From the NCBI GenBank assembly GCA_964520615.1, contig CAZFNL010000137.1, forward strand, positions 7,140 through 71,139: 64,000 bases of DNA, given 5' to 3'. Position 1 is the stretch's first letter. Each line of letters begins with the position of its first letter. This document shows positions 1 through 64,000 of this stretch, piece by piece. The position numbers and the translations under genes were made by a program. Below the pieces are notes generated by a model. The model was not told the origin of the DNA, did no database searches, and saw only the letters and a list, made by a program, of their open reading frames with translations. This DNA is from an uncultured Gammaproteobacteria bacterium (lineage in GTDB: Bacteria > Patescibacteriota > Microgenomatia > 2-02-FULL-39-11).

Positions 1-1
1 C

Positions 2-256
2 AAAGCAAAGTATGGCTCAAGATGGCAAAATCAATCTGGAGGTATAAGCGGCGACGATCCGGATTTTAGAAGAATGTCTACACAGCAGATAGCTCATATC
101 TATAAAGAAACTCAAGGGAGGGTAGAAATCATTGGCATCGGAGGAATAAAAGACACAACTACTGCACTAGAAAAAATAAGAGCTGGAGCGAAAATAATTC
201 AGGTAGTAACTGCCATACGTAGTGAAGGCACAACTTTGCCTGGACGGATAAATTGA
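2..256 (+). CDS. pyrD: Dihydroorotate dehydrogenase, C-terminal fragment. The ORF is open from the window edge, so the gene starts upstream of the window.
   Basis: Frame open from nt 2. The translation ...RVEIIGIGGIKDTTTALEKIRAGAKIIQVVTAIRSEGTTLPG matches the conserved DHOD C-terminus (LPIIGVGGI...EKI.AGA..VQ.YTA...EGP). Confidence 0.55.
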   Translation, partial: KAKYGSRWQNQSGGISGDDPDFRRMSTQQIAHIYKETQGRVEIIGIGGIKDTTTALEKIRAGAKIIQVVTAIRSEGTTLPGRIN

Positions 257-353
257 GGGATAGTGGAATATATGGATCAGGAAGGGATAAATACTGTTAA
301 TCAACTCGTTGGTATAGGATTGAAAAAGGTATAAATATTCAAACAAAAGGGGA

Positions 354-1048
354 ATGTCCATAAAAAAGATAATCGACATTAAAGTACTTACATTTGATTG
401 TTACGGAACACTTATCGACTGGGATAGTGGGATCAAATCATTTTTCAGGGAAATCCTGTTTCAGGGAAATCCTGCCAAATACAGAGCAAAAAATATTGAT
501 GAAATAATAAAACGGTGGGAAACTATTCAATTCCAACTCATCAAGGAAAATATCTCCCCTATAAAGAACTACAGAATAAAAGCTTTACTTGGGTATTTCG
601 TGAGCACAATGTCACAGCTCAATTTGATGTAGGAAAAAGTTTCTTAGAAAAAATCTCTTCATGGAAGCCGTTTCCCGATGTTTATCCGGTTTTGTCTCAG
701 CTAAAAAGGCACTATAAACTTGTTCTTATTTCTAACGGTACCGCAGAAATACTGAAAAAGAATGCAAAAAAGATGAAGATCGAATTTGACAAAATTATAT
801 CTGCAGAATCGATTGGAGCTTATAAGCCTAGCGTAGATGTTTTTCGCTATGCTCTAAAACAACTACGGATACCAATATCCGAACTTCTTCATATAGCCGC
901 AGGATACAAATACGATATTATCCCCGCAAAAACTCTTGGGATTAAGACAGTCTGGGTAAAGAGAAAGAAAATGACCCAACCGGGTAAAATATCTCCTGAC
1001 TATGAAGTAACAAACTTAACTCCTTTGTCTAGAATCCTTGGTTTATAA
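354..1048 (+). pseudogene. HAD-superfamily hydrolase (haloacid dehalogenase-like), split across two frames by a -1 frameshift near 545-560.
   Basis: The N-terminal ORF (frame 0) carries HAD motif I, FDCYGTLIDWDSGI. The C-terminal ORF (frame 2, from ~545) carries WKPFPDV...YKLVLISNG...KP motifs. The switch is at a GGAAAA / CCCC homopolymer region. Confidence 0.6.
443..474 (+). repeat. Perfect 16-bp tandem duplication (tttcagggaaatcctg x2) inside the HAD gene.
   Basis: Read directly: 443-458 is identical to 459-474. The unit length is not a multiple of 3. Confidence 0.85.
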
Positions 1049-1504
1049 TTTCTTTTTCCAACTAGACCAATATTTTTCAACCGTTACCTTCATCTTTTTC
1101 TTTAAAATCTCCTTGGAAAAGCGGAGTGAATTTTTACGGCAAAGTGACGATGAGTAATAACCTCTCTGAAAGTTTTCAATAGCGGATATTAATGAATCTT
1201 CTGTTTGAGAATCGTATAATTCTCCGGTTTTGCCGGCAGTAACGCTTTCTTTGGCTCCTCCGGCGTTGAAAGCAATTACCGGCTTGCCGCAGGCCTGGGC
1301 TTCAATGGCGGTTAATCCAAAGTCTTCTTCTTGGGGAAAGACAAGAGCCTGACAGTTCTGATAGTATCTAATCAATTTTTCACCTCCTTTCCCTGACTTT
1401 TTCTGTAATTCTGCTTTTTCCCTTATATAGATCAGACGAACACGAGCCTCGCTTATCCCAAAAAGATCGGAGATTTTCCTAAATGTAGAGCCGTTATCAT
1501 ACAT
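1043..1504 (-). pseudogene. Remnant of a GT4 (GT-B) glycosyltransferase. Only the C-terminal ~150 aa are present.
   Basis: EKLIRYYQNCQALVFPQEEDFGLTAIEAQACGKPVIAFNAGG... aligns at ~60% identity to the C-terminus of the full-length GT4 at 35794..36909 (EKLCCYYQKSIALIFPGEEDFGLTSVEAQACGKPVV...). The ftsZ terminator lies immediately upstream, leaving no room for the N-terminal domain. Confidence 0.5.
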
Positions 1505-1597
1505 TTGGATGATTTTTTATTCCTTTCGACCTTTTCTTGTGGCATATTGATTTCCTTTGAAAAAAACCTTATAACGTTGGGTATATCTTAAAAGCCA

Positions 1598-1626
1598 CAA
1601 AAAAAGAGCGCCTTGTAAGGCGCTCC
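1598..1626 (-). terminator. Rho-independent terminator downstream of ftsZ.
   Basis: The minus strand reads GAGCGCC-uuacaa-GGCGCUC followed by UUUUUUUG, just 3' of the ftsZ stop. Confidence 0.6.
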
Positions 1627-1650
1627 ACGAGAAAGTCTTACGCTTTTTTG

Positions 1651-2787
1651 CTAATGTTGCTTACCTTGTCGAAGGAATGCGGGGATGTCCCAATCATCTT
1701 CTTCTGGAGACACATTATCATCTTGCTGTTGCTGCTGGTTTGAACTGACAGCAACACTTGAAGATGGAATTGACATGTCTTCGCGCATTACAGGAGATTC
1801 CATTTTTGCAGACAGCTCTTTTAATCTTTTCTTTGTTTCGTCAAACCCGGTCGCAATTACTGTAATTTTTACCTGATCAACCATTTGTTCATCAATTGTC
1901 GCCCCAAAAATGATATTGGCATCAGGATCCACCGAGGCAGCAATTAATTTGGAGGCTTCGTCCACCTCATTCATCGTCAGATCAGATCCGCCGGTAATAT
2001 TGTAAAGCACGCCTTTAGCCCCATCAATTGATAACTCCAGAAGAGGTGATGAAATTGCCATCCGAGCAGCGGCTGATGCCCTGTTTTCTCCTACCCCAGT
2101 ACCAATTCCCATCAGTGCACTCCCCGCATTGCTCATAATAGTCCTCACATCGGCAAAATCCACATTTATTAAACCCGGCAAGGTGATCAGATCAGAGATG
2201 CCGGTAACTCCTTGACCTAGAACAGAATCAACAATTTTGAATGCTTCAACTAGTGTCATTTTTTTATCCACTACATCCAAAATTCTCTGGTTAGGGATAA
2301 CAATAAGAGTATCCACTTTCTCCTTAAGATTGAGAATTCCTTCTTCTGCTGCCAGCATTCTTCTTGTTCCTTCAAAAGCAAAAGGTTTTGTGACCACAGC
2401 TACAGTAAGAGCTCCAATTTCTCTCGCAACTTCTGCAATAATTGGCGTCGCACCGGTTCCCGTACCTCCACCCTCTCCACACGTTAGAAAAACCATATCA
2501 GTCTCTAGAAGAGACTCTTTCATCTTTTCCCTGGATTCCTCAGCAGACTGTTTGCCAATTTCGGGGTTTCCACCTGCACCAAGCCCTTTGGTTATATCAT
2601 CACCGATCTGTATTTTAACTTGAGCAGCACACGTCAATAATGCTTGAGCATCTGTATTAACACCGATAAAATCCACCCCCTGTATCGTGGAAGCAGCAAT
2701 CATAGAATTAATTGCGTTACATCCTCCACCACCGATACCGATAACTTTTATTTTGGCAAAACGCGCAATATCAGGTTTGATCAACAT
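1651..2787 (-). CDS. ftsZ: Cell division GTPase FtsZ.
   Basis: Tubulin signature [11 protein letters not shown] and TGGTGTGA loops, plus the C-terminal DIPAFLR peptide. Confidence 0.95.
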
Positions 2788-2827
2788 GAATTAGAGTCCT
2801 TTCTGGGCAGAAAAATATGGAAACAGA

Positions 2828-4159
2828 TTAGGGTAAAAAAGATTTTACCAGATCGACTACTCTTCCAGCAACGCCTTGTATGGGTACTTTTCCCACAATC
2901 TTTGTCAATTTATTCAGATTAAACTTTTCCTTCATCACTACTCCTGTTTTTGAGGCATAAATTACAAGTCCAGAGGCCGTTGCGTAGGTAGGAGTAATGA
3001 TTTCATCCACCAACCCCGTAATATTGGTCGGTACTCCAACTCTCACCTGCATTGCAAGGTTTCTTTTGGCGGTTTCCACTATTCCCAAAGTTTCTGATCC
3101 TCCTCCGGTAATAACAATTCCTGCAGGCGTTAATCCTCCAAAACCGCTCTTTTTTATCTCAAGTCCTATCATGGTAAATATCTCATTCAATCGCGGCCTT
3201 ATGATACCTTCTATCAAGGTTTTTTTAGATACCTTGTTTAACCCTTCAGATAAGTGCAGATTTGATAAATCCATACTGTCATGATCGTCTTTCTCTTTAC
3301 CTTTTTTTGTATTATCGGATTGTATTGACTGTGGAAGAGTCATCTCTGGTTCCTTCTTATTTAGTGCCAACTTTATTTTTTCCGCACTTTCTAAAGAAAT
3401 TCTCAAACCTATAGCTAGATCATTTGTTATATTTCTAGCACCTACAGGCAAAACAGATGAATACGAAAGTGAACCATCTACAAACATACAAATATCAGTC
3501 GTTCCTCCACCTATATCAACCAGTACTACTCCTAATTCTTTTTCTGTTTCCGTTAATACAGCTGTACTAGATGCTAACCCACCAAAGACAAATCCGTCTA
3601 CATCAATCCCCACAAGCGACGCGCATTTTTCTAGGTTGCGAAGAGCAGTTCCTCCAGTAGTAATAATATGAGTATTCACTTCAAGCCTGACACCGGTCAT
3701 CCCCACAGGATCCTTTATTCCCTCTTGTGAATCCACAATAAATTCTCTTGGAAGAACATGAAGGATTTCTCGGGTTGAAGGAAGATTGACCGCTCTAGCT
3801 GCCTCCACAGCTCGATTTATATCTTCTGGTGTAATTTCTTTTTGTGGTTCGGCAACAGCCACTACTCCATGGGAATTCTGAGACATAATATGCGAACCAC
3901 CCACTGATAGAAACGCTGAGGAGATAGAATAACCCGCCATTCTTTCTGAGGCTTCAAGACTTTCTACAATAGCTGCAGTTGACTCTTCTATATCGACTAT
4001 TTGACCTTTTCTGATTCCTCTGCTTTTTACACTTGCCACTCCCATCACGTTTACAGTACCCTCTTCCCCCACAGAAGCTATAATAGTGGTAATTTTTGTT
4101 GTACCGATGTCTATTCCGGCAACTATTCTTTTACTCATAAACTTTTTTCTAATAAGCAA
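2828..4159 (-). CDS. ftsA: Cell division protein FtsA (actin-like ATPase).
   Basis: N-terminal IVAGIDIGTTKI and DIGGGTTD actin-fold motifs. Located immediately upstream of ftsZ. Confidence 0.9.
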   Translation of the reverse strand: MLIRKKFMSKRIVAGIDIGTTKITTIIASVGEEGTVNVMGVASVKSRGIRKGQIVDIEESTAAIVESLEASERMAGYSISSAFLSVGGSHIMSQNSHGVVAVAEPQKEITPEDINRAVEAARAVNLPSTREILHVLPREFIVDSQEGIKDPVGMTGVRLEVNTHIITTGGTALRNLEKCASLVGIDVDGFVFGGLASSTAVLTETEKELGVVLVDIGGGTTDICMFVDGSLSYSSVLPVGARNITNDLAIGLRISLESAEKIKLALNKKEPEMTLPQSIQSDNTKKGKEKDDHDSMDLSNLHLSEGLNKVSKKTLIEGIIRPRLNEIFTMIGLEIKKSGFGGLTPAGIVITGGGSETLGIVETAKRNLAMQVRVGVPTNITGLVDEIITPTYATASGLVIYASKTGVVMKEKFNLNKLTKIVGKVPIQGVAGRVVDLVKSFLP

Positions 4160-4216
4160 CAGTGTATCGCTTATTTTGGAGTTTTTCTATCTGATAATTG
4201 CGCCGGTTAATTTTAT

Positions 4217-4921
4217 TTATTTTGAGTAAATATTGTCTCCATTTGATAATACAACAATCGGCTTATCAAAGCGAAAATCCACCTTACTGACAAATTTACC
4301 CTCTATTCTAAACCTAGATATTATTACTTGTAAAGAGGCAGCTACCGAAGGAACATCTGCGGTAAATGATACCATCACTATGCTGTCATCTTTCATATAT
4401 GCAGTAAAATAATTTTCATTATTATTTATTTCTATTTTCCTAACTGTCAAACCGGCTTTATTCAAATCAACTATCATATCCACTGATTTTTGTATTCGCC
4501 AATCAGCTTTCTGATCTTTGTATATGGGTATACCACCAGCTTGAACAGTTGGCAGATTATTGTTAAGCGCATCAAGTGTATAGATTCCGTTAGAGTCCAC
4601 ATCTCCGCTTACATTGCCGCTAACCACGTGTACAAGAGGAATCCTCATATCTGTTTGAACAATAATAGTGTTTATATACCTCTTGTCCAATCTGATTTTT
4701 TTTAACACCATATTTTTCTCCAATAGGTTTTTTTCCAATCTTTCTGTATCCATAAATAGTAGATTTTGGCCAGCGAGCATATCTAAGTCCTTAAGGTTTG
4801 TATCATAACTAATAACGATTACCCTGCGTACTTCAAATAAACTGTAAGAAATATAAAGAGCGGTTAAAACTGTTAGAAAAACCATTAAAATTAATATTTT
4901 TATGGGAAGGTAACGTTTCAT
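4217..4921 (-). CDS. ftsQ: Cell division protein FtsQ/DivIB-like (single TM segment plus POTRA domain).
   Basis: N-terminal TM segment, a POTRA-like region (VRRVIVISYDTN...GQNLLFMD), and its position between murG and ftsA. Confidence 0.6.
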   Translation of the reverse strand: MKRYLPIKILILMVFLTVLTALYISYSLFEVRRVIVISYDTNLKDLDMLAGQNLLFMDTERLEKNLLEKNMVLKKIRLDKRYINTIIVQTDMRIPLVHVVSGNVSGDVDSNGIYTLDALNNNLPTVQAGGIPIYKDQKADWRIQKSVDMIVDLNKAGLTVRKIEINNNENYFTAYMKDDSIVMVSFTADVPSVAASLQVIISRFRIEGKFVSKVDFRFDKPIVVLSNGDNIYSK

Positions 4922-4978
4922 CTTGTAGAAATAATAGGTTTATAAACTTTCTAAATCAGGATTTGCTCAAAAGGAAGA

Positions 4979-6166
4979 TTATAATTTAATACATCTGTTA
5001 ATTACGTCAAGCATTCTTTTACTTCCGTCTTTTATCAACAATCTTTGCGCAGATAACGCATTTTTCTTATAGAATTTATAGTTATTTTTTACTTTCAAGA
5101 TCACTCTTAGCATATATTCAGGAGTATTATCCTGTTCAACAATTTCTGCCATACCAAGATCACTTAAATATTTTGCGTTATATTGCTGTTCATTGCCAGC
5201 AGCCCAAGGCAGTGGAATAAAAATTGAGGGCATTGCAAAATATTGGACTTCGGCTGTCGTGTTTGCGCCTGACCTACCCAATATCAAATCAGAGCAAGAT
5301 AAAATATTTTTTATTTCAAAAGGATCAACATGTTTTATAATTCTATAGTTATTTTGTAAATAATTTGGTAGACGACTTTTTAGTCTATCTAGAATTTCAA
5401 AATCTTTACCGTTATTCGCAGCCCCAGTCTGGTGTAATATCCTAAAGTTCTTCAATAATTCAGTCATAACTGGTCTAACCATATTGTTTACCGATCTTGA
5501 ACCAAGGCTGCCTCCCGTAATAAAAAGAAAAGGTAATTTTTCATCGCCAAATCCCAATGATTGTTTTTCTTTATTTATATCTTTTTTAGATTTTGAACTA
5601 TTTACAGATTTATTAGTAAAAGAGTTATGGTAGTTTGTACTATCTGAAAATTTCATAGGTAACCCGGTCATCTCCACTTTTATCCCCGTAGGAATTTTCG
5701 CTGTGTCACTCCAACTAACACAAACTTCTGTTGAGATTCTACTAATGATTCTGTTCGTTAATCCCATCACATGTGTTTGTTCATGAGTAACAATCGATAT
5801 ATCCAGTAGATTTGCCGCTAAAGAAATAGGCAAAGCTACATATCCTCCAAAAGAAAGTACTAATTTTGGTTTTACTCGTATTAATATCAATAGACTTTGT
5901 ATTATTGACATTGGAAAGCGTAGAAGTGACCTGAGTGTATAGATGGTAAACTTTCTCTGAAGCCTGGCTGGATTCAATTCTATAAATGGGATATTGTATG
6001 ATATGGCAGTTTGGTATTCCAAAGAAAAAGCACTATCCCCCTCCAATGCAATTTTTCTTCCAACATAATAAATCTTATATTTTTTTTCTTTCTGAATTTC
6101 GCAAATTACCGCCAGTGCTGGTGATAAATGGCCACCACAAATTATAATCGGAATTCTATCATCCAT
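4979..6166 (-). CDS. murG: Lipid II synthase MurG (UDP-GlcNAc:MurNAc-pentapeptide-PP-undecaprenol GlcNAc transferase), with a ~40-aa low-complexity insertion between domains.
   Basis: IIICGGHLSPALAV N-terminal G-loop. C-domain FITGGSLGSRSVN ... GRSGANTTAE ... PLPWAAGNEQQYNA. Confidence 0.85.
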   Translation of the reverse strand: MDDRIPIIICGGHLSPALAVICEIQKEKKYKIYYVGRKIALEGDSAFSLEYQTAISYNIPFIELNPARLQRKFTIYTLRSLLRFPMSIIQSLLILIRVKPKLVLSFGGYVALPISLAANLLDISIVTHEQTHVMGLTNRIISRISTEVCVSWSDTAKIPTGIKVEMTGLPMKFSDSTNYHNSFTNKSVNSSKSKKDINKEKQSLGFGDEKLPFLFITGGSLGSRSVNNMVRPVMTELLKNFRILHQTGAANNGKDFEILDRLKSRLPNYLQNNYRIIKHVDPFEIKNILSCSDLILGRSGANTTAEVQYFAMPSIFIPLPWAAGNEQQYNAKYLSDLGMAEIVEQDNTPEYMLRVILKVKNNYKFYKKNALSAQRLLIKDGSKRMLDVINRCIKL

Positions 6167-6202
6167 AAGTATACAAACAATATATTATATACATATATTA
6201 AT

Positions 6203-7315
6203 CTATCTAGAGGTTATATGACGATTAATATTGAGGACTATTCCCACTGCAGTAAGAGAAACGATAAGATTGGAACCTCCGAAAGAAACAAATGGCAAAG
6301 GTACACCCGTAAGAGGCAAAAGCGCAACGATTGCTCCCAGATTTATGGCTGCTTGGAATCCAAAAAATGCCAATATCCCGGATGCCAGAAGAAAGCTGTG
6401 TTTATCTGGAGCATTTCTCACCACTTGATAAATTTTGTATAAGAAAAAAAGATAAATTCCGATAAATATTATCGACCCGATAAAACCAAATTCTTCTCCA
6501 ATTATTGCAAATATTGAGTCAGTGGTGGCTTCGGGTAAAAACTGATACTTTTGCGTTGAAGATCCCAATCCTACACCAAACCATCCGCCCGATCCGAGTG
6601 AAATTAATATTTGTCGTATATGATATGACGCACCCAATGGATCAACGCTTGGATTTAAGAATGTAGTCAACCTACGAAATCTATATGGAGATGATATTGC
6701 CAGTATTACAACTGACAGAACTGTCGCTGGAACCAAAAGGATAAAATGCAATATTGAAGCTCCTGATAAAAAATACATTGCCACAGCAATACACGTAACA
6801 ATTATGGCCGTGCCCAAATCCGGTTGGACAATAATAAGACCTACAACCAAAAAAAGAAGGAGAAGAAAAGCCGTAAATCTACCCTTTTCTTTACTGGAGA
6901 ACCAAGCGGATAGATAAAAGATAAGAGTCAACTTGGCCAGTTCGGCAGGTTGGAAATTAAAAATGCTTCCTATTCCTATCCATCTATGAGCACCCAAAGC
7001 TCTTACACCTATTCCAGGAATAAATACAGCAATAAGAGTGGCGATTGTAACAAGCATGAAAATAACAGACCAGTTATAATATTTCTTATAAGGAATCATA
7101 AAAGCCACAAACATACCAACCATTCCTATTATAAAATTTATAAACTGTTCACGGACGAAATGATATTGATTACCAAAATCTTTGAAAGCGGTTACATTTG
7201 AGGACTCAAACATCATTAGAAGTCCAAATAAGGCTATAAATATAGCCAAACCAGCTATCCACCAGTCTAGTTGTCTTTTCTGATGGAGAAGTTTTACTCT
7301 TTCTTTTCTTACCAT
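6203..7315 (-). CDS. ftsW: SEDS-family peptidoglycan polymerase FtsW.
   Basis: 10 TM segments. SEDS motifs FQPAELAK, QPDLGTA, PEATTDSIFA and LPLTGVPLPFVSFGGS. Confidence 0.85.
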   Translation of the reverse strand: MVRKERVKLLHQKRQLDWWIAGLAIFIALFGLLMMFESSNVTAFKDFGNQYHFVREQFINFIIGMVGMFVAFMIPYKKYYNWSVIFMLVTIATLIAVFIPGIGVRALGAHRWIGIGSIFNFQPAELAKLTLIFYLSAWFSSKEKGRFTAFLLLLFLVVGLIIVQPDLGTAIIVTCIAVAMYFLSGASILHFILLVPATVLSVVILAISSPYRFRRLTTFLNPSVDPLGASYHIRQILISLGSGGWFGVGLGSSTQKYQFLPEATTDSIFAIIGEEFGFIGSIIFIGIYLFFLYKIYQVVRNAPDKHSFLLASGILAFFGFQAAINLGAIVALLPLTGVPLPFVSFGGSNLIVSLTAVGIVLNINRHITSR

Positions 7316-7437
7316 TTTTTAAAGCTTTGACAATATTACCGTCAAAAGAATTTATATAATACGCCTTGCAAAAAACTGCTTAGACCATCAAATAGTATTT
7401 ATCGAATGCGGATAAATCCATCAGAGCGATAAATATC

Positions 7438-7537
7438 TCAGCTTCGCTTGGTGAATTCCATTACGGCAGATTGAAACTCCCTCGACTTTACGGCTCACCT
7501 CGCTGACAAGCGGGTCAAGGAATTCCGCGAAGGCTGG
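7438..7537 (-). ncRNA. Candidate structured GC-rich RNA element, copy 1 of 2, in the 320-bp mraY-ftsW gap. Strand is uncertain.
   Basis: Nested inverted repeats: cagcttcgc/gcgaaggctg, gaattcc/ggaattc, cgct-gaca-agcg. The 29-nt core 7492-7520 is 26/29 identical to 26597-26625. Local GC is well above the window average. Confidence 0.35.
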
Positions 7538-7636
7538 TTAAAACACACCACAAATTTAGTCTGCTTCGGACTAAAGCAAGTTACTCCCTTACGAATAAAC
7601 TATTTTCCCTACCGACTTTCATATGGATTCCCTGAA

Positions 7637-8677
7637 TTAAACCACAAAAGTAATCCATAAGCCTACAATTGCAAAAACTAAACCTACGAGCCAAGCACGA
7701 AATACTATTGTCGATTCATTCCAACCCCTTGACTGCAACCATAAATGAAAAGGAGCTGCAGATATAATTTTTTTGCCCCGATATTTCTTACTGAGAAGTT
7801 GCGCAAATGAAGAGGCAACTTCAGCAACAAAAATCCCACCTATTATCACAAGAGAAAAAACTTTCCCCAATAGAAGACCAATTACGGCAAAAGTGGCGCC
7901 GAAGGATAGAGCCCCAACGTCTCCTAAAAATATGCGAGCTGGAAATATATTAAAGTACAAAAAAGCAACCACCCCCCCCAGCCATATACCTATAAACATC
8001 GAAAGAGTAGTATCCAAAATCGCGTGAGAAATTACCCAGAAAGAAACAAGCGCGATTAGAAGCGCTCCTGCGGCCAATCCATCCAAACCATCAGTAATAT
8101 TATATGCATTTGCAAATGCAGTAATAACAAATGCAGCAAAAGGGATATAAAATATACCCAAGTTAATTACTCCAACCACCGGTACATTAATTATTCCTAT
8201 TTTAAGTTCCGAAAAAAGCCAGTATGATACAACTAATGACAATATGATTTCCAATATCAACTTGTAATGCAACTTTAGCCCGAAAAATGTTTCTCCGCCA
8301 TGAGGTATAATTACTTTTCTTATATCATCAAACAATCCCACAAGACCAAAAGATATAAAAGTAAAAATCAATATTTTTAATTCACTCCCGATATTTGGAT
8401 AAATTGAGGTTATTGGCACCCAGAAATAATATAAAAGGGGAAAACTGAGAAAAAAAAGGAGGGAAGTTATCGTAATTATAAGCAAACCTCCCCCAACAGG
8501 AGTACCGGCTTTGAATTTATTTAGTTTATCAAAAATTGGAGTCGGGAGATTAAAAGCGTCTTTAGTCTTTTGATTTTGCCTTTGTACCTTAAATTTATAT
8601 AACAGATTTATAAAAGGTATCAACGTAATCGAGTGAATTATAAAGGATAAAATTAATAGACTTAAAATTAATCCCAT
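7637..8677 (-). CDS. mraY: Phospho-N-acetylmuramoyl-pentapeptide transferase MraY.
   Basis: NAYNITDGLDGLAAG motif, ten TM segments, dcw context. Confidence 0.9.
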   Translation of the reverse strand: MGLILSLLILSFIIHSITLIPFINLLYKFKVQRQNQKTKDAFNLPTPIFDKLNKFKAGTPVGGGLLIITITSLLFFLSFPLLYYFWVPITSIYPNIGSELKILIFTFISFGLVGLFDDIRKVIIPHGGETFFGLKLHYKLILEIILSLVVSYWLFSELKIGIINVPVVGVINLGIFYIPFAAFVITAFANAYNITDGLDGLAAGALLIALVSFWVISHAILDTTLSMFIGIWLGGVVAFLYFNIFPARIFLGDVGALSFGATFAVIGLLLGKVFSLVIIGGIFVAEVASSFAQLLSKKYRGKKIISAAPFHLWLQSRGWNESTIVFRAWLVGLVFAIVGLWITFVV

Positions 8678-8685
8678 AAAAAAGA

Positions 8686-9075
8686 CTACTTAATTAAAAA
8701 AGAATGAAAAACTATTAAAGAATAAATTCTTGGAAGAAAAACTAAACAACCCACAATTGTTGCTCCGATTGCTGTCAGAAGCATCATTCCTGCTGATACA
8801 TCCTTAGCGATTTTGGCTTGTTGATGCCATTCAGTAGAAATAAGATCAGTCATTGATTCGATGGAAGTATTGACCATTTCTACAGACAATCCAAATACTA
8901 TGGTTAGAACAATTAATATAATCTCTACAGTTGAGATACTTAAAGCTATAGAAAGAAATATGGCAATAGCTGAAAAGAAAACGTGAACTCTAAAGTTCGG
9001 TTGAGTCGAAAATGCCCATTTTATACCACTTGCCGCATTCTTGAACGATATATGATGGCGTCTTATAAGTCCCAT
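8686..9075 (-). CDS. dgkA: Diacylglycerol / undecaprenol kinase (DgkA family).
   Basis: 129 aa with three TM segments and the DAGK_prokar signature (SF.NA..G...NFR.H...E..NTSIE...D). Confidence 0.7.
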   Translation of the reverse strand: MGLIRRHHISFKNAASGIKWAFSTQPNFRVHVFFSAIAIFLSIALSISTVEIILIVLTIVFGLSVEMVNTSIESMTDLISTEWHQQAKIAKDVSAGMMLLTAIGATIVGCLVFLPRIYSLIVFHSFLIK

Positions 9076-9126
9076 GAATTTAATTATAACAGAATGTCAA
9101 ATTGATAATTTCAAAATATTTAGTTA

Positions 9127-10149
9127 TTAGTAACCCTTTAATATTTTTCTAGTTAATTCTACTGCATATGTCGCACAATAAAGTGGAGAAAGGGGAATAT
9201 CCTTTGCGTGGATATACTCCTGTATCCTTCCGCCAAATCCTTTCTTAAAAAGCGTCAGACCTTTCCATGGGTGACGGTCATTATTTTCAGGCGCTATTCC
9301 CCAGAAATTATATTGTTTCATACCCCTCCTCCTTGCTTCCCTAATTGCCTCCCACTGTAATAGATAATTGACTGGTATTTTGGAATCTAGTGAAGCACTA
9401 TGATGGTATATAGCCTGATGATTATAGAAAACAATAAGTGCGACCGCTAAAAGTTTATTGTTGTATAAACCTTTGAATAAAAGAATTTTATCCTCCTTTA
9501 ACATTTCACAAAATTCCTCCTCTATCCCCTGATGAGGAATAAAACGCTGTCGATGTGCTGTTTTTTTATAAATTTCCATAAAGAATTTCATATCTGACTG
9601 ATTTCTGCTTTTTTCTATCCTAATACCCATTTTTTCGCCTTGTTTAATAAGATAGCGGGTAGTCTTTCGCATACCAGATAAAAGAGACATTTCATCCTTA
9701 TCTATATCCAACACCCAGCAAATTTCTCCATCCATACGGTGTATTGGAGCATCAATAAACCCCTGTGATCTCAAAAGTGCCTGATTTTCTTTTGAATTCT
9801 CGATTAGAGGACTGATACGAATAAATTTTACTCCTTTACCAATTGGAGACGATTTCAAATAATCTAAGAGTGACTTGATATTTCCAGAATTCCACAAGCT
9901 CAGGATAGGTCCATGTCTTATATGAAGAAAAGTGCCTCTTTTAGCTCTTACTTTTTCAATTTGCGCTATGCCAATAAGATTGTTTTTTTCGTAAATACCA
10001 ATCCGAGTAAAATCCTGAGTCGCCAAACCATGTTTCTTCAATTTTTTCCTTATTTCACCCCAAATCCAGGCCTGAAATAGGCTTTGTGGTGCAGCTTTAG
10101 CTAGAAAATCTTCCCAGGTTCTTTTATTTTCCAAAGTTTTTATTTCCAT
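9127..10149 (-). CDS. FemAB-family peptidyl/aminoacyl transferase (peptidoglycan stem-peptide branching).
   Basis: Similar in length and pattern to FemX/FmhB (WEDFL...SLFQAWIWGEI N-terminus; LLQWEAIREARRRGMKQYNFWGI; KGLTLFKKGFGG). Confidence 0.55.
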   Translation of the reverse strand: MEIKTLENKRTWEDFLAKAAPQSLFQAWIWGEIRKKLKKHGLATQDFTRIGIYEKNNLIGIAQIEKVRAKRGTFLHIRHGPILSLWNSGNIKSLLDYLKSSPIGKGVKFIRISPLIENSKENQALLRSQGFIDAPIHRMDGEICWVLDIDKDEMSLLSGMRKTTRYLIKQGEKMGIRIEKSRNQSDMKFFMEIYKKTAHRQRFIPHQGIEEEFCEMLKEDKILLFKGLYNNKLLAVALIVFYNHQAIYHHSASLDSKIPVNYLLQWEAIREARRRGMKQYNFWGIAPENNDRHPWKGLTLFKKGFGGRIQEYIHAKDIPLSPLYCATYAVELTRKILKGY

Positions 10150-11401
10150 ATTGTTTTATAAGTTCTATTACTTTTTCAGCTTGCTTTATGCTCATAGCCT
10201 GATAGGTTGGCAAATTTACAGATTCTCTTGCGGCTAACTTTGCCTTAATATAATTGCCTTCTCTAAATCCTATCGCTTCCATACTTACACCATATGGATC
10301 AATTATACGATGATACCAATTTCCCAAAAGTATTCCTTCCCTTTTTGCATAAGTGAGTAAATCTGTAGCATTTTTTATAAAAATATTAAATCTCAAATAA
10401 ATAGCTCCAGGAGTTTCTTGTGGCAAAGTCAAACCTTTTACTTCCTTTAAGCTGGAAAAATAATAACGTGCAATTTCCTTCCTATGATTATTGAATTTCT
10501 CAAGCTTAGGTAACTGTATCAAAAGTAGCCTTGCTAAGGCATTTGGATATTTTGCAGGAAAAACTGAAGGTTTTTCCGCCTTCTTCTCGCAAGAATATAC
10601 GGGAAATGATAACAGATGCAGCCTCTGAAAAAAGTATAACAATATCTTTCCAATATAAATATTATAAAAGGGCAAAACAATAAAGAAAACTAAGGGATGG
10701 AGCAGTTGCTGGAAAATCCAGAAAATAGAAGGACTTGGAAGTTTCAGTTGATAGTGTTTTAGTTTACTGGAATCTATCTTAGAATGTTTATTTATAATTG
10801 CCATTCCACCAAATACTGATGATATCACTTTATCTCTTCCGAAACTAAAAAAAGCTGCGTCACCAAAAGTTCCCACTTCCCTATTTCCTACCTTTGCTCC
10901 CAAACTATGCGCACAGTCTTCTATAAGTATAAGTTCATGTTTTTGAGCAATTTTTTTGGTCTTTTCAATATTAGCAGGAATTCCAAAAGTATGTTGAACA
11001 ATTATTGCCCTCGTTTTAGAAGTTATGTACTGTTCTAGCAGATGAGGATCGATATTAAGACTATCATCAATATCAACATAGACAGGTTTTGCACCTGACC
11101 ATACAACCGGATCCGGTACAGCCACGCAAGTAAACGCCTGAATTATCACTTCATCACCCGGTCCTATACCTGCAGCCGACAGAATTGCCAAAAGAGCCGA
11201 CCGACCGCTATTAAACGATACAGAAACTTTTGCCCGAAAACGTCGATTAAACCAATTCTCCACTTTCTCAACAGCGCTTCCATGCTTCCAACTCAAAGGG
11301 GAGGAAATTATTTTTATTGCCGCCAGAACATCATCAATTCCTGTATTTGGAGACAATGAAATGGCGATCGGCCTTATCATAAATTTTATCCAGGAAATCA
11401 A
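10124..11401 (-). CDS. DegT/DnrJ/EryC1/StrS-family PLP-dependent sugar aminotransferase.
   Basis: GDEVIIQAFTCVAVPDPV, IEDCAHSLGA and FFSFGRDKVIS (catalytic Lys) motifs. Has a C-terminal extension. Confidence 0.8.
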   Translation of the reverse strand: MISWIKFMIRPIAISLSPNTGIDDVLAAIKIISSPLSWKHGSAVEKVENWFNRRFRAKVSVSFNSGRSALLAILSAAGIGPGDEVIIQAFTCVAVPDPVVWSGAKPVYVDIDDSLNIDPHLLEQYITSKTRAIIVQHTFGIPANIEKTKKIAQKHELILIEDCAHSLGAKVGNREVGTFGDAAFFSFGRDKVISSVFGGMAIINKHSKIDSSKLKHYQLKLPSPSIFWIFQQLLHPLVFFIVLPFYNIYIGKILLYFFQRLHLLSFPVYSCEKKAEKPSVFPAKYPNALARLLLIQLPKLEKFNNHRKEIARYYFSSLKEVKGLTLPQETPGAIYLRFNIFIKNATDLLTYAKREGILLGNWYHRIIDPYGVSMEAIGFREGNYIKAKLAARESVNLPTYQAMSIKQAEKVIELIKQYGNKNFGK

Positions 11402-13035
11402 AATAATTCCAACGCTTTTGTCGCTTCTTTTCCCTCAAAAACTGCTATTCCTTCCGGATCGTAATTCTTCTTCAAAATATTGACTATATTGGTTGGATCT
11501 GCCTCAACTTTAATTTCTAATTTTTTTTCCTCGGTTTCCTTTACTCCATCATTTATATCTGAATAAAAATTATTATTTGTCAAAATTATTTTATCGCATA
11601 TCTTTCCTGCTTTTCTACCTAATTCGTTGTGAATTCTCCTTGATTCTTTTCCCAATTCAATTAAGGGCGTCAGTACTAATATTTTTTTACCTTTATATAT
11701 TTTCATATAATCCAATGCAGCGGTTACTCCGTCCGGATTAGCATTAAATGTATCATCAATTACTGCCATTTTTTTCTCTTTAGAGATTATTTTCATTGTT
11801 TTATCAGCACTTTTGATACTTGTTATCAAATCGACAATTCGATCAAACGAAAGACCCAAATACATTGATGCTCCTGAGGCTAATAATAAATTTGGTATAT
11901 TTTGAACACCAGAAAGACTTGTACGAACAGTCCTGGTTTTATTCTTGCATTCCATGTCAAACGACAAAACATGAGGCTGCACCAGTTGATTAGTAGCCAA
12001 AATAGTTTCCCTCCCATTTTTTCTTAATTCTTGTACTTTGCTTTTATCTGTACTGCAAAAAATCATTTTCAAATCAGGTCTTCTTTTTTTCGTCCACTCT
12101 ACCATCTGCCTGACTAATTTATTATCATAATTGAAAATAATTACTCCTCCTTTTTGGATACTCAATACAAGTTCAAATTTGGCTTTCATAATATTTTCCA
12201 GACTACCAAATAGTTCCAAATGCTGGATGTTTACTCCCGTTATAATACCCACTTTTGGTTTAACAATTTTGCAAATGGCTGCTATTTCTCCTTTCTTGTA
12301 GGCTCCCATTTCAACAATAAAAAAGTCGTTATTGCTTTTTAAGTTTCTTATTACTGTTTTGGCTATTCCGATTTCAGTATTTTGAGAACCAATAGTCTTT
12401 AGCACTTTAAAGTCTTTTTCCAGTAATTGATAAAGAAACTCCTTAGTAGAGGTTTTACCAAAGCTTCCGGTAATCCCAATTGTGGTAAGTCTAGGGTTTG
12501 ACTTAATTTTTCTTTTAGCAATAACAATCGTAATCAACTTGTATACTCTTGAAGGAATGGCGGTTGCTGCAATGGAAAAAAGTATTATAAGTGGCAATAA
12601 ACGGTCAAAAAGTTGAACTTTTATAATCATATTCGCTTTGGTCAGAATAAATAAAAACAGCAATATTTGTGAAGTAAGAATAATTACAACAATTGATCTC
12701 AGAGTCAATTTAGGTATGACAAATGCATGAGTGCCCCGTCTTACAAAAACAGAAGACTCCATAATATAAATAATTAGTACTATAAATATCCAAAATGGAA
12801 CTCCTGTTGTCCCCAGTAAAACTAAGGATAAAACAAAAACTATCCACTTAATAAAAACAAGAGGATTAAATATGATATTTCGTCCCGCAAGAGTATTATG
12901 AATATGGGCGTACAACCTATCCCAACGATACTCCTTCAACTGCAAAAGATAAATCTCGTATAGAGAAACTCTGACGATATGCAAAAAGAATAATATGTAC
13001 ACTAAGGGAGTAGCAAATACAAATATTGTATTCAT
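11398..13035 (-). CDS. murF: UDP-MurNAc-tripeptide--D-Ala-D-Ala ligase MurF in which the canonical N-terminal domain is replaced by a ~180-aa polytopic membrane domain.
   Basis: The ligase core from ~aa 185 has GITGSFGKTSTKE (P-loop), GSQNTEIGIAKTVI (cf. NNxIGxP), MGAYKKGEIA and DDTFNANPDGV. The N-terminal 180 aa form about five hydrophobic helices. Confidence 0.75.
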   Translation of the reverse strand: MNTIFVFATPLVYILFFLHIVRVSLYEIYLLQLKEYRWDRLYAHIHNTLAGRNIIFNPLVFIKWIVFVLSLVLLGTTGVPFWIFIVLIIYIMESSVFVRRGTHAFVIPKLTLRSIVVIILTSQILLFLFILTKANMIIKVQLFDRLLPLIILFSIAATAIPSRVYKLITIVIAKRKIKSNPRLTTIGITGSFGKTSTKEFLYQLLEKDFKVLKTIGSQNTEIGIAKTVIRNLKSNNDFFIVEMGAYKKGEIAAICKIVKPKVGIITGVNIQHLELFGSLENIMKAKFELVLSIQKGGVIIFNYDNKLVRQMVEWTKKRRPDLKMIFCSTDKSKVQELRKNGRETILATNQLVQPHVLSFDMECKNKTRTVRTSLSGVQNIPNLLLASGASMYLGLSFDRIVDLITSIKSADKTMKIISKEKKMAVIDDTFNANPDGVTAALDYMKIYKGKKILVLTPLIELGKESRRIHNELGRKAGKICDKIILTNNNFYSDINDGVKETEEKKLEIKVEADPTNIVNILKKNYDPEGIAVFEGKEATKALELF

Positions 13036-13751
13036 TTGATGTAGCTCGGTAACTTATCCAGAAAATCATTTGGAGATTCGTATGGTAACTTGTGAGAGGC
13101 ATTTTTTACAACCACCAGCTTACTTGTGCTTATTGTTTTATTCATTTGCACTGCAACTGACAACGGGACAATTGCATCTCTTCCTCCCCAAACTAATATT
13201 GTAGGAATTTTCAAATTTTTCATTGGTAAAAGCAAATCCTCTCTTATAACTGACTTGAACGTATCTCTCATGTAACCGTCTGTATGCATATAATCCGAAG
13301 CTCCTGCCATTCTATATAATAACTTGCGCACAATTGACTGGATTTTACGTAATACGGGCATACTAAACACTACTCCACCAATCTTGCTTATAATATAGAA
13401 AAAATAAACTTTATACCTGTTTACTGGTATAAAACCGGGAACTCCGGTTAGAATAAGGTATGAAGCATATTTGGGGTATTTAGCACAATATTTCAGCGCA
13501 ACCCTTCCCCCAAAGGAATGCCCAATTATAATCGGATTCTTGATTTTATGCTGTCTTATATATAGAGAAAGAAAGCTTACGTAATCATCTAGTTGATAAG
13601 ACCTATTGACTTTACTATTCTTCCCAAATCCGGGTAAATCCGGAACATAAACCTTATTATTTTTTGCTTCAAGAAATTTAACTAACAAACCATATTTGCT
13701 GGAATATAATCTCCATCCGTGTAAAATAATTATTTCTTTGTTTTTTATCAT
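13032..13751 (-). CDS. Alpha/beta-fold hydrolase.
   Basis: GHSFGG nucleophile elbow (GxSxG) and a/b-hydrolase topology. Confidence 0.7.
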   Translation of the reverse strand: MIKNKEIIILHGWRLYSSKYGLLVKFLEAKNNKVYVPDLPGFGKNSKVNRSYQLDDYVSFLSLYIRQHKIKNPIIIGHSFGGRVALKYCAKYPKYASYLILTGVPGFIPVNRYKVYFFYIISKIGGVVFSMPVLRKIQSIVRKLLYRMAGASDYMHTDGYMRDTFKSVIREDLLLPMKNLKIPTILVWGGRDAIVPLSVAVQMNKTISTSKLVVVKNASHKLPYESPNDFLDKLPSYIK

Positions 13752-13803
13752 GTAACGAGATTGAATTTTTAGACTTTTAGAATTGCTTTTTGGGAAAAGG
13801 CAA

Positions 13804-15582
13804 TTATTTGACTGTTACAGACTTTGCCAGATTTCTAGGCTTATCAGGGTCAAGACCGCGTTTTATAGAAAGATAATATCCAAGGAGCTGTCCGACTATC
13901 ACTAGAGGAATAATTGAAGATAAACCACAATCCCTTACAGGTAAGTAATAATCAAAAACCTCATGCGGTTTATAGGATATGCCTATTATGTAACCGCCAC
14001 GGGCTTTCATCTCCATTGCTCCTGCTAGATTAGCGCCATAAGTTTCATCGTTAGGCAAAAACGCTATGCAAGGTATTCCATTTTCAATAAGCGCTATTAC
14101 TCCATGTTTTAATTCACCCGCAGCAAAGCCTTCAGCATGAATATATGAAGCTTCCTTTATTTTAAGTGCTGTTTCAAGAGCGATTGGATAAGAAAGGCCT
14201 CTCCCGATAACATAAATATCTCTGAATTTATAGATAATATCGACTAATTTTTTTATATTAATCAAATAAGCATCGCTTAATATCTCCTCAAGAGATATTA
14301 TCACTTTATCTAATTCTTTTTTTGCCTTATTTTTGTTTCCTGCAATGACGCTTGCCAATAAAATTAGATATGTTAATTTTGCGCTGAATGCTTTAGTGGA
14401 AACGACGGCCTTTTCAACACCAGCTCCTAATAATAGTTTATAGTCAGATAACCTGTACAATGTCGAGCCTAAAACATTTACTAATGCCCCAATTTTTACT
14501 CCGTGGGATTTTGCTTTCTTTACAGCGTCTATAACATCAATTGTCTCACCGGATTGTGATAATGCAATTACAAAACTTTTTGGAGTAAGAAAATCAGCAC
14601 TATAACCGAATTCACTGGCAGCAGCCCAATTAATATGTTTTTTTGCAATTTTAGAAAATATGTAGTTACCTGCAAGACAAGCATATGACGCGGTTCCTGA
14701 CCCGATTAGATACGTTCCATAAGACTTTTTAATCAGTTCTGAAAATTGCTCTATCTGCTTTTCGTTATTATCAACGATATCTTCAATGACTTTTGGTTGT
14801 TCAAATATTTCCTTAAGCATGTAGTAAGGAAATTTACCCTTATCGGCTATATTAATATCCCAACTCACTTTATTAAATTTCGCTTCCTTTTGAGAACCGT
14901 CTTTAGTACTATAAACAGAGATATTTTTGGAAGATACCGATATTATTTCTCCATCTTCAATAAAATAAATCCTATTCGTATGCGGTAAAATAGCGTGAGC
15001 ATCCGAAGCAAGAAAGTTTTCATCTTTCCCCTTACCTATTACTAGAGGGGAACCACTTTTCGCCGCCACAAATGTTTGTGTTAAACTATCCATAACTATA
15101 ATCGCATTAAGACCCTCAGACCTATTAAATGCTTGTCTTACGGCTTCCAATAAACCCATTTTCTTATAATTTTCTTCAATCATGTGGATAGCTACTTCCG
15201 TATCTGTTTCTGAAATTAATTTATGTCCTGATTTTATTATTTCCTTTTTCAGCTCATCATAATTTTCGATAATTCCGTTATGAATTATTGCTAGTTTCCC
15301 GCTACAGTCTAAGTGAGGATGCGCATTTATATCTGAAACTCCTCCATGCGTAGCCCATCGAGTATGTCCAAGCGCCATTCCACTCTCTGGCAAATCCGAA
15401 ACTGTCGCATTACCAATCTTTCCAACTTTCTTTTTAATCGCTATCTGATTTCCACTGATCCGCCGGTCTATGGTGGCAACTCCCCACGAATCATAGCCAC
15501 GGTATTCTAATGCTTTTAAACCATTCAAAACTATGTCCTTAGCATCATTTCTTATACCGATATACCCGAATATTCCACACAT
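13804..15582 (-). CDS. glmS: Glutamine--fructose-6-phosphate aminotransferase (isomerizing).
   Basis: MCGIFGYIG Ntn amidotransferase start, two SIS domains, C-terminal KSVTV. Confidence 0.95.
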   Translation of the reverse strand: MCGIFGYIGIRNDAKDIVLNGLKALEYRGYDSWGVATIDRRISGNQIAIKKKVGKIGNATVSDLPESGMALGHTRWATHGGVSDINAHPHLDCSGKLAIIHNGIIENYDELKKEIIKSGHKLISETDTEVAIHMIEENYKKMGLLEAVRQAFNRSEGLNAIIVMDSLTQTFVAAKSGSPLVIGKGKDENFLASDAHAILPHTNRIYFIEDGEIISVSSKNISVYSTKDGSQKEAKFNKVSWDINIADKGKFPYYMLKEIFEQPKVIEDIVDNNEKQIEQFSELIKKSYGTYLIGSGTASYACLAGNYIFSKIAKKHINWAAASEFGYSADFLTPKSFVIALSQSGETIDVIDAVKKAKSHGVKIGALVNVLGSTLYRLSDYKLLLGAGVEKAVVSTKAFSAKLTYLILLASVIAGNKNKAKKELDKVIISLEEILSDAYLINIKKLVDIIYKFRDIYVIGRGLSYPIALETALKIKEASYIHAEGFAAGELKHGVIALIENGIPCIAFLPNDETYGANLAGAMEMKARGGYIIGISYKPHEVFDYYLPVRDCGLSSIIPLVIVGQLLGYYLSIKRGLDPDKPRNLAKSVTVK

Positions 15583-15697
15583 ATAAAAATATATAACTCC
15601 GGAATCAAAATCCGTAGCTATATCTTAAGGAAAATATAATAATTACATAATAGTCGGTTAACATCCATATATTCCACCGAGGATTAAGACAGCTAAT

Positions 15698-17056
15698 TTA
15701 TGAGAATTTTAGACTGTTGCGTTCTCGTTTACGAGTTGAGTTAACAGTCTTCTGCAAATTATCTCTTATTACATACTCCTGTTTCGAAAGCAAACAATAT
15801 TTTCTATCCTCCAGATCTTTATCTAATACCACTCCTGCACCTATCAAACTGTCTTTTCCTACTTTTACTCCAGGCATAATCGAGGAGTTTACTCCGATTC
15901 TGACATTATCTCCTATAACTGCACCAAGTTTCACTTTACCCGTCTGAATTTTCTCATTTCTGACTTTAGAATTTATAATACCTTCATCGAGACGGAAATT
16001 GGCCAACACAGTACCAGATCCCATACTGACATTATCGGAAATGACACTATCTCCCACATAATTTGTATGAAACCAACAATTATTACCTATATGGCTTCGG
16101 GCTATTTCACTCCCGTTGCCAACTACACAACTTTCTCCAATCTCCGACTCTCTTACCAAAACGTTGTTACCAATAACTGTCCCTTTTCCGATATAAGCAG
16201 GACCAATTATCTTAGCATTCTCTAGAATTCGAACATTACTGTCTAAATAGACTTTTCCGGTGATTATGGCTGATTCTGATATTTGTACGTTATTAGAAGT
16301 TTTATTTTCAAGTTGATTTAAGAAATAGGCAGATAGATTCAATACGTGCCATGGATACTTTAAATAGCCCCAAAAACCGTTGTAGTGAAGAAATTTTAGT
16401 CTTAAGCCGTCTTTAACCATACCGTCAATTGCCTGTTCATAAACATCATCATAGTCTTTCTTAATTTTCTCTATTTTCTGAATTAAAAGAGTGCTATCCT
16501 TAAAATAGTCAAAAACAAATGTAACAATATTGCTGGGAAGTTTTTTGGGTGACGGCTTTTCCCTAAGACCTTTTACTTCATCTTTTAATATTTCCAAATA
16601 TCCTCCAGGAAAGTATGTTTCCATCGTGATACCAGAAATTATTCCATCTGCCTGATATTCACTTTTTGCCATCTTTTGAAATTTTGAAAACAATATATCT
16701 TCATACACATCTGATGGGCCAACTACAAGTATTGGTTTACCCGCAACAATGTCTTTCACAGATAACATCGCTCCTGCCATACCTTTCATATTTATCTGGT
16801 CAACAAATGTCACATCAATTGATGAAAATACACTTATCCATTTTTCTATAGTATGCCTGTTATCTTTATTGGTAATTATTATAAATTTCTTAAATCCCCA
16901 CCTGTTAAGTTTGGCAATTGTATGATAAATCAATGGCTTTCCTACAAAAGGAATTAGGTTTTTATCTCCCAGAGGCCATAATCTGGATGAATCTCCACCT
17001 GCAAGTAAAATGACATTAATATTTTCCATAAATGGATTTTTAATTTTTAATATCAA
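15698..17056 (-). CDS. Bifunctional sugar-1-phosphate nucleotidyltransferase / hexapeptide acetyltransferase (GlmU-like).
   Basis: N-terminal LLAGGDSSRLWPL nucleotidyltransferase G-loop. The C-terminal left-handed beta-helix has repeated [LIV]G hexapeptides. Adjacent to glmS. Confidence 0.6.
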   Translation of the reverse strand: MILKIKNPFMENINVILLAGGDSSRLWPLGDKNLIPFVGKPLIYHTIAKLNRWGFKKFIIITNKDNRHTIEKWISVFSSIDVTFVDQINMKGMAGAMLSVKDIVAGKPILVVGPSDVYEDILFSKFQKMAKSEYQADGIISGITMETYFPGGYLEILKDEVKGLREKPSPKKLPSNIVTFVFDYFKDSTLLIQKIEKIKKDYDDVYEQAIDGMVKDGLRLKFLHYNGFWGYLKYPWHVLNLSAYFLNQLENKTSNNVQISESAIITGKVYLDSNVRILENAKIIGPAYIGKGTVIGNNVLVRESEIGESCVVGNGSEIARSHIGNNCWFHTNYVGDSVISDNVSMGSGTVLANFRLDEGIINSKVRNEKIQTGKVKLGAVIGDNVRIGVNSSIMPGVKVGKDSLIGAGVVLDKDLEDRKYCLLSKQEYVIRDNLQKTVNSTRKRERNSLKFS

Positions 17057-18375
17057 TCTTTTACCCTTACTATATCTGCACCCAGTTTTTTTAATTTCTG
17101 CTCTATTCTTTCGTAACCACGATCTATATGCTCAATACCCTCAACAACACTTTCCCCTTGTGCGATTATTGAGCTAATCAGAAGTGATGCTCCAGCACGT
17201 AAATCCGTAACCTCCAAAAGCGCGTTATGCAGTTTCTGCGGTCCAAATATACGTACAGCATGGCAACTTCCCTTTTTCCGATCACTCCAGTTGAAATTAT
17301 AAGTATTTAGAGGATTTTTAACGTTAGGACTAAAAAGTTCAATTTTTGCTCCCATTTTTTGCAACTGTTCCACATAACCAAACCTATCCTCATATATAGT
17401 CTCATGTACTTGAGAAATTCCATTTGCTTGAGTCATAAGAATCACCCACGGTGCTTGCCAATCAGTCATAAATCCTGGATATACATCTGTCTGTACATTT
17501 GTTGGTAACAATCTTTTAGTAAAATAGAACCTGGTCTTATTACTTGAAATAGGTTCCCATCCGGCCCCAGTATCATCTAGCTTCTGCAAGAAACTCTTCA
17601 AATACTCGCGCTGGGTTCCCCCAACAATAACATCTCCTCCTGAAGCGATTGTTGCCAATGCAAACGTTACCACCTCATTTCTGTCTGGCATAATTTCAAA
17701 TTCAGCACCGGAAAGACATTTCACTCCTGAAATTATAATTGTTCTTTTCTGGCGCCTAATTCTTGCACCCATCAGATTTAACAATTTTATAAGATCATCT
17801 ATCTCTGGTTCTTGAGCTGCATTTTCTAGCACTGTCTCCCCATCTGCCAATACGGCTGCTAAAATAAGAGTTTCGGTGCCGGTATGAGTATTCTGTCTAA
17901 AAGTATAGTTGGTACCGTGCAATCCATCAGTTCGTGCGTAAAAATAGCCATCCTCATACGTTATAATTGCTCCCATTGATTTAAGACCCTCTATATGTCT
18001 GTCAATTGGTCTTCTACCAATTCTGCACCCTCCAGGATTTGGAACACGTGCTTTTCCAAACCTTGCGAGAAGTGGCCCAATTACCATAGTGGCGGTCCTA
18101 AATAGCCCACCTAATTCAAAAGGAACTGTATACGACTTTATCCCATCACCCCTTATAGTCATCGTATGATTTTCATTAACGTCCGCTTTTACTCCTAAAG
18201 GTTTAACAATATCTATCGTACCCAACACTGAAGATATATTTGGGATATTACGAACAACAATTGTTTTATCTGTAAGAAGTCCTGCCAAAACGATCTTCAT
18301 CGCAACATTCTTTGCACCGCTTACAGTAACTTCCCCTTTTAATTTGTGGCCACCTTTTATCAGAAATCTTTCCAT
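17053..18375 (-). CDS. murA: UDP-N-acetylglucosamine 1-carboxyvinyltransferase.
   Basis: EPSP-synthase fold. N-terminal KGGHKLKGEVTVSGAKN, length 440 aa. Confidence 0.9.
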   Translation of the reverse strand: MERFLIKGGHKLKGEVTVSGAKNVAMKIVLAGLLTDKTIVVRNIPNISSVLGTIDIVKPLGVKADVNENHTMTIRGDGIKSYTVPFELGGLFRTATMVIGPLLARFGKARVPNPGGCRIGRRPIDRHIEGLKSMGAIITYEDGYFYARTDGLHGTNYTFRQNTHTGTETLILAAVLADGETVLENAAQEPEIDDLIKLLNLMGARIRRQKRTIIISGVKCLSGAEFEIMPDRNEVVTFALATIASGGDVIVGGTQREYLKSFLQKLDDTGAGWEPISSNKTRFYFTKRLLPTNVQTDVYPGFMTDWQAPWVILMTQANGISQVHETIYEDRFGYVEQLQKMGAKIELFSPNVKNPLNTYNFNWSDRKKGSCHAVRIFGPQKLHNALLEVTDLRAGASLLISSIIAQGESVVEGIEHIDRGYERIEQKLKKLGADIVRVKD

Positions 18376-18416
18376 CTCTTTTTGAAATAGATTAAATATA
18401 CATGTATATCTGACGC

Positions 18417-19418
18417 TTAAAATTCGCCCACAAGGACTATTTCTTCTTTCAACTCTACTCCAAACGCATCTTTCACTCTTTTTTTTGCGGTATTTATCAA
18501 TTCTAACACATCTGACGCCTTTGCTCCGCCCGAATGGATAATAAAATTAGAATGATGATCGGAAAATCTTAATGGACCTTTGGAAAAACCTTTGAGTCCT
18601 GCTCTTTCAATAAGATATCCGGCGGAAACCGTCAAATTAGGCGTAGACAATCTTATTGCGTCACTCTTTTGTATATTGCGGAAGGTGCATCCCGAAGAAA
18701 AAACACCATGAGGCTGAGTGGTATTTCGATAATTTATAACCTCTGTCGCTTCCTGCCAAAGTTCTTCCCTATCACCGACGATAAGCTCTAAAACCACAGA
18801 AAGAACGATCTCACGGGTTTTCTGCAAAATAGAATAATCATATCCAAACTTAAAATACTCACCCGCAACTTCTTTTTGTTTGCCTTTTTTATCTATTAAT
18901 TTTGCTCCAACCAATCGTTCTCCGAAAAATTTACCTTTTTTCATATTATGAGCGTTAATATAAACTGCGCCTCCTACAGTACCCGGCTGTCCCAAAAAAT
19001 ATTGTAAACCAGAAAGTCCCTGATCCAGGGAATATCTCACTAATCTATTCAGACTAACTCCACTATCAACCTCAATATAAACAGTATGTACTCCGGTTCT
19101 TATCTTCCGACCCACAGGCTTTTCTTTTCCTCCTTTAGCCCCAACGAATTTTATTCTCTTCGTTTCGTTTTTAATAACCAGTCCCCTAAAACCCTTATCG
19201 GATATAAGAAGATTTGAACCTCCTCCTATCACAAAAAAAGGGGTATCAAATTGGGCAGCAAGATATATGGCATTAAGTAAATCCTGTGAGTCTTGGGCGC
19301 GAAAGAATAAATCTGCAGTTCCACCAATACGAAAGGTAGAATATTTATAAAGCGGTTCTGCTTCTAAAACTCTTGCTTCACCTAATGCTTTTTTTAATTC
19401 AGGATAAATAGCTTTCAT
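18417..19418 (-). CDS. murB: UDP-N-acetylenolpyruvoylglucosamine reductase.
   Basis: FAD-binding FRIGGTADLFF ... VIGGGSNLL, and the MurB C-terminal domain. Confidence 0.85.
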   Translation of the reverse strand: MKAIYPELKKALGEARVLEAEPLYKYSTFRIGGTADLFFRAQDSQDLLNAIYLAAQFDTPFFVIGGGSNLLISDKGFRGLVIKNETKRIKFVGAKGGKEKPVGRKIRTGVHTVYIEVDSGVSLNRLVRYSLDQGLSGLQYFLGQPGTVGGAVYINAHNMKKGKFFGERLVGAKLIDKKGKQKEVAGEYFKFGYDYSILQKTREIVLSVVLELIVGDREELWQEATEVINYRNTTQPHGVFSSGCTFRNIQKSDAIRLSTPNLTVSAGYLIERAGLKGFSKGPLRFSDHHSNFIIHSGGAKASDVLELINTAKKRVKDAFGVELKEEIVLVGEF

Positions 19419-19499
19419 TATGAATAATTTTGCCTTCAGTAACGATAATTTTATGTTTTTTGGTATAAAAGTACAAAAATATTCGTTTATCGAATGGAT

Positions 19500-20924
19500 T
19501 TATTTTTGTATTTCCTTTATTGTTGAAATCAGGTCGTTGCGCCACGTAAAAATGTCCCCTGCTCCCATAGCTATTATAAGATCATTATTACGGACAACTG
19601 ATTTTAGATAAGACAATATTTCTTCCTTGCTCTTTTTATAAATAACGTTGTTTCTCTGCCTGTTTGCCTCAATAATTAGCTGTTTGGAGTTTATCGCCGG
19701 ATCAAATTTTTCCCTAGCTGAAGGATAAATCTCGGATATTATCGCTAAATCAGCTTCCAAAAAAGATCGTGCAAAATCCGAAAAAAGCGCTTTTGTTCTA
19801 GAATATGTATGAGGTTGGAAAATAACTATAATTCTCCTCTCAGGAAACCACTGCCTGGCTGCAGAAATAGTAGCCTTTATCTCACTTGGGTGATGAGCAT
19901 AATCGTCATAAATGCTAATTCCGTCAATTTGGGAGAGTTTCTCAAATCTTCTTTTAGAGCCAATATAATGTTTCAACAATTCTCTAATCTTTTCCCACCC
20001 TATTCCGGTCTGATTTGCTACAATCGCTGTTGCAAGAGCGTTAAGAAGATTATGCTTTCCCGGAACTTTCAGCATAAATTCACCTAAATCCAAACCGTGG
20101 CTTTTTACCCTCATAAAACTTACGCCGTCACCGAAATAATGTTTAGTTATTTGATAATCAGCTAAGGGAGAAAACCCATAAGTCATAATATCCGCAGGAA
20201 TGTTTTTTAATGTATCCATTGCATTTTCATTATCAACGCATGTGATCACCAACCCATTTCTTGGTATTTTCATGGCAAATTTTCTAAAGGCTTCTTTCAC
20301 TTTATCAATATTTCTGTACGCGTCTGGATGGTCATATTCTATATTTGTAATAACCAGAAACTTTGGTGATTGCCAAAGAAATCTTGGAGTACTATCAGTG
20401 ATTGGACAAGTCATGTATTCGTCAGCTTCAGCGATAAAATAATCTCCTTTACCAAAATGTCCTGCAGGACCTAAACCGTTAATCTGAGCTGTGCCTATTA
20501 GGTATGAAGGGTCAAATCCTCCAAGAGTCATTACCGTGGCAATAAGAGATGATGTGGTAGTCTTACCATGGCATCCCGCGACTGATATGCCGGTTTTCCC
20601 TTTCATCAATTCGCCTATAAATTGACCATGCATGTACACAGAGAGCTTGTTTTTTTTAGCTTGCTGAGCTTCAGGATTAGTCATGCCTCCATGAGCTCCT
20701 GTGACGATGACATAATCATATTTACGTTGTCCTAAATTATCAGGCTTAAATCCACGCTTTATCTTTATTTTCAATTTTTTTAATACTGGATCTGTAGGAA
20801 AATGTTCATCTATATCAGAACCAGTAACATCAAACCCTTTCTCTACAAGATATACAGCAAGAGCGGTCATAGCTATTCCCTTGATACCGACTAGATATGC
20901 GGTTTTTTTCTTTTTGATTTGCAT
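19500..20924 (-). CDS. murC: UDP-N-acetylmuramate--L-alanine ligase.
   Basis: The MurC-type N-terminus YLVGIKGIAMTALAVYLVEKGFDVTGSD (cf. HFIGIGGIGMSGLA...GSD) and Mur ligase central/C domains. Confidence 0.85.
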   Translation of the reverse strand: MQIKKKKTAYLVGIKGIAMTALAVYLVEKGFDVTGSDIDEHFPTDPVLKKLKIKIKRGFKPDNLGQRKYDYVIVTGAHGGMTNPEAQQAKKNKLSVYMHGQFIGELMKGKTGISVAGCHGKTTTSSLIATVMTLGGFDPSYLIGTAQINGLGPAGHFGKGDYFIAEADEYMTCPITDSTPRFLWQSPKFLVITNIEYDHPDAYRNIDKVKEAFRKFAMKIPRNGLVITCVDNENAMDTLKNIPADIMTYGFSPLADYQITKHYFGDGVSFMRVKSHGLDLGEFMLKVPGKHNLLNALATAIVANQTGIGWEKIRELLKHYIGSKRRFEKLSQIDGISIYDDYAHHPSEIKATISAARQWFPERRIIVIFQPHTYSRTKALFSDFARSFLEADLAIISEIYPSAREKFDPAINSKQLIIEANRQRNNVIYKKSKEEILSYLKSVVRNNDLIIAMGAGDIFTWRNDLISTIKEIQK

Positions 20925-20946
20925 ATTGGATTTACAAAATATTATT

Positions 20947-21615
20947 CTAATTTATTAATCTTATCACGCTAATATTTCTTCCTGATTTATCCTTATCCCG
21001 ACGAAATGACGCAAATTCTTTATTACATTTAGTACAAACATCAAAGTTATCTATATTTTTTCGTTTGATACCCTTTGTTAAAATTGCGTTTACTGCAACC
21101 GATCCGATATCTAAATACCATCTGTCCTCTCTTTTTTCAGAAATTGCATGACCAATTCTGTCCTTAGTTTGGAAAGTTTTAATCCGTGCGTAAGGCACAT
21201 CATAACAACAATTTCCAATGTGAGGACCAATTACGCATATTATGTCTTTTACTTTCACTCCTTTACTAAGTAGTAAGTCAATGGCATTACTAATAATTCC
21301 AACCATAAGTCCCTTCCAACCAGCATGTAAAGCACAAACGATTTTTTTATCCGGCACAAATAAAAAAACTGGCATGCAATCTGCCGTTCTTATCTGTAAA
21401 TATATAGATTTATCTGTAATCATTCCGTCAAAACCATCAGGTTTTATCACCTTACTATCATTAAATTCCAATATTCTGTTTCCGTGAACCTGTTCAACTT
21501 TACAAACGTTTTTACTGAAAATACCGAATTTTTTCAGCGCCTTACTTTCGGTTTCATTGAAAAAATAATGACTAACCAGTTGAGAATATTTTTGTAGAAG
21601 ATTGGACTTGAGCAT
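20947..21615 (-). CDS. pgeF: YfiH/PgeF-family (DUF152) purine nucleoside phosphorylase / peptidoglycan editing factor.
   Basis: QVHG...DG...ADCMPV...HAGWKG motif set. This family is often found in or near the dcw cluster. Confidence 0.75.
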   Translation of the reverse strand: MLKSNLLQKYSQLVSHYFFNETESKALKKFGIFSKNVCKVEQVHGNRILEFNDSKVIKPDGFDGMITDKSIYLQIRTADCMPVFLFVPDKKIVCALHAGWKGLMVGIISNAIDLLLSKGVKVKDIICVIGPHIGNCCYDVPYARIKTFQTKDRIGHAISEKREDRWYLDIGSVAVNAILTKGIKRKNIDNFDVCTKCNKEFASFRRDKDKSGRNISVIRLIN

Positions 21616-21669
21616 AAAATAAACTCCCTAAATTATATTTATGAATAAGACGGCTTAAACTATGTATAT

Positions 21670-22944
21670 CTATCTCTTCCCGGATAAGGCTTTTTCAACA
21701 GCTAATTTTTCGTCCCATGGATATTCTATATTCCCATAACACATTGATTTTTCATGTCCTTTACCAGTGATAAGTATTGTATCTCCGCCACCAGCCAATT
21801 TTCGTATGGCAAAGTTAATAGCTTCCTGTCTGTCAGGAATTTTCCAAAAACTCCTCTTTACCTTTTTGTATTCAACTAACAATCTTTTTCTCTTATCAAC
21901 AAATGTCATGCCGCCAATTACACAACCCTTAGCGATTTCATCTATTATGTCTCTAACATCCTCAGTTCTGGGGTCTTCTGCAGTAAGAATAGCAACATCT
22001 GACAATTTAGATGCTATTTCTCCCATTATTGGCCTTTTAAGCCTATCTCTCAACCCCGCACATCCAAATACGACAATCAGTCTGTTTCGCGTCATTTCTC
22101 TGCAAGCAGCAAGCGCCTTTTCCAAAGCATCAGGCTTATGGGCAAAATCAATGAATATCCTGTAGTTTCTTCTGATTTTAATCTCTTCCATGCGTCCGGG
22201 AATTCCCTTAAAATCAGCGATCGCCATTTCAACTTTTGACTTCTCTAAACCTAAAATTGAAGCTACGGATGCAGCAGCAAGACAATTATAGAGATTAAAC
22301 TTTCCGGGAATAAGAGGTTTCATATCATAATCTTTCAGTGTAATATCTGCGGGACGATCTATTCCATACCTTACAATCTTTCCTGATGCCTTTTGTCTCA
22401 AAAAATGAAAGTTTGACTCGTCCATGTTTAATACGCTGAAGGAAGCCCCGTTCATAATTTTTGCTTTTATTTTCTTATAGTTTTCAAAACTCTTATGATA
22501 ATCAAGATGCTCATGGGTAATATTTGTCACTACAGCAATATCAATTGAAGTTCCCCAAACTCTATACTGATCAAGGGCGTGTGAAGTGACCTCAAGAATA
22601 AAATATTCACTTCCTCCCTTTTGGGCACTTTTAATAAACTTCTGCAAAGCCCAGGAAGAAGGTGTTGTAACATGAAATCCAGTATCATAAGTCTTACCGC
22701 TTATGTTTGCTTCAACAGTGGATACCATAGAAACCTTGTATCCCAAGCGTTGTAAAATATGATAGATAAGATGGGTAGTAGTAGTTTTGCCTGAAGTTCC
22801 TGTTACACCTATAATTTTCATTTTCCCGGCAGGAAATCCGTAAAAGATACATGCGAAGAATGCATTTAGAAAATGTAAATAATTTTTAAACTGTTGCAGC
22901 ATGAGTTTGTCTATAATCAGCTTATAGTATGCTATAAGGTACAA
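21670..22944 (-). CDS. murE: UDP-MurNAc-L-Ala-D-Glu--2,6-diaminopimelate ligase MurE, lacking most of the usual N-terminal domain.
   Basis: GVTGTSGKTTTT, LEVTSHALDQYRV, TNITHEHLDYH, FAHKPDALEKAL, FGCAGLRDRLKRP, ILTAEDPRTED (a DNPR-region variant) and ITGKGHE. Only ~40 aa precede the P-loop. Confidence 0.85.
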   Translation of the reverse strand: MYLIAYYKLIIDKLMLQQFKNYLHFLNAFFACIFYGFPAGKMKIIGVTGTSGKTTTTHLIYHILQRLGYKVSMVSTVEANISGKTYDTGFHVTTPSSWALQKFIKSAQKGGSEYFILEVTSHALDQYRVWGTSIDIAVVTNITHEHLDYHKSFENYKKIKAKIMNGASFSVLNMDESNFHFLRQKASGKIVRYGIDRPADITLKDYDMKPLIPGKFNLYNCLAAASVASILGLEKSKVEMAIADFKGIPGRMEEIKIRRNYRIFIDFAHKPDALEKALAACREMTRNRLIVVFGCAGLRDRLKRPIMGEIASKLSDVAILTAEDPRTEDVRDIIDEIAKGCVIGGMTFVDKRKRLLVEYKKVKRSFWKIPDRQEAINFAIRKLAGGGDTILITGKGHEKSMCYGNIEYPWDEKLAVEKALSGKR

Positions 22945-22983
22945 TTATAACAGAATTGAGGCAGTATATCCAAAAGTATAAAA

Positions 22984-24663
22984 TCAATCCGACGGTGATA
23001 TTTTCAGATATGAAAAAAGCTGTTTTGCAATCGAAAAAAACACAGGTGCGGCTGTTTCCGAACCCCACTGAGATGCTGTAGGCTCATCGAGTACTACCAG
23101 CATGACAAATTTAGGATTATCCACAGGGGCAAAACCAACAAATGAAGCAATTGTTTTTGAACTGTCGTAATGGCCTGAAATTGGAACCTGAGCTGTGCCG
23201 GTTTTACCAGCAATACGAAAGCCTGCCGGCTTGAGGTTTTTTGTTTCACCTTTATCCACCGCCTCAACCATCATTTCTTTCACCACATCCGTAGTCATTT
23301 TGGAGAAAACTGTCCTTACAATTTTTGGTGCTATTTCGATTTGGCTTCCATTATCAGTGCTTATACTTTTAACCACATGAGGTTCCATCAATTTTCCTCC
23401 GTTGGCAATTGCCGATACGGCAGTAACCATCTGTAATGGAGTCACGGCAACCCCTTGACCAAATGAGGCTGTAGCGTAATCAATCGGATACCATTTGTCT
23501 CTTGGACGTAAATCCGGTGATGATTCTTCCTGCAAATCTATTCCAGTTATACTACCGATACCAAGATTTTTCAGGTAATTTAAGAAGACCATTTTTTCCA
23601 ACTTTTCCTCAACAAATACCATTCCGACATTTGATGAATATTCTAGAATTTGAGTCATGGTTATCTTACCATGATATTGTCTATTCCATGTATTTATAGT
23701 ATAACCACCGATTTCCACCGGTCCTGATTCATCGTATAACATATCTGCAGTCACTTTACCTTCATTTATTGCTGATGACATTACAAGTACCTTAAATGTT
23801 GAACCCGGCTCATAAAAGGAAGCTACCGCAGGATTTTTATAATACTGCGTGGGATAATTATAAAAATCTGCCGGGTCATATGATGGATATGATGCCATAG
23901 CGAGTATTCCTCCGGTATTTGGATCCATAATTATGACTGACCCGCCTTTTGCACCGTATAATTCTATTCCTTCTTTCAGTTTAGTCTGAGCTATAAATTG
24001 AATAGTTTTATCCAAATATAAAGTCAAGTCTCTACCATCCTGAGCCAATATGACTTGCCTCTCGCCCGACAAGATAGGGTTTCCTTGCGCATCCTGATCC
24101 TGAACTATCATACCGTTCCTACCGCGTAACTGTTCGTCATAATAACCTTCAAGTCCAAAATATCCCTTATCTTTCCCATTGGCATCTTTACCTACAAAAC
24201 CCAAAAGATGAGCTGACATAGATCCCTCGGGATAATATCTTTTCTGTTCAGAAAGAAAATCAACTCCATTCAAATTAAATTTCTTTATACTTTTTACCGG
24301 ACTCTCATCCACCTTATGTGCTATAGGCACCCAAACAAGTGACTTGTTATCCAAACTAGCTGAAATGGTGGATATAGGAATATTTAAGGCTTCCGACAGT
24401 ACAGATTCTACTTTGGAAATATCTGTAATCTTTTTTGGCTCAATATAAACTCCATAAGCTTTTTTGTTTAAGACCATAGGACTACCATCTGAGGCAAAAA
24501 TCCTTCCTCGACTTGCCGATACTGCCAAAGAAGTCTGACTTTGATTTTGAGCCAACGCTCCTAGACTATCCGCTGATAAAACTTGCCAGTAAAAAAGTTT
24601 CATTGCCACTAACCCAAAAAAAATAAAAAGTAGCAAAAAGAAGAATTTTATCCTCAGGTTCAT
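22984..24663 (-). CDS. ftsI: Penicillin-binding protein (class B transpeptidase, FtsI/PBP2-like).
   Basis: N-terminal TM segment, STFK active-site serine motif, SSN and KTGTAQ motifs. Confidence 0.85.
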   Translation of the reverse strand: MNLRIKFFFLLLFIFFGLVAMKLFYWQVLSADSLGALAQNQSQTSLAVSASRGRIFASDGSPMVLNKKAYGVYIEPKKITDISKVESVLSEALNIPISTISASLDNKSLVWVPIAHKVDESPVKSIKKFNLNGVDFLSEQKRYYPEGSMSAHLLGFVGKDANGKDKGYFGLEGYYDEQLRGRNGMIVQDQDAQGNPILSGERQVILAQDGRDLTLYLDKTIQFIAQTKLKEGIELYGAKGGSVIIMDPNTGGILAMASYPSYDPADFYNYPTQYYKNPAVASFYEPGSTFKVLVMSSAINEGKVTADMLYDESGPVEIGGYTINTWNRQYHGKITMTQILEYSSNVGMVFVEEKLEKMVFLNYLKNLGIGSITGIDLQEESSPDLRPRDKWYPIDYATASFGQGVAVTPLQMVTAVSAIANGGKLMEPHVVKSISTDNGSQIEIAPKIVRTVFSKMTTDVVKEMMVEAVDKGETKNLKPAGFRIAGKTGTAQVPISGHYDSSKTIASFVGFAPVDNPKFVMLVVLDEPTASQWGSETAAPVFFSIAKQLFSYLKISPSD

Positions 24664-24977
24664 AAAGATGATTGAAGACTGTAGGCTACTGGAAGCGGCG
24701 TGTCAAGAGAAATGAGAATTGATGTTTTAACCAAACCAAACTGTCCGGCCTCTTGGGAAATAGTGGCGATTGCCGAGGCAGATGCTATTTTTTCTGTTAG
24801 CAAACTGTTATCATCCTGCAAACTCTGTATTTGACCGTTTAAGCTAGTTAGCTTAATCCCAACCGTAGAGAATTTATTTAAGAGTACTACCTGAATGACA
24901 GCGAAAAGGGAAACAGCTGCTAAAAGTAAAATGTTTATTTTAGACTGGTGATTGTTATTAATTTTCATCCTTTCCAT
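24660..24977 (-). CDS. ftsL: Small bitopic coiled-coil protein, FtsL/septum-formation-initiator-like.
   Basis: 105 aa with a single TM segment and heptad-like periplasmic segment. Conserved position between rsmH and ftsI. Confidence 0.45.
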   Translation of the reverse strand: MERMKINNNHQSKINILLLAAVSLFAVIQVVLLNKFSTVGIKLTSLNGQIQSLQDDNSLLTEKIASASAIATISQEAGQFGLVKTSILISLDTPLPVAYSLQSSL

Positions 24978-24986
24978 AATTTCAAC

Positions 24987-25940
24987 CTAAACTTTTTCAG
25001 CTATCCTCAGTTTTCCAGATTTTGACCGTTTATTTATACTTAATTCAGAATATTTAACAGTAATTGGTCTTTTGGTAACTATATTGAGTCTTTTCTCCCG
25101 GCTGTTCTTTCGAAAAAAGGTCTTTACCAGTCTATCCTCAAGCGAATGATAACTAACTACGCACAGTCTGCCTTTGGGGCTTAAAAGATCTATTGCCTGA
25201 GTCAACCCATTTACCAAATTTGTCATCTCTCCGTTTACTTCAATACGCAAAGATTGAAATATTCTTGCCAGGCTATTATTTATCTTTAACTCCAAATACT
25301 TATTTTCTAATCCCTTATGTAGACTTATTGAAACAATATCCACTAACTGTCCAACATTTATTATTGGTTTTATGGCACGGGCGAAAACAACAGCTGAAGC
25401 AATTGCCCCAGAATTGAGTTCCTCAGCGTATTTACTAAATATTTCATACAATTTTTCCTTTGAATAATTATTCAATATGTATGCGGCGGTCTTATCTGTA
25501 TCTGTATCCATTCTCATGTCTAAAGGCTCACTAGTTTTTCTGAAAGAAAATCCTCTGCCTGAACTTTCAAGTTGATGAGTAGACATACCAAGATCAAATA
25601 CTATTCCATCTACTTTGCTAAAATCGGCTTCTTTAGCCAAGCTTTCCAAATAGCCGAAATTACCTTTTGAAAGAACGATTTTTCCCTTAACACCGCTTTC
25701 TAATTTCTCTTTTTCGAGTCTTTCACTTACCCATTTCAAAGCATCGTTATCTATATCTACTCCCAGTACCTTTCCACCATTTTCTGCAATTGCGAAAGTA
25801 TATCCACCTCCACCAAGCGTCGCATCAATATACTTTGCTCCACACTTCACTCTTAACCCATCAAGCACTTCGGAAAGAAGTACCGGAGTATGATATGAGT
25901 CCGTCGGTTGTAAAATCATAGGCAGTGTGATTTTATCCAA
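24987..25940 (-). CDS. rsmH: 16S rRNA (cytosine1402-N4)-methyltransferase RsmH (MraW). It apparently starts at TTG, 8 nt downstream of a GGAGGT Shine-Dalgarno.
   Basis: HTPVLLSEVLDGL...YIDATLGGGGYT SAM-binding motif. Position after mraZ. Confidence 0.9.
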   Translation of the reverse strand: MDKITLPMILQPTDSYHTPVLLSEVLDGLRVKCGAKYIDATLGGGGYTFAIAENGGKVLGVDIDNDALKWVSERLEKEKLESGVKGKIVLSKGNFGYLESLAKEADFSKVDGIVFDLGMSTHQLESSGRGFSFRKTSEPLDMRMDTDTDKTAAYILNNYSKEKLYEIFSKYAEELNSGAIASAVVFARAIKPIINVGQLVDIVSISLHKGLENKYLELKINNSLARIFQSLRIEVNGEMTNLVNGLTQAIDLLSPKGRLCVVSYHSLEDRLVKTFFRKNSREKRLNIVTKRPITVKYSELSINKRSKSGKLRIAEKV

Positions 25941-26066
25941 GAATTATTACCTCCGGCACTCCTTCTTTCCGTATTCAGTTAACTTTCATTCTTTATAATC
26001 GATTCTATATTCCTCCCGCATTCATTTATTCCAAATCGCAAAATGAATCCATGCGCTCTTCAAACG

Positions 26067-26456
26067 TCATAATTTATTTCTGTAATCTTCCCAATTTCTT
26101 TTAGACCAAATCTCAAAATGGTCTCCTGCTCCAATAATCACCAAACTTTCAGATATGTCTGCATATCCCATCATTTCCTGCGGCAGGACGAACCTGCCCT
26201 GTGCATCCAAATCTATACTCACTGCACCGGAATACATTTTTCTCCTTAAATCTCTTCCCTCTTTGTCTGAAAATAAAGGCCTTGCCAATTCTGTTCTTGT
26301 CACTTCCTCCCACGATTTTTCCGGAAAGCCGAAAATACAATGCTCAAATCCGGTAGTCAACACAATTCTGTCTCCACCCAAAGAGTTTCTTATCTTTTTC
26401 GGCAATGCAACCCTGCCTTTATCCATCAAATTCGGTTCGTATGTGCCTAAAAACAT
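26067..26456 (-). CDS. mraZ: Transcriptional regulator MraZ.
   Basis: Two MraZ/SpoVT-AbrB half domains (GRVALPKKIRNSL and GRFVLPQEMM). First gene of the dcw cluster. Confidence 0.9.
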   Translation of the reverse strand: MFLGTYEPNLMDKGRVALPKKIRNSLGGDRIVLTTGFEHCIFGFPEKSWEEVTRTELARPLFSDKEGRDLRRKMYSGAVSIDLDAQGRFVLPQEMMGYADISESLVIIGAGDHFEIWSKRNWEDYRNKL

Positions 26457-26460
26457 ATTT

Positions 26461-26490
26461 CTACATTTATCACCACTTTACACCACTTTA
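26461..26490 (-). promoter_or_regulatory. Direct repeats of TAAAGTGGTG (two perfect copies, one degenerate third) immediately upstream of mraZ. Candidate MraZ operator.
   Basis: The minus strand reads TAAAGTGGTG TAAAGTGGTG ATAAATGTAG with 10-nt periodicity, ending 5 nt before the mraZ ATG. MraZ operators are direct repeats (TGGGN in E. coli, AAAGTG[T/G] in Mollicutes). Confidence 0.5.
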
Positions 26491-26494
26491 TTCC

Positions 26495-26523
26495 ATAATG
26501 CTACTGTAACCACCTCTTGTCAA
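26495..26523 (-). promoter_or_regulatory. Candidate sigma-70 promoter of the dcw cluster (TTGACA-17 nt-CATTAT), placed just upstream of the MraZ-box repeats.
   Basis: On the minus strand, TTGACA is at 26523..26518 and CATTAT at 26500..26495. The -35 sits inside an imperfect palindrome CCTCTTGTCAAGAGG. Confidence 0.4.
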
Positions 26524-26570
26524 GAGGCAACAGCAGCACTTATCCCTTCAATACAAGTGTCATTCTCGAG

Positions 26571-26632
26571 AAGGCGAGAATCCTGATTCCCAATCAGGCT
26601 CGCCTCGCTGGTGAAGCGGGTCGGGCCCGACA
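26571..26632 (-). ncRNA. Candidate structured GC-rich RNA element, copy 2 of 2, upstream of the mraZ promoter. Strand is uncertain.
   Basis: ggcgag-(cctgatt ccc aatcagg)-ctcgcc nested hairpin, cgct-ggtga-agcg, gtcgggcccgac hairpin. The core 26597-26625 matches 7492-7520, with a compensatory change between the ggtga/tcacc (copy 1) and ggcgag/ctcgcc (copy 2) helices. Confidence 0.35.
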
Positions 26633-26760
26633 AAACAACATTATCGAAGCAAAAAAAAGGATATCGAAATGAGTTCTAGCACTCAGGCAGGAAATAAATC
26701 TCAAGAGATGACTTAGAACCAAAAATGGGGGATAACAATGAATGAAACAATTTCGGGTTT

Positions 26761-28434
26761 TTAATTCTTACCTAGTATCACTACCACGTCATATTTACCG
26801 CTGTCAGATAAAGATTCGACAGTTGAAGTGTCTATTTTATCCTTCAAATCAGCTTTTATAAGAGGCAGGTAATCCTTTTTACCGTCTTTTATCTTCAGAA
26901 CGCTTTTGGCGTAATTCTGGTTATCCGCATTTGACTTTGCCACGTTCTTATAACCCAATCCTTCAAGATAAGTAGCTATATCGCCAGCGTAACCTGTTTT
27001 ATCTGTACCATTTTCTACCGACACTTTTAGATCACTTCTTTTAAGATTAGGATTTACTGTTGGAGTTGGAGTCAATGAAGGCATTACAGTGGGTATTGGA
27101 GTGGGAGTGGGAGAAGAAGAAAATGGCAACGATATTCCCGATTTTTTACCACGGACTATTGTAAACAAGCCTCCCAAGACTAACACAACTCCTACAAGAA
27201 CAAGAATTATTCTTACCATTTTATTGACAAGAAGTTTCCCTAATCCTGACCGTTGATACTGTGTAAGATCATTTCCAAGAAGAGCATTATCTGAATATCC
27301 TGTAGAGGATGTTTTAGCGGAAACAGTCTCAACTGGTTTCGATTTATATTCTTCCTTCTCGTTATTCACTACAGTCTCCATACTTCTAGATTCATACTTT
27401 GGCTCCTTTACCTCTTTTTCTGCCGTTTCTTCTTTTTCTTCCAGATCTTCCAAAGGATGTTTCTGTGCCATTTGTATCTCTGGCTCTGAAATATTTCCCA
27501 CTTCCTGTACGTCACGGGCAAAATTAGGTGGAGACTTTGTTCTGGAAAGAAAAATTAAGCCCAATGAATTTGAAAGAAGCATTTTAGGAATTCCGCCTGA
27601 CTCAAATCCCAATTTTTCCTTCTGCAAAACACCTTCCATGAAATCACCCATCTTTAGTGTTTGTAGGTTTAATGCTTCTGAAAGCTCGCTTGAATGAAGT
27701 TCCATTGATTCTATACCGTTTAATATCATTTTTGACACATGAATATCATGATTTTTTTCCAATTCCGCCAGAACACTTCTAGTTTCAGTAGCAAAACCCT
27801 TCCCGCTTAATTTCTTATGCATCGAACTGACAGGACCAAATTTGTCATAAATGATATACTCCGCTGTCTTCTTATCAATACTGGAGTAGAGAATTTTTTC
27901 ACTATCTCCAATCACATCCTTCACAAGCTCAAAAATCGCAAATGATCTTGATGAAATAAAAAGAGGACTAATTCCAATTGACAATAAAAACTTTGCAAAG
28001 TGGGCTATAGTGTTTTTGGCCGTAGCGGTATAGAGAATTCCTTTTTTTCCTCTCCCGTCGTTTACTATCCGGTAAAAATTATCCAGCTCAGATGGATCAT
28101 AAGGCAGTATTTTCTTAGCCTGATCAATAACTACATCTGAAATATCTTCCTCTCTTACCGAGCTGTCCAACGGGAATCTGTGCGTAATTACCTGTTTATC
28201 AGAGATAGTAATGGCGGCTTGCTTGTCATTTTGGGATCGAGGATAACCTGAAGCAAAAATGCTTTTCAATTCGGATTTTAGCTTTTCCGGATCAACAATA
28301 AGACCGTTTATTATAAGACCGTCTGATATCTCGTGCCTGGCGCAGCTTACAATTTTTTCTCCGCCCAGTATACTTTTGTTCGTTTGTATTGATTCAACAG
28401 AAGTATCATTGAAGTCTATATAAAGCATATTCAA
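26761..28434 (-). CDS. Membrane protein with a PilM/FtsA-like actin-fold N-terminal domain, a TM segment, a Pro/Thr-rich linker and a C-terminal LytR_C-like domain.
   Basis: N-terminus MLYIDFNDTSVESIQ ... AITISDKQVITHRFPLD ... SIGISPLFISSRSFAIF resembles PilM. TM segment LVNKMVRIILVLVGVVLVLGGLF, then SSSPTPTPIPTVMPSLTPTPTV, then VSVENGTDKTGYAGDIATYLEGLGYKNV (LytR_C pattern). Confidence 0.5.
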   Translation of the reverse strand: MNMLYIDFNDTSVESIQTNKSILGGEKIVSCARHEISDGLIINGLIVDPEKLKSELKSIFASGYPRSQNDKQAAITISDKQVITHRFPLDSSVREEDISDVVIDQAKKILPYDPSELDNFYRIVNDGRGKKGILYTATAKNTIAHFAKFLLSIGISPLFISSRSFAIFELVKDVIGDSEKILYSSIDKKTAEYIIYDKFGPVSSMHKKLSGKGFATETRSVLAELEKNHDIHVSKMILNGIESMELHSSELSEALNLQTLKMGDFMEGVLQKEKLGFESGGIPKMLLSNSLGLIFLSRTKSPPNFARDVQEVGNISEPEIQMAQKHPLEDLEEKEETAEKEVKEPKYESRSMETVVNNEKEEYKSKPVETVSAKTSSTGYSDNALLGNDLTQYQRSGLGKLLVNKMVRIILVLVGVVLVLGGLFTIVRGKKSGISLPFSSSPTPTPIPTVMPSLTPTPTVNPNLKRSDLKVSVENGTDKTGYAGDIATYLEGLGYKNVAKSNADNQNYAKSVLKIKDGKKDYLPLIKADLKDKIDTSTVESLSDSGKYDVVVILGKN

Positions 28435-28527
28435 TTAGGTTTATATAAATAAATATAATCCCCTTTCGCAAATAAAGCAATGCCTTTTTTGAGTCTACCA
28501 GCTCCAAACAAAGAATGCAACTTGTGC

Positions 28528-29166
28528 CTATTGCCAACGATTGTTTTTATATTGTGACAAAGTAAAACTTGGACCATGCCCTGGAAATACTGTAGTGTCA
28601 CCCGGCAAGCTTAAAATTGAATATATAGATTTTTGCAGAAAGTCACTACTGCTATAAGAGAAGTCCGTTCTACCTACTCCTCCTCCGGCAAACAAAAGGT
28701 CGCCGCCAAAAAGAGATTTTGATTTTTCTTGATAAAGGCAAACACTCCCTGGAGTATGTCCTGGAGTCTCTAGAATTTCTATATTTTCATTACCAACATT
28801 CAGAGTTTTTTTATCCGTCAGAAACCCGCTAATTTGAGGTGGAGGATCAATCTGAAGAATACCCAGGAAATGCCGGGCTGATTGCTGCATATTCTTCATC
28901 AAGAATACATCCTTCTTGTTTATATAAAATGGAATATCAAAAGCAAGTTGTAGCTCTAAAGCCGCCATAATATGGTCAAAATGACCATGTGTAGCTACTA
29001 AAGACACAGGTTTCAGACTCATATCTTTTAATTTTCTTATAATATACTCAACATCATCACCGGGATCAATAATTAAAGTAGACAATGTATCAGGGTCAGA
29101 AAGAAGATAACAGTTGGTCGCCATTTGACCTACCGTCAACACTGTAATTTGGAGATTTTCCTTCAT
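28528..29166 (-). CDS. MBL-fold metallo-hydrolase.
   Basis: HGHFDH (HxHxDH) zinc-binding motif, plus downstream His and Asp ligands (ETPGHTPGS, GGD, FPGHG). Confidence 0.8.
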   Translation of the reverse strand: MKENLQITVLTVGQMATNCYLLSDPDTLSTLIIDPGDDVEYIIRKLKDMSLKPVSLVATHGHFDHIMAALELQLAFDIPFYINKKDVFLMKNMQQSARHFLGILQIDPPPQISGFLTDKKTLNVGNENIEILETPGHTPGSVCLYQEKSKSLFGGDLLFAGGGVGRTDFSYSSSDFLQKSIYSILSLPGDTTVFPGHGPSFTLSQYKNNRWQ

Positions 29167-29624
29167 TACAGGGAATACGTTTTTTGAAACACGCTAATAC
29201 CACTAGATGAATTAAATTTCAAAGAAAGATCAATTGAGGTAACTCCCGTATCATAGACGCATTTTCCACTACTGCAGGTTCCCAGCACTATATCATCCCG
29301 TTTGACCTCTGAGTCTCCACTTTTAAGCGTAATTTTCCCCAAAACTCCGCGGGGAATTCCTGCTCCAGTTACATAAGTCATCTCATATTCTACTGATTGT
29401 GTATCGGAAGGTATCCTTTTTATATCCAAAGATAAAGACTTATTACCATCATTCGATGTTAGACTAACTTCAACACTGCTTGAAACTGTGGGAAACGCGA
29501 CTGTAGGAGTAGGAGTGACATCTGTTACGGCGGGTTTATTTGAAACCAAACCCTTAACCGCAAAAAAGACAACAACTATAATAACGATAATAGCGATAAT
29601 AACTCCTATAATAATCTTTTTCAT
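29166..29624 (-). CDS. Hypothetical membrane-anchored or secreted protein.
   Basis: N-terminal hydrophobic anchor (IIIGVIIAIIVIIVVVFFAV), Thr/Pro linker, beta-rich C-terminal region. No recognisable motif. Confidence 0.4.
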   Translation of the reverse strand: MKKIIIGVIIAIIVIIVVVFFAVKGLVSNKPAVTDVTPTPTVAFPTVSSSVEVSLTSNDGNKSLSLDIKRIPSDTQSVEYEMTYVTGAGIPRGVLGKITLKSGDSEVKRDDIVLGTCSSGKCVYDTGVTSIDLSLKFNSSSGISVFQKTYSL

Positions 29625-29639
29625 TTTCTTCTCCTTTTA

Positions 29640-30968
29640 TTAAACTAAAGATTTCTGAATTTCAGCTGATAAATTACTTATTTTTACCCTTATCTGTACA
29701 GTTGTATCGCGGTTTCGTATAGTCACCGTATCATCCTTTAATGTATCATAATCTACAGTGATACACCAAGGAGTACCAGCCTCATCCTGGGCGAAATATC
29801 TTTTACCTATATTTCCCCTAGCATCCCAGTATATCATCATTTCGCTTCTAAGCTCATTATAAATTTTCTTGGCTTTCTCAACAAGTTCAGGTTTGTTGGC
29901 TACAAGCGGAAAGACTGCAGCTTTATAAGGAGCAAGCCTTGGGTGAATCTTCATGACAACCCGGTCTTTTTCTTCATGATAAGCATCAATAAGGAAAAAA
30001 AGGGCGGACCTATCTACACCCGCAGAAGTTTCTATATCCCAAGGAATATATTTTTCCCCGGAAAACGGGTCCATATAGGACATATCCTGCCCGCTATATT
30101 TCTGATGTCGAGTCAAATCCCAATCTCCACGATGGTGAATACCCATAAATTCAGACCATCCCCACGGTGAATTATATTCAATATCTGTAGCTGCTCTGGC
30201 ATAATGTGCTCTTTCTTTATCCGTATGGTCTCTAAATCTCAAATTCCCCTTTATCATGCCCAATTTCAAATACCAATCCATTCTGTCTTTTTTCCAGAAA
30301 TTAAACCACTTCTCACCTTCTTTTTCATCAGGTTTTATATAAAATTGAACCTCCATCTGCTCAAATTCTCTCGATCTGAATGTAAAATTACCGGGTGTAA
30401 TCTCATTTCTGAAAGCTTTTCCTATCTGAGCAATACCAAAAGGTATTCTAACCCTTGTAGAATCAAGAACATTCCTAAAATTCACATGTACTCCATTTGT
30501 TATTTCTCCCCTCAAATATATTTCTGACTGCTTCCCCTCAATTACTCCCAAGTATGCCTTAACAAGAAGGTTGAATTTTTGGGGTTTGGTCCATTCCACT
30601 TTGATATTTTTTTCATTATTTTCTTTCGCGTGAGCTTCTTCATGTTCATTAATCTCTTCGCTCTTATCAGCCCTAAACCTTGCATGACAGATCTTACACT
30701 CTACTAACGGATCAACAAATGCCTCCACGTGTCCTGAAGCTACCCAAGCCTGAGGATTCATCATGATTGCCGCATCAATTCCCACAATATCATCCCGCAG
30801 TTGCACCATATCTTTCCACCAGAGATCTTTGATATTCTTCTTTAACAATACCCCTAAGGGTCCATAATCCCAAGTTCCGCCCAATCCTCCATAAACTTCA
30901 CTCCCGGGATAAATAAATCCCCTCCTTTTGCAAAGACTAACAATTTTCTCGAGTTGTACCATATACAA
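29640..30968 (-). CDS. glyS: Glycine--tRNA ligase (class II, alpha2 type). The likely true start is the ATG at 30962, because the ORF track starts at a TTG.
   Basis: LCKRRGFIYPGSEVYGGLGGTWDYGPLG N-terminal signature, class II motifs, the zinc-like insertion CKICHARF and a C-terminal anticodon-binding domain. Confidence 0.9.
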   Translation of the reverse strand: MYMVQLEKIVSLCKRRGFIYPGSEVYGGLGGTWDYGPLGVLLKKNIKDLWWKDMVQLRDDIVGIDAAIMMNPQAWVASGHVEAFVDPLVECKICHARFRADKSEEINEHEEAHAKENNEKNIKVEWTKPQKFNLLVKAYLGVIEGKQSEIYLRGEITNGVHVNFRNVLDSTRVRIPFGIAQIGKAFRNEITPGNFTFRSREFEQMEVQFYIKPDEKEGEKWFNFWKKDRMDWYLKLGMIKGNLRFRDHTDKERAHYARAATDIEYNSPWGWSEFMGIHHRGDWDLTRHQKYSGQDMSYMDPFSGEKYIPWDIETSAGVDRSALFFLIDAYHEEKDRVVMKIHPRLAPYKAAVFPLVANKPELVEKAKKIYNELRSEMMIYWDARGNIGKRYFAQDEAGTPWCITVDYDTLKDDTVTIRNRDTTVQIRVKISNLSAEIQKSLV

Positions 30969-31205
30969 ATAAAAAACCCGTCCTAATATAATTAGGGACG
31001 AGTTTAAATTACCCGCGGTTCCACCCTTCTTTTCCGAGTATTCATCGGAACACTTTTTGTATTTCTGCAGTTCACCTATGCCATTAGGATCATTACTGCA
31101 AATCTAATTATATCTATTATAAACGACCAACTAGCATTGTCAATAGAATTAAAACACGGCTGTCCATTTCAGAGATTAGTATATTAGATAAAATCATGAA
31201 CACTA
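30969..31205 (-). promoter_or_regulatory. T-box riboswitch leader (Gly-type, UGGA discriminator) with an intrinsic terminator, upstream of glyS.
   Basis: The minus strand contains AGGGUGGAACCGCGGG (T-box consensus AGGGUGGNACCGCG), then the terminator CUCGUCCCUAAU-uaua-UUAGGACGGG plus UUUUUU. An alternative antiterminator pairing is possible: AGGG/CCCU and GCGGG/CUCGU flanking the UGGAACC bulge. A GGC-A candidate specifier lies ~60 nt upstream. Confidence 0.55.
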
Positions 31206-31213
31206 AGGTTAGT

Positions 31214-31771
31214 TTACAACTTTCGTAAAAGACTATCACTCTTCAGGTTTTTCTCCATCACTTCGGAAAGAAATCTTTCAAGCTCCTCTCCTTTAACCAA
31301 GTTTTTCCTTGGTAAATACCCTAACTCAATAAGTAACTCCAATATAAAATCATCAACTAAGCTTTTTAGATTATCTCCTTGCAACAGGTTTAGTTGAAGC
31401 AACGTTTTTTGACAGAGTAAATAAACCTGGTAATGATCTTCTCTCTCAGGACAAAGCCTATCAATTACCTCAGCGATACGATAAGCAAATGCTACTTTAT
31501 TCAAGTCTGTCTTAATTTCTCTATACACTTGTATCGTCTGAACCTCCGTCAAGATATCAAAATTTCTTCCTTTAGTTGCGTAAGCTGATATATCATTAAA
31601 AAGTTCCAGATGGGGAGCACGACGGCTGTTTATTTTCCTTATTCCTTTGGCAATTAAGATTATCTTTCCTTGGTTTTTAGTCAACACCGTTACCAATTTA
31701 TCCGCTTCTCTATAATTCAGCCTTTTTATGACGATTCCCTCTATCTTATATGACTTGAAACTTCTATCCAT
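31214..31771 (-). CDS. recO: DNA repair protein RecO (compact form).
   Basis: N-terminal OB-fold pattern (EGIVIKRLNYREADKLVTVLTKNQGKIILIAKGIRKINSRR...LELFN) typical of RecO. Confidence 0.55.
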   Translation of the reverse strand: MDRSFKSYKIEGIVIKRLNYREADKLVTVLTKNQGKIILIAKGIRKINSRRAPHLELFNDISAYATKGRNFDILTEVQTIQVYREIKTDLNKVAFAYRIAEVIDRLCPEREDHYQVYLLCQKTLLQLNLLQGDNLKSLVDDFILELLIELGYLPRKNLVKGEELERFLSEVMEKNLKSDSLLRKL

Positions 31772-31934
31772 ATAAATATCATACCAAAGTGAATAACTCT
31801 TATATTCCTATTATAAAGTGAGGCTCCCCGTCCTTATGCCCGGGGCTTCCTCCAGAGAAAAAATTTGCATTCATCTCTATGGCTAAAGCCCAAAGATTTC
31901 TGCGAAGGATTAAATTTATATTTCAGGAGATGGA

Positions 31935-33890
31935 TTAGAGCTGAAAAGTGACTGTTTTATCAGTCAGAAGAAAAAACTGATCAATTTGTTTCCCATTATA
32001 ATAAATAGTATATTGCGGATTGTCGGTTCCAGGCTGCTTTTGTATCAATAGTTTATACACATCGCCTTTCTTTACCTTAAATGGAAGGTTATATTTGACT
32101 ACCACCTGAGCTGCACCTTCTGGCTTGACCGTCATAAATCCTTCAAAAACAGTCTTGCCCAACTCATCATAGGTTGAAGTGGTTTTTTCTGATCCCACAA
32201 AAGAAGTTAACTTTGAACCGGAAGGCACATAGAATCTCAACCAATTACGCAAGATTCCGTTAAGACAGAGTTGTCCTGCTTCCAAATTACAGTTGCTGGG
32301 AGGTGAAGGGTTTTTATAATTTATAGTTACTGTTTCAGCTACACTTCCATCATCTGTTACATTTATCTCCTGTTTCACCGAAAACTTTACGAACAAATTT
32401 GATTTGGCTCCTGCAAAATTCACATTACTGATGTGTAAATAATCACCATCAAACGGCACTATTCTACCGGCAAAATTTAGGGCTTCGATACCTTTTTGCG
32501 CCTCTTGGTTATGGAAATAAAATAAAACATGCTTTTGTTGCGCTTCAGTTAAAAACATTTCTATAAGTTGTCCCCAGTATTTGGAGGGTGAAACGCCTAA
32601 AGCTCTCTGCATTATCTGGTACAGTAATACTCCAATTATATCTTTCCTCTCCGTATTGAAAGTAGCCAAAGGCTTGGCTGAATAGTCTTCAAGCTCATAT
32701 ATAGCTTTAGGACAATCACACCTAGGATCATTCTGCGCACTAAATTGACGGCCTGCAATATTGAAATCTCCCAATATTTTTATCGCATCAACCAATACAT
32801 GCGTATCTACAGCCACGATACCATCAAATGGAGGTAAATCAGGTACCGAATCCTTCAACATACTTTCAAGTTTCTGCATGGACACAACATAATCTGGAGA
32901 TAGATTGCTATCTCGCAACTCAAGAGTGTTGACCTTAATATGATATTTCAGTATAGGCGGAGGCGCTGGAAATGTCTTAGTTTTTGCTGCATCAAGTTTA
33001 TATATATCATCAGCTTTTATGACTTGCATCTTACCTTTATCTACCTTAAAAAGGGCATAACCTGTAATGAATCCTCCTGTAGCACGAAGTTCAGCATCGT
33101 TTTGGAAAAGAACCATATAGGTTTTGGGGTCTTTATTGCCTAAAAGCGTGGGGAGTTCCTTCAAGAATGGTTGAGCGTCAACAAAGAGCTTGGCTGTTGC
33201 GGAAAAAAGATTCTTTGCCGCTACAATTCGGCCTCTTATCGGTAATGACCCTAATTGTTCCGGATAACGGTTTGGGTCGATCTGATCAAGTTCATTCCCG
33301 GTGATATTAATTTTGGCGGCAATATCCGATAGTTTAGGCGTCACTTTATCCAAAGTCTCCACAGCAAGTTTTATCCTATCGTCAGCACTCCCTTCTACAA
33401 AAGATGATTTACCCTTCAATCCCAAAAGATCAGCGTATGGAACAAGCGTTGTGACTGTAATCTGTGCTGCCTGAACCCCTGCAATTCCTCCTGTAACCAT
33501 ATGTTGGAAATCTTTTTCATATGATCCTAAAAAAGGAACGTAACTAACCCATGCGACTTTACCCAATTGGCTATTTACGTTTTCTAAGTTGGACTCCAAT
33601 TCAGTAAGTTTCACTTGAGACGAAGCTATATCCTTGCTTTTTATTGCGAAATAAGCTTCTTTAGCAGAATTGGCGGATTTCTGTACAGCAAAGTAGAGAT
33701 TTCTTCCCGGAATAATGAGTGCTGCCAGAAAAATTACTATTAGTATAAGAAATACTGCTAGGACTGTACCTATTATCTTTAATGTCTTTTTCTCTCCGGC
33801 AGAATTTCGACGTTTTGAAACTATTTCTTTTCTTGATGGTGTTTTTCCAAAAGTTACTTGTTTGAATCCATCCATATTACTAAACAGCAC
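31935..33890 (-). CDS. Large membrane-anchored extracytoplasmic protein of unknown function (possibly DUF4012-like). First gene of the glycosylation cluster.
   Basis: A single N-terminal TM segment (IIGTVLAVFLILIVIFLAALII) followed by a ~590-aa soluble region. Overlaps the priming sugar-transferase gene by 11 nt. Confidence 0.4.
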   Translation of the reverse strand: MLFSNMDGFKQVTFGKTPSRKEIVSKRRNSAGEKKTLKIIGTVLAVFLILIVIFLAALIIPGRNLYFAVQKSANSAKEAYFAIKSKDIASSQVKLTELESNLENVNSQLGKVAWVSYVPFLGSYEKDFQHMVTGGIAGVQAAQITVTTLVPYADLLGLKGKSSFVEGSADDRIKLAVETLDKVTPKLSDIAAKINITGNELDQIDPNRYPEQLGSLPIRGRIVAAKNLFSATAKLFVDAQPFLKELPTLLGNKDPKTYMVLFQNDAELRATGGFITGYALFKVDKGKMQVIKADDIYKLDAAKTKTFPAPPPILKYHIKVNTLELRDSNLSPDYVVSMQKLESMLKDSVPDLPPFDGIVAVDTHVLVDAIKILGDFNIAGRQFSAQNDPRCDCPKAIYELEDYSAKPLATFNTERKDIIGVLLYQIMQRALGVSPSKYWGQLIEMFLTEAQQKHVLFYFHNQEAQKGIEALNFAGRIVPFDGDYLHISNVNFAGAKSNLFVKFSVKQEINVTDDGSVAETVTINYKNPSPPSNCNLEAGQLCLNGILRNWLRFYVPSGSKLTSFVGSEKTTSTYDELGKTVFEGFMTVKPEGAAQVVVKYNLPFKVKKGDVYKLLIQKQPGTDNPQYTIYYNGKQIDQFFLLTDKTVTFQL

Positions 33891-34566
33891 CTTTGCCTGT
33901 AATCATTGCAAAAGGAGTTTTTAAGAGAATTTTTACATCATACCATAAAGAGCGATGATTTACATAATCCGCATCCATGGCTATTCTTTTATCAAAATTA
34001 ACCTCTGATCGCCCGGATACTTGCCAATAACCTGTAATACCGGGTCTTATTGACAATACTTTTTTAACTAGATCTCTTGTTTTGGGATATTTTTTTTGCT
34101 GGTTTACTAGTTCATCAGGATAATAAGCCCTAGGCCCCACTAAACTCATATCTCCACAAAGCACATTAAGAAGCTGAGGAATTTCATCCAGAGAATGTTT
34201 TCTTATCATTTTTCCTAAAGAGGTGACACGAGGATCTTCTTTCAATTTATAACTGTTTTTTTTATATTGTTCATAAAGCAATCTCAATTTTGGATCCTTT
34301 CGTAACATCTGGTGAGCATTGACTACCATGGAACGAAATTTATACATCTTAAATAATTTTCCCTGCCTACCTACCCTCTCGGGAGTATCGGCAAATACAG
34401 GTCCCTCCGAATCCATCTTGATTGCGAAAGCCAAAATTAGACATATTGGCGAAAATAAAACAAGCAGTACTAAAGAGCCAACGATATCAATAAATCTTTT
34501 GAGGGTATTATCGTATAAATCGTATCTGAATATATTCATAAACCGACTTTCCCGAACTAACTTCAA
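33880..34566 (-). CDS. Polyprenyl-phosphate sugar phosphotransferase (bacterial sugar transferase family, PglC/WbaP C-domain type). Priming enzyme.
   Basis: KRFIDIVGSLVLLVLFSP ... FKMYKFRSM ... DEIPQLLNVLCGDMSLVGPR ... ITGYWQVSGRS signature. Confidence 0.85.
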   Translation of the reverse strand: MKLVRESRFMNIFRYDLYDNTLKRFIDIVGSLVLLVLFSPICLILAFAIKMDSEGPVFADTPERVGRQGKLFKMYKFRSMVVNAHQMLRKDPKLRLLYEQYKKNSYKLKEDPRVTSLGKMIRKHSLDEIPQLLNVLCGDMSLVGPRAYYPDELVNQQKKYPKTRDLVKKVLSIRPGITGYWQVSGRSEVNFDKRIAMDADYVNHRSLWYDVKILLKTPFAMITGKGAV

Positions 34567-34620
34567 TACTCAGCCTAAACGGTTTTAAACATTTATTCGT
34601 TCACAGCTTGTAATATCTTT

Positions 34621-35703
34621 TCAAATCAGGTGTTCATTTTCAGATTTAGCAAGACTCTCTACCAGTTTTTTAATTTTCGGAACTGAATTTTTATGACAAA
34701 TGAGTACTACATCATTAGTATTTATAACCAAATAACCATTAAGATCAATAGTCACTACCATCTGATTGGTATAATTATATATAAGACTATCATGACAATC
34801 AGTTACTAATACTTTTCCCTGAATAACATTTTGCTCAGGGGATGACTGCAAAGCCTCTTTAAGCGCCTCCCAAGCACCGATATCACTCCAACCAAGATTC
34901 TCACATACCACTAAAGCGTCACTTTCGGATATATTCTCCAATATCGCATTGTCGAATGAAATCTTACTAAGTAAACCATAATTTTCTCTTAACACAGTCT
35001 GAAAACTCTTTGTCCCATAAGCTTTATAAACTTTCTCCAAAATCTTAAACATTTCGGGTTGAAACTTCTTATATAGTTCCCATAAAAATGAAGACGTAGT
35101 CACAAAGTAACCTACGTTCCATGAATAACTGCCATCTTTATAAAATTTTTCCGCTTTTTTGAGTTCAGGTCGATAATGGAATTTCTCGAAAGAATAAAAA
35201 TCAACACCCTCAAAAGTGCGCTTCTTCTCTCCGTATTTTATCCAACCCAGATTTTGACTGGCAAATCGGGGTTTCTGTCCTATAAAAATAATCTTATTTT
35301 TTTGTTTTCTGACTATCTCGGCGCATGTTTTTATAATTTTTTTGAAAAAATCCTCTTGACGCACGATATGATCGCTCCAAAGTATCACAATCGGTTCCTC
35401 GGGAAAATTTCTTAGCAAACTTAAAGTCATAAGTCCCACCGCTGGACCAACATCCCTGGTTTCAGGTTCTAGGATTAAATTTTCTTTTGGAATATTTGGT
35501 AATTGTGAAATTACTATATGTTCATATCTATCAGAGGTTGCAATATAAATATCTTCCCAATTCAAATCGGGTAAAAGTCTTTCAGCAGCAAGCTGAAGAG
35601 TCGACTTATCCCCTATAACTTTCTCGAATTGTTTAGGAGAACTGCGTCTTGACAATGGCCAAAGCCGTGTTCCTACTCCACCTGCAAATACGATAGCTTT
35701 CAT
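34621..35703 (-). CDS. manC: Mannose-1-phosphate guanylyltransferase (GDP-mannose pyrophosphorylase).
   Basis: MKAIVFAGGVGTRLWPLSRRSSPKQF nucleotidyltransferase motif, ~360 aa. Confidence 0.8.
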   Translation of the reverse strand: MKAIVFAGGVGTRLWPLSRRSSPKQFEKVIGDKSTLQLAAERLLPDLNWEDIYIATSDRYEHIVISQLPNIPKENLILEPETRDVGPAVGLMTLSLLRNFPEEPIVILWSDHIVRQEDFFKKIIKTCAEIVRKQKNKIIFIGQKPRFASQNLGWIKYGEKKRTFEGVDFYSFEKFHYRPELKKAEKFYKDGSYSWNVGYFVTTSSFLWELYKKFQPEMFKILEKVYKAYGTKSFQTVLRENYGLLSKISFDNAILENISESDALVVCENLGWSDIGAWEALKEALQSSPEQNVIQGKVLVTDCHDSLIYNYTNQMVVTIDLNGYLVINTNDVVLICHKNSVPKIKKLVESLAKSENEHLI

Positions 35704-35752
35704 AACTTACAAATTGGATAAAACCTCTTTGGTTATAACCGACTTTAAAAAC

Positions 35753-35790
35753 CGCCTGCAAATACAATAACCTTCATAACTTGTGTTTTA
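35753..35790 (-). repeat. Duplicated copy of the manC 5' end (38 nt, ~87% identical), forming a 10-codon uORF (MKVIVFAGGF-stop) 50 nt upstream of manC.
   Basis: The minus strand reads AGAGGU-n13-AUGAAGGUUAUUGUAUUUGCAGGCGGUUUUUAA. Compare the real start AUGAAAGCUAUCGUAUUUGCAGGUGG at 35703. Confidence 0.5.
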
Positions 35791-35793
35791 CCT

Positions 35794-36909
35794 CTATGAT
35801 ATTTTTTCCTTCCACCATTGGTAAACCTTCTTTTTTATATTTTCCTTAAAAAAAGATTGAGAAAAACGTAAGGCATTTTCTCGACAGTAAGATGGTAAGT
35901 ATTTTTTTTGTGAAAATCTCGATAAGGCCGAAATCAAACTGCGTTCGTCTCTATGATCATATAGCTCTCCCGTCTGTCCGGATATAACTGTTTCTGCCAG
36001 TCCTCCCGCATTTAAGCCAACCACGGGTTTTCCACAGGCTTGTGCTTCAACTGATGTTAAACCAAAATCCTCCTCCCCGGGAAATATAAGAGCTATGCTT
36101 TTCTGATAATAGCAACAAAGTTTCTCATCTGTCAAATTACTGGAAATAAAATCAATATTCTTACCTGCTATATTTTTCAGTCTTTTTTCATCTATTCCGT
36201 CACCGATAATCTTCAGTTTCCAACCAAGATGATTAAATACCCTTATCGCGTAATCAATTCCCTTATAGGGAACAAGCCTTGAAACTATCAGAAAATAATC
36301 GCCTTTACCAGTTATTTTCTTTTCCATTCTAAATATATCAGTTTTTACCGGCGGAAAAATGATTTCGGATTCTTTTCCATAATATTTCTTTATTCTAACA
36401 GCTACAGCCTTTGATATGGCTATATATTTATCCGGTCTTTGAGATGAAATATAATCCCATCGGCGAAATGACGGTGAAGTAACCTTCATTACAATCCTTG
36501 CAACAGGATTTAAAACACCCATCCCAGGCTCTTTCAGATATTCATCATAACCACTCCAAAGATATCTAGTTGGTGTAAGACAATAGCATATATGTAAAGT
36601 CTGTGGTTTGGTAATTATGCTTTTGGCATCAGCTGAGGAGATCGAAATTACCACGTCAAATTTATCAAAGTCAAAAGACTCAAACGTATATGCAGTTAAA
36701 ACAGGAAACAGTTCATGTTTGGTGGAAGAAAAAGGTAGACTATCCAAAAATGAAGTCTTCACTTCAAATGCATCCGCCCATTTTGCTTTTTTCTTATCAT
36801 AAACTGCAGTATAAAGCGGTGCATTAGGCCAAATCTGGTGAAGTGAAAGTAAAACTCTTTCAGCTCCGCCGAATTTATTCACCTTATCATAAACTAATGC
36901 AATTTTCAT
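35794..36909 (-). CDS. Glycosyltransferase family 4 (GT-B).
   Basis: C-terminal FPGEEDFGLTSVEAQACGKPVVGLNAGG...GQTGELY motif. Confidence 0.8.
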   Translation of the reverse strand: MKIALVYDKVNKFGGAERVLLSLHQIWPNAPLYTAVYDKKKAKWADAFEVKTSFLDSLPFSSTKHELFPVLTAYTFESFDFDKFDVVISISSADAKSIITKPQTLHICYCLTPTRYLWSGYDEYLKEPGMGVLNPVARIVMKVTSPSFRRWDYISSQRPDKYIAISKAVAVRIKKYYGKESEIIFPPVKTDIFRMEKKITGKGDYFLIVSRLVPYKGIDYAIRVFNHLGWKLKIIGDGIDEKRLKNIAGKNIDFISSNLTDEKLCCYYQKSIALIFPGEEDFGLTSVEAQACGKPVVGLNAGGLAETVISGQTGELYDHRDERSLISALSRFSQKKYLPSYCRENALRFSQSFFKENIKKKVYQWWKEKIS

Positions 36910-38033
36910 CAGACTTTGCCATTAAAAACATTTTCATAAAGTTCTAGTGTCTGGAAAGCAGTCTTTTTCCAGCTGTACTTTGAAAGTCTTCTTGAAGCTT
37001 TAGTTACAATTCCTCTATAAAGTTTAGAATTCATATCTAATACCCCTAAAATCCTGTCTGCAATTGCCTCGAAATTATAGGGATCAAAAAAAGGCAAATC
37101 TTTATCCCAGATTTCACGAAACACAGGTATATCTGAAATAACAGGTATCTTTCCGCAGGAAAGCGCCTCAAGCGTAGGCAAACCAAATCCTTCCATCAGT
37201 GACGGAAACACCAAACATGAGGAAAAGGTGTAAAGATTGATAAGTTGCTTATCGTTAGCCTCGCCAAAAAAAACCACGTCATTGCCTATCCCATGCTTCT
37301 GAGCGATATCTTTTAACCTTGGATAGAAGTATTTATCATCTCCTGCCAATACTAATTTATAATCTGGCTTATTTCTTTTTATTTTTTTAAAGGCAAGAAG
37401 TGTGCGCTCCAAATTCTTATGTGGATAAGCGTTACCAACATAAAGCACATATTGAAAAGTATAATATTTTTCCGGATGGTAATTTCTCAAAGTATTGGCA
37501 AAACTTCTATCCAAGGCATCGTAAGTGACGTGTATACGTTTTGGAGGAACCCTATAATGATCGATGATTTCTTGTTTCGTGGTCTTGGAAATCGCGACAA
37601 TCGTCTCTGCTCTTTTTATTCCCCTTGCTATGGAAAATCTATATCCTAAACGCTTTGCTTTATATAAAACCGTAGGCAATGTGCTGGCTCTCCCGGTATC
37701 GAAATGATCAACAATTAAATCATGTATAGTCAATATGTATTTTTTTGGGTATAAAACAGGAACATTAAAATAAGTAAAATGAGCGGCGTCAAGTCTGTCT
37801 GCCAAGAGTATTCTGGGCATGACATATTGTTCTTTTACTGTATGCCACGGGATATCAGCTAATCTTTTGTGCCAACGTATGTTAGGAGGAGAAAACTCGT
37901 TAAATTCTTTTCTTAGCAAATATACAAAATAGTCATTCTTAATATCAATTTGAGATAACTCCTCAATAAGATTTCGTATATATCTTCCTACTCCGGTTTG
38001 ATGATAAAGCCGTGCATCAATTCCTATGCGCAT
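36909..38033 (-). CDS. Glycosyltransferase family 4 (GT-B).
   Basis: FPSLMEGFGLPTLEALSCGKIPVIS motif. Start overlaps the previous stop by 1 nt. Confidence 0.8.
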   Translation of the reverse strand: MRIGIDARLYHQTGVGRYIRNLIEELSQIDIKNDYFVYLLRKEFNEFSPPNIRWHKRLADIPWHTVKEQYVMPRILLADRLDAAHFTYFNVPVLYPKKYILTIHDLIVDHFDTGRASTLPTVLYKAKRLGYRFSIARGIKRAETIVAISKTTKQEIIDHYRVPPKRIHVTYDALDRSFANTLRNYHPEKYYTFQYVLYVGNAYPHKNLERTLLAFKKIKRNKPDYKLVLAGDDKYFYPRLKDIAQKHGIGNDVVFFGEANDKQLINLYTFSSCLVFPSLMEGFGLPTLEALSCGKIPVISDIPVFREIWDKDLPFFDPYNFEAIADRILGVLDMNSKLYRGIVTKASRRLSKYSWKKTAFQTLELYENVFNGKV

Positions 38034-38052
38034 TTTTGAGATTTAAAACTTA

Positions 38053-38958
38053 TTAACCCAGTGCAGCAAGACTTAAATATTCTTTCAATTTAATTCCCCA
38101 AAGCACAACTGTCTTTATCCACACTGGATACTTTTTTTTATAATGCTTCTCGTAAAAAATCCTCATTACCTCAAATCTTGACCTTGTGGCCAAATATTTT
38201 ATTTTTTTATCAGCCAAGGACAAATGTTGGCTATGCTTTTTAATACCACCCGATACGCCTTTATAATGCAGTATAGAGGTAGTTGGCACGTACATAATCT
38301 TCCATCCTGCATTTTTTACTTTATAACAAAAATCTATATCCTCTCCATACCAGAAATAGTCCTCATCCAACCAATCCACTCTTTCCCCCACTTCTCTTCT
38401 TATCAAAAGGAACGCACCGACACAACTGTCTATCTCATGAACTTGCTCCATATTCCCAAAACCCAAGTGGTATCCGTTAAAAAATCTGCTGTAGGGAAAA
38501 AGTTTTGCCAGTCCGGCAAAATGACAAAAAGCGTTCCACGGAGTAGGAAATCCCCTATGGCAGGCATCATCTATCTGTCCTCCCGGAAGATTCACTTTAC
38601 ATGTGGCCGCTCCAACTTCAACATTCTTTTCCATAAATTTTAACATTATCTCAAGTGTATCTTTCTTAACAATCGTATCAGGATTAAGTAGAAGAACGTA
38701 TTTACCTAGGGATTTCTTTATTGCCTGGTTATTTGCTTTTGCGAAACCGATGTTTTCACTGTTTTTTATAAGATTGAGGTAAGAAAAAGTTTTTTTTATT
38801 CTTTCTGCTTCTTTATTACCTGAATTGTTATCAACGATGATGATTTCTATCTTCTTAAATATTATGTTGCTTCGTTCTATGGATTCGAGGCATTCAGACA
38901 AAAAACTGTAGGTATTAAAGTTGACAATTATTACAGATAAAATAATATCCCGTTTCAT
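38053..38958 (-). CDS. Glycosyltransferase family 2 (GT-A).
   Basis: LSVIIVNFNTYSFLSECLESI ... IIIVDNNSGN and DxD-type GT-A motifs. Confidence 0.8.
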   Translation of the reverse strand: MKRDIILSVIIVNFNTYSFLSECLESIERSNIIFKKIEIIIVDNNSGNKEAERIKKTFSYLNLIKNSENIGFAKANNQAIKKSLGKYVLLLNPDTIVKKDTLEIMLKFMEKNVEVGAATCKVNLPGGQIDDACHRGFPTPWNAFCHFAGLAKLFPYSRFFNGYHLGFGNMEQVHEIDSCVGAFLLIRREVGERVDWLDEDYFWYGEDIDFCYKVKNAGWKIMYVPTTSILHYKGVSGGIKKHSQHLSLADKKIKYLATRSRFEVMRIFYEKHYKKKYPVWIKTVVLWGIKLKEYLSLAALG

Positions 38959-39049
38959 AAACTTAAAAATTTACAAATTAAATCTATTTGATGTCCTTTT
39001 GTCTAATCTCAAGGTTTTTGATGATCTTTCGACTGTAAAGCATAATCTC

Positions 39050-40237
39050 TTATATATTTTTTGCGTCCTGATATATATGGTCAAGACTTTTACCGATTCT
39101 GCTCCAGTTAAATTTATCCTCTACAAGCTTTCTCCCTTTTTCAGCCAGACTATTGTACAACGCATGGTTAGTCAAAAGCCTTATTGATTCGTATGCCAAA
39201 TCAGAGGGCGTTTCACCTATAAGCACTTCCCTACCATGTTTTGCTCCAAGTCCCTCTATCCCTGTAGATGTGCTGACAACAGGAAGACCTGTAGCCATAG
39301 CTTCCAAAATCTTGTAGCGGGTACCACCAGGGCCATAAATCGGAGCAAGAAGTATGTCAGACTTCTTATAAGCTTCCCTTATATCTTCAACATTAGATGA
39401 AATCTGTATGTTTTTAGAACTATAAGAAGTAATCTTTGCAGTTGGAAACCTACCAACAATCCAAAGATTTATGTTCCCAAGCCTTTTTTTAATCACTGGC
39501 CAAATTTCCTCAACCAATATTGTCACGGCCTCCCTATTTTGTAACCATTTGAAATTACCTACAAAAAGGATAGTCTTTGTTTTTTGGGAATAAGATTGTT
39601 TTCTCACATTAAAAAAATCTGTATCTACTCCATTTGGCACCAAATCCACACTCAAACCAGGTACTAATTTATGCATTACCAGTCGGTCTGACTCAGACAT
39701 TGCCACCACCCGGGTTGCCTGATGCCAAAATTTTTTTTCCCAATAATGAATTTTTGTCACGTCAAAATTCATTAACCACTTAGCCGGTATAAATCTTATA
39801 TTTTCCGTATAGTGCTGGTAAACTAAATACTCGATCGTCTGCTCAACCAAAATAATAGGTATTTTTGTTGTGGGGATATTGGGCATGACATAAAAAGTTT
39901 CAGCATGTATTAGGTCAAAATGCTCCCTCTCTATAGCTCTTACTATCTTGTCTTTAAGATCTTTTTTCAGATACATACAGACAACCAGTGGATAAACTGA
40001 AATGGCTGATAATGTAAGACTTGTCGGAGACCATGGAGGACGTTTTAGAAATACCTGAACATCAGCACAGAATTCTTTGAGTTTTGGTATATAATCTTTC
40101 TCCTTTTCTTCTCTTATAAATGAATACAGTGTCACTTCATGCTTCTTTGAGAGATATTTCAAAAGATTATAACTTCTTATTTGCCCTCCTGAAAAAAGAG
40201 GAAAAGGCAAATATGGCGTCAACATGAGTATCTTCAT
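39050..40237 (-). CDS. Glycosyltransferase family 4 (GT-B).
   Basis: LAPIYGPGGTRYKILEAMATGLPVVSTSTGIEGL motif. Confidence 0.8.
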   Translation of the reverse strand: MKILMLTPYLPFPLFSGGQIRSYNLLKYLSKKHEVTLYSFIREEKEKDYIPKLKEFCADVQVFLKRPPWSPTSLTLSAISVYPLVVCMYLKKDLKDKIVRAIEREHFDLIHAETFYVMPNIPTTKIPIILVEQTIEYLVYQHYTENIRFIPAKWLMNFDVTKIHYWEKKFWHQATRVVAMSESDRLVMHKLVPGLSVDLVPNGVDTDFFNVRKQSYSQKTKTILFVGNFKWLQNREAVTILVEEIWPVIKKRLGNINLWIVGRFPTAKITSYSSKNIQISSNVEDIREAYKKSDILLAPIYGPGGTRYKILEAMATGLPVVSTSTGIEGLGAKHGREVLIGETPSDLAYESIRLLTNHALYNSLAEKGRKLVEDKFNWSRIGKSLDHIYQDAKNI

Positions 40238-40303
40238 ACTAAGAGGTAGTCAGAGTAATCTGTGATAGACGTATGGCAAATCAGTACCCGCAAAAAATCA
40301 TTC

Positions 40304-43300
40304 TTAATTTTTCGGAAGTTTACCATCAGGTACCAATTGAATTATGACATATTTATTTGTCAAATAGGCTATTTTGTATTTTCTTTTTGCAGGATCTGCA
40401 ATTTGAGCTTCTGCCATCAGCTGTTTTGTAAGATCGTCAAAATTGACGCTTACATAGTAATCTGCGCCCATATTAATCATTTTGTCAATTGATTCCTGCA
40501 TCACCGGCCAACCGGCTCTGTGTGTTTGATAAAGAAATGCTGTATCTCCGTCATATGGTGCAATAACCAAAGCGCTTTGGGGAGTCTTGGTGTCAACAGC
40601 TCTTCCGGCCTCCACAATTTCCGGGTGATTAATATTGTAATAGTCCCTGACAAAATACCAGCCGAACATTTCAGTAAATACAATCGTCACTCCGATAAGA
40701 CCAAAAACCAGTATTCCTGAACGGTATTTCCTTCCCATATCGGCAAAAAAGGTTATGCCTTTTGCCACAAATACCGCAATTATAGGAACAGTCAATATCT
40801 GGTAATAATCATGCCGTACGTTGCCTGTAGCAAAAACAGTGACATATGCCAATATTGCAATTCCCCACAAGTAAAAAAGAAACTTGTCCTTTTTGATAGG
40901 AGCAAGAATTCCAAGTATCAAAAAAGGTAAACCCCAATATCCCAAAATCAGTCTGGACAATCGGTCTGCAAAAAGCCAGTAGAAAAATGCACCCTTAAAT
41001 CTGATGCCGTCGCCGTTGAGAAGCCAAAGATTGGCTGGTACTCCTTCAGGAAAATGACTTATCCACCACCGCCACCATCCTAGAGGCAGCGAAGATATAC
41101 CAAAAAATAATACGAGTCCTAAAAAAGATTTAACAGAAAATCCCATTTTCCTGACCCAAAGATAAGACATCGGAAGGAAAAGAAATACCGCATACGGTTT
41201 TACCAAAAGTGCAGCAGCTGTGAAGACGCCCGCCAAAAATAGGTAGAGTATCACCTTCACGATTTCTACAATCCTTTTTTCTCCTGAAAGTTTTAATTTC
41301 TGCTTTGAATCTAAAAATAGATCAAGAAACCAAATCATGCCAATAGAAGTACATACTAGAAGCGGATCAGGCAGTATAGTGCGGGTAAAAAAAATGTTAT
41401 ATGGAAGAAAAGCAAAAACAGCAGCTGCTATTGCGGCTTCTCTTCTTCCCAGGTATTTCCTGACAAGAAGAAAAAGAAATATTATTGATCCCAAAGTGGC
41501 AAAGATCGAAGTTAATCTGCCGGAAACTTCTATATTCCAACCGACAAATATTTTATCGGTTACTACACTCAATACGTTGTATAAAGGGAATTCCACAAAA
41601 CGCAGTCCCTTGGGATTGTTTTTCCCAGAGGCCACATTGGAAAGATCATCGTATGTGGGAAAAAGTATATTAATCCCGTGCTTTACATAATTTCTAGTAA
41701 CAGCAGAAGTATCAGCCTGTCGCCATGAATGCCAATCAGCAAGAGGCTCATCTATCTTGTACAGTCTGACGGTAAACGCAAAAACCAGTATGACAAGAAG
41801 TATGAATTTATCGCTTTTTATGAAACTAACTGATTTATGGATTAGACCTGATATAAACTCGCTCAAATCCGGTATTCTCGGGAAAGGGATCTCTCTTTTT
41901 CTCTCTTTTCTCAACATTTCCACTCCAGCTAAGACAAATCCCGTTATACCCCAAAACATAAATGCTACCTTTGACGATTCGAAAACATCAATATATAGAG
42001 CGTTAACCATAAGCCCCATTAGCAATCCGGCAAACCCGATGTTTATACTGAATATAAAGGGATCAGCAAAGAGATTCAGATTACGCCAAATGATAAATAC
42101 GATAAAAAGCAGAGTTCCGAAAAACGTAATAAAACCCAAAACTCCAGTCTCACCCAAATTCCTCAAAAAATCATTATCTGTTGATTCCGCTTCTGTAAAT
42201 TGTGTTGGCTGAGTCTTATTTAATGTTGAATATCCGCTACCCAAAAGCGGGTTTCGTTCAAAACCTTTTATCGCCATTGGCCATAAAGCGTCAAATCTTA
42301 TGGCCGTTGATAAGTCGTATATAAAGGCCGTTTTGGAATAAGTACGAGGAACAGCCGCAAGAGAAGCGCTATTTGTACCCGTGGGCACCATAAGCGGTAT
42401 ATTCTTATAGACATCAATTGGCCGGTCTGGAGTGGGAGGCTGGTCACTTGATGAAGTGATTTGAGAAAGAGCTGCGTTTGGATTATTCTCCAAAAAGACG
42501 GCTTTGTCGGGCGGAGGCGGAGCACCAAGAGGAGTCAGAAGAAGTGATTTTACACCTGAAAGACGCTCATCAATCCTGAGAAATTTAGTAAATCTCTCAG
42601 ACAGATCACCAAAAGACAGCATTACTAGAATAGAAAGAAATATAACCGTAAACCAACGGGTAAGAGACCAGGACATTCCCTTTTTATATGCCCAAAAGAA
42701 GAATATGACAGTGATGCCAAATAGATATGCGATAAAAGAAGTTCTTGAGGCAGTCAGTATAAGCGTCCAAAAGGCGGCAGAGATTGTTAGAAATATCAAC
42801 AGTTTCAGTAATTTTCTTTTAACACCAAAAAACAAACTCCAAAGAAGCACCAACGCCATCATAATATAAGCTGCCAGATCATAGTGGCCCCCAAAAGTTG
42901 AAAGAACTCTTGCATGAGGAGTCAGATAAAGCATCCAACCCTTAGCAAATTCCCGGTTCATTGTCGAAAATGCAGGCCAGTAAAGATATCTTTGACCGAA
43001 GCCGTATATCGAAACAGCAACCACAGTAACAATAATAAGACCAATATATATCTTCAACTGCTTCAGACTTCTGACAGAAGAATAAAATATGAAAAAAAGG
43101 GAAAAGTACTCTATCCGTCTAGCGTAATGTAAAAACATCTTTTCAAGGTGTAATGGTATTAAAGGTACTGTATGCAGAAGAAAAACTGCAGATAGCATGG
43201 AGAGTACTCCTACTACAAGATAGGCTAATATCGGCTTAAAAAGAGGATTACCGGACAATCTTGTCTTCCCTCGTACCAACCACACTACCCACAGGAAAAC

Positions 43301-43486
43301 ACAAAAGCTGACTATGAAATCTTCCAGTCTGACTCTGACAATATAACCCGGGAGTATATCCCCGATGGGCAATTTAGGATAAAGAGGTATGAAAACCAAA
43401 AGAAAACCTGCTAATACTGAAAGGATGTTATCATCCAACCAACTTAAAAGCTTTGACATATAGTGAAAAACGCCTGGAGTTGCCAC
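40304..43486 (-). CDS. 1060-aa fusion of an O-antigen-ligase/polymerase-like domain (Wzy_C) with a GT-C ArnT/PMT-like glycosyltransferase domain.
   Basis: The N-terminal half has ~12 TM segments and the Wzy_C terminal signature DNDFLRNLGETGVLGFI, then a Pro-rich linker (GAPPPPDK...QPPTPDRP). The C-terminal half reads LVFAFTVRLYKIDEPLADWHSWRQADTSAVTRNY plus ~11 TM segments, typical of PMT_2/GT39-like GT-C enzymes. Confidence 0.6.
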   Translation of the reverse strand: MATPGVFHYMSKLLSWLDDNILSVLAGFLLVFIPLYPKLPIGDILPGYIVRVRLEDFIVSFCVFLWVVWLVRGKTRLSGNPLFKPILAYLVVGVLSMLSAVFLLHTVPLIPLHLEKMFLHYARRIEYFSLFFIFYSSVRSLKQLKIYIGLIIVTVVAVSIYGFGQRYLYWPAFSTMNREFAKGWMLYLTPHARVLSTFGGHYDLAAYIMMALVLLWSLFFGVKRKLLKLLIFLTISAAFWTLILTASRTSFIAYLFGITVIFFFWAYKKGMSWSLTRWFTVIFLSILVMLSFGDLSERFTKFLRIDERLSGVKSLLLTPLGAPPPPDKAVFLENNPNAALSQITSSSDQPPTPDRPIDVYKNIPLMVPTGTNSASLAAVPRTYSKTAFIYDLSTAIRFDALWPMAIKGFERNPLLGSGYSTLNKTQPTQFTEAESTDNDFLRNLGETGVLGFITFFGTLLFIVFIIWRNLNLFADPFIFSINIGFAGLLMGLMVNALYIDVFESSKVAFMFWGITGFVLAGVEMLRKERKREIPFPRIPDLSEFISGLIHKSVSFIKSDKFILLVILVFAFTVRLYKIDEPLADWHSWRQADTSAVTRNYVKHGINILFPTYDDLSNVASGKNNPKGLRFVEFPLYNVLSVVTDKIFVGWNIEVSGRLTSIFATLGSIIFLFLLVRKYLGRREAAIAAAVFAFLPYNIFFTRTILPDPLLVCTSIGMIWFLDLFLDSKQKLKLSGEKRIVEIVKVILYLFLAGVFTAAALLVKPYAVFLFLPMSYLWVRKMGFSVKSFLGLVLFFGISSLPLGWWRWWISHFPEGVPANLWLLNGDGIRFKGAFFYWLFADRLSRLILGYWGLPFLILGILAPIKKDKFLFYLWGIAILAYVTVFATGNVRHDYYQILTVPIIAVFVAKGITFFADMGRKYRSGILVFGLIGVTIVFTEMFGWYFVRDYYNINHPEIVEAGRAVDTKTPQSALVIAPYDGDTAFLYQTHRAGWPVMQESIDKMINMGADYYVSVNFDDLTKQLMAEAQIADPAKRKYKIAYLTNKYVIIQLVPDGKLPKN

Positions 43487-44345
43487 CGATTATACCAAAT
43501 ACGAGTATCCTCAGCAATGAACCGAATTTTAGAAGTAACTTCAAAGGAATTTGCTGCCAGTTTGGAAAATGTTTTTTATAGATATATATGAGTGAATTGA
43601 ACTCTTCAATAATCCCCGCCTCATCGCCCATACCCGAAGCTCCTTTATGATGCACAACTTTAATAGATGGAATATAAAGAATATCAAATCCTTCTTTTTT
43701 TATGCGGAAACACCATTCTACTTCTTCAGCATACATAAAAATTTTATCATCCAGATATCCTGCCTTTTCTATCACCTTCTTTTTCACCAATAGGCATGCT
43801 CCAGATACCCAATCAACACTCCTTTTCCTTCTATAAAAACTTTTGTCTGTGACGTGATAAGGCCTTATAAATGTAGACGAAAAGGGAACATCATCAATAA
43901 ATGTCATCCAGGCAAATATCTTTATCAATGTCGGGAAAAATCCGAGAGATTGCTGCAATTTACCATTAGGAAAAACCAATTTTGTTCCTATAACTCCCGC
44001 TTCACTTTCATCTCTTGCGACTGAAAAAAGCATTCCTAACGTATTCTCAGATATGGATGTATCACTGTTTAGAAGCAAAATAAAATCGCTATGTGCCTTC
44101 TTAAGTCCTATATTATTTGCCGCGGCAAAACCCAAATTTTCTTTATTCCTTACCAAATTTACATTTGGAAACTCTTTCTCAATCATTTCAATAGAACTAT
44201 CACTTGACGCGTTATCAATGACAATAACTTCTGACTGACCATCCTTATTCAACTCTGATTTTCCCAGAGATTTGAAGACAGACAAAAGACAATTCCTTAA
44301 TATATCACAGGTATTGTAACTGACAATGATTATGGAAAGTTTCAT
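43431..44345 (-). CDS. Glycosyltransferase family 2 (GT-A), possibly a polyprenyl-phosphate sugar synthase partner for the adjacent GT-C.
   Basis: LSIIIVSYNTCDILRNCLLSV ... VIVIDNASSDSS. The ArnC/DPM1-like function is inferred from context only. Confidence 0.75.
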   Translation of the reverse strand: MKLSIIIVSYNTCDILRNCLLSVFKSLGKSELNKDGQSEVIVIDNASSDSSIEMIEKEFPNVNLVRNKENLGFAAANNIGLKKAHSDFILLLNSDTSISENTLGMLFSVARDESEAGVIGTKLVFPNGKLQQSLGFFPTLIKIFAWMTFIDDVPFSSTFIRPYHVTDKSFYRRKRSVDWVSGACLLVKKKVIEKAGYLDDKIFMYAEEVEWCFRIKKEGFDILYIPSIKVVHHKGASGMGDEAGIIEEFNSLIYIYKKHFPNWQQIPLKLLLKFGSLLRILVFGIIGGNSRRFSLYVKAFKLVG

Positions 44346-44378
44346 TATTGGTTTAAGAAAGTGATAAGGCGTACTATA

Positions 44379-44981
44379 TTACTGAAACAACCTTGCCCTA
44401 CCCAATCTATAATGGGGATTTTTTATTGTTCTCTCTCCTATCACCTCTGCGGGTATCCCTCCGACAATTGAGAAGGGTTTTATATCTTTTGTCACAACAG
44501 CTCCAGCTGCCACAACCGCCCCATTTCCAATTTTTACTCCAGGCAGTATAGTTACTCTGGGACCAATAAATACAAAGTCCCCAATTTCTACATTTTTTGA
44601 AACCGCGTGAAAATCCTCACTATCTATATCGTGCTGGGAATTATAAATGAGGACATACGAAGCAATGTCTACATGGTTTCCGATAACAAGTTTTGCCCGG
44701 CCGTCCAAAAAAGCGTGATCGCCGATTATTGAATCTTCGCCAATTGAAATGTTTCGTGGATTAAAACAGTTAAACCACATATGTATTCTGGCACCAGTTC
44801 CTAGCTTTATACCAGCTGTCGCATATAAAACCAATCTCAGACTATGAAATGGTATATGGCCAAACAAACGTATTACCATCAGCTTAAAATCTAAAATTAT
44901 ACTATTTAGCCTGTTGGTAGATTTTTGAAAAACTTCTTCTCTTGTCAATTCCTTACCGTTTTTGTCTTTTAATACCACCAT
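44379..44981 (-). CDS. Hexapeptide-repeat (left-handed beta-helix) acetyltransferase, sugar O- or N-acetyltransferase type.
   Basis: Repeated [LIV]G[DN] hexapeptides: IGDHAFLDG, IGNHVDI, IGDFVFIGPRVTILPGVKIGNGAVVAAGAVV. Confidence 0.75.
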   Translation of the reverse strand: MVVLKDKNGKELTREEVFQKSTNRLNSIILDFKLMVIRLFGHIPFHSLRLVLYATAGIKLGTGARIHMWFNCFNPRNISIGEDSIIGDHAFLDGRAKLVIGNHVDIASYVLIYNSQHDIDSEDFHAVSKNVEIGDFVFIGPRVTILPGVKIGNGAVVAAGAVVTKDIKPFSIVGGIPAEVIGERTIKNPHYRLGRARLFQ

Positions 44982-44988
44982 AATGGTC

Positions 44989-46152
44989 CTATTTTATATC
45001 ACTAACTGTCTCTTGCAAAACTTTTAGAGTTTGAAGTGCGCATTTTTCCCAACTGAAAGCCTTTATTCTGTCATGTCCTTTTACTATCATTCTACTTCGT
45101 AACTTTTTATCATAAATGGCGCTTTTTATTCCCCTGGCAATATCCTTACTATCTTTCGGATCAACAAGTAAACCACTTTCCCCTATTATCTCAGGCATAC
45201 TTGAGTTGTTGCTTACAACTACCGGACAACCGCAAGCCATAGCCTCGACCACCGGTAAACCAAATCCTTCATACAATGACGGGAGGACAAAACATGAGGC
45301 CATATGGTAAAAAAGTGGCAACTCTAATGGTAAAACATAATCGGTTAAAATGATCTTTTGCACGACACGGCTTGTTCTAACAGCCTCTAAAATTTCCTCA
45401 TAAAGCCATCCTTTTTTACCAATAATAACTAATTGCAAATTAGTTTTATCTCCTGACATAATAATCCTTTCAAAAGCCTCGATCAATTTTCTTATATTTT
45501 TCCTCGGCTGTAGCGTACCAACAAACAGAATAAAATTGTCGCTTAAATGGTATTTTTTTTTCAACCTTTCCCCAAACCTCTCACTCCTTTTTTCATTTGA
45601 ATTAAAGACCTCACTATCGTATCCAGGATATGTCACTACTACCTTGTCGTCTTGGACTTTATAATATTCAACTATCGATTTTTGGGAATAGTAGCTGATT
45701 GTAAAAACCTTAGCTGCCTTTTTTACGGAATACTCTGTCCAACGGGTCAACTGATATAAATCCTTCTTTGTAAACATTTCCGGAAAATTAATAAAAGACA
45801 AATCCATAATTGACATTGCGCGCGGACAAGGTGCAAACCTGGGTGAATAGTGTGATGGACTGAAAAAAATATTTGGTCGTGGCCTTTGAAAATTCAGCTT
45901 TAACGGTAAAGCAAATTGAGTCCATGCTTTTTCAGGCCCAAACATTTCATAACTCCACCATTGATTTTCTTTCGGCAAATCATCCAATGGTTGATTTTTT
46001 AAGTATATTCTAAAACTTATGTCTGATAGATTCAGCTCTTTATACTTATTTTTCCTCAAAAGATATATGTGTCTTAAAAGTTGATAGGCGTATTGTCCTA
46101 TTCCCACCCTAAAATCCGTATTGGCTTCGTTAGCATCAATTCCTATTAGCAT
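44989..46152 (-). CDS. Glycosyltransferase family 4 (GT-B).
   Basis: LPSLYEGFGLPVVEAMACGCPVVVSN motif. Confidence 0.8.
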   Translation of the reverse strand: MLIGIDANEANTDFRVGIGQYAYQLLRHIYLLRKNKYKELNLSDISFRIYLKNQPLDDLPKENQWWSYEMFGPEKAWTQFALPLKLNFQRPRPNIFFSPSHYSPRFAPCPRAMSIMDLSFINFPEMFTKKDLYQLTRWTEYSVKKAAKVFTISYYSQKSIVEYYKVQDDKVVVTYPGYDSEVFNSNEKRSERFGERLKKKYHLSDNFILFVGTLQPRKNIRKLIEAFERIIMSGDKTNLQLVIIGKKGWLYEEILEAVRTSRVVQKIILTDYVLPLELPLFYHMASCFVLPSLYEGFGLPVVEAMACGCPVVVSNNSSMPEIIGESGLLVDPKDSKDIARGIKSAIYDKKLRSRMIVKGHDRIKAFSWEKCALQTLKVLQETVSDIK

Positions 46153-46155
46153 ATT

Positions 46156-47292
46156 TTATGAAATTAAACTTTCATATATTTTCAATATTTTACTTGCGGC
46201 ATCTTCCCATTTGAATTTTTCGGCCTGGGAAAAACCTTTCTTAATTATTTCCTTTCTAAGATTTTGGTCAATAAATAATTGCACCATTTTGACAGATATA
46301 TCTTCTTCATCATAAGGATCTATTTGTAACGCGCAATCACTTGCAATTTCTGCCAAACTTCCCATGTTTGATGTAACCACAGGACAGCCGCATGCCATGG
46401 CTTCTAATATAGGCAAACCAAACCCTTCGTAAAGTGAAGGAAAAACAAAAAAAACTGCCCCAGAGTAAATCGCCGGCAGGTCTTTTTTCTCAACCATGCC
46501 CAGAGGATACACAAACCTGACGTTTTTCAGCTTTTGTCCCCAACCTGTTCTACCCACGAGCACAAGATTTATTTCCTTATTCTGTGATGACACAAGTGGA
46601 TGACGTAAAAACCTGTCAAAAGCCAAAATCAGTCGCTGCAAATTTTTACGCGGCTCGCGTGTCCCGACAAATAAAATATATCTTTCTGGCAGATTATATT
46701 TTTGTCTCACACGTATAAATTCCTCCTCATCCTGAGGTATAAATTGTCTATCGATTCCCGGATAAACCACTATTACTTTATCAGGTTCCACATTCAGCGT
46801 CTCCAATATATCTCTTTTTGTCGAGACAGAATCAGCGATTATCGCATCACATTCCCTTTTTACCCAATACAGTCGTCTTTTTTGCGTAGCAACAATATCC
46901 GGATGGGAAATCTGCGGGTACTTATAAACTACCAAGTCATGAATAGTGGTAACCTTATTTACCCCTTTTATCGGAGGTTGGATCCAATCCGACGAATGAA
47001 ATATATCAGCATTGCCTATAAATCTGCCCAAATCAAATACATGATATCTGTTCCAGACAATATTCCCCAATGTTTGCGGCAGTCTGATAATCTTTGATTC
47101 CACATTGCTGTATTTTGTCTTTAATTCTGACGTGAAATTGGTCAATGCATCAATCTGCCGAAGTGATATTCCAAAAAGAAGATACTGATTATTTCTGTCC
47201 GTCTGTAAAAGCCTGCGCACCAAATTTTCTGTATATGATGCTACACCGCTTCCGGTATAAGCTATTTGTGATATGTCAATTGCTATTTTCAT
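46156..47292 (-). CDS. Glycosyltransferase family 4 (GT-B).
   Basis: FPSLYEGFGLPILEAMACGCPVVTSNMGSLAEI motif. Confidence 0.8.
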   Translation of the reverse strand: MKIAIDISQIAYTGSGVASYTENLVRRLLQTDRNNQYLLFGISLRQIDALTNFTSELKTKYSNVESKIIRLPQTLGNIVWNRYHVFDLGRFIGNADIFHSSDWIQPPIKGVNKVTTIHDLVVYKYPQISHPDIVATQKRRLYWVKRECDAIIADSVSTKRDILETLNVEPDKVIVVYPGIDRQFIPQDEEEFIRVRQKYNLPERYILFVGTREPRKNLQRLILAFDRFLRHPLVSSQNKEINLVLVGRTGWGQKLKNVRFVYPLGMVEKKDLPAIYSGAVFFVFPSLYEGFGLPILEAMACGCPVVTSNMGSLAEIASDCALQIDPYDEEDISVKMVQLFIDQNLRKEIIKKGFSQAEKFKWEDAASKILKIYESLIS

Positions 47293-48040
47293 TTTCTTTT
47301 ATTTTTACGAAAAACAATTGGCGGTAAAACGGCTCCCTATCCAAAATAAGAAGGAATTGTATAAAAAAAAGCATAATTTTGCGGAAAAAGAAATTTTTCA
47401 GAAGATTTTCTGTCATCCAGCCTTTCATAAGAAAATTTCTCATTTTCAAATTTTCGTTACCCTTTATTATTAAACTTATTTCCCTCCTGAATTTTTTTGC
47501 AGATTTTGATATCATTTTTTCAATTTCTTCTTTATCCGGTAGACCAAATCCTATTTGCTCCTCAAAAAAATCGTAGCTTTTTCCCAAATGCAGCTTGAAA
47601 TAATCATACAACACTTTATCCTGCCTATGCGAAAGCTCTCCGCAGGGTACGCCAATCAGTACTTTTTTTCTTGCTACTCTAACCATTTCATCAATGGCTT
47701 TTCCTCTTTTGTAGGAATCCAAATGCTCCAACATATCCATGCTTAGGACAATATCAAATGTTTCGTTATCAAATGGCAACTTTGTAACTGATGCTTTTAC
47801 TCTTTTAAGTAAAGGAGAAAACGGCGGCCGGAAACTTATATCAACACCCGTTACAGGCTTCTTCAAATACGGAGCAATTCCCAAACCTCCTGACCCCACC
47901 TCAAGAATTTTCTGTTTTTTTACACCTGAATCTCTAATCTCTTTTACAACCGGCAGATATCTTAAAGCGATCTCCGGATGCCATCGCGCAAAAAGAAAAA
48001 ATCCTGAAAGTTTGGCAATTAGTTCATTAGTAATCATCAT
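47276..48040 (-). CDS. Class I SAM-dependent methyltransferase.
   Basis: ILEVGSGGLGIA (motif I) ... GVDIS ... FDIVLSMDMLEHL pattern. Confidence 0.7.
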   Translation of the reverse strand: MMITNELIAKLSGFFLFARWHPEIALRYLPVVKEIRDSGVKKQKILEVGSGGLGIAPYLKKPVTGVDISFRPPFSPLLKRVKASVTKLPFDNETFDIVLSMDMLEHLDSYKRGKAIDEMVRVARKKVLIGVPCGELSHRQDKVLYDYFKLHLGKSYDFFEEQIGFGLPDKEEIEKMISKSAKKFRREISLIIKGNENLKMRNFLMKGWMTENLLKNFFFRKIMLFFIQFLLILDREPFYRQLFFVKIKENENSN

Positions 48041-48100
48041 CTACTCGGTACTAAATACCACAGTTCAAAAATCCAAAAACAGGATAATTTACTAATCAAT

Positions 48101-49516
48101 TCATTTTTTATCATACACGTATATAAAACCCACTCCCGGAAAATCCTTTGTAGATGTCAGACTATATCCCTCTTTGGATAAGTCTTTTCCTGTCTTATTT
48201 TCATTGTCAGTCAGACCAGTCAAGTACTGAAATAAAAATATTCTGTTTTTACCGGTTATCTGATTATTCATCTTGGCAATGTCTGAATCACGGATTATAA
48301 ATTTTGGAGCTATACCTACCCCCTCCACGTTACCCTTCTGATACCAAAGAAATGGAGCAAATGGAGTTGGGAAGACAAAAAGAGCTACACTGTCTTTAGT
48401 AGCATTCTTTTCCGCATAGGAGACAGCCTGCCTCCATTCTTCCCGTTGGGTATAGGGATCAGTATAATACTGGTAGATTCCGCCAAAACTTGTCGAAAGC
48501 ACAATCAAGAAGAAAATCGCCATGGAAAATTTTGGCAGACTGAGCACTCCTTCCGCAATAATAAGAAGAAAAAACGGGAGAAGATATATCAGCCTCTGTG
48601 GCGCGGCAACAGGTATAAAAATCGATATTACCAAAGCTGGAAGAAAAGAAAATGAAAACAAGGTCAATAAAATTCTGCCTGTTTCCTTTTGGGACAAGCA
48701 ATAAACGGAAATAAGAAATACGATTATTTCAGGAAATATAATAAAACCGTATAGAACTTTATCGGCTACTGTCCCGTGCCCTAAGGCAAATTTCGCCAAA
48801 GTCAAAGGTAGAAGCTTTAACCATGGTACTGAAACCACACTGGTCCATCCGGCAAATCCACCTCCTGTACCCAAGTGAATTTGGTTTATAAAATACGGTA
48901 ACCAGGGTAAAAAGGTAAAAGAAGCAATAATAAATGATTTTATTAGTCGCATGAGAGATTTCCGTCTAAAAATTAAAACATAGATAAAATGCCCAAAAAG
49001 AAGAAAAGGGGCAAAATAAAGACTATAAAGAAGTAGAATTATCTCCAGGGTGTATATCATCCATTTCTCTATAAGAAGGAAATAGGTAGAAACAAGTGAC
49101 AGAAGAACAAAAAGCATATATGGTCTTGCTTCCTGTGAATACCATAAATGGAATGGAGATATTGCCAGAAACAAAGCAGCCAAAACTGCAGTTTTTTTAT
49201 CAAAAATAATTTCTGCTATTCTGTAAAGGAAAAAAATGCTTAAAACGCCAAAAATAACTGATGGCAGGCGGAGCCATATTTCCGATTTTCCGAAAATCAT
49301 CCAAAAATGGAGTATCAAATGATAAAGTGGAGGATGAAAATCGGAAATTATATTAAGCTGTTCTCTCAAAGGTCTAGCTGATTCAATCGCCTGCGCAGCT
49401 TCATCCAACCAAAAGGACTGGTTCAAATTGGCCAGACGCAAAACAAGAGCAAGAAAAAGTATAGCAGGAAGGTTAAATATCTTATTTAATCGTGTTAATA
49501 GAGGTTTAGATTTCAT
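48101..49516 (-). CDS. GT-C fold glycosyltransferase, ArnT/PMT_2 (GT39/GT83-like) family.
   Basis: LRLANLNQSFWLDEAAQA ... DFHPPLYH ... LRLPSVIFGVLSIFFLYRIA N-terminal signature with ~11 TM segments. Confidence 0.7.
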   Translation of the reverse strand: MKSKPLLTRLNKIFNLPAILFLALVLRLANLNQSFWLDEAAQAIESARPLREQLNIISDFHPPLYHLILHFWMIFGKSEIWLRLPSVIFGVLSIFFLYRIAEIIFDKKTAVLAALFLAISPFHLWYSQEARPYMLFVLLSLVSTYFLLIEKWMIYTLEIILLLYSLYFAPFLLFGHFIYVLIFRRKSLMRLIKSFIIASFTFLPWLPYFINQIHLGTGGGFAGWTSVVSVPWLKLLPLTLAKFALGHGTVADKVLYGFIIFPEIIVFLISVYCLSQKETGRILLTLFSFSFLPALVISIFIPVAAPQRLIYLLPFFLLIIAEGVLSLPKFSMAIFFLIVLSTSFGGIYQYYTDPYTQREEWRQAVSYAEKNATKDSVALFVFPTPFAPFLWYQKGNVEGVGIAPKFIIRDSDIAKMNNQITGKNRIFLFQYLTGLTDNENKTGKDLSKEGYSLTSTKDFPGVGFIYVYDKK

Positions 49517-50373
49517 TTATATTTTGCTTCACCCGCAAATGATCTGCAAATGCTGACGTAAATTCCGCAATAATACACCAGCGCAAAAATCAGAAACCGT
49601 AATTCACGGTATATTAATATGATAAAAATCCCCCTAATTGATTGGATAATAAAGTTAAAACGTAAAAGGCTTACTATCCGTCGCAGAATATTTCCTGAAA
49701 TAAATTCATTTTTACCTATCCATCTTGCCTGTATATAGACCTCATTAAGTGTTGACGGATTTTTATGATAGCAAACGGCATTTTCTGCTATTCCCGCTTT
49801 ATACCCGAGTTTCCTTGACAGAGTCCAGTCGTCTGTAAAACCGATATTGTCAAACCCACCGGCCCTTTCAAATTCAGACTTTTTCAGAGCTCTGAATACT
49901 GGAGAATTATCGGGATAATCTGAAGGAATTCTCCTACTGTCTCCTATTCCCTGGTTATAATTCCAACATCTTGCCCAGACGTTATCCCAATTTGAAACAT
50001 ACTCCTCTTTGGTAAATGTACCTTTTAATTTTCCCTCATAAATCGGTTTCACAAGATTCTCTATAAATTTTCCGTCGAAGGTCATATCAGCATCAATAAA
50101 AACCAACACTTCACCTGACGCCGCTTTTGCTCCCAAATTGCGAGCTTTGGCCGGACCTTGATGAGTCTGGGAAATGAAGATTATATTTTTAAGTCTGTTT
50201 CCCAGTTTTTGCATCATTTCTTTAGCTTTTTCTAAAGAATTATCATCTGATCCATCATCAACAAGAATCAACTCAATTCTTTTAGAAATGGATTGTTCTG
50301 AGATTGAAAACAAACAATCCGATAAGACACTGCGTTCGTTATAGAAGACTATCACTACAGATATCATTTCCAT
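49513..50373 (-). CDS. Glycosyltransferase family 2 (GT-A).
   Basis: ISVVIVFYNERSVLSDCL ... ELILVDDGSDDNS ... IDADM. Confidence 0.75.
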   Translation of the reverse strand: MEMISVVIVFYNERSVLSDCLFSISEQSISKRIELILVDDGSDDNSLEKAKEMMQKLGNRLKNIIFISQTHQGPAKARNLGAKAASGEVLVFIDADMTFDGKFIENLVKPIYEGKLKGTFTKEEYVSNWDNVWARCWNYNQGIGDSRRIPSDYPDNSPVFRALKKSEFERAGGFDNIGFTDDWTLSRKLGYKAGIAENAVCYHKNPSTLNEVYIQARWIGKNEFISGNILRRIVSLLRFNFIIQSIRGIFIILIYRELRFLIFALVYYCGIYVSICRSFAGEAKYK

Positions 50374-50382
50374 AATTTACAA

Positions 50383-51489
50383 CTAATGAGTAACTTCCTC
50401 AAAAATCTTCAGATATTTCTCAGCTATCTTGTCCCAAGAATATTCTAAAGCCTTCTCTCTTGGTTTATTGCCAAACCGCATGTTTACAGCCTGTTCAAGA
50501 GTCTTTGCATAAGCGAAGCTATCTTCTGGATCACATTGCAATCCAGCATTCCCAATTATCGCCCTTCTATTTATATCATCAGGTCCCACGACCGGCACGT
50601 TGCATGCCATGGCTTCAATATAAACCATTCCGAACGCCTCTGTTGGTCTACTGGCCAAAGTAAACACGTCAGCCGCACGAAAGTAACCTGGCATTTTTTC
50701 ATGGCTTGCTTTTTGAATATGAACAAACCGTTTTCCAAGCACAGTTTGTCCCATCCCGTCGATTTCTCGTAAAAGAGGTCCTTCTCCTATAAGTAAAAGG
50801 CTGCCGTGTTTCATTTCTGCTACAGCCTTAATTACCAAATCCACCTTTTTATATGGTAAGAGCGCGCTTACACACAAAATAACCGGTTTTGGCAAATTTA
50901 TTCCTTCGGGCTTTATCATAGGATTAAACCTATCCGTATCTACACCATTAGGAATAAATTCCATCTTCTTTCTGTCATAAAATGACTGAGCCCAAATAAG
51001 AGTATTGGGAGAAAGTGCAATAAATTTATCAGGTCTGCCAAAAATAAGATTGAATTTGTCATCAGCACCTATTCCGGCATGTCCGCTTATAAGTAATTTA
51101 TATCCTTTAATTAAACGTAATGCTCTACATATTAATACTTGCCATCCTCCGTTTACAGGAATTACCCAATCATAATTTCCCCCTAAAATTAGAGGTATGC
51201 ATTTTATCGTAAAAAGAAGAACAGACAGATGGTAAAATTGATAATAAAGAAATGATTTAATACTGCCAGAAGTAGGTGCATCTTTTCCTTGAGGAATAAT
51301 TTTGGGAACACCGTCAATTTTGATTATTTTATAATCTGCCTCAATTTTTCCAACTCCCGTCTGCACCACATGTACCTCATATTTTTGGGCTAAACGCTTG
51401 GATAATTCCGCAACGAATACTTCTGAACCTCTTTCCACTTCCCCGTTAAATATGTTCAAAAAAACTATCTTCATGCGTTGATACTCCAT
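50383..51489 (-). CDS. Glycosyltransferase family 4 (GT-B).
   Basis: PTEAFGMVYIEAMACNVPVV motif. Confidence 0.8.
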   Translation of the reverse strand: MEYQRMKIVFLNIFNGEVERGSEVFVAELSKRLAQKYEVHVVQTGVGKIEADYKIIKIDGVPKIIPQGKDAPTSGSIKSFLYYQFYHLSVLLFTIKCIPLILGGNYDWVIPVNGGWQVLICRALRLIKGYKLLISGHAGIGADDKFNLIFGRPDKFIALSPNTLIWAQSFYDRKKMEFIPNGVDTDRFNPMIKPEGINLPKPVILCVSALLPYKKVDLVIKAVAEMKHGSLLLIGEGPLLREIDGMGQTVLGKRFVHIQKASHEKMPGYFRAADVFTLASRPTEAFGMVYIEAMACNVPVVGPDDINRRAIIGNAGLQCDPEDSFAYAKTLEQAVNMRFGNKPREKALEYSWDKIAEKYLKIFEEVTH

Positions 51490-52301
51490 AACTTTCTCTT
51501 GACCTTCTTTAGGGGTGTCACAAATCCTGCCTGAATTTCAAAATCTATAGCTCTTTTTCCTAAAACATCGGGCACGATTTGAGGATGGTCTTGAAAAAAG
51601 ACATCGGGAATGCTTTCTTTACTTGGAATTTTATTACCCGTTTCTATTTTATATTTACGCCGGTGAAATGTTTCTTTCAGGTTCTTTCCCAAAGAAGATC
51701 TAGAAAGATACATCGCATGAAAAAGATGTTTTCTGGTAAACATGTACTTTGTTTCTTCATGATGGGTTAATTCTACGCCGAAATTATCGTAATAACCCTC
51801 ATATGGATAAGTACCCTCTATATGTAATCCATCTATATTTCTTCTATTTATTAGACGCAAGGCAAAATGACCTCGTCTGCCAAAAAGATTATATTGTCCC
51901 GCCGATTCATCCTGAAAATGATAGATATCTCCCAAAAGGTCATATCGACCCACCGCAATCCCTTCTAATTTCGAGCCATAACTCTCAATAATTTCTATTA
52001 TCTCCTGACAGAGTTCATCCGTATAAATCTCATCACCATCCACCACCCAAATCCATTCTGTTTTGGTTTTCTCAATCTGTTCCTGTCTTATCTTCCCTAT
52101 ATATTTAGGATCATTTACAACTTTTGATTCAAACTTTATCCTCTTATCCCTGAAAGAATTTATGATATCTATTGTCTTATCCTGGGAACCGGTATCACAG
52201 ATTAATATTCTTTCTGCAAGATGAAGTACTGAAGAAAGTGCATACCAGATAAACCTGTCTTCATTTTTCACCACCATATGAATAGTAATATCCGGATTCA
52301 T
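51471..52301 (-). CDS. Glycosyltransferase family 2 (GT-A).
   Basis: ITIHMVVKNEDRFIWYALSSV ... ICDTGSQDKT ... VVDGDE. Confidence 0.7.
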   Translation of the reverse strand: MNPDITIHMVVKNEDRFIWYALSSVLHLAERILICDTGSQDKTIDIINSFRDKRIKFESKVVNDPKYIGKIRQEQIEKTKTEWIWVVDGDEIYTDELCQEIIEIIESYGSKLEGIAVGRYDLLGDIYHFQDESAGQYNLFGRRGHFALRLINRRNIDGLHIEGTYPYEGYYDNFGVELTHHEETKYMFTRKHLFHAMYLSRSSLGKNLKETFHRRKYKIETGNKIPSKESIPDVFFQDHPQIVPDVLGKRAIDFEIQAGFVTPLKKVKRKLWSINA

Positions 52302-53608
52302 AGGGAGTTTTTTTTGTTTCCAATTTTTCGGTAGTAATAAAAACTCATTATCGAAGTGAGAAAAAGTGTTATACCAAAAGCTAAAATAAGCGATATGGCC
52401 GGGCCCAACTTTCCGTATCTCGGGATAAACACTAGATTACCCGCAATTACAATAAAAAGCTGCAGGACGCTATTTGCGGTGATGATAAAAGGCTTACGCA
52501 AATAATAAATAGCCAAAGCTACTGAAGGGATTGATCCTACAAAAAACATCATAGCCACAAGTAAAAGCTGTAATACAGTTACGGCCGGCCCTCCCTTATC
52601 CGCGCCAAACAGAGTCACCATAAAAGGTTTGGCAACAATAATAAGGAGAATATTCGTACTCATAATTGCCAGTGTTGCCAATATCACCTTATATATATAT
52701 TTATTTATTGATTTACGATCAGTTGCAGACGAAAGACGAGGAGCAATCACGGTTGAAAAACTGCCCGTTAAAAGAGGGTAGACTGATATTATTCTTGAAG
52801 CCGTGGAATAAATCCCGGCCTGAACCGGACTGGTCATGGCTATAAGCATCAAAACGTCAAGCCGGCTGGCGATTGCAGTCAGGCCGCGCGCAATACCTAT
52901 AAAATAAGAGAATGACACAAATTTCCGCAATTCACCCGGAATTTTCTTAAATTTTAGAAATTCGACATCCACAAAAATAAAAGCTATGATAGCCGTTACC
53001 AAGAGATAAAAAACGTGAATCCATAAGACATTCTGCAGAAATACCATAGAGAAAAGTATCAGACTTACTAGTAACACCACTCTCATAAGACTACTAAAAG
53101 CTGAAAGGAAAGCCACCTGAAGAAACTTTTGTCTAGCTGAGAGTACATAAGTAAAAAATGTACCCATAATATTGAAAAATATCGCCAGAGTCGTAATTTT
53201 CACCAGCAGATCAAGCTTCACACTGTGGAAAAGGATATTGGCAATCGCATAAGAAAAAATAAATAATACCGCCGTGACTACCAAAGCAATAACAGTCTGC
53301 AATATGAAAGCCACTTTAAGAACGCTAAAAAAGCGCTTTTTATCATCTTCTAAAGGTGGCAGGAATGCCGATAAGGTACTGCCGATTCCGGTATCTGAGA
53401 CATCCGTTACCAGCATCATAAAGGAAAGTAGAGCTGAAAAGTAGCCGAAATCCGCCAGACTGACATTCCTGACAAGGGTAACAGTAAAAACAAAGGCCAG
53501 AAATGCCGACAAACCGTTGCCTACAAAAATCATATAAGTATTCATTGCCGTTTTGGACAGAAAAAGAGGAGTCAAGCGTTCTGTGATTATCTTATTAAAA
53601 CTTTTCAT
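52298..53608 (-). CDS. wzx: Polysaccharide biosynthesis protein / oligosaccharide flippase (Wzx, MOP superfamily).
   Basis: 436 aa, ~12 TM segments, typical Wzx/RfbX N-terminal region. Confidence 0.7.
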   Translation of the reverse strand: MKSFNKIITERLTPLFLSKTAMNTYMIFVGNGLSAFLAFVFTVTLVRNVSLADFGYFSALLSFMMLVTDVSDTGIGSTLSAFLPPLEDDKKRFFSVLKVAFILQTVIALVVTAVLFIFSYAIANILFHSVKLDLLVKITTLAIFFNIMGTFFTYVLSARQKFLQVAFLSAFSSLMRVVLLVSLILFSMVFLQNVLWIHVFYLLVTAIIAFIFVDVEFLKFKKIPGELRKFVSFSYFIGIARGLTAIASRLDVLMLIAMTSPVQAGIYSTASRIISVYPLLTGSFSTVIAPRLSSATDRKSINKYIYKVILATLAIMSTNILLIIVAKPFMVTLFGADKGGPAVTVLQLLLVAMMFFVGSIPSVALAIYYLRKPFIITANSVLQLFIVIAGNLVFIPRYGKLGPAISLILAFGITLFLTSIMSFYYYRKIGNKKNSL

Positions 53609-54834
53609 TGATATTTTTGAAAAACTTTAGCAACTCTGGTGATATCGTCTTCTGACAACGAAGTGCCTGATGGCAGATTGACGCCGTGTGCCGAGAGATA
53701 GATACTTTGAGCAAAATCTCCGAATTGTTTGTAGGGGGGAAGCGTTGAGACTGGATAAAAAAATGGTCTTGTTTCTATATTCTCTTTTTGCAATATATCC
53801 ATCATTTCGTCTCTTGTTTTCTGGTACGGTCTATCGATTAAAACGGAATACATCCAGTAAACGCCTTTCGACCAAGACAGTTTAGGCGCAAGAAATATGC
53901 CTTTTATCCCCTTCAAATATTTCTCATAACAACGAGCAATTTCTCTTTTTTTAGCAATCAGCTTTTCTATCCTTTCAAACTGAGCCATTCCGATTGCCGC
54001 CTGCATATTTGTCATCCGGTAATTAAAACCAATAACGTCATAATAATATCTTTTATCTGGATTTTGTCCGTGATCACGCAGGATTCTCATTTTTTGAGCC
54101 AGTTTTTCATCATCTGTTACCACCATTCCACCCTCTCCTGTAGTTATAATTTTATTTCCGTAAAAGCTGAAACAGCCAACTTTGCCCAGACTTCCAACTT
54201 TTCTCCATTCATAATCCTTAATTCTTAATTCTTGATTCTTGATTCTTAATTTCCCGCCATCAGGCGATATTCTACTGTGTCTGGACATACTTCTTGATTC
54301 ATTATTCATAATTCCTAATTCATGTTTCTTGACTCTCACTTCCGCTCCATGAGCCTCAGCCGCATCTTCGATAATGACTAAATTATTATTTTTGGCAATA
54401 TCAAGCAACCTCCCCATATCGGCCGGCTGGCCGTAAAGATGAACCGGCATTACCACTTTCGTTCTCTTTGTTATGGCTTTCTCTACAGCTGTCGGATTCA
54501 TTCCCCAAGTTTCTCTATCAACATCCACAAAAACCGGTTTTGCTCCGGTATAACGCACCACGTTTGCCGAAGCAACAAATGTCAAATTGGGAACAATGAC
54601 TTCGTCACCCGGTCCTAATCCCAACGCTGAGATGGCCAAATGCAATGCAGTAGTACCGTTTGATGTCGCCACTCCAAATCTAACCCCTATATATTTGGCA
54701 AAATTATATTCAAACTTTTTGATATATTCACCTTTTGAAGAGATCCACGACGAATCAAAACAGTCCAATAAATATTTCCTTTCATTGCCGCCTGTCAAAT
54801 CAGGATAGGAAACAGGAATAAATGGTTTGTTCAT
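53605..54834 (-). CDS. DegT/DnrJ/EryC1/StrS-family sugar aminotransferase carrying a ~45-aa in-frame low-complexity insertion before the catalytic-lysine region.
   Basis: GDEVIVPNLTFVASAN, IEDAAEAHGAE and CFSFYGNKIITTGEGG. The insertion VRVKKHELGIMNNESRSMSRHSRISPDGGKLRIKNQELRIKDYEW is encoded by degenerate heptanucleotide repeats. Confidence 0.8.
   Translation of the reverse strand: MNKPFIPVSYPDLTGGNERKYLLDCFDSSWISSKGEYIKKFEYNFAKYIGVRFGVATSNGTTALHLAISALGLGPGDEVIVPNLTFVASANVVRYTGAKPVFVDVDRETWGMNPTAVEKAITKRTKVVMPVHLYGQPADMGRLLDIAKNNNLVIIEDAAEAHGAEVRVKKHELGIMNNESRSMSRHSRISPDGGKLRIKNQELRIKDYEWRKVGSLGKVGCFSFYGNKIITTGEGGMVVTDDEKLAQKMRILRDHGQNPDKRYYYDVIGFNYRMTNMQAAIGMAQFERIEKLIAKKREIARCYEKYLKGIKGIFLAPKLSWSKGVYWMYSVLIDRPYQKTRDEMMDILQKENIETRPFFYPVSTLPPYKQFGDFAQSIYLSAHGVNLPSGTSLSEDDITRVAKVFQKYQ
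54213..54325. repeat. Two blocks of degenerate heptanucleotide tandem repeats (RATTCTT x6 at 54213-54254, TTCWTNA x5 at 54291-54325) inside the DegT gene.
   Basis: Read directly: aatcctt aattctt aattctt gattctt gattctt aatttcc, then ttcttga ttcatta ttcataa ttcctaa ttcatgt. Confidence 0.65.
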
Positions 54835-56417
54835 TATTTAGTTCCAAGAACGTAAATTTGCATTGTGCCAAAATTATTTTGAGCTATGATTCTATTCTCC
54901 AAAAGATAACTCAACTTTATATTTTCCCATTTAGAGAGTGTTTTCGCATCTTCCCGTGGATCTATGAGCGACAAAAGCACAGTCAAATTTGTGTTTTTAA
55001 TTCTTCCGGTTGGATAAAGCCAGCCAAAATAACTGTCCATATAGGAACTCACGGGTACACCTGCAAAATGGCCAAAAAGATATCTGTATCCACCAAATCT
55101 CGGACATTCTCCTACCGCTTCAAGAGAATAATTTCCTGCTGTCACATATTTTTTGGCAAAATTTACCGCCCCCATCTTCTCCTCATAAGGGAAACTGAAA
55201 CTAGCCGTAAAAAGTGATACCAGATTAAAAACGGCAAAAATCAGTGAAATCGATATAACCGAAATCCTGCCGTATTGATTTTGAGCTATATGATCAAGGA
55301 TTCTACCCAAAAGTATGGCCAGCCAGGGAAAAACAAATAAAAAGTAATATTCAAAAACTCCCCTGGTATAAAATACTGTAAACAGCAATGACAGGAAAAA
55401 AATAAAAACTATTACTCTGGAACCGGCAGAAAGTTCTACGGGTGGTTCCTTTCTTTTCCTTTTTAACACTTTCTCTACAAAAACATCGGCCCGGTATAAA
55501 TAAACAGTCAGAATCAGAAATAGAACTATAAAACCCAAAAGTATATCATCTTTTTTGTAACCTATGAGGCTAACGCATTGACCCGATTGCAAAGACAAAT
55601 CAGCAGCAAAGGGCAAAAGAACAAACCTGCCGACTGAGGATAAAAATATATTATTTCTTTGCAAAAATGTCTGTGTATTATTGGATTTTGCCGAAATGAC
55701 GGAGAATGCCGCCCTGGTATTGATAAAATTATGCCGAACTTCAAAAAATATTTGGGGCAATTGCAGGAGTATAAAAATCACAAGTGACCAAACAATAAGC
55801 CGCCTTCCCAATAATTTCCTTTTCTTAAATATGACGTAGACGACAAGAGGAAAAAATATAAGAAGAGAGAGATGTATATGAAATGATAAGCCTAGAAGTA
55901 CAGCCAGCCAAATAACAGATTTCTTGCTACTTTGCAAAAGACGAAAAGAAAAGAATCCGATAAGCAAAGAGAAAAGAGGCACAAACATGGGATTCCAGAA
56001 TTGTCTGTCATAAAATGCGGCTAGCATGGAACTCCCGTAAATAAATGACGCAAAAAGTCCGGTTTTCCCGTCATACATTCTTTTCCCCACAATGTAAATA
56101 GTAATTGTAGTTAAAATCCCCAATAACGACGCTGTTATACTCCAACCCAATGGATTGCCTCCTGACAGGAAAAAAGGTATGGCGGCAAAGTAGATAAAAA
56201 ATGGCCCAAGGTAAAGGCCGGTATCTGAGGCATTCACGCCAATCAGTGGAAAATGGTGACCGGTGACAATATTTTGGGATAGAAATGCTTCATATGCTTG
56301 ATCCATCCCGAAAAACTGCCATTGGTATAGATGATAAAATCTGAAAAATATTGCTATGATTAACGCAATTCCTAGCAATATATATTCCTTGTGGGATTTA
56401 TGCGGCTTTTTTATCAT
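54834..56417 (-). CDS. GT-C fold glycosyltransferase, ArnT/PMT_2-like.
   Basis: FFRFYHLYQWQFFGMDQAYEAF ... N-terminal loop motif with ~12 TM segments. Confidence 0.6.
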   Translation of the reverse strand: MIKKPHKSHKEYILLGIALIIAIFFRFYHLYQWQFFGMDQAYEAFLSQNIVTGHHFPLIGVNASDTGLYLGPFFIYFAAIPFFLSGGNPLGWSITASLLGILTTITIYIVGKRMYDGKTGLFASFIYGSSMLAAFYDRQFWNPMFVPLFSLLIGFFSFRLLQSSKKSVIWLAVLLGLSFHIHLSLLIFFPLVVYVIFKKRKLLGRRLIVWSLVIFILLQLPQIFFEVRHNFINTRAAFSVISAKSNNTQTFLQRNNIFLSSVGRFVLLPFAADLSLQSGQCVSLIGYKKDDILLGFIVLFLILTVYLYRADVFVEKVLKRKRKEPPVELSAGSRVIVFIFFLSLLFTVFYTRGVFEYYFLFVFPWLAILLGRILDHIAQNQYGRISVISISLIFAVFNLVSLFTASFSFPYEEKMGAVNFAKKYVTAGNYSLEAVGECPRFGGYRYLFGHFAGVPVSSYMDSYFGWLYPTGRIKNTNLTVLLSLIDPREDAKTLSKWENIKLSYLLENRIIAQNNFGTMQIYVLGTK

Positions 56418-58011
56418 TCGAATAACTGTTATATTTTATCAGAAATAATCCCATACAGATAATATATAACCCAAACAAGAAAACAACCCCATTTCCCTTC
56501 AACAGTGCCGGCTTATATTGACTGACCTGAAGAAGAAAAGTTGTAAAATTTGCAAAACTATAGTAGGTTTTCGCCACGGTGTATAAAGCAAATAAGTCAA
56601 GAAGTAGCATCAAATTTACCGCGAGCTTAACCATTTTATTCTGCAAGCTGGTTTTGGATGGAATTAAAGATTTTATTCCAATAAGGATAAATAACATATC
56701 AGAAGATATCAGAGGAAAAAAGTATCTTCCTTGAACACCAAGTTGAAATCCAGAGGTATACCAGGACATCCAATCGTAAGACGAAACTCCCATAAAGAAA
56801 ATAATATTGATAAAAATAAGGAAAAAGATAGCCTGTACTCTTCTTTCCAACCATCCTTTCCCGCGAAAAATAGTAACAAGATAAATCCCAAATCCCAGAA
56901 TTGAAATTGCCGTTAAGATATTTATTATTCTATGAACCACCCTCGGATAAGTGACGCCAAGCCAGTCATAAACTCCCCAATACCAGGGTAAAACCTCTTT
57001 ATAGGTATGAGAAACTGTATATTCGCGGAAAAATTTAACATAACTTGCAGGATTTAACTTCTGTAAAAAAACCAATATTTGTGCCGATATTGAGCTTTTC
57101 ATGTATAAAAATGAAACAATCAGCGCAGCCACCAGTAGAAGAAATGGTCGAACAAAAGACTGATGCCATACCTTTTTCATATCCCTGGCAAAAGCTTCTG
57201 CCAATAAAACAATAACGGCAGGAATCATCACAATAAACTGCGGCTTGGTATATAAGGAAAGAAATACGACTGTCAGAAGAATAATAAGTTTCCTGACGGT
57301 CAATCCATTTATAATAGTCTCGGAAACAAGAAGGATAAAAAAAGTGAAAAGAAAATTACCCAAAGAATCACTGTTAACACCGACATTTGAGAAAACCATC
57401 ATCGGTTGAAATGCGACCAGCGCCGCCAAAGTTATAGCGCTTAATCTATCCTTTGGAAAAAAAAGGGCACCAATCCTATATGTCAGATAAACCGTACTTG
57501 CGAAAATCAAAATTGACCACAGACGTACAGCATAAACCCTGACAAACAAACTATATCCCTGGAAAATTTTATAAACCAAACTTGCAGGAAAGTAATAAAG
57601 TATGGGATAAATGGTAGACTCACGGTGGACAAATGTTGATTGTGCTGAAGTTTTTGCTAAAGATGCTATACTAGCTTCATATTTTCCCTCCAGAGAATTT
57701 GTGAATTCAATTTTGTAATCAGGATGAAAAGTAAAAAGGTTATTTCCTGATTTATCTCTTGCTGTTCCCAAAAGTTTTTCTGATATATTAATTTCCTTAT
57801 TAAGGTTATATTTTTCTGTATAGTTAGGATTTCTTCCTTTTTGCGCAACAAATGCCACCTGCCCAAAATGAGCTTGTTCGTCCGGGAACTGCCAGAGGGG
57901 AACAATTATAATCCAAATTAAGGCATTAAATAATACTGCTGCGAAAAAAACCAGGTTATGTTTGGAATTAATCAAGTTTAACTTTTTGGAAATCTTATTA
58001 AATAATTTCAT
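56398..58011 (-). CDS. Polytopic membrane protein, GT-C-like (DUF2142-like PDEQxH loop motif). Putative glycosyltransferase.
   Basis: VPLWQFPDEQAHFGQVAF in the first extracytoplasmic loop, ~12 TM segments. Overlaps both flanking GT-C genes. Confidence 0.45.
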   Translation of the reverse strand: MKLFNKISKKLNLINSKHNLVFFAAVLFNALIWIIIVPLWQFPDEQAHFGQVAFVAQKGRNPNYTEKYNLNKEINISEKLLGTARDKSGNNLFTFHPDYKIEFTNSLEGKYEASIASLAKTSAQSTFVHRESTIYPILYYFPASLVYKIFQGYSLFVRVYAVRLWSILIFASTVYLTYRIGALFFPKDRLSAITLAALVAFQPMMVFSNVGVNSDSLGNFLFTFFILLVSETIINGLTVRKLIILLTVVFLSLYTKPQFIVMIPAVIVLLAEAFARDMKKVWHQSFVRPFLLLVAALIVSFLYMKSSISAQILVFLQKLNPASYVKFFREYTVSHTYKEVLPWYWGVYDWLGVTYPRVVHRIINILTAISILGFGIYLVTIFRGKGWLERRVQAIFFLIFINIIFFMGVSSYDWMSWYTSGFQLGVQGRYFFPLISSDMLFILIGIKSLIPSKTSLQNKMVKLAVNLMLLLDLFALYTVAKTYYSFANFTTFLLQVSQYKPALLKGNGVVFLFGLYIICMGLFLIKYNSYSNDKKAA

Positions 58012-60346
58012 ACATATCCCAGTAAATATCGTTTCGGGAACTGATTACTTTTTTCGAATATTCATTATTTCCCAATATATCAAATATTTTTGTCTTATCC
58101 CTCAATTTATCAAATCTTTTTACAGATGTACCATAAGTACTAATTAACACAAATTTGATGCGGTTTTTTTTATAAAAACTGTAAATATCCGAAAAATTTG
58201 ATGATTCGAAAACTGGATAAAAAAGCGATAATCCTCCCCCATATTCCACGTTATAAGTCTGCAAACCGGAATAATAAGAAAGTCCGCTAGGTGTACCAAA
58301 TACAACAATTCTATCTCCTAAGTGAGAATGACTTGCCAAATATGGTACCACTGTTGTACTTTGCCCCCAATAGTCAAACAACATATTTTGTTCCCTTTTA
58401 GTAAAGTTCAGTAGATTTATACCCCCTGATACGGCAATGAATATATAACCATATAATATTAAAATCGCTGCAGGAACTATTTTTTTCAAATAAAGTCTAT
58501 CAGACATAGCACCAATAACTACAACCGTAATCGACAGAAGAAAGGCTAAAATTATCATGAGGGGTATATCGCTTGGTGAAATTGATACGCGTGAGGCTAA
58601 AATATATAATGATCTAAGAACAACTTCTAATATGTCGTTTGGGATTTTAATTAAATCTGAAAAATGAGATTTCACCTCAGGAACCAATGCTTCACCGATT
58701 TGAAAATTAACGCCGTATTTTTGCACGGAATACCTTAATGTATTGTTTCCAATAGAATATGACCAGAAATTCCACAAAAGAAATTTGGATGAAAGAAAGT
58801 GAAAAAATACTCCTGCATATACTATATTTTCCACCATTTTTCTCCTGACAGACAATTTTTTTAGACCGTCTAATATCAACACTGCCAGAAAAGGAATTAC
58901 AGGTAGAAGCCACTTGGTATCAGCAGCACCTAAAAAAAGCACCCACCAGCTGTACCAGACAAAAAAAATATATACTGGGAGAAATTTAATTCCTCGGGAA
59001 AATCCTTTTAACACTCCTGTAATCTTCGGCAATAACCAAAAGACTGCTAGAGAAGAACCGAATATAAACGTAAGCGTCTCAAATGGAATACCTCCTTTTC
59101 CCACAACACCAATTGAACTGCCAATACTGGAAGCCCAATTATAACTTAATTTTTGTGAGGTAAAATTTCCAAAAAATAAATAATTTCGCAAAATAAAAAT
59201 AAACCCGGAAAGTGAAATCATCGCGGAAGCAACTAACTTGTAAAAATCTTTTTTATCGCTGTATATATTTATCCTCACTGACCAGAAAGCCATAAACAGC
59301 AAAACGGCAAAAAATATTCCAAAGGCAAAGCCCTGCGGTACAGTGTAAGGTTCTCCCTTAAAAAATATTTTGAGAAGAAATGGAACAAAAGGAACAGATA
59401 AATACAGAATTTTCCCCTTCCCTCTAAAGTATCTGAAGACGCCTAACCCAAAAACCAAGGCATAGAGGAATATCGCCTGGTATTTGATAAGAAGAGATGC
59501 TCCAAGAGATAAACCCAATAGTGCATATATTATCCATGAATATTTTTTCCTATGAGAAGAAATTAATTTCAACATAAACCAGAAACAGAACAAAGATAAA
59601 AAGGCAAAAATAAAATCGGGATAGAAACCGGCTTCAAATATAAATCCTTCCAGAAAAGGAATGACCAGTATAATTAGGACCCCTAAAAGTGAATATTCAC
59701 TAGGAAAGAAAAGGCTGAATATATAGTAGCTGAATAATAAAATACCTAGAAAGTAGGGAATATTGATAAATCTAAAAACTTCACCAAATATATTCCCTGA
59801 AATTGTATAGTAATAGGCAAAAAACGACGGTCCCCCCACGGGAGGAATTGCAAAAGGACTACCGTCATAATAGTTATATGCCGGAATTTTATCTGCCATG
59901 ACAATTGACCTTGCCAAAGGCAGGTAGCTATCGACAACATCGCTGTCAACTACCGGCCTGAGCGTAAAAATGAGGAGGAAAACCAATATAAAAATACCTA
60001 GAAAAAGGTATGTAACTTTGTTTCCCGAAAGTATTTTCGTCTTATTGTCACAGGTTTTAATACCTTTGCTAATCACGGAAAATAATAAATCCTTAAGCGT
60101 CACAATAGTTAATAAAACCAAAATGGCAAATAGAATCCTGGAGGTTACGATAAATCCTCTTGGAAAAACAATTCCCCAAAAACTTGAGAAAAGAACTGTA
60201 AAAGATGTGGTTGCAACAAGTGATAAACATAGTTTTAACAGAACTGAATATCTCTTTAATCTGGCAACACGGTTTAACACAGGATAAGCACCAAATATAA
60301 ATGACAAGGGAATAATAAACATGAGAATACTTTCCATATCTTTCAT
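57998..60346 (-). CDS. Large (782 aa) polytopic membrane protein, GT-C-like putative glycosyltransferase.
   Basis: More than 14 TM segments. An acidic first-loop motif (RPVVDSDVVDSYLPLARSIV) resembles the GT-C DxD/DExD loop. Confidence 0.45.
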   Translation of the reverse strand: MKDMESILMFIIPLSFIFGAYPVLNRVARLKRYSVLLKLCLSLVATTSFTVLFSSFWGIVFPRGFIVTSRILFAILVLLTIVTLKDLLFSVISKGIKTCDNKTKILSGNKVTYLFLGIFILVFLLIFTLRPVVDSDVVDSYLPLARSIVMADKIPAYNYYDGSPFAIPPVGGPSFFAYYYTISGNIFGEVFRFINIPYFLGILLFSYYIFSLFFPSEYSLLGVLIILVIPFLEGFIFEAGFYPDFIFAFLSLFCFWFMLKLISSHRKKYSWIIYALLGLSLGASLLIKYQAIFLYALVFGLGVFRYFRGKGKILYLSVPFVPFLLKIFFKGEPYTVPQGFAFGIFFAVLLFMAFWSVRINIYSDKKDFYKLVASAMISLSGFIFILRNYLFFGNFTSQKLSYNWASSIGSSIGVVGKGGIPFETLTFIFGSSLAVFWLLPKITGVLKGFSRGIKFLPVYIFFVWYSWWVLFLGAADTKWLLPVIPFLAVLILDGLKKLSVRRKMVENIVYAGVFFHFLSSKFLLWNFWSYSIGNNTLRYSVQKYGVNFQIGEALVPEVKSHFSDLIKIPNDILEVVLRSLYILASRVSISPSDIPLMIILAFLLSITVVVIGAMSDRLYLKKIVPAAILILYGYIFIAVSGGINLLNFTKREQNMLFDYWGQSTTVVPYLASHSHLGDRIVVFGTPSGLSYYSGLQTYNVEYGGGLSLFYPVFESSNFSDIYSFYKKNRIKFVLISTYGTSVKRFDKLRDKTKIFDILGNNEYSKKVISSRNDIYWDMYEII

Positions 60347-60361
60347 GCTTTGCTCTAACTA

Positions 60362-61318
60362 TTAACTTTGACTTAATCTTATTGAAATGCCGGAAAAATA
60401 AGTTATGTAACCCAAACACCAAACGATTGGACCCAGTCTTTCAACAATCCACCCACGAAATGTAAAGGAGTAAACAGGCGGTAAAACTATTTTTACCAGA
60501 CTTAGTATCAGAAACCCTATCGATTTGAGTAGATGGCTAAGTTTATATATTAGCTTTTTCCTGCCATATCTTGCACAGTGTGCCTGACCCGACGCAAAAT
60601 ACCGTTTCAGTCTGTATGATACCCTAGTTTTACTCGGAGGAACTAAATGATAAACTCTAAGACTAGGACTATAATAAAAAATTTCCCCAGATTCTTCCTT
60701 TTCCCAAACTCTTTCAAAAAAACCTGTTTCTTCTCCAACTGATAGTATTTTTCCTTTCATGCCGACTGCTTCCTCAAATCCCCCGAATCGGAGCAAGGTT
60801 GACCGGCAAACAAACATATTTGAACCGGAAAAAGATTCACCTTTGTGCAAATATCTGGATTTGTTTCCCTTAAAATCTGCCTCATAAAGGTCTGAAAACC
60901 ATTTGGGTTTTTGTCCGGAATAAAAAGGTATAATTGGACCACCGATAACCAGAGGATCGGGTTTAATCGAACCAAAGATTTTCAAAGCTGATTCTAACCA
61001 ATTCAAATCGGCTTTTGCGTCATCATCAAGAAAAGTGACAAATTTTCCTTTTGCACTTAAAAGTCCTGTATTTCGTGCTATTCCCAGCCCCAGTCTTTTT
61101 TCCTTAACCAAGTTGATAATATGATTCTTATATCGTCTCTGAAACGACCAGACAACATCACTAGTATTATCTGTTGACCCGTTATTTACCACTATAATTT
61201 CGTAATTTTTCTTTTCCAGTGTCTGGCAGACCAGACTTTCCAATGCCTGTGATAGCAATTCTGACCTGTTATAAGTACATATAATTACGGATAAAAGCAG
61301 GTTGGAATTTCGCTTCAT
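60362..61318 (-). CDS. Glycosyltransferase family 2 (GT-A).
   Basis: LLLSVIICTYNRSELLSQALESLVCQT ... EIIVVNNGSTDNTS ... LDDD. Confidence 0.8.
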   Translation of the reverse strand: MKRNSNLLLSVIICTYNRSELLSQALESLVCQTLEKKNYEIIVVNNGSTDNTSDVVWSFQRRYKNHIINLVKEKRLGLGIARNTGLLSAKGKFVTFLDDDAKADLNWLESALKIFGSIKPDPLVIGGPIIPFYSGQKPKWFSDLYEADFKGNKSRYLHKGESFSGSNMFVCRSTLLRFGGFEEAVGMKGKILSVGEETGFFERVWEKEESGEIFYYSPSLRVYHLVPPSKTRVSYRLKRYFASGQAHCARYGRKKLIYKLSHLLKSIGFLILSLVKIVLPPVYSFTFRGWIVERLGPIVWCLGYITYFSGISIRLSQS

Positions 61319-61362
61319 TTCTAAATTTTAGTAGATTCAAAGGTTTTTGCCTAGTAGATAGC

Positions 61363-62304
61363 CTATATTTTGAATTTATGCCTCACGGCAACAGATAAAC
61401 GCGTTAGGATCTCCTCTTCATTGGGAATTGTAACAAACTCCTTATTCTGCTTTAAGTTTTTATTTTTCTCCTCCCAATTTTTTATCTGATTAGCCATAAA
61501 AGGAAAAAACTGGTATTTCTCAAGAACTAGATTTCGAGCTTTTACAATTGCCTCACTGCTCTTTTGCCAAAGATTGCTTTGACTAACTTGGTCAATCTTT
61601 TTAGCTACATTTTTGTCGTTTATGTCAATCTGTACGAAAGAATTTTTTGGAAAGTAGTCCGATAAATTGGTACAACCGTAATATATGGGCATTGTGTAGG
61701 AGAGAAAACAATCGGCAATTTTTTCCGTCCAATAATCAGGACAGGAAAAATTCTCGATTGCCAGAGAATATTTGTATGGATAAAGACCATCCCATTTATC
61801 TTTTATTGGTAGAAAGCCAAAACCAAATAAGTCAAAATCCACTTTGTCTTTTATTTTATGAAGAAACATTAGTCTCTTTTTATGCCCTGAAAAATTATTT
61901 TTATTTGAAGTGATAAAAGAAAGTACTTTTGATTTAGATATTGATTTAATTTTTACCAACTCGTCGTATGTTTTTCCGATATGCCAGGGTAACGCCGGTT
62001 GTGTATGTATAAACCTTTCCTCTTTCAAGGAGCTATCCGTAGTAAAAACTCTGTAATAGATTTTATCGGCATTATGCCTCCTGTGGAAATACTCATTAGG
62101 CGGTTCTTGCTGAAGTGACCAAACATTTTCTTTAGAACAAGACACATTGTAATTCTGCCTGGCAAAATTGGAAACAATTACATAATCACATTCTGAAACA
62201 GGCTTGGTAGTAAACTGAACCCCATCCCAAATTCCCTTTCCTTTGGGTGATTGCCTGAAGATATCAGGATAATCCCAATTCTTTATTATTCTTACTAAAA
62301 TCAT
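61363..62304 (-). CDS. GT10-like alpha-1,3-fucosyltransferase-family glycosyltransferase.
   Basis: YKYSLAIENFSCPDYWTEKIADCFLSYTMPIYYG matches the GT10 FucT motif FxLxFENSxxxxYxTEK. Confidence 0.5.
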   Translation of the reverse strand: MILVRIIKNWDYPDIFRQSPKGKGIWDGVQFTTKPVSECDYVIVSNFARQNYNVSCSKENVWSLQQEPPNEYFHRRHNADKIYYRVFTTDSSLKEERFIHTQPALPWHIGKTYDELVKIKSISKSKVLSFITSNKNNFSGHKKRLMFLHKIKDKVDFDLFGFGFLPIKDKWDGLYPYKYSLAIENFSCPDYWTEKIADCFLSYTMPIYYGCTNLSDYFPKNSFVQIDINDKNVAKKIDQVSQSNLWQKSSEAIVKARNLVLEKYQFFPFMANQIKNWEEKNKNLKQNKEFVTIPNEEEILTRLSVAVRHKFKI

Positions 62305-63221
62305 TTTTTCCTTAACAATACCAATACTCCACCCTGAGGGTTGTACATTCTCTTACCTTCTTCTACATCAGTATAATATCCCTTAATTGTTTTACTCACC
62401 TTCTTACCTTCAATATCCTTCTGACTGCAAAAGCGGCCAAGCAGAGAATATTTTATTTCAACGGGAGTAAACCCTTTAATAAGTCTGACAAATCTTCCGG
62501 CATCATAAACTCTATGAAGATTATAAACGACCGTAGGATAACCATAAGGTATAGTTAGGATAAGATATCCTCCTTTTTTTAGTATCCTTTTTGCCTCTTT
62601 CATGGCTTTTATATCGCCATCTGGATCAAGAGGATCTCCGTAGCGACCCAAACCGACATGTTCTAATGTCGAAATTAATGAAACTACATCCATGGATTTA
62701 TCAGACAATTTCGTATCCATACAATCACCCACTATGTAATAAACACTATTTTTTGATTTTCGGGGAAAGTCCGAAACATCCAGGGAGTATACGTTAGTAT
62801 GTGCTTTTACCAAAAGCATTATGGTAATAGTTGAAAAACTGAATCCTCCGCCCATATCGATAATCTTCCTTCTCTCAATACCAATCCTGCTTAGGCAATC
62901 TGCCAGAAAAGAATATTCAAGTTTCCTAAGATGGTCGCTAATAAATCTTTTCTCAAGGTATTTTCCCACAGTAATGTGATTAATCTCTCCCCACCTGTTT
63001 GATATTTCATTCCGGATTTTTTCTAATTCACTATCATTGGGATTTCCGATATATTTCAAATATAAACGGCGCAAAAAATCATATAAAAAATTCTGGCGAA
63101 AATAATTCGAAAATCCGCCTACTTCATTCGTACACTGCATATATAATTCAGCATCACTGAAGCTACTAAAATCTTTTATAAAATCCTTCGGTTTGAAAGT
63201 GATATTTATTTTGTTCTTCAC
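62301..63221 (-). CDS. SAM-dependent methyltransferase (class I, DUF268/FkbM-like).
   Basis: IIDMGGGFSFSTI (motif I-like) ... YSLDVSD ... MDVVSLISTLEHV ... GGYLILTIPYG. Confidence 0.6.
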   Translation of the reverse strand: MKNKINITFKPKDFIKDFSSFSDAELYMQCTNEVGGFSNYFRQNFLYDFLRRLYLKYIGNPNDSELEKIRNEISNRWGEINHITVGKYLEKRFISDHLRKLEYSFLADCLSRIGIERRKIIDMGGGFSFSTITIMLLVKAHTNVYSLDVSDFPRKSKNSVYYIVGDCMDTKLSDKSMDVVSLISTLEHVGLGRYGDPLDPDGDIKAMKEAKRILKKGGYLILTIPYGYPTVVYNLHRVYDAGRFVRLIKGFTPVEIKYSLLGRFCSQKDIEGKKVSKTIKGYYTDVEEGKRMYNPQGGVLVLLRKK

Positions 63222-63237
63222 GTCATCAGGTTAATAT

Positions 63238-64000
63238 TTATATAAAATATTTTGTCATCTCATATGCCGTAATATCTACTAGCCGTGATTTCCTAAATAA
63301 ACAGGATAAACCTAATAAAATTTGTTTAGCAATTACCCACCGAGTATTTCGGGAAAGCTTAGACAACATATATCGATCAAAAACCTGCATTCCGTTATAA
63401 GAATTTCCCAAACATGTCTTGAACCAATAGCCTTTCAGCAATCTCTCAAAAAAAAGTGCGTCGTATCTTTTAACCTTCCTGTTAGAGTAAAAAATTCTCA
63501 AAAGCCACTTTTCCACCTTTCCGATTTCAGCTGTGGATAAATTTTGCCGCCCCGGTTCAAGCAGTCTATGTATTTCTATCTCCTCTGGTAAAGCATAAAT
63601 ATCCAGTTTTTTTAAATTCTCCTTCATTATCTTATCAGTACAATCATCTATCTCTTTTCTTATACCCTTGGACATGTTTTGGGAATGTTTCCTGTAATAA
63701 GTCAAGACAATAGGAATATTTGCTATCTTAAATTTATCGGCTAACCTGACCCATAGATCATAGTCCGGTGCAGGCCAATAATCGGAACGAAAATGTTCAT
63801 CTTTTAAGCAATCTTTTCTCAGAAGAACCGACGACTGAGTAATACAATTCCTAAACAAGAGTATTGCCTTTATCAATTCGGGAGACCCGGCATGACGCCA
63901 AATCTGCCCGGTCTTTTTTCCTGCGTTATCAATAATTTCTACCCATGACCCGGCTATATACACATCCTTATGACTATCAAGAAAAGATACCTGCGTTCCC
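63238..64000 (-). CDS. Glycosyltransferase family 2, 5'-truncated by the window edge. The ORF is open to nt 64000.
   Basis: The upstream in-frame translation GNAGIFLDSHKDVYIAGSW (GT-A DxD region) continues to the edge. PDYDLWVRL lies downstream. Confidence 0.6.
   Translation of the reverse strand, partial: GTQVSFLDSHKDVYIAGSWVEIIDNAGKKTGQIWRHAGSPELIKAILLFRNCITQSSVLLRKDCLKDEHFRSDYWPAPDYDLWVRLADKFKIANIPIVLTYYRKHSQNMSKGIRKEIDDCTDKIMKENLKKLDIYALPEEIEIHRLLEPGRQNLSTAEIGKVEKWLLRIFYSNRKVKRYDALFFERLLKGYWFKTCLGNSYNGMQVFDRYMLSKLSRNTRWVIAKQILLGLSCLFRKSRLVDITAYEMTKYFI

What the first reader, a model, noticed from the sequence alone, without database searches (positions are those of the whole stretch)
54834..60346. 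Three consecutive, mutually overlapping GT-C-like membrane protein genes
ORFs 54834-56417, 56398-58011 and 57998-60346 overlap by 20 and 14 nt, indicating translational coupling. Each is a polytopic protein (more than 11 TM segments) with a short acidic motif in the first predicted extracytoplasmic loop (GMDQAYEA, FPDEQAHF, VVDSDVVDSY). This resembles the catalytic Asp loops of GT-C enzymes. A triplet of paralogous but diverged GT-C enzymes suggests sequential addition of several sugars from polyprenyl-P donors.
Basis: partly seen in the sequence, partly recalled or inferred. Interest (0 to 1): 0.55.

Follow-up and report, generated by a model that had tools for sequence, protein, structure and literature searches.

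The report
Three adjacent GT-C membrane glycosyltransferase genes
Three back-to-back genes in a large surface-sugar gene cluster of a Patescibacteria (Gottesmanbacteria-like) genome encode three distantly related membrane glycosyltransferases of the GT-C fold; one belongs to a small family with no database annotation, but otherwise this is an ordinary arrangement for these bacteria.

Summary
Three minus-strand ORFs, A (60346-57998, 782 aa), B (58011-56398, 537 aa) and C (56417-54834, 527 aa), overlap by 14 and 20 nt. All three are polytopic and carry the quoted acidic motifs.

All three have the GT-C fold:
- C matches Pfam PMT_2 above threshold.
- B is a DUF2142 protein. Its model's top 23 PDB matches are all GT-C enzymes.

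In each family an invariant Asp sits just outside the first core helix. No transporter or permease fold scores.

- The genes are remote homologues from three GT-C subfamilies, not recent paralogues.
- A's motif follows its fourth helix, not its first.
- Overlaps are common here (17 of 52 junctions).
- A, B and C are linked in all five A-bearing places (four independent), but an aminotransferase gene separates A from B in the more distant ones. B...C...Wzx is widespread, while A is rare.

Donor and acceptor remain unknown. No clear polyprenyl-phosphate sugar synthase or GtrA flippase lies in the window. En-bloc transfer or polymerisation, as proposed for lactococcal DUF2142 proteins, is a live rival to single-sugar decoration.

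The parts
57998..60346 (-). Gene A: 782-aa polytopic GT-C-fold protein from a small unannotated family. It has three extra N-terminal helices, a GT-C core and a C-terminal soluble domain.
59924..59959 (-). A motif RPVVDSDVVDSY (aa 130-141): DxD with D134 in 35/36 and D136 in 36/36 relatives, plus Y141 in 36/36. It lies just after the fourth hydrophobic segment, which is the first core helix.
   Evidence: The preceding loop (aa 90-110) has 5 Lys/Arg, which places the motif outside.
58001..58423 (-). A C-terminal alpha/beta domain (aa 642-782), predicted extracytoplasmic.
56398..58011 (-). Gene B: 537-aa DUF2142 protein with the GT-C fold.
   Evidence: PF09913 E 7e-22. 169 homologues found, mostly Gottesmanbacteria. 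hhalign to the C family 96%, E 4e-9. AF2 pLDDT 86.9. The top 23 Foldseek PDB hits are all GT-C (AglB, EmbC, STT3, ALG9/12/3, Pmt4, PglB, ArnT, AftB).
57865..57888 (-). B motif FPDEQAHF (aa 42-49). P43, D44, E45, Q46 and H48 are invariant in 28 relatives. It lies just after helix 1.
   Evidence: The N-terminus has 5 Lys/Arg, so the motif is outside.
54834..56417 (-). Gene C: 527-aa PMT_2 (GT39/GT83-like) GT-C protein.
   Evidence: PF13231 36.5 bits against a cut-off of 26.1. 117 homologues, some named 'glycosyltransferase family 39' by NCBI.
56286..56309 (-). C motif GMDQAYEA (aa 37-44). D39 is invariant. Position 41 is Ala here but Glu in 27 of 29 relatives.
   Evidence: The N-terminus has 4 Lys/Arg, so the motif is outside.
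57998..58011 (-). 14-nt A/B overlap.
   Evidence: The same overlap is present in L001.
56398..56417 (-). 20-nt B/C overlap.
   Evidence: B/C overlaps of 17-35 nt occur in L004, L005 and L022, and of 23-26 nt in other loci.
60362..61318 (-). Upstream GT2 (318 aa) with two C-terminal hydrophobic segments. It is a possible but unproven lipid-phosphate sugar synthase.
   Evidence: It is closest to generic GT2 enzymes. ArnC, DPMS and GtrB score only E 1e-5 to 1e-6 over the first ~100 aa. All NCBIfam hits are below cut-off.
53605..54834 (-). DegT-family sugar aminotransferase directly after C.
   Evidence: PF01041 E 3e-121. LegC/PseC-like but below cut-off. Conserved next to A and/or C in related loci.
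52298..53608 (-). Wzx-type (Polysacc_synt/MOP) flippase, conserved downstream of B...C.
   Evidence: Present downstream in 25 of 37 evaluable B-family loci.
48101..49516 (-). A fourth GT-C gene (PMT_2), overlapping an upstream GT2 (49513-50373) by 4 nt.
40304..43486 (-). 1060-aa Wzy_C + PMT_2 fusion. It is a candidate polymerase or ligase carrying a fifth GT-C-like domain.
33880..34566 (-). Small polyprenyl-phosphate phosphoglycosyl transferase (Bac_transf), the initiating enzyme of the cluster.

Best explanation
A, B and C are three different GT-C-fold, lipid-phosphate-sugar-dependent glycosyltransferases. They are co-transcribed inside a glycan cluster of at least 30 kb that uses a Wzx flippase, in a Patescibacteria (Gottesmanbacteria-like) genome.

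Each enzyme has its active site on the outer face of the membrane. An invariant Asp just after the first core helix acts on the acceptor, and conserved Lys/Arg residues hold the phosphate of a polyprenyl-linked donor. The three enzymes carry out late, extracytoplasmic steps on a surface glycan after the lipid-linked intermediate has been flipped.

Shown: gene structure, GT-C fold, motif conservation, outward-facing prediction, and linkage with Wzx and aminotransferase genes.

Inferred: catalytic roles of the residues, the kind of donor (polyprenyl-P-monosaccharide or polyprenyl-P/PP-oligosaccharide), the acceptor, and the order of action. I lean slightly to single-sugar or short decoration for at least A and C, which are ArnT/PMT-like.
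For: Fold and family:
- C matches PMT_2 above threshold and B matches DUF2142.
- Profile comparisons: B vs C 96%, A vs B 94.4%, A vs C 91.9%.
- 13 of 36 A relatives hit PMT_2.

Active-site features:
- Invariant acidic residues in each family: A D134, D136, D/E233, D244; B D44, E45; C D39.
- Invariant basic residues in A: K288, K441, R/K478, with R387 in 33 of 36.
- A relaxed hhalign places A D134 on C D39.
- The positive-inside rule puts all three motifs outside.

Context:
- The cluster holds a Bac_transf initiating transferase, a Wzx flippase, a Wzy_C-PMT_2 fusion, about 13 GT2/GT4/GT10 genes, methyltransferases, aminotransferases and an acetyltransferase.
- The order A-[DegT]-B-C-[DegT]-Wzx occurs in all five places that carry A. 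These are the L001/L003 relative (one genome recovered twice), L002, L004, L005 and L022. L002 is cut off within B.
- C lies within 6 kb downstream of B in 28 of 37 evaluable B-family loci, and Wzx lies downstream in 25 of 37.
- Fusion proteins GT2+DUF2142 (P0088) and GT2+PMT_2 (P0233, P0237) exist.
Against: - No enzyme was assayed, and neither donor nor acceptor can be read from sequence.
- None of the GT2 genes in the window is clearly of the GtrB/ArnC/DPM1 type.
- No GtrA-type flippase is present in the window.
- A GT2 lies directly upstream of B in only 5 of 50 loci.
- C in this lineage has Ala where 27 of 29 relatives have Glu in the motif, so its activity may be altered.
- TM-scores to individual solved GT-C structures are modest (0.3-0.6). 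Subfamily-level inference is therefore weak.
Confidence: 0.85

Rival explanations
1. The pathway resembles the one proposed for Lactococcus cell-wall polysaccharide. An oligosaccharide is built on polyprenyl-P or polyprenyl-PP and flipped by the adjacent Wzx. The GT-C enzymes then handle it en bloc. B (DUF2142, like WpsI) would polymerise the units. C and/or A (like WpsJ) would transfer the product onto a wall polymer or another acceptor. In this reading the enzymes do not add single sugars.
For: - The only functional proposals in print for DUF2142 proteins are WpsI (polymerase) and WpsJ-like transferases. Both use C55-P-oligosaccharide flipped by the Wzx protein WpsG (PMC12599335).
- B...C is tightly linked to a Wzx gene, in 25 of 37 loci.
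- No GtrA flippase and no clear GtrB-type synthase is nearby.
- Tandem B-B pairs occur in 12 loci.
Against: - The lactococcal roles are themselves models based largely on genetics and prediction.
- I could not test B's similarity to WpsI or WpsJ here.
- The cluster already carries a Wzy_C domain protein (40304-43486) that could be the polymerase or ligase.
- A's nearest structures are single-sugar transferases (Pmt4, ArnT, ALG12).
Confidence: 0.3
2. One of the three acts as an oligosaccharyltransferase or protein O-glycosyltransferase that modifies surface proteins such as pilins or S-layer-like proteins. A is the leading candidate because of its AglB-like C-terminal domain. C is the alternative, being PMT/GT39-like. 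The adjacent sugar-modifying genes would make a bacillosamine-like reducing-end sugar.
For: - The cluster has a pgl-like set: a small Bac_transf transferase, a DegT aminotransferase, a hexapeptide acetyltransferase, GT4/GT2 enzymes and a flippase.
- NCBI names some C homologues GT39.
Against: - No protein hits the STT3 Pfam or NCBIfam models above noise. C's archaeo_STT3 score is 15.6 against a cut-off of 450.
- The YWG segment after A's last helix is not conserved across the family: W660 in 19 of 36 and D658 in 11 of 36. There is therefore no WWDYG equivalent.
- ArnT and Pmt4 score higher than the oligosaccharyltransferases.
- No acceptor protein has been identified.
Confidence: 0.12
3. The proteins are not glycosyltransferases but transporters or permeases, or Wzy/WaaL-type polymerases or ligases, that merely share a polytopic architecture.
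For: They are polytopic membrane proteins in a polysaccharide cluster, and A has no Pfam hit.
Against: MFS, ABC and other transporter folds and WaaL appear only at probability 0.15 or below and E above 0.1. Every strong hit is GT-C. Pfam and profile evidence agree.
Confidence: 0.03

Closest known systems
ArnT (GT83) and protein O-mannosyltransferases Pmt1/2/4 (GT39), Pfam PMT_2/PMT, GT-C class A
   Same: - C passes the PMT_2 threshold, and 13 of 36 A relatives hit PMT_2.
- There is an invariant Asp after the first core helix and a second acidic loop (A YPD244).
- Conserved Lys/Arg residues are present for the phosphate.
- There is a C-terminal extracytoplasmic domain.
- A DegT aminotransferase sits next to the GT-C gene, which recalls arnB/arnT.
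   Different: - Sequence identity is only 11-14%.
- A has three extra N-terminal helices and about 19 hydrophobic segments.
- There are no MIR domains as in the Pmt enzymes.
- No arnC/arnA/arnD set is present.
- The acceptor is unknown, and Patescibacteria are not known to make lipid A (background knowledge).
- C has DxA instead of the family's DxE motif.
DUF2142 (PF09913) proteins, e.g. lactococcal WpsI / WpsJ-like GT-C enzymes
   Same: B is a full-length DUF2142 match (E 7e-22) with 11-12 helices. It sits in a surface polysaccharide cluster next to a Wzx flippase, as described for wpsG/wpsI/wpsJ (PMC9574508, PMC12599335).
   Different: - The host is Patescibacteria, not Firmicutes.
- No WpsA/WpsB (GacI/GacJ-like) pair or WpsH co-polymerase was recognised.
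- I did not measure direct similarity of B to WpsI.
- The roles of WpsI and WpsJ are proposals.
Three-component extracytoplasmic glycosylation systems (GtrB-type GT2 + GtrA flippase + GT-C; e.g. CsdA/CsdB/CflA, GacI/GacL)
   Same: - A GT-C enzyme is encoded next to a GT2 with C-terminal membrane segments (60362-61318 upstream of A; 49513-50373 upstream of the PMT_2 gene at 48101).
- GT2+GT-C fusion proteins exist among homologues.
   Different: - The GT2s are not recognisably of the GtrB/ArnC type.
- No GtrA is in the window.
- GT2-B adjacency is seen in only 5 of 50 loci.
STT3/PglB/AglB oligosaccharyltransferases (GT66)
   Different: A lacks a conserved WWDYG-like motif and gives no STT3 profile hit. 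ArnT and Pmt rank higher.

Membership tests
GT-C superfamily (fold level) | Polytopic membrane protein whose N-terminal helical module superposes on solved GT-C enzymes | tested here: met
GT-C superfamily (fold level) | Conserved acidic residue(s) in the first extracytoplasmic loop after core helix 1 | tested here: met
   A D134 (35/36) and D136 (36/36); B D44 and E45 (28/28); C D39 (29/29). Outside location follows from the positive-inside rule only. Catalytic function was not tested.
GT-C superfamily (fold level) | Uses a polyprenyl-phosphate-linked sugar donor | not testable with these tools
   This needs biochemistry. Conserved basic residues in A (K288, R387, K441, R/K478) are compatible with it.
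Pfam PMT_2 (PF13231; ArnT/GT39-like) | Score above the gathering threshold (26.1 bits) | tested here: met
   C scores 36.5 bits. The window's A protein gives no hit (not met for A itself), although 13 of 36 A-family members hit with a best E of 1.3e-11.
Pfam DUF2142 (PF09913) | Full-length match above the gathering threshold (30.1 bits) | tested here: met
   B scores 78.2 bits, covering residues 28-435 against profile positions 2-392 of 395.
STT3/PglB/AglB oligosaccharyltransferase | WWDYG motif in the C-terminal domain and an STT3 profile match | tested here: not met
   There is no STT3 Pfam hit for A, B or C. A's DYWGQ segment is not conserved across the family (W660 in 19/36, D658 in 11/36). 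C scores 15.6 against a cut-off of 450 for archaeo_STT3.
Three-component Gtr-type glycosylation system | GtrB/ArnC/DPM1-type polyprenyl-phosphate GT2 and GtrA flippase encoded with the GT-C | tested here: inconclusive
   Two GT2s have the right size and two C-terminal hydrophobic segments. However, their sequence is closest to generic GT2 enzymes. No GtrA is in the window, and the rest of the genome was not available.
   BLASTP E values are 0.34, 1.9 and 0.71. Only profile-profile methods connect them.

The most novel reading that the evidence does not exclude
Gene A founds a small, unannotated GT-C subfamily, seen so far in Gottesmanbacteria-like Patescibacteria wherever an organism is named. 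It has three extra N-terminal helices and an AglB-like C-terminal domain. It could be a new kind of en-bloc transferase (an oligosaccharyltransferase-like enzyme) that attaches the flipped glycan to a protein or wall acceptor. B and C would then form a Wzy-independent GT-C polymerase/transferase pair like the one proposed in Lactococcus. That would extend GT-C-driven glycan assembly to ultra-small episymbiotic bacteria.
Probability: 0.12. Interest if true: 0.6.

Novelty: new member of a known kind. Interest (0 to 1): 0.3.

Why it matters
Patescibacteria have tiny genomes, yet this one spends at least 30 kb on one surface glycan, including five GT-C domains. These cells live attached to hosts, so their surface sugars probably matter for attachment and for phage recognition.

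The practical gain is annotation. Protein A and its roughly 90 cluster representatives can now be labelled GT-C glycosyltransferases, with candidate catalytic residues D134, D136, D/E233, D244 and K288.

The conserved B...C...Wzx module gives a defined target for testing whether DUF2142 enzymes polymerise, transfer en bloc or decorate. None of this overturns current understanding.

Tried and rejected
- Sequence searches against PDB chains found nothing relevant, either with the single proteins or with family profiles. Only fold comparison linked the proteins to solved GT-C enzymes.
- The transporter/permease reading is rejected, because those folds score only at noise level.
- The oligosaccharyltransferase reading for A is not supported. 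I examined the DYWGQ segment after the last helix as a possible WWDYG equivalent, but it is not conserved across the family.
- I looked for a GtrB/ArnC-type donor synthase among the window's GT2 genes. They are generic, and all fall below NCBIfam cut-offs.
- I looked for GtrA by scanning the window's ORFs of 120 aa or more against Pfam and found none.
- I tested whether a GT2 is regularly upstream of B. It is so in only 5 of 50 loci.
- A genome-collection scan with the 36-sequence A alignment failed for lack of conserved stretches. It worked with a 10-sequence alignment.
- The AlphaFold-database fold library was unavailable.
- No RNA families or tRNAs are in the window.
- A literature search for GT-C in Patescibacteria returned nothing.
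Full report
**Observation.** Read directly, B's ATG lies inside the last codons of A (14-nt overlap) and C's ATG lies inside the last codons of B (20-nt overlap). The quoted motifs translate as stated. Hydropathy scans give about 15-19, 11-12 and 10-12 hydrophobic segments for A, B and C. Overlap is not unusual in this window: 17 of 52 same-strand junctions overlap, 7 of them by at least 10 nt. The overlaps therefore show a compact operon. They are not a special sign of coupling.

**Setting.** Almost every ORF of 120 aa or more in the 64-kb window that has a family match lies on the minus strand. From about 33.9 kb to the end of the window there is one large glycan cluster. It contains:
- a small Bac_transf phosphoglycosyl transferase,
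- a nucleotidyl transferase,
- six GT4 genes, five or six GT2 genes and a GT10-like gene,
- methyltransferases,
- a DegT aminotransferase and a hexapeptide acetyltransferase,
- a Wzx-type flippase,
- a 1060-aa Wzy_C+PMT_2 fusion and a further PMT_2 gene.

Downstream lies the cell-division and wall cluster, from MraZ to FtsZ. Homologues come from Patescibacteria, mainly Candidatus Gottesmanbacteria.

**Family assignment by sequence.**
- C matches Pfam PMT_2 above threshold (36.5 against 26.1 bits), and B matches DUF2142 over its full length (E 7e-22).
- A matches nothing in Pfam or NCBIfam.
- The three are not detectable paralogues by BLASTP (E 0.34-1.9).
- Family profiles do connect them: B with C at 96% (E 4e-9), A with B at 94.4% (E 9e-8), and A with C at 91.9% (E 7e-7).
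- An exhaustive profile search found only 90 representatives of the A family among 1.84 billion clusters. 13 of 36 aligned members hit PMT_2 on their own.

**Family assignment by structure.** AlphaFold models are confident: A has pLDDT 89.5 and pTM 0.93, B has pLDDT 86.9 and pTM 0.89.
- For B, the top 23 Foldseek hits are all GT-C enzymes.
- Transporter folds and WaaL appear only at noise level.
Its assignment rests on Pfam and on the profile link to B.

**Motifs and topology.** The quoted motifs contain the most conserved residues of each family.
- In A, D134 (35/36), D136 (36/36), Y141, P143 and R146 are conserved. So are D/E233, Y242-P243-D244, K288, Q290, R387, K441 and R/K478.
- In B, P43, D44, E45, Q46 and H48 are invariant.
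- In C, D39 is invariant.
- The segments before the relevant helix are rich in Lys/Arg (5, 5 and 4 residues). The positive-inside rule therefore puts all three motifs outside, 5-9 residues past the helix end. This is where GT-C class A enzymes carry their catalytic Asp (background knowledge).
- A relaxed hhalign of the N-terminal parts places A D134 on C D39, at low local confidence.

Two corrections follow. In A the motif comes after the fourth helix, because three extra helices precede the core. In C, this lineage has Ala at position 41 where 27 of 29 relatives have Glu.

**Co-occurrence.**
- The closest relative (A 68% identical) has the same gene order from the DUF268 methyltransferase to the second PMT_2 gene, with the same 14 and 20 nt overlaps.
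- Three further loci with complete genes (L004, L005, L022), whose A proteins are about 31-36% identical where measured, have A, a DegT gene, B, C, sometimes a second DegT, then Wzx. L002 shows A, DegT and the start of B before the contig ends.
- A, B and C are therefore linked in every place that carries A (L002 is cut off within B), but the direct A/B overlap is specific to the window's closest relatives.
- Among 72 distinct metagenomic loci of the B family, 37 have enough downstream sequence to evaluate. Of these, 28 have a C-family gene within 6 kb, 5 have it directly adjacent (overlaps of 23-26 nt or a 12-nt gap), and 25 have Wzx downstream. None of 35 loci with enough upstream sequence has A.
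- Twelve loci have tandem B-B pairs.
- In other loci the space between B and C holds short polytopic ORFs with sub-threshold GT-C hits, often with a hexapeptide acetyltransferase.
- Runs of two or three GT-C genes beside Wzx are thus a recurring feature of these bacteria. B...C...Wzx is the conserved core and A is a rare addition.

**Mechanism.** The best-supported reading is that these are three different GT-C glycosyltransferases acting on the outer face of the membrane, in the late steps of a Wzx-dependent surface glycan pathway. The kind of donor is open.

Points for single sugars from polyprenyl-P carriers:
- A and C are nearest to ArnT, Pmt and ALG12.
- Two GT2 genes have the size and two C-terminal hydrophobic segments typical of lipid-phosphate sugar synthases, and they sit next to GT-C genes.
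- GT2+DUF2142 and GT2+PMT_2 fusion proteins exist.

Points against:
- Those GT2s are closest to generic GT2 enzymes.
- No GtrA flippase is in the window.
- A GT2 lies directly upstream of B in only 5 of 50 loci.

The rival comes from Lactococcus. There the DUF2142 protein WpsI is proposed to polymerise, and the GT-C enzyme WpsJ to transfer, a C55-P-linked oligosaccharide flipped by a Wzx protein (PMC9574508, PMC12599335). The tight linkage of B...C with Wzx fits that model. The cluster also has a Wzy_C domain protein that could serve as polymerase or ligase.

**Novelty and verdict.** PMT_2 and DUF2142 proteins in polysaccharide clusters are known. A is a new, unannotated subfamily of a known fold. 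The words 'paralogous', 'triplet' and 'sequential single-sugar addition' go beyond the evidence. I rate it a new member of a known kind, with modest interest.

Noticed in passing
window 53605-54834 (-), about aa 168-197: The DegT aminotransferase carries a 30-aa in-frame insertion (KKHELGIMNNESRSMSRHSRISPDGGKLRI). It is absent from the 91%-identical orthologue in L001 and from L004. Its flanks look like a partial duplication (VRVKKHEL / LRIKNQEL).
   Followed up: partly
window 56295-56297 (-), C residue 41: C and its closest relative P0125 have Ala where 27 of 29 family members have Glu in the GMDQ-E-YEA motif. This is a lineage-specific loss of a near-invariant acidic residue.
   Followed up: partly
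window 40304-43486 (-): A 1060-aa protein fuses a Wzy_C (O-antigen ligase/polymerase-like) domain to a PMT_2 (GT-C) domain. It has no NCBIfam match.
   Followed up: no
window 48101-50373 (-): A second GT2 + PMT_2 pair overlaps by 4 nt. The GT2 (49513-50373) has two C-terminal hydrophobic segments, which makes it a candidate donor-synthase/GT-C pair. The pair is conserved in L001.
   Followed up: partly
window 1-64000: Nearly all sizeable ORFs with a family match, across 64 kb, lie on the minus strand (GC about 36%). The glycan cluster runs straight into the dcw cell-division cluster (MraZ, MraW, PBP, Mur ligases, MraY, FtsW, MurG, FtsQ/A/Z).
   Followed up: no
L006 9555-10622; L043 2664-3830: In other Microgenomates loci the gap between the B and C genes holds short (355-388 aa) polytopic ORFs with sub-threshold GT-C hits (TMEM260-like E 0.006; PMT_2 E 6e-4). 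Three GT-C-like genes in a row therefore recur with a different third member.
   Followed up: partly
L033 7998-11226, L040, L046, L048 and others: Tandem DUF2142-DUF2142 gene pairs overlap by about 10-20 nt in 12 of 72 distinct B-family loci.
   Followed up: no
window 31935-33890 (-): A 651-aa DUF4012 protein overlaps the initiating phosphoglycosyl transferase gene by 11 nt at the downstream edge of the glycan cluster. Its function is unknown.
   Followed up: no
window 9127-10149 and 10124-11401 (-): A FemAB-family gene and a second DegT-family aminotransferase lie inside the dcw/Mur region and overlap by 26 nt.
   Followed up: no
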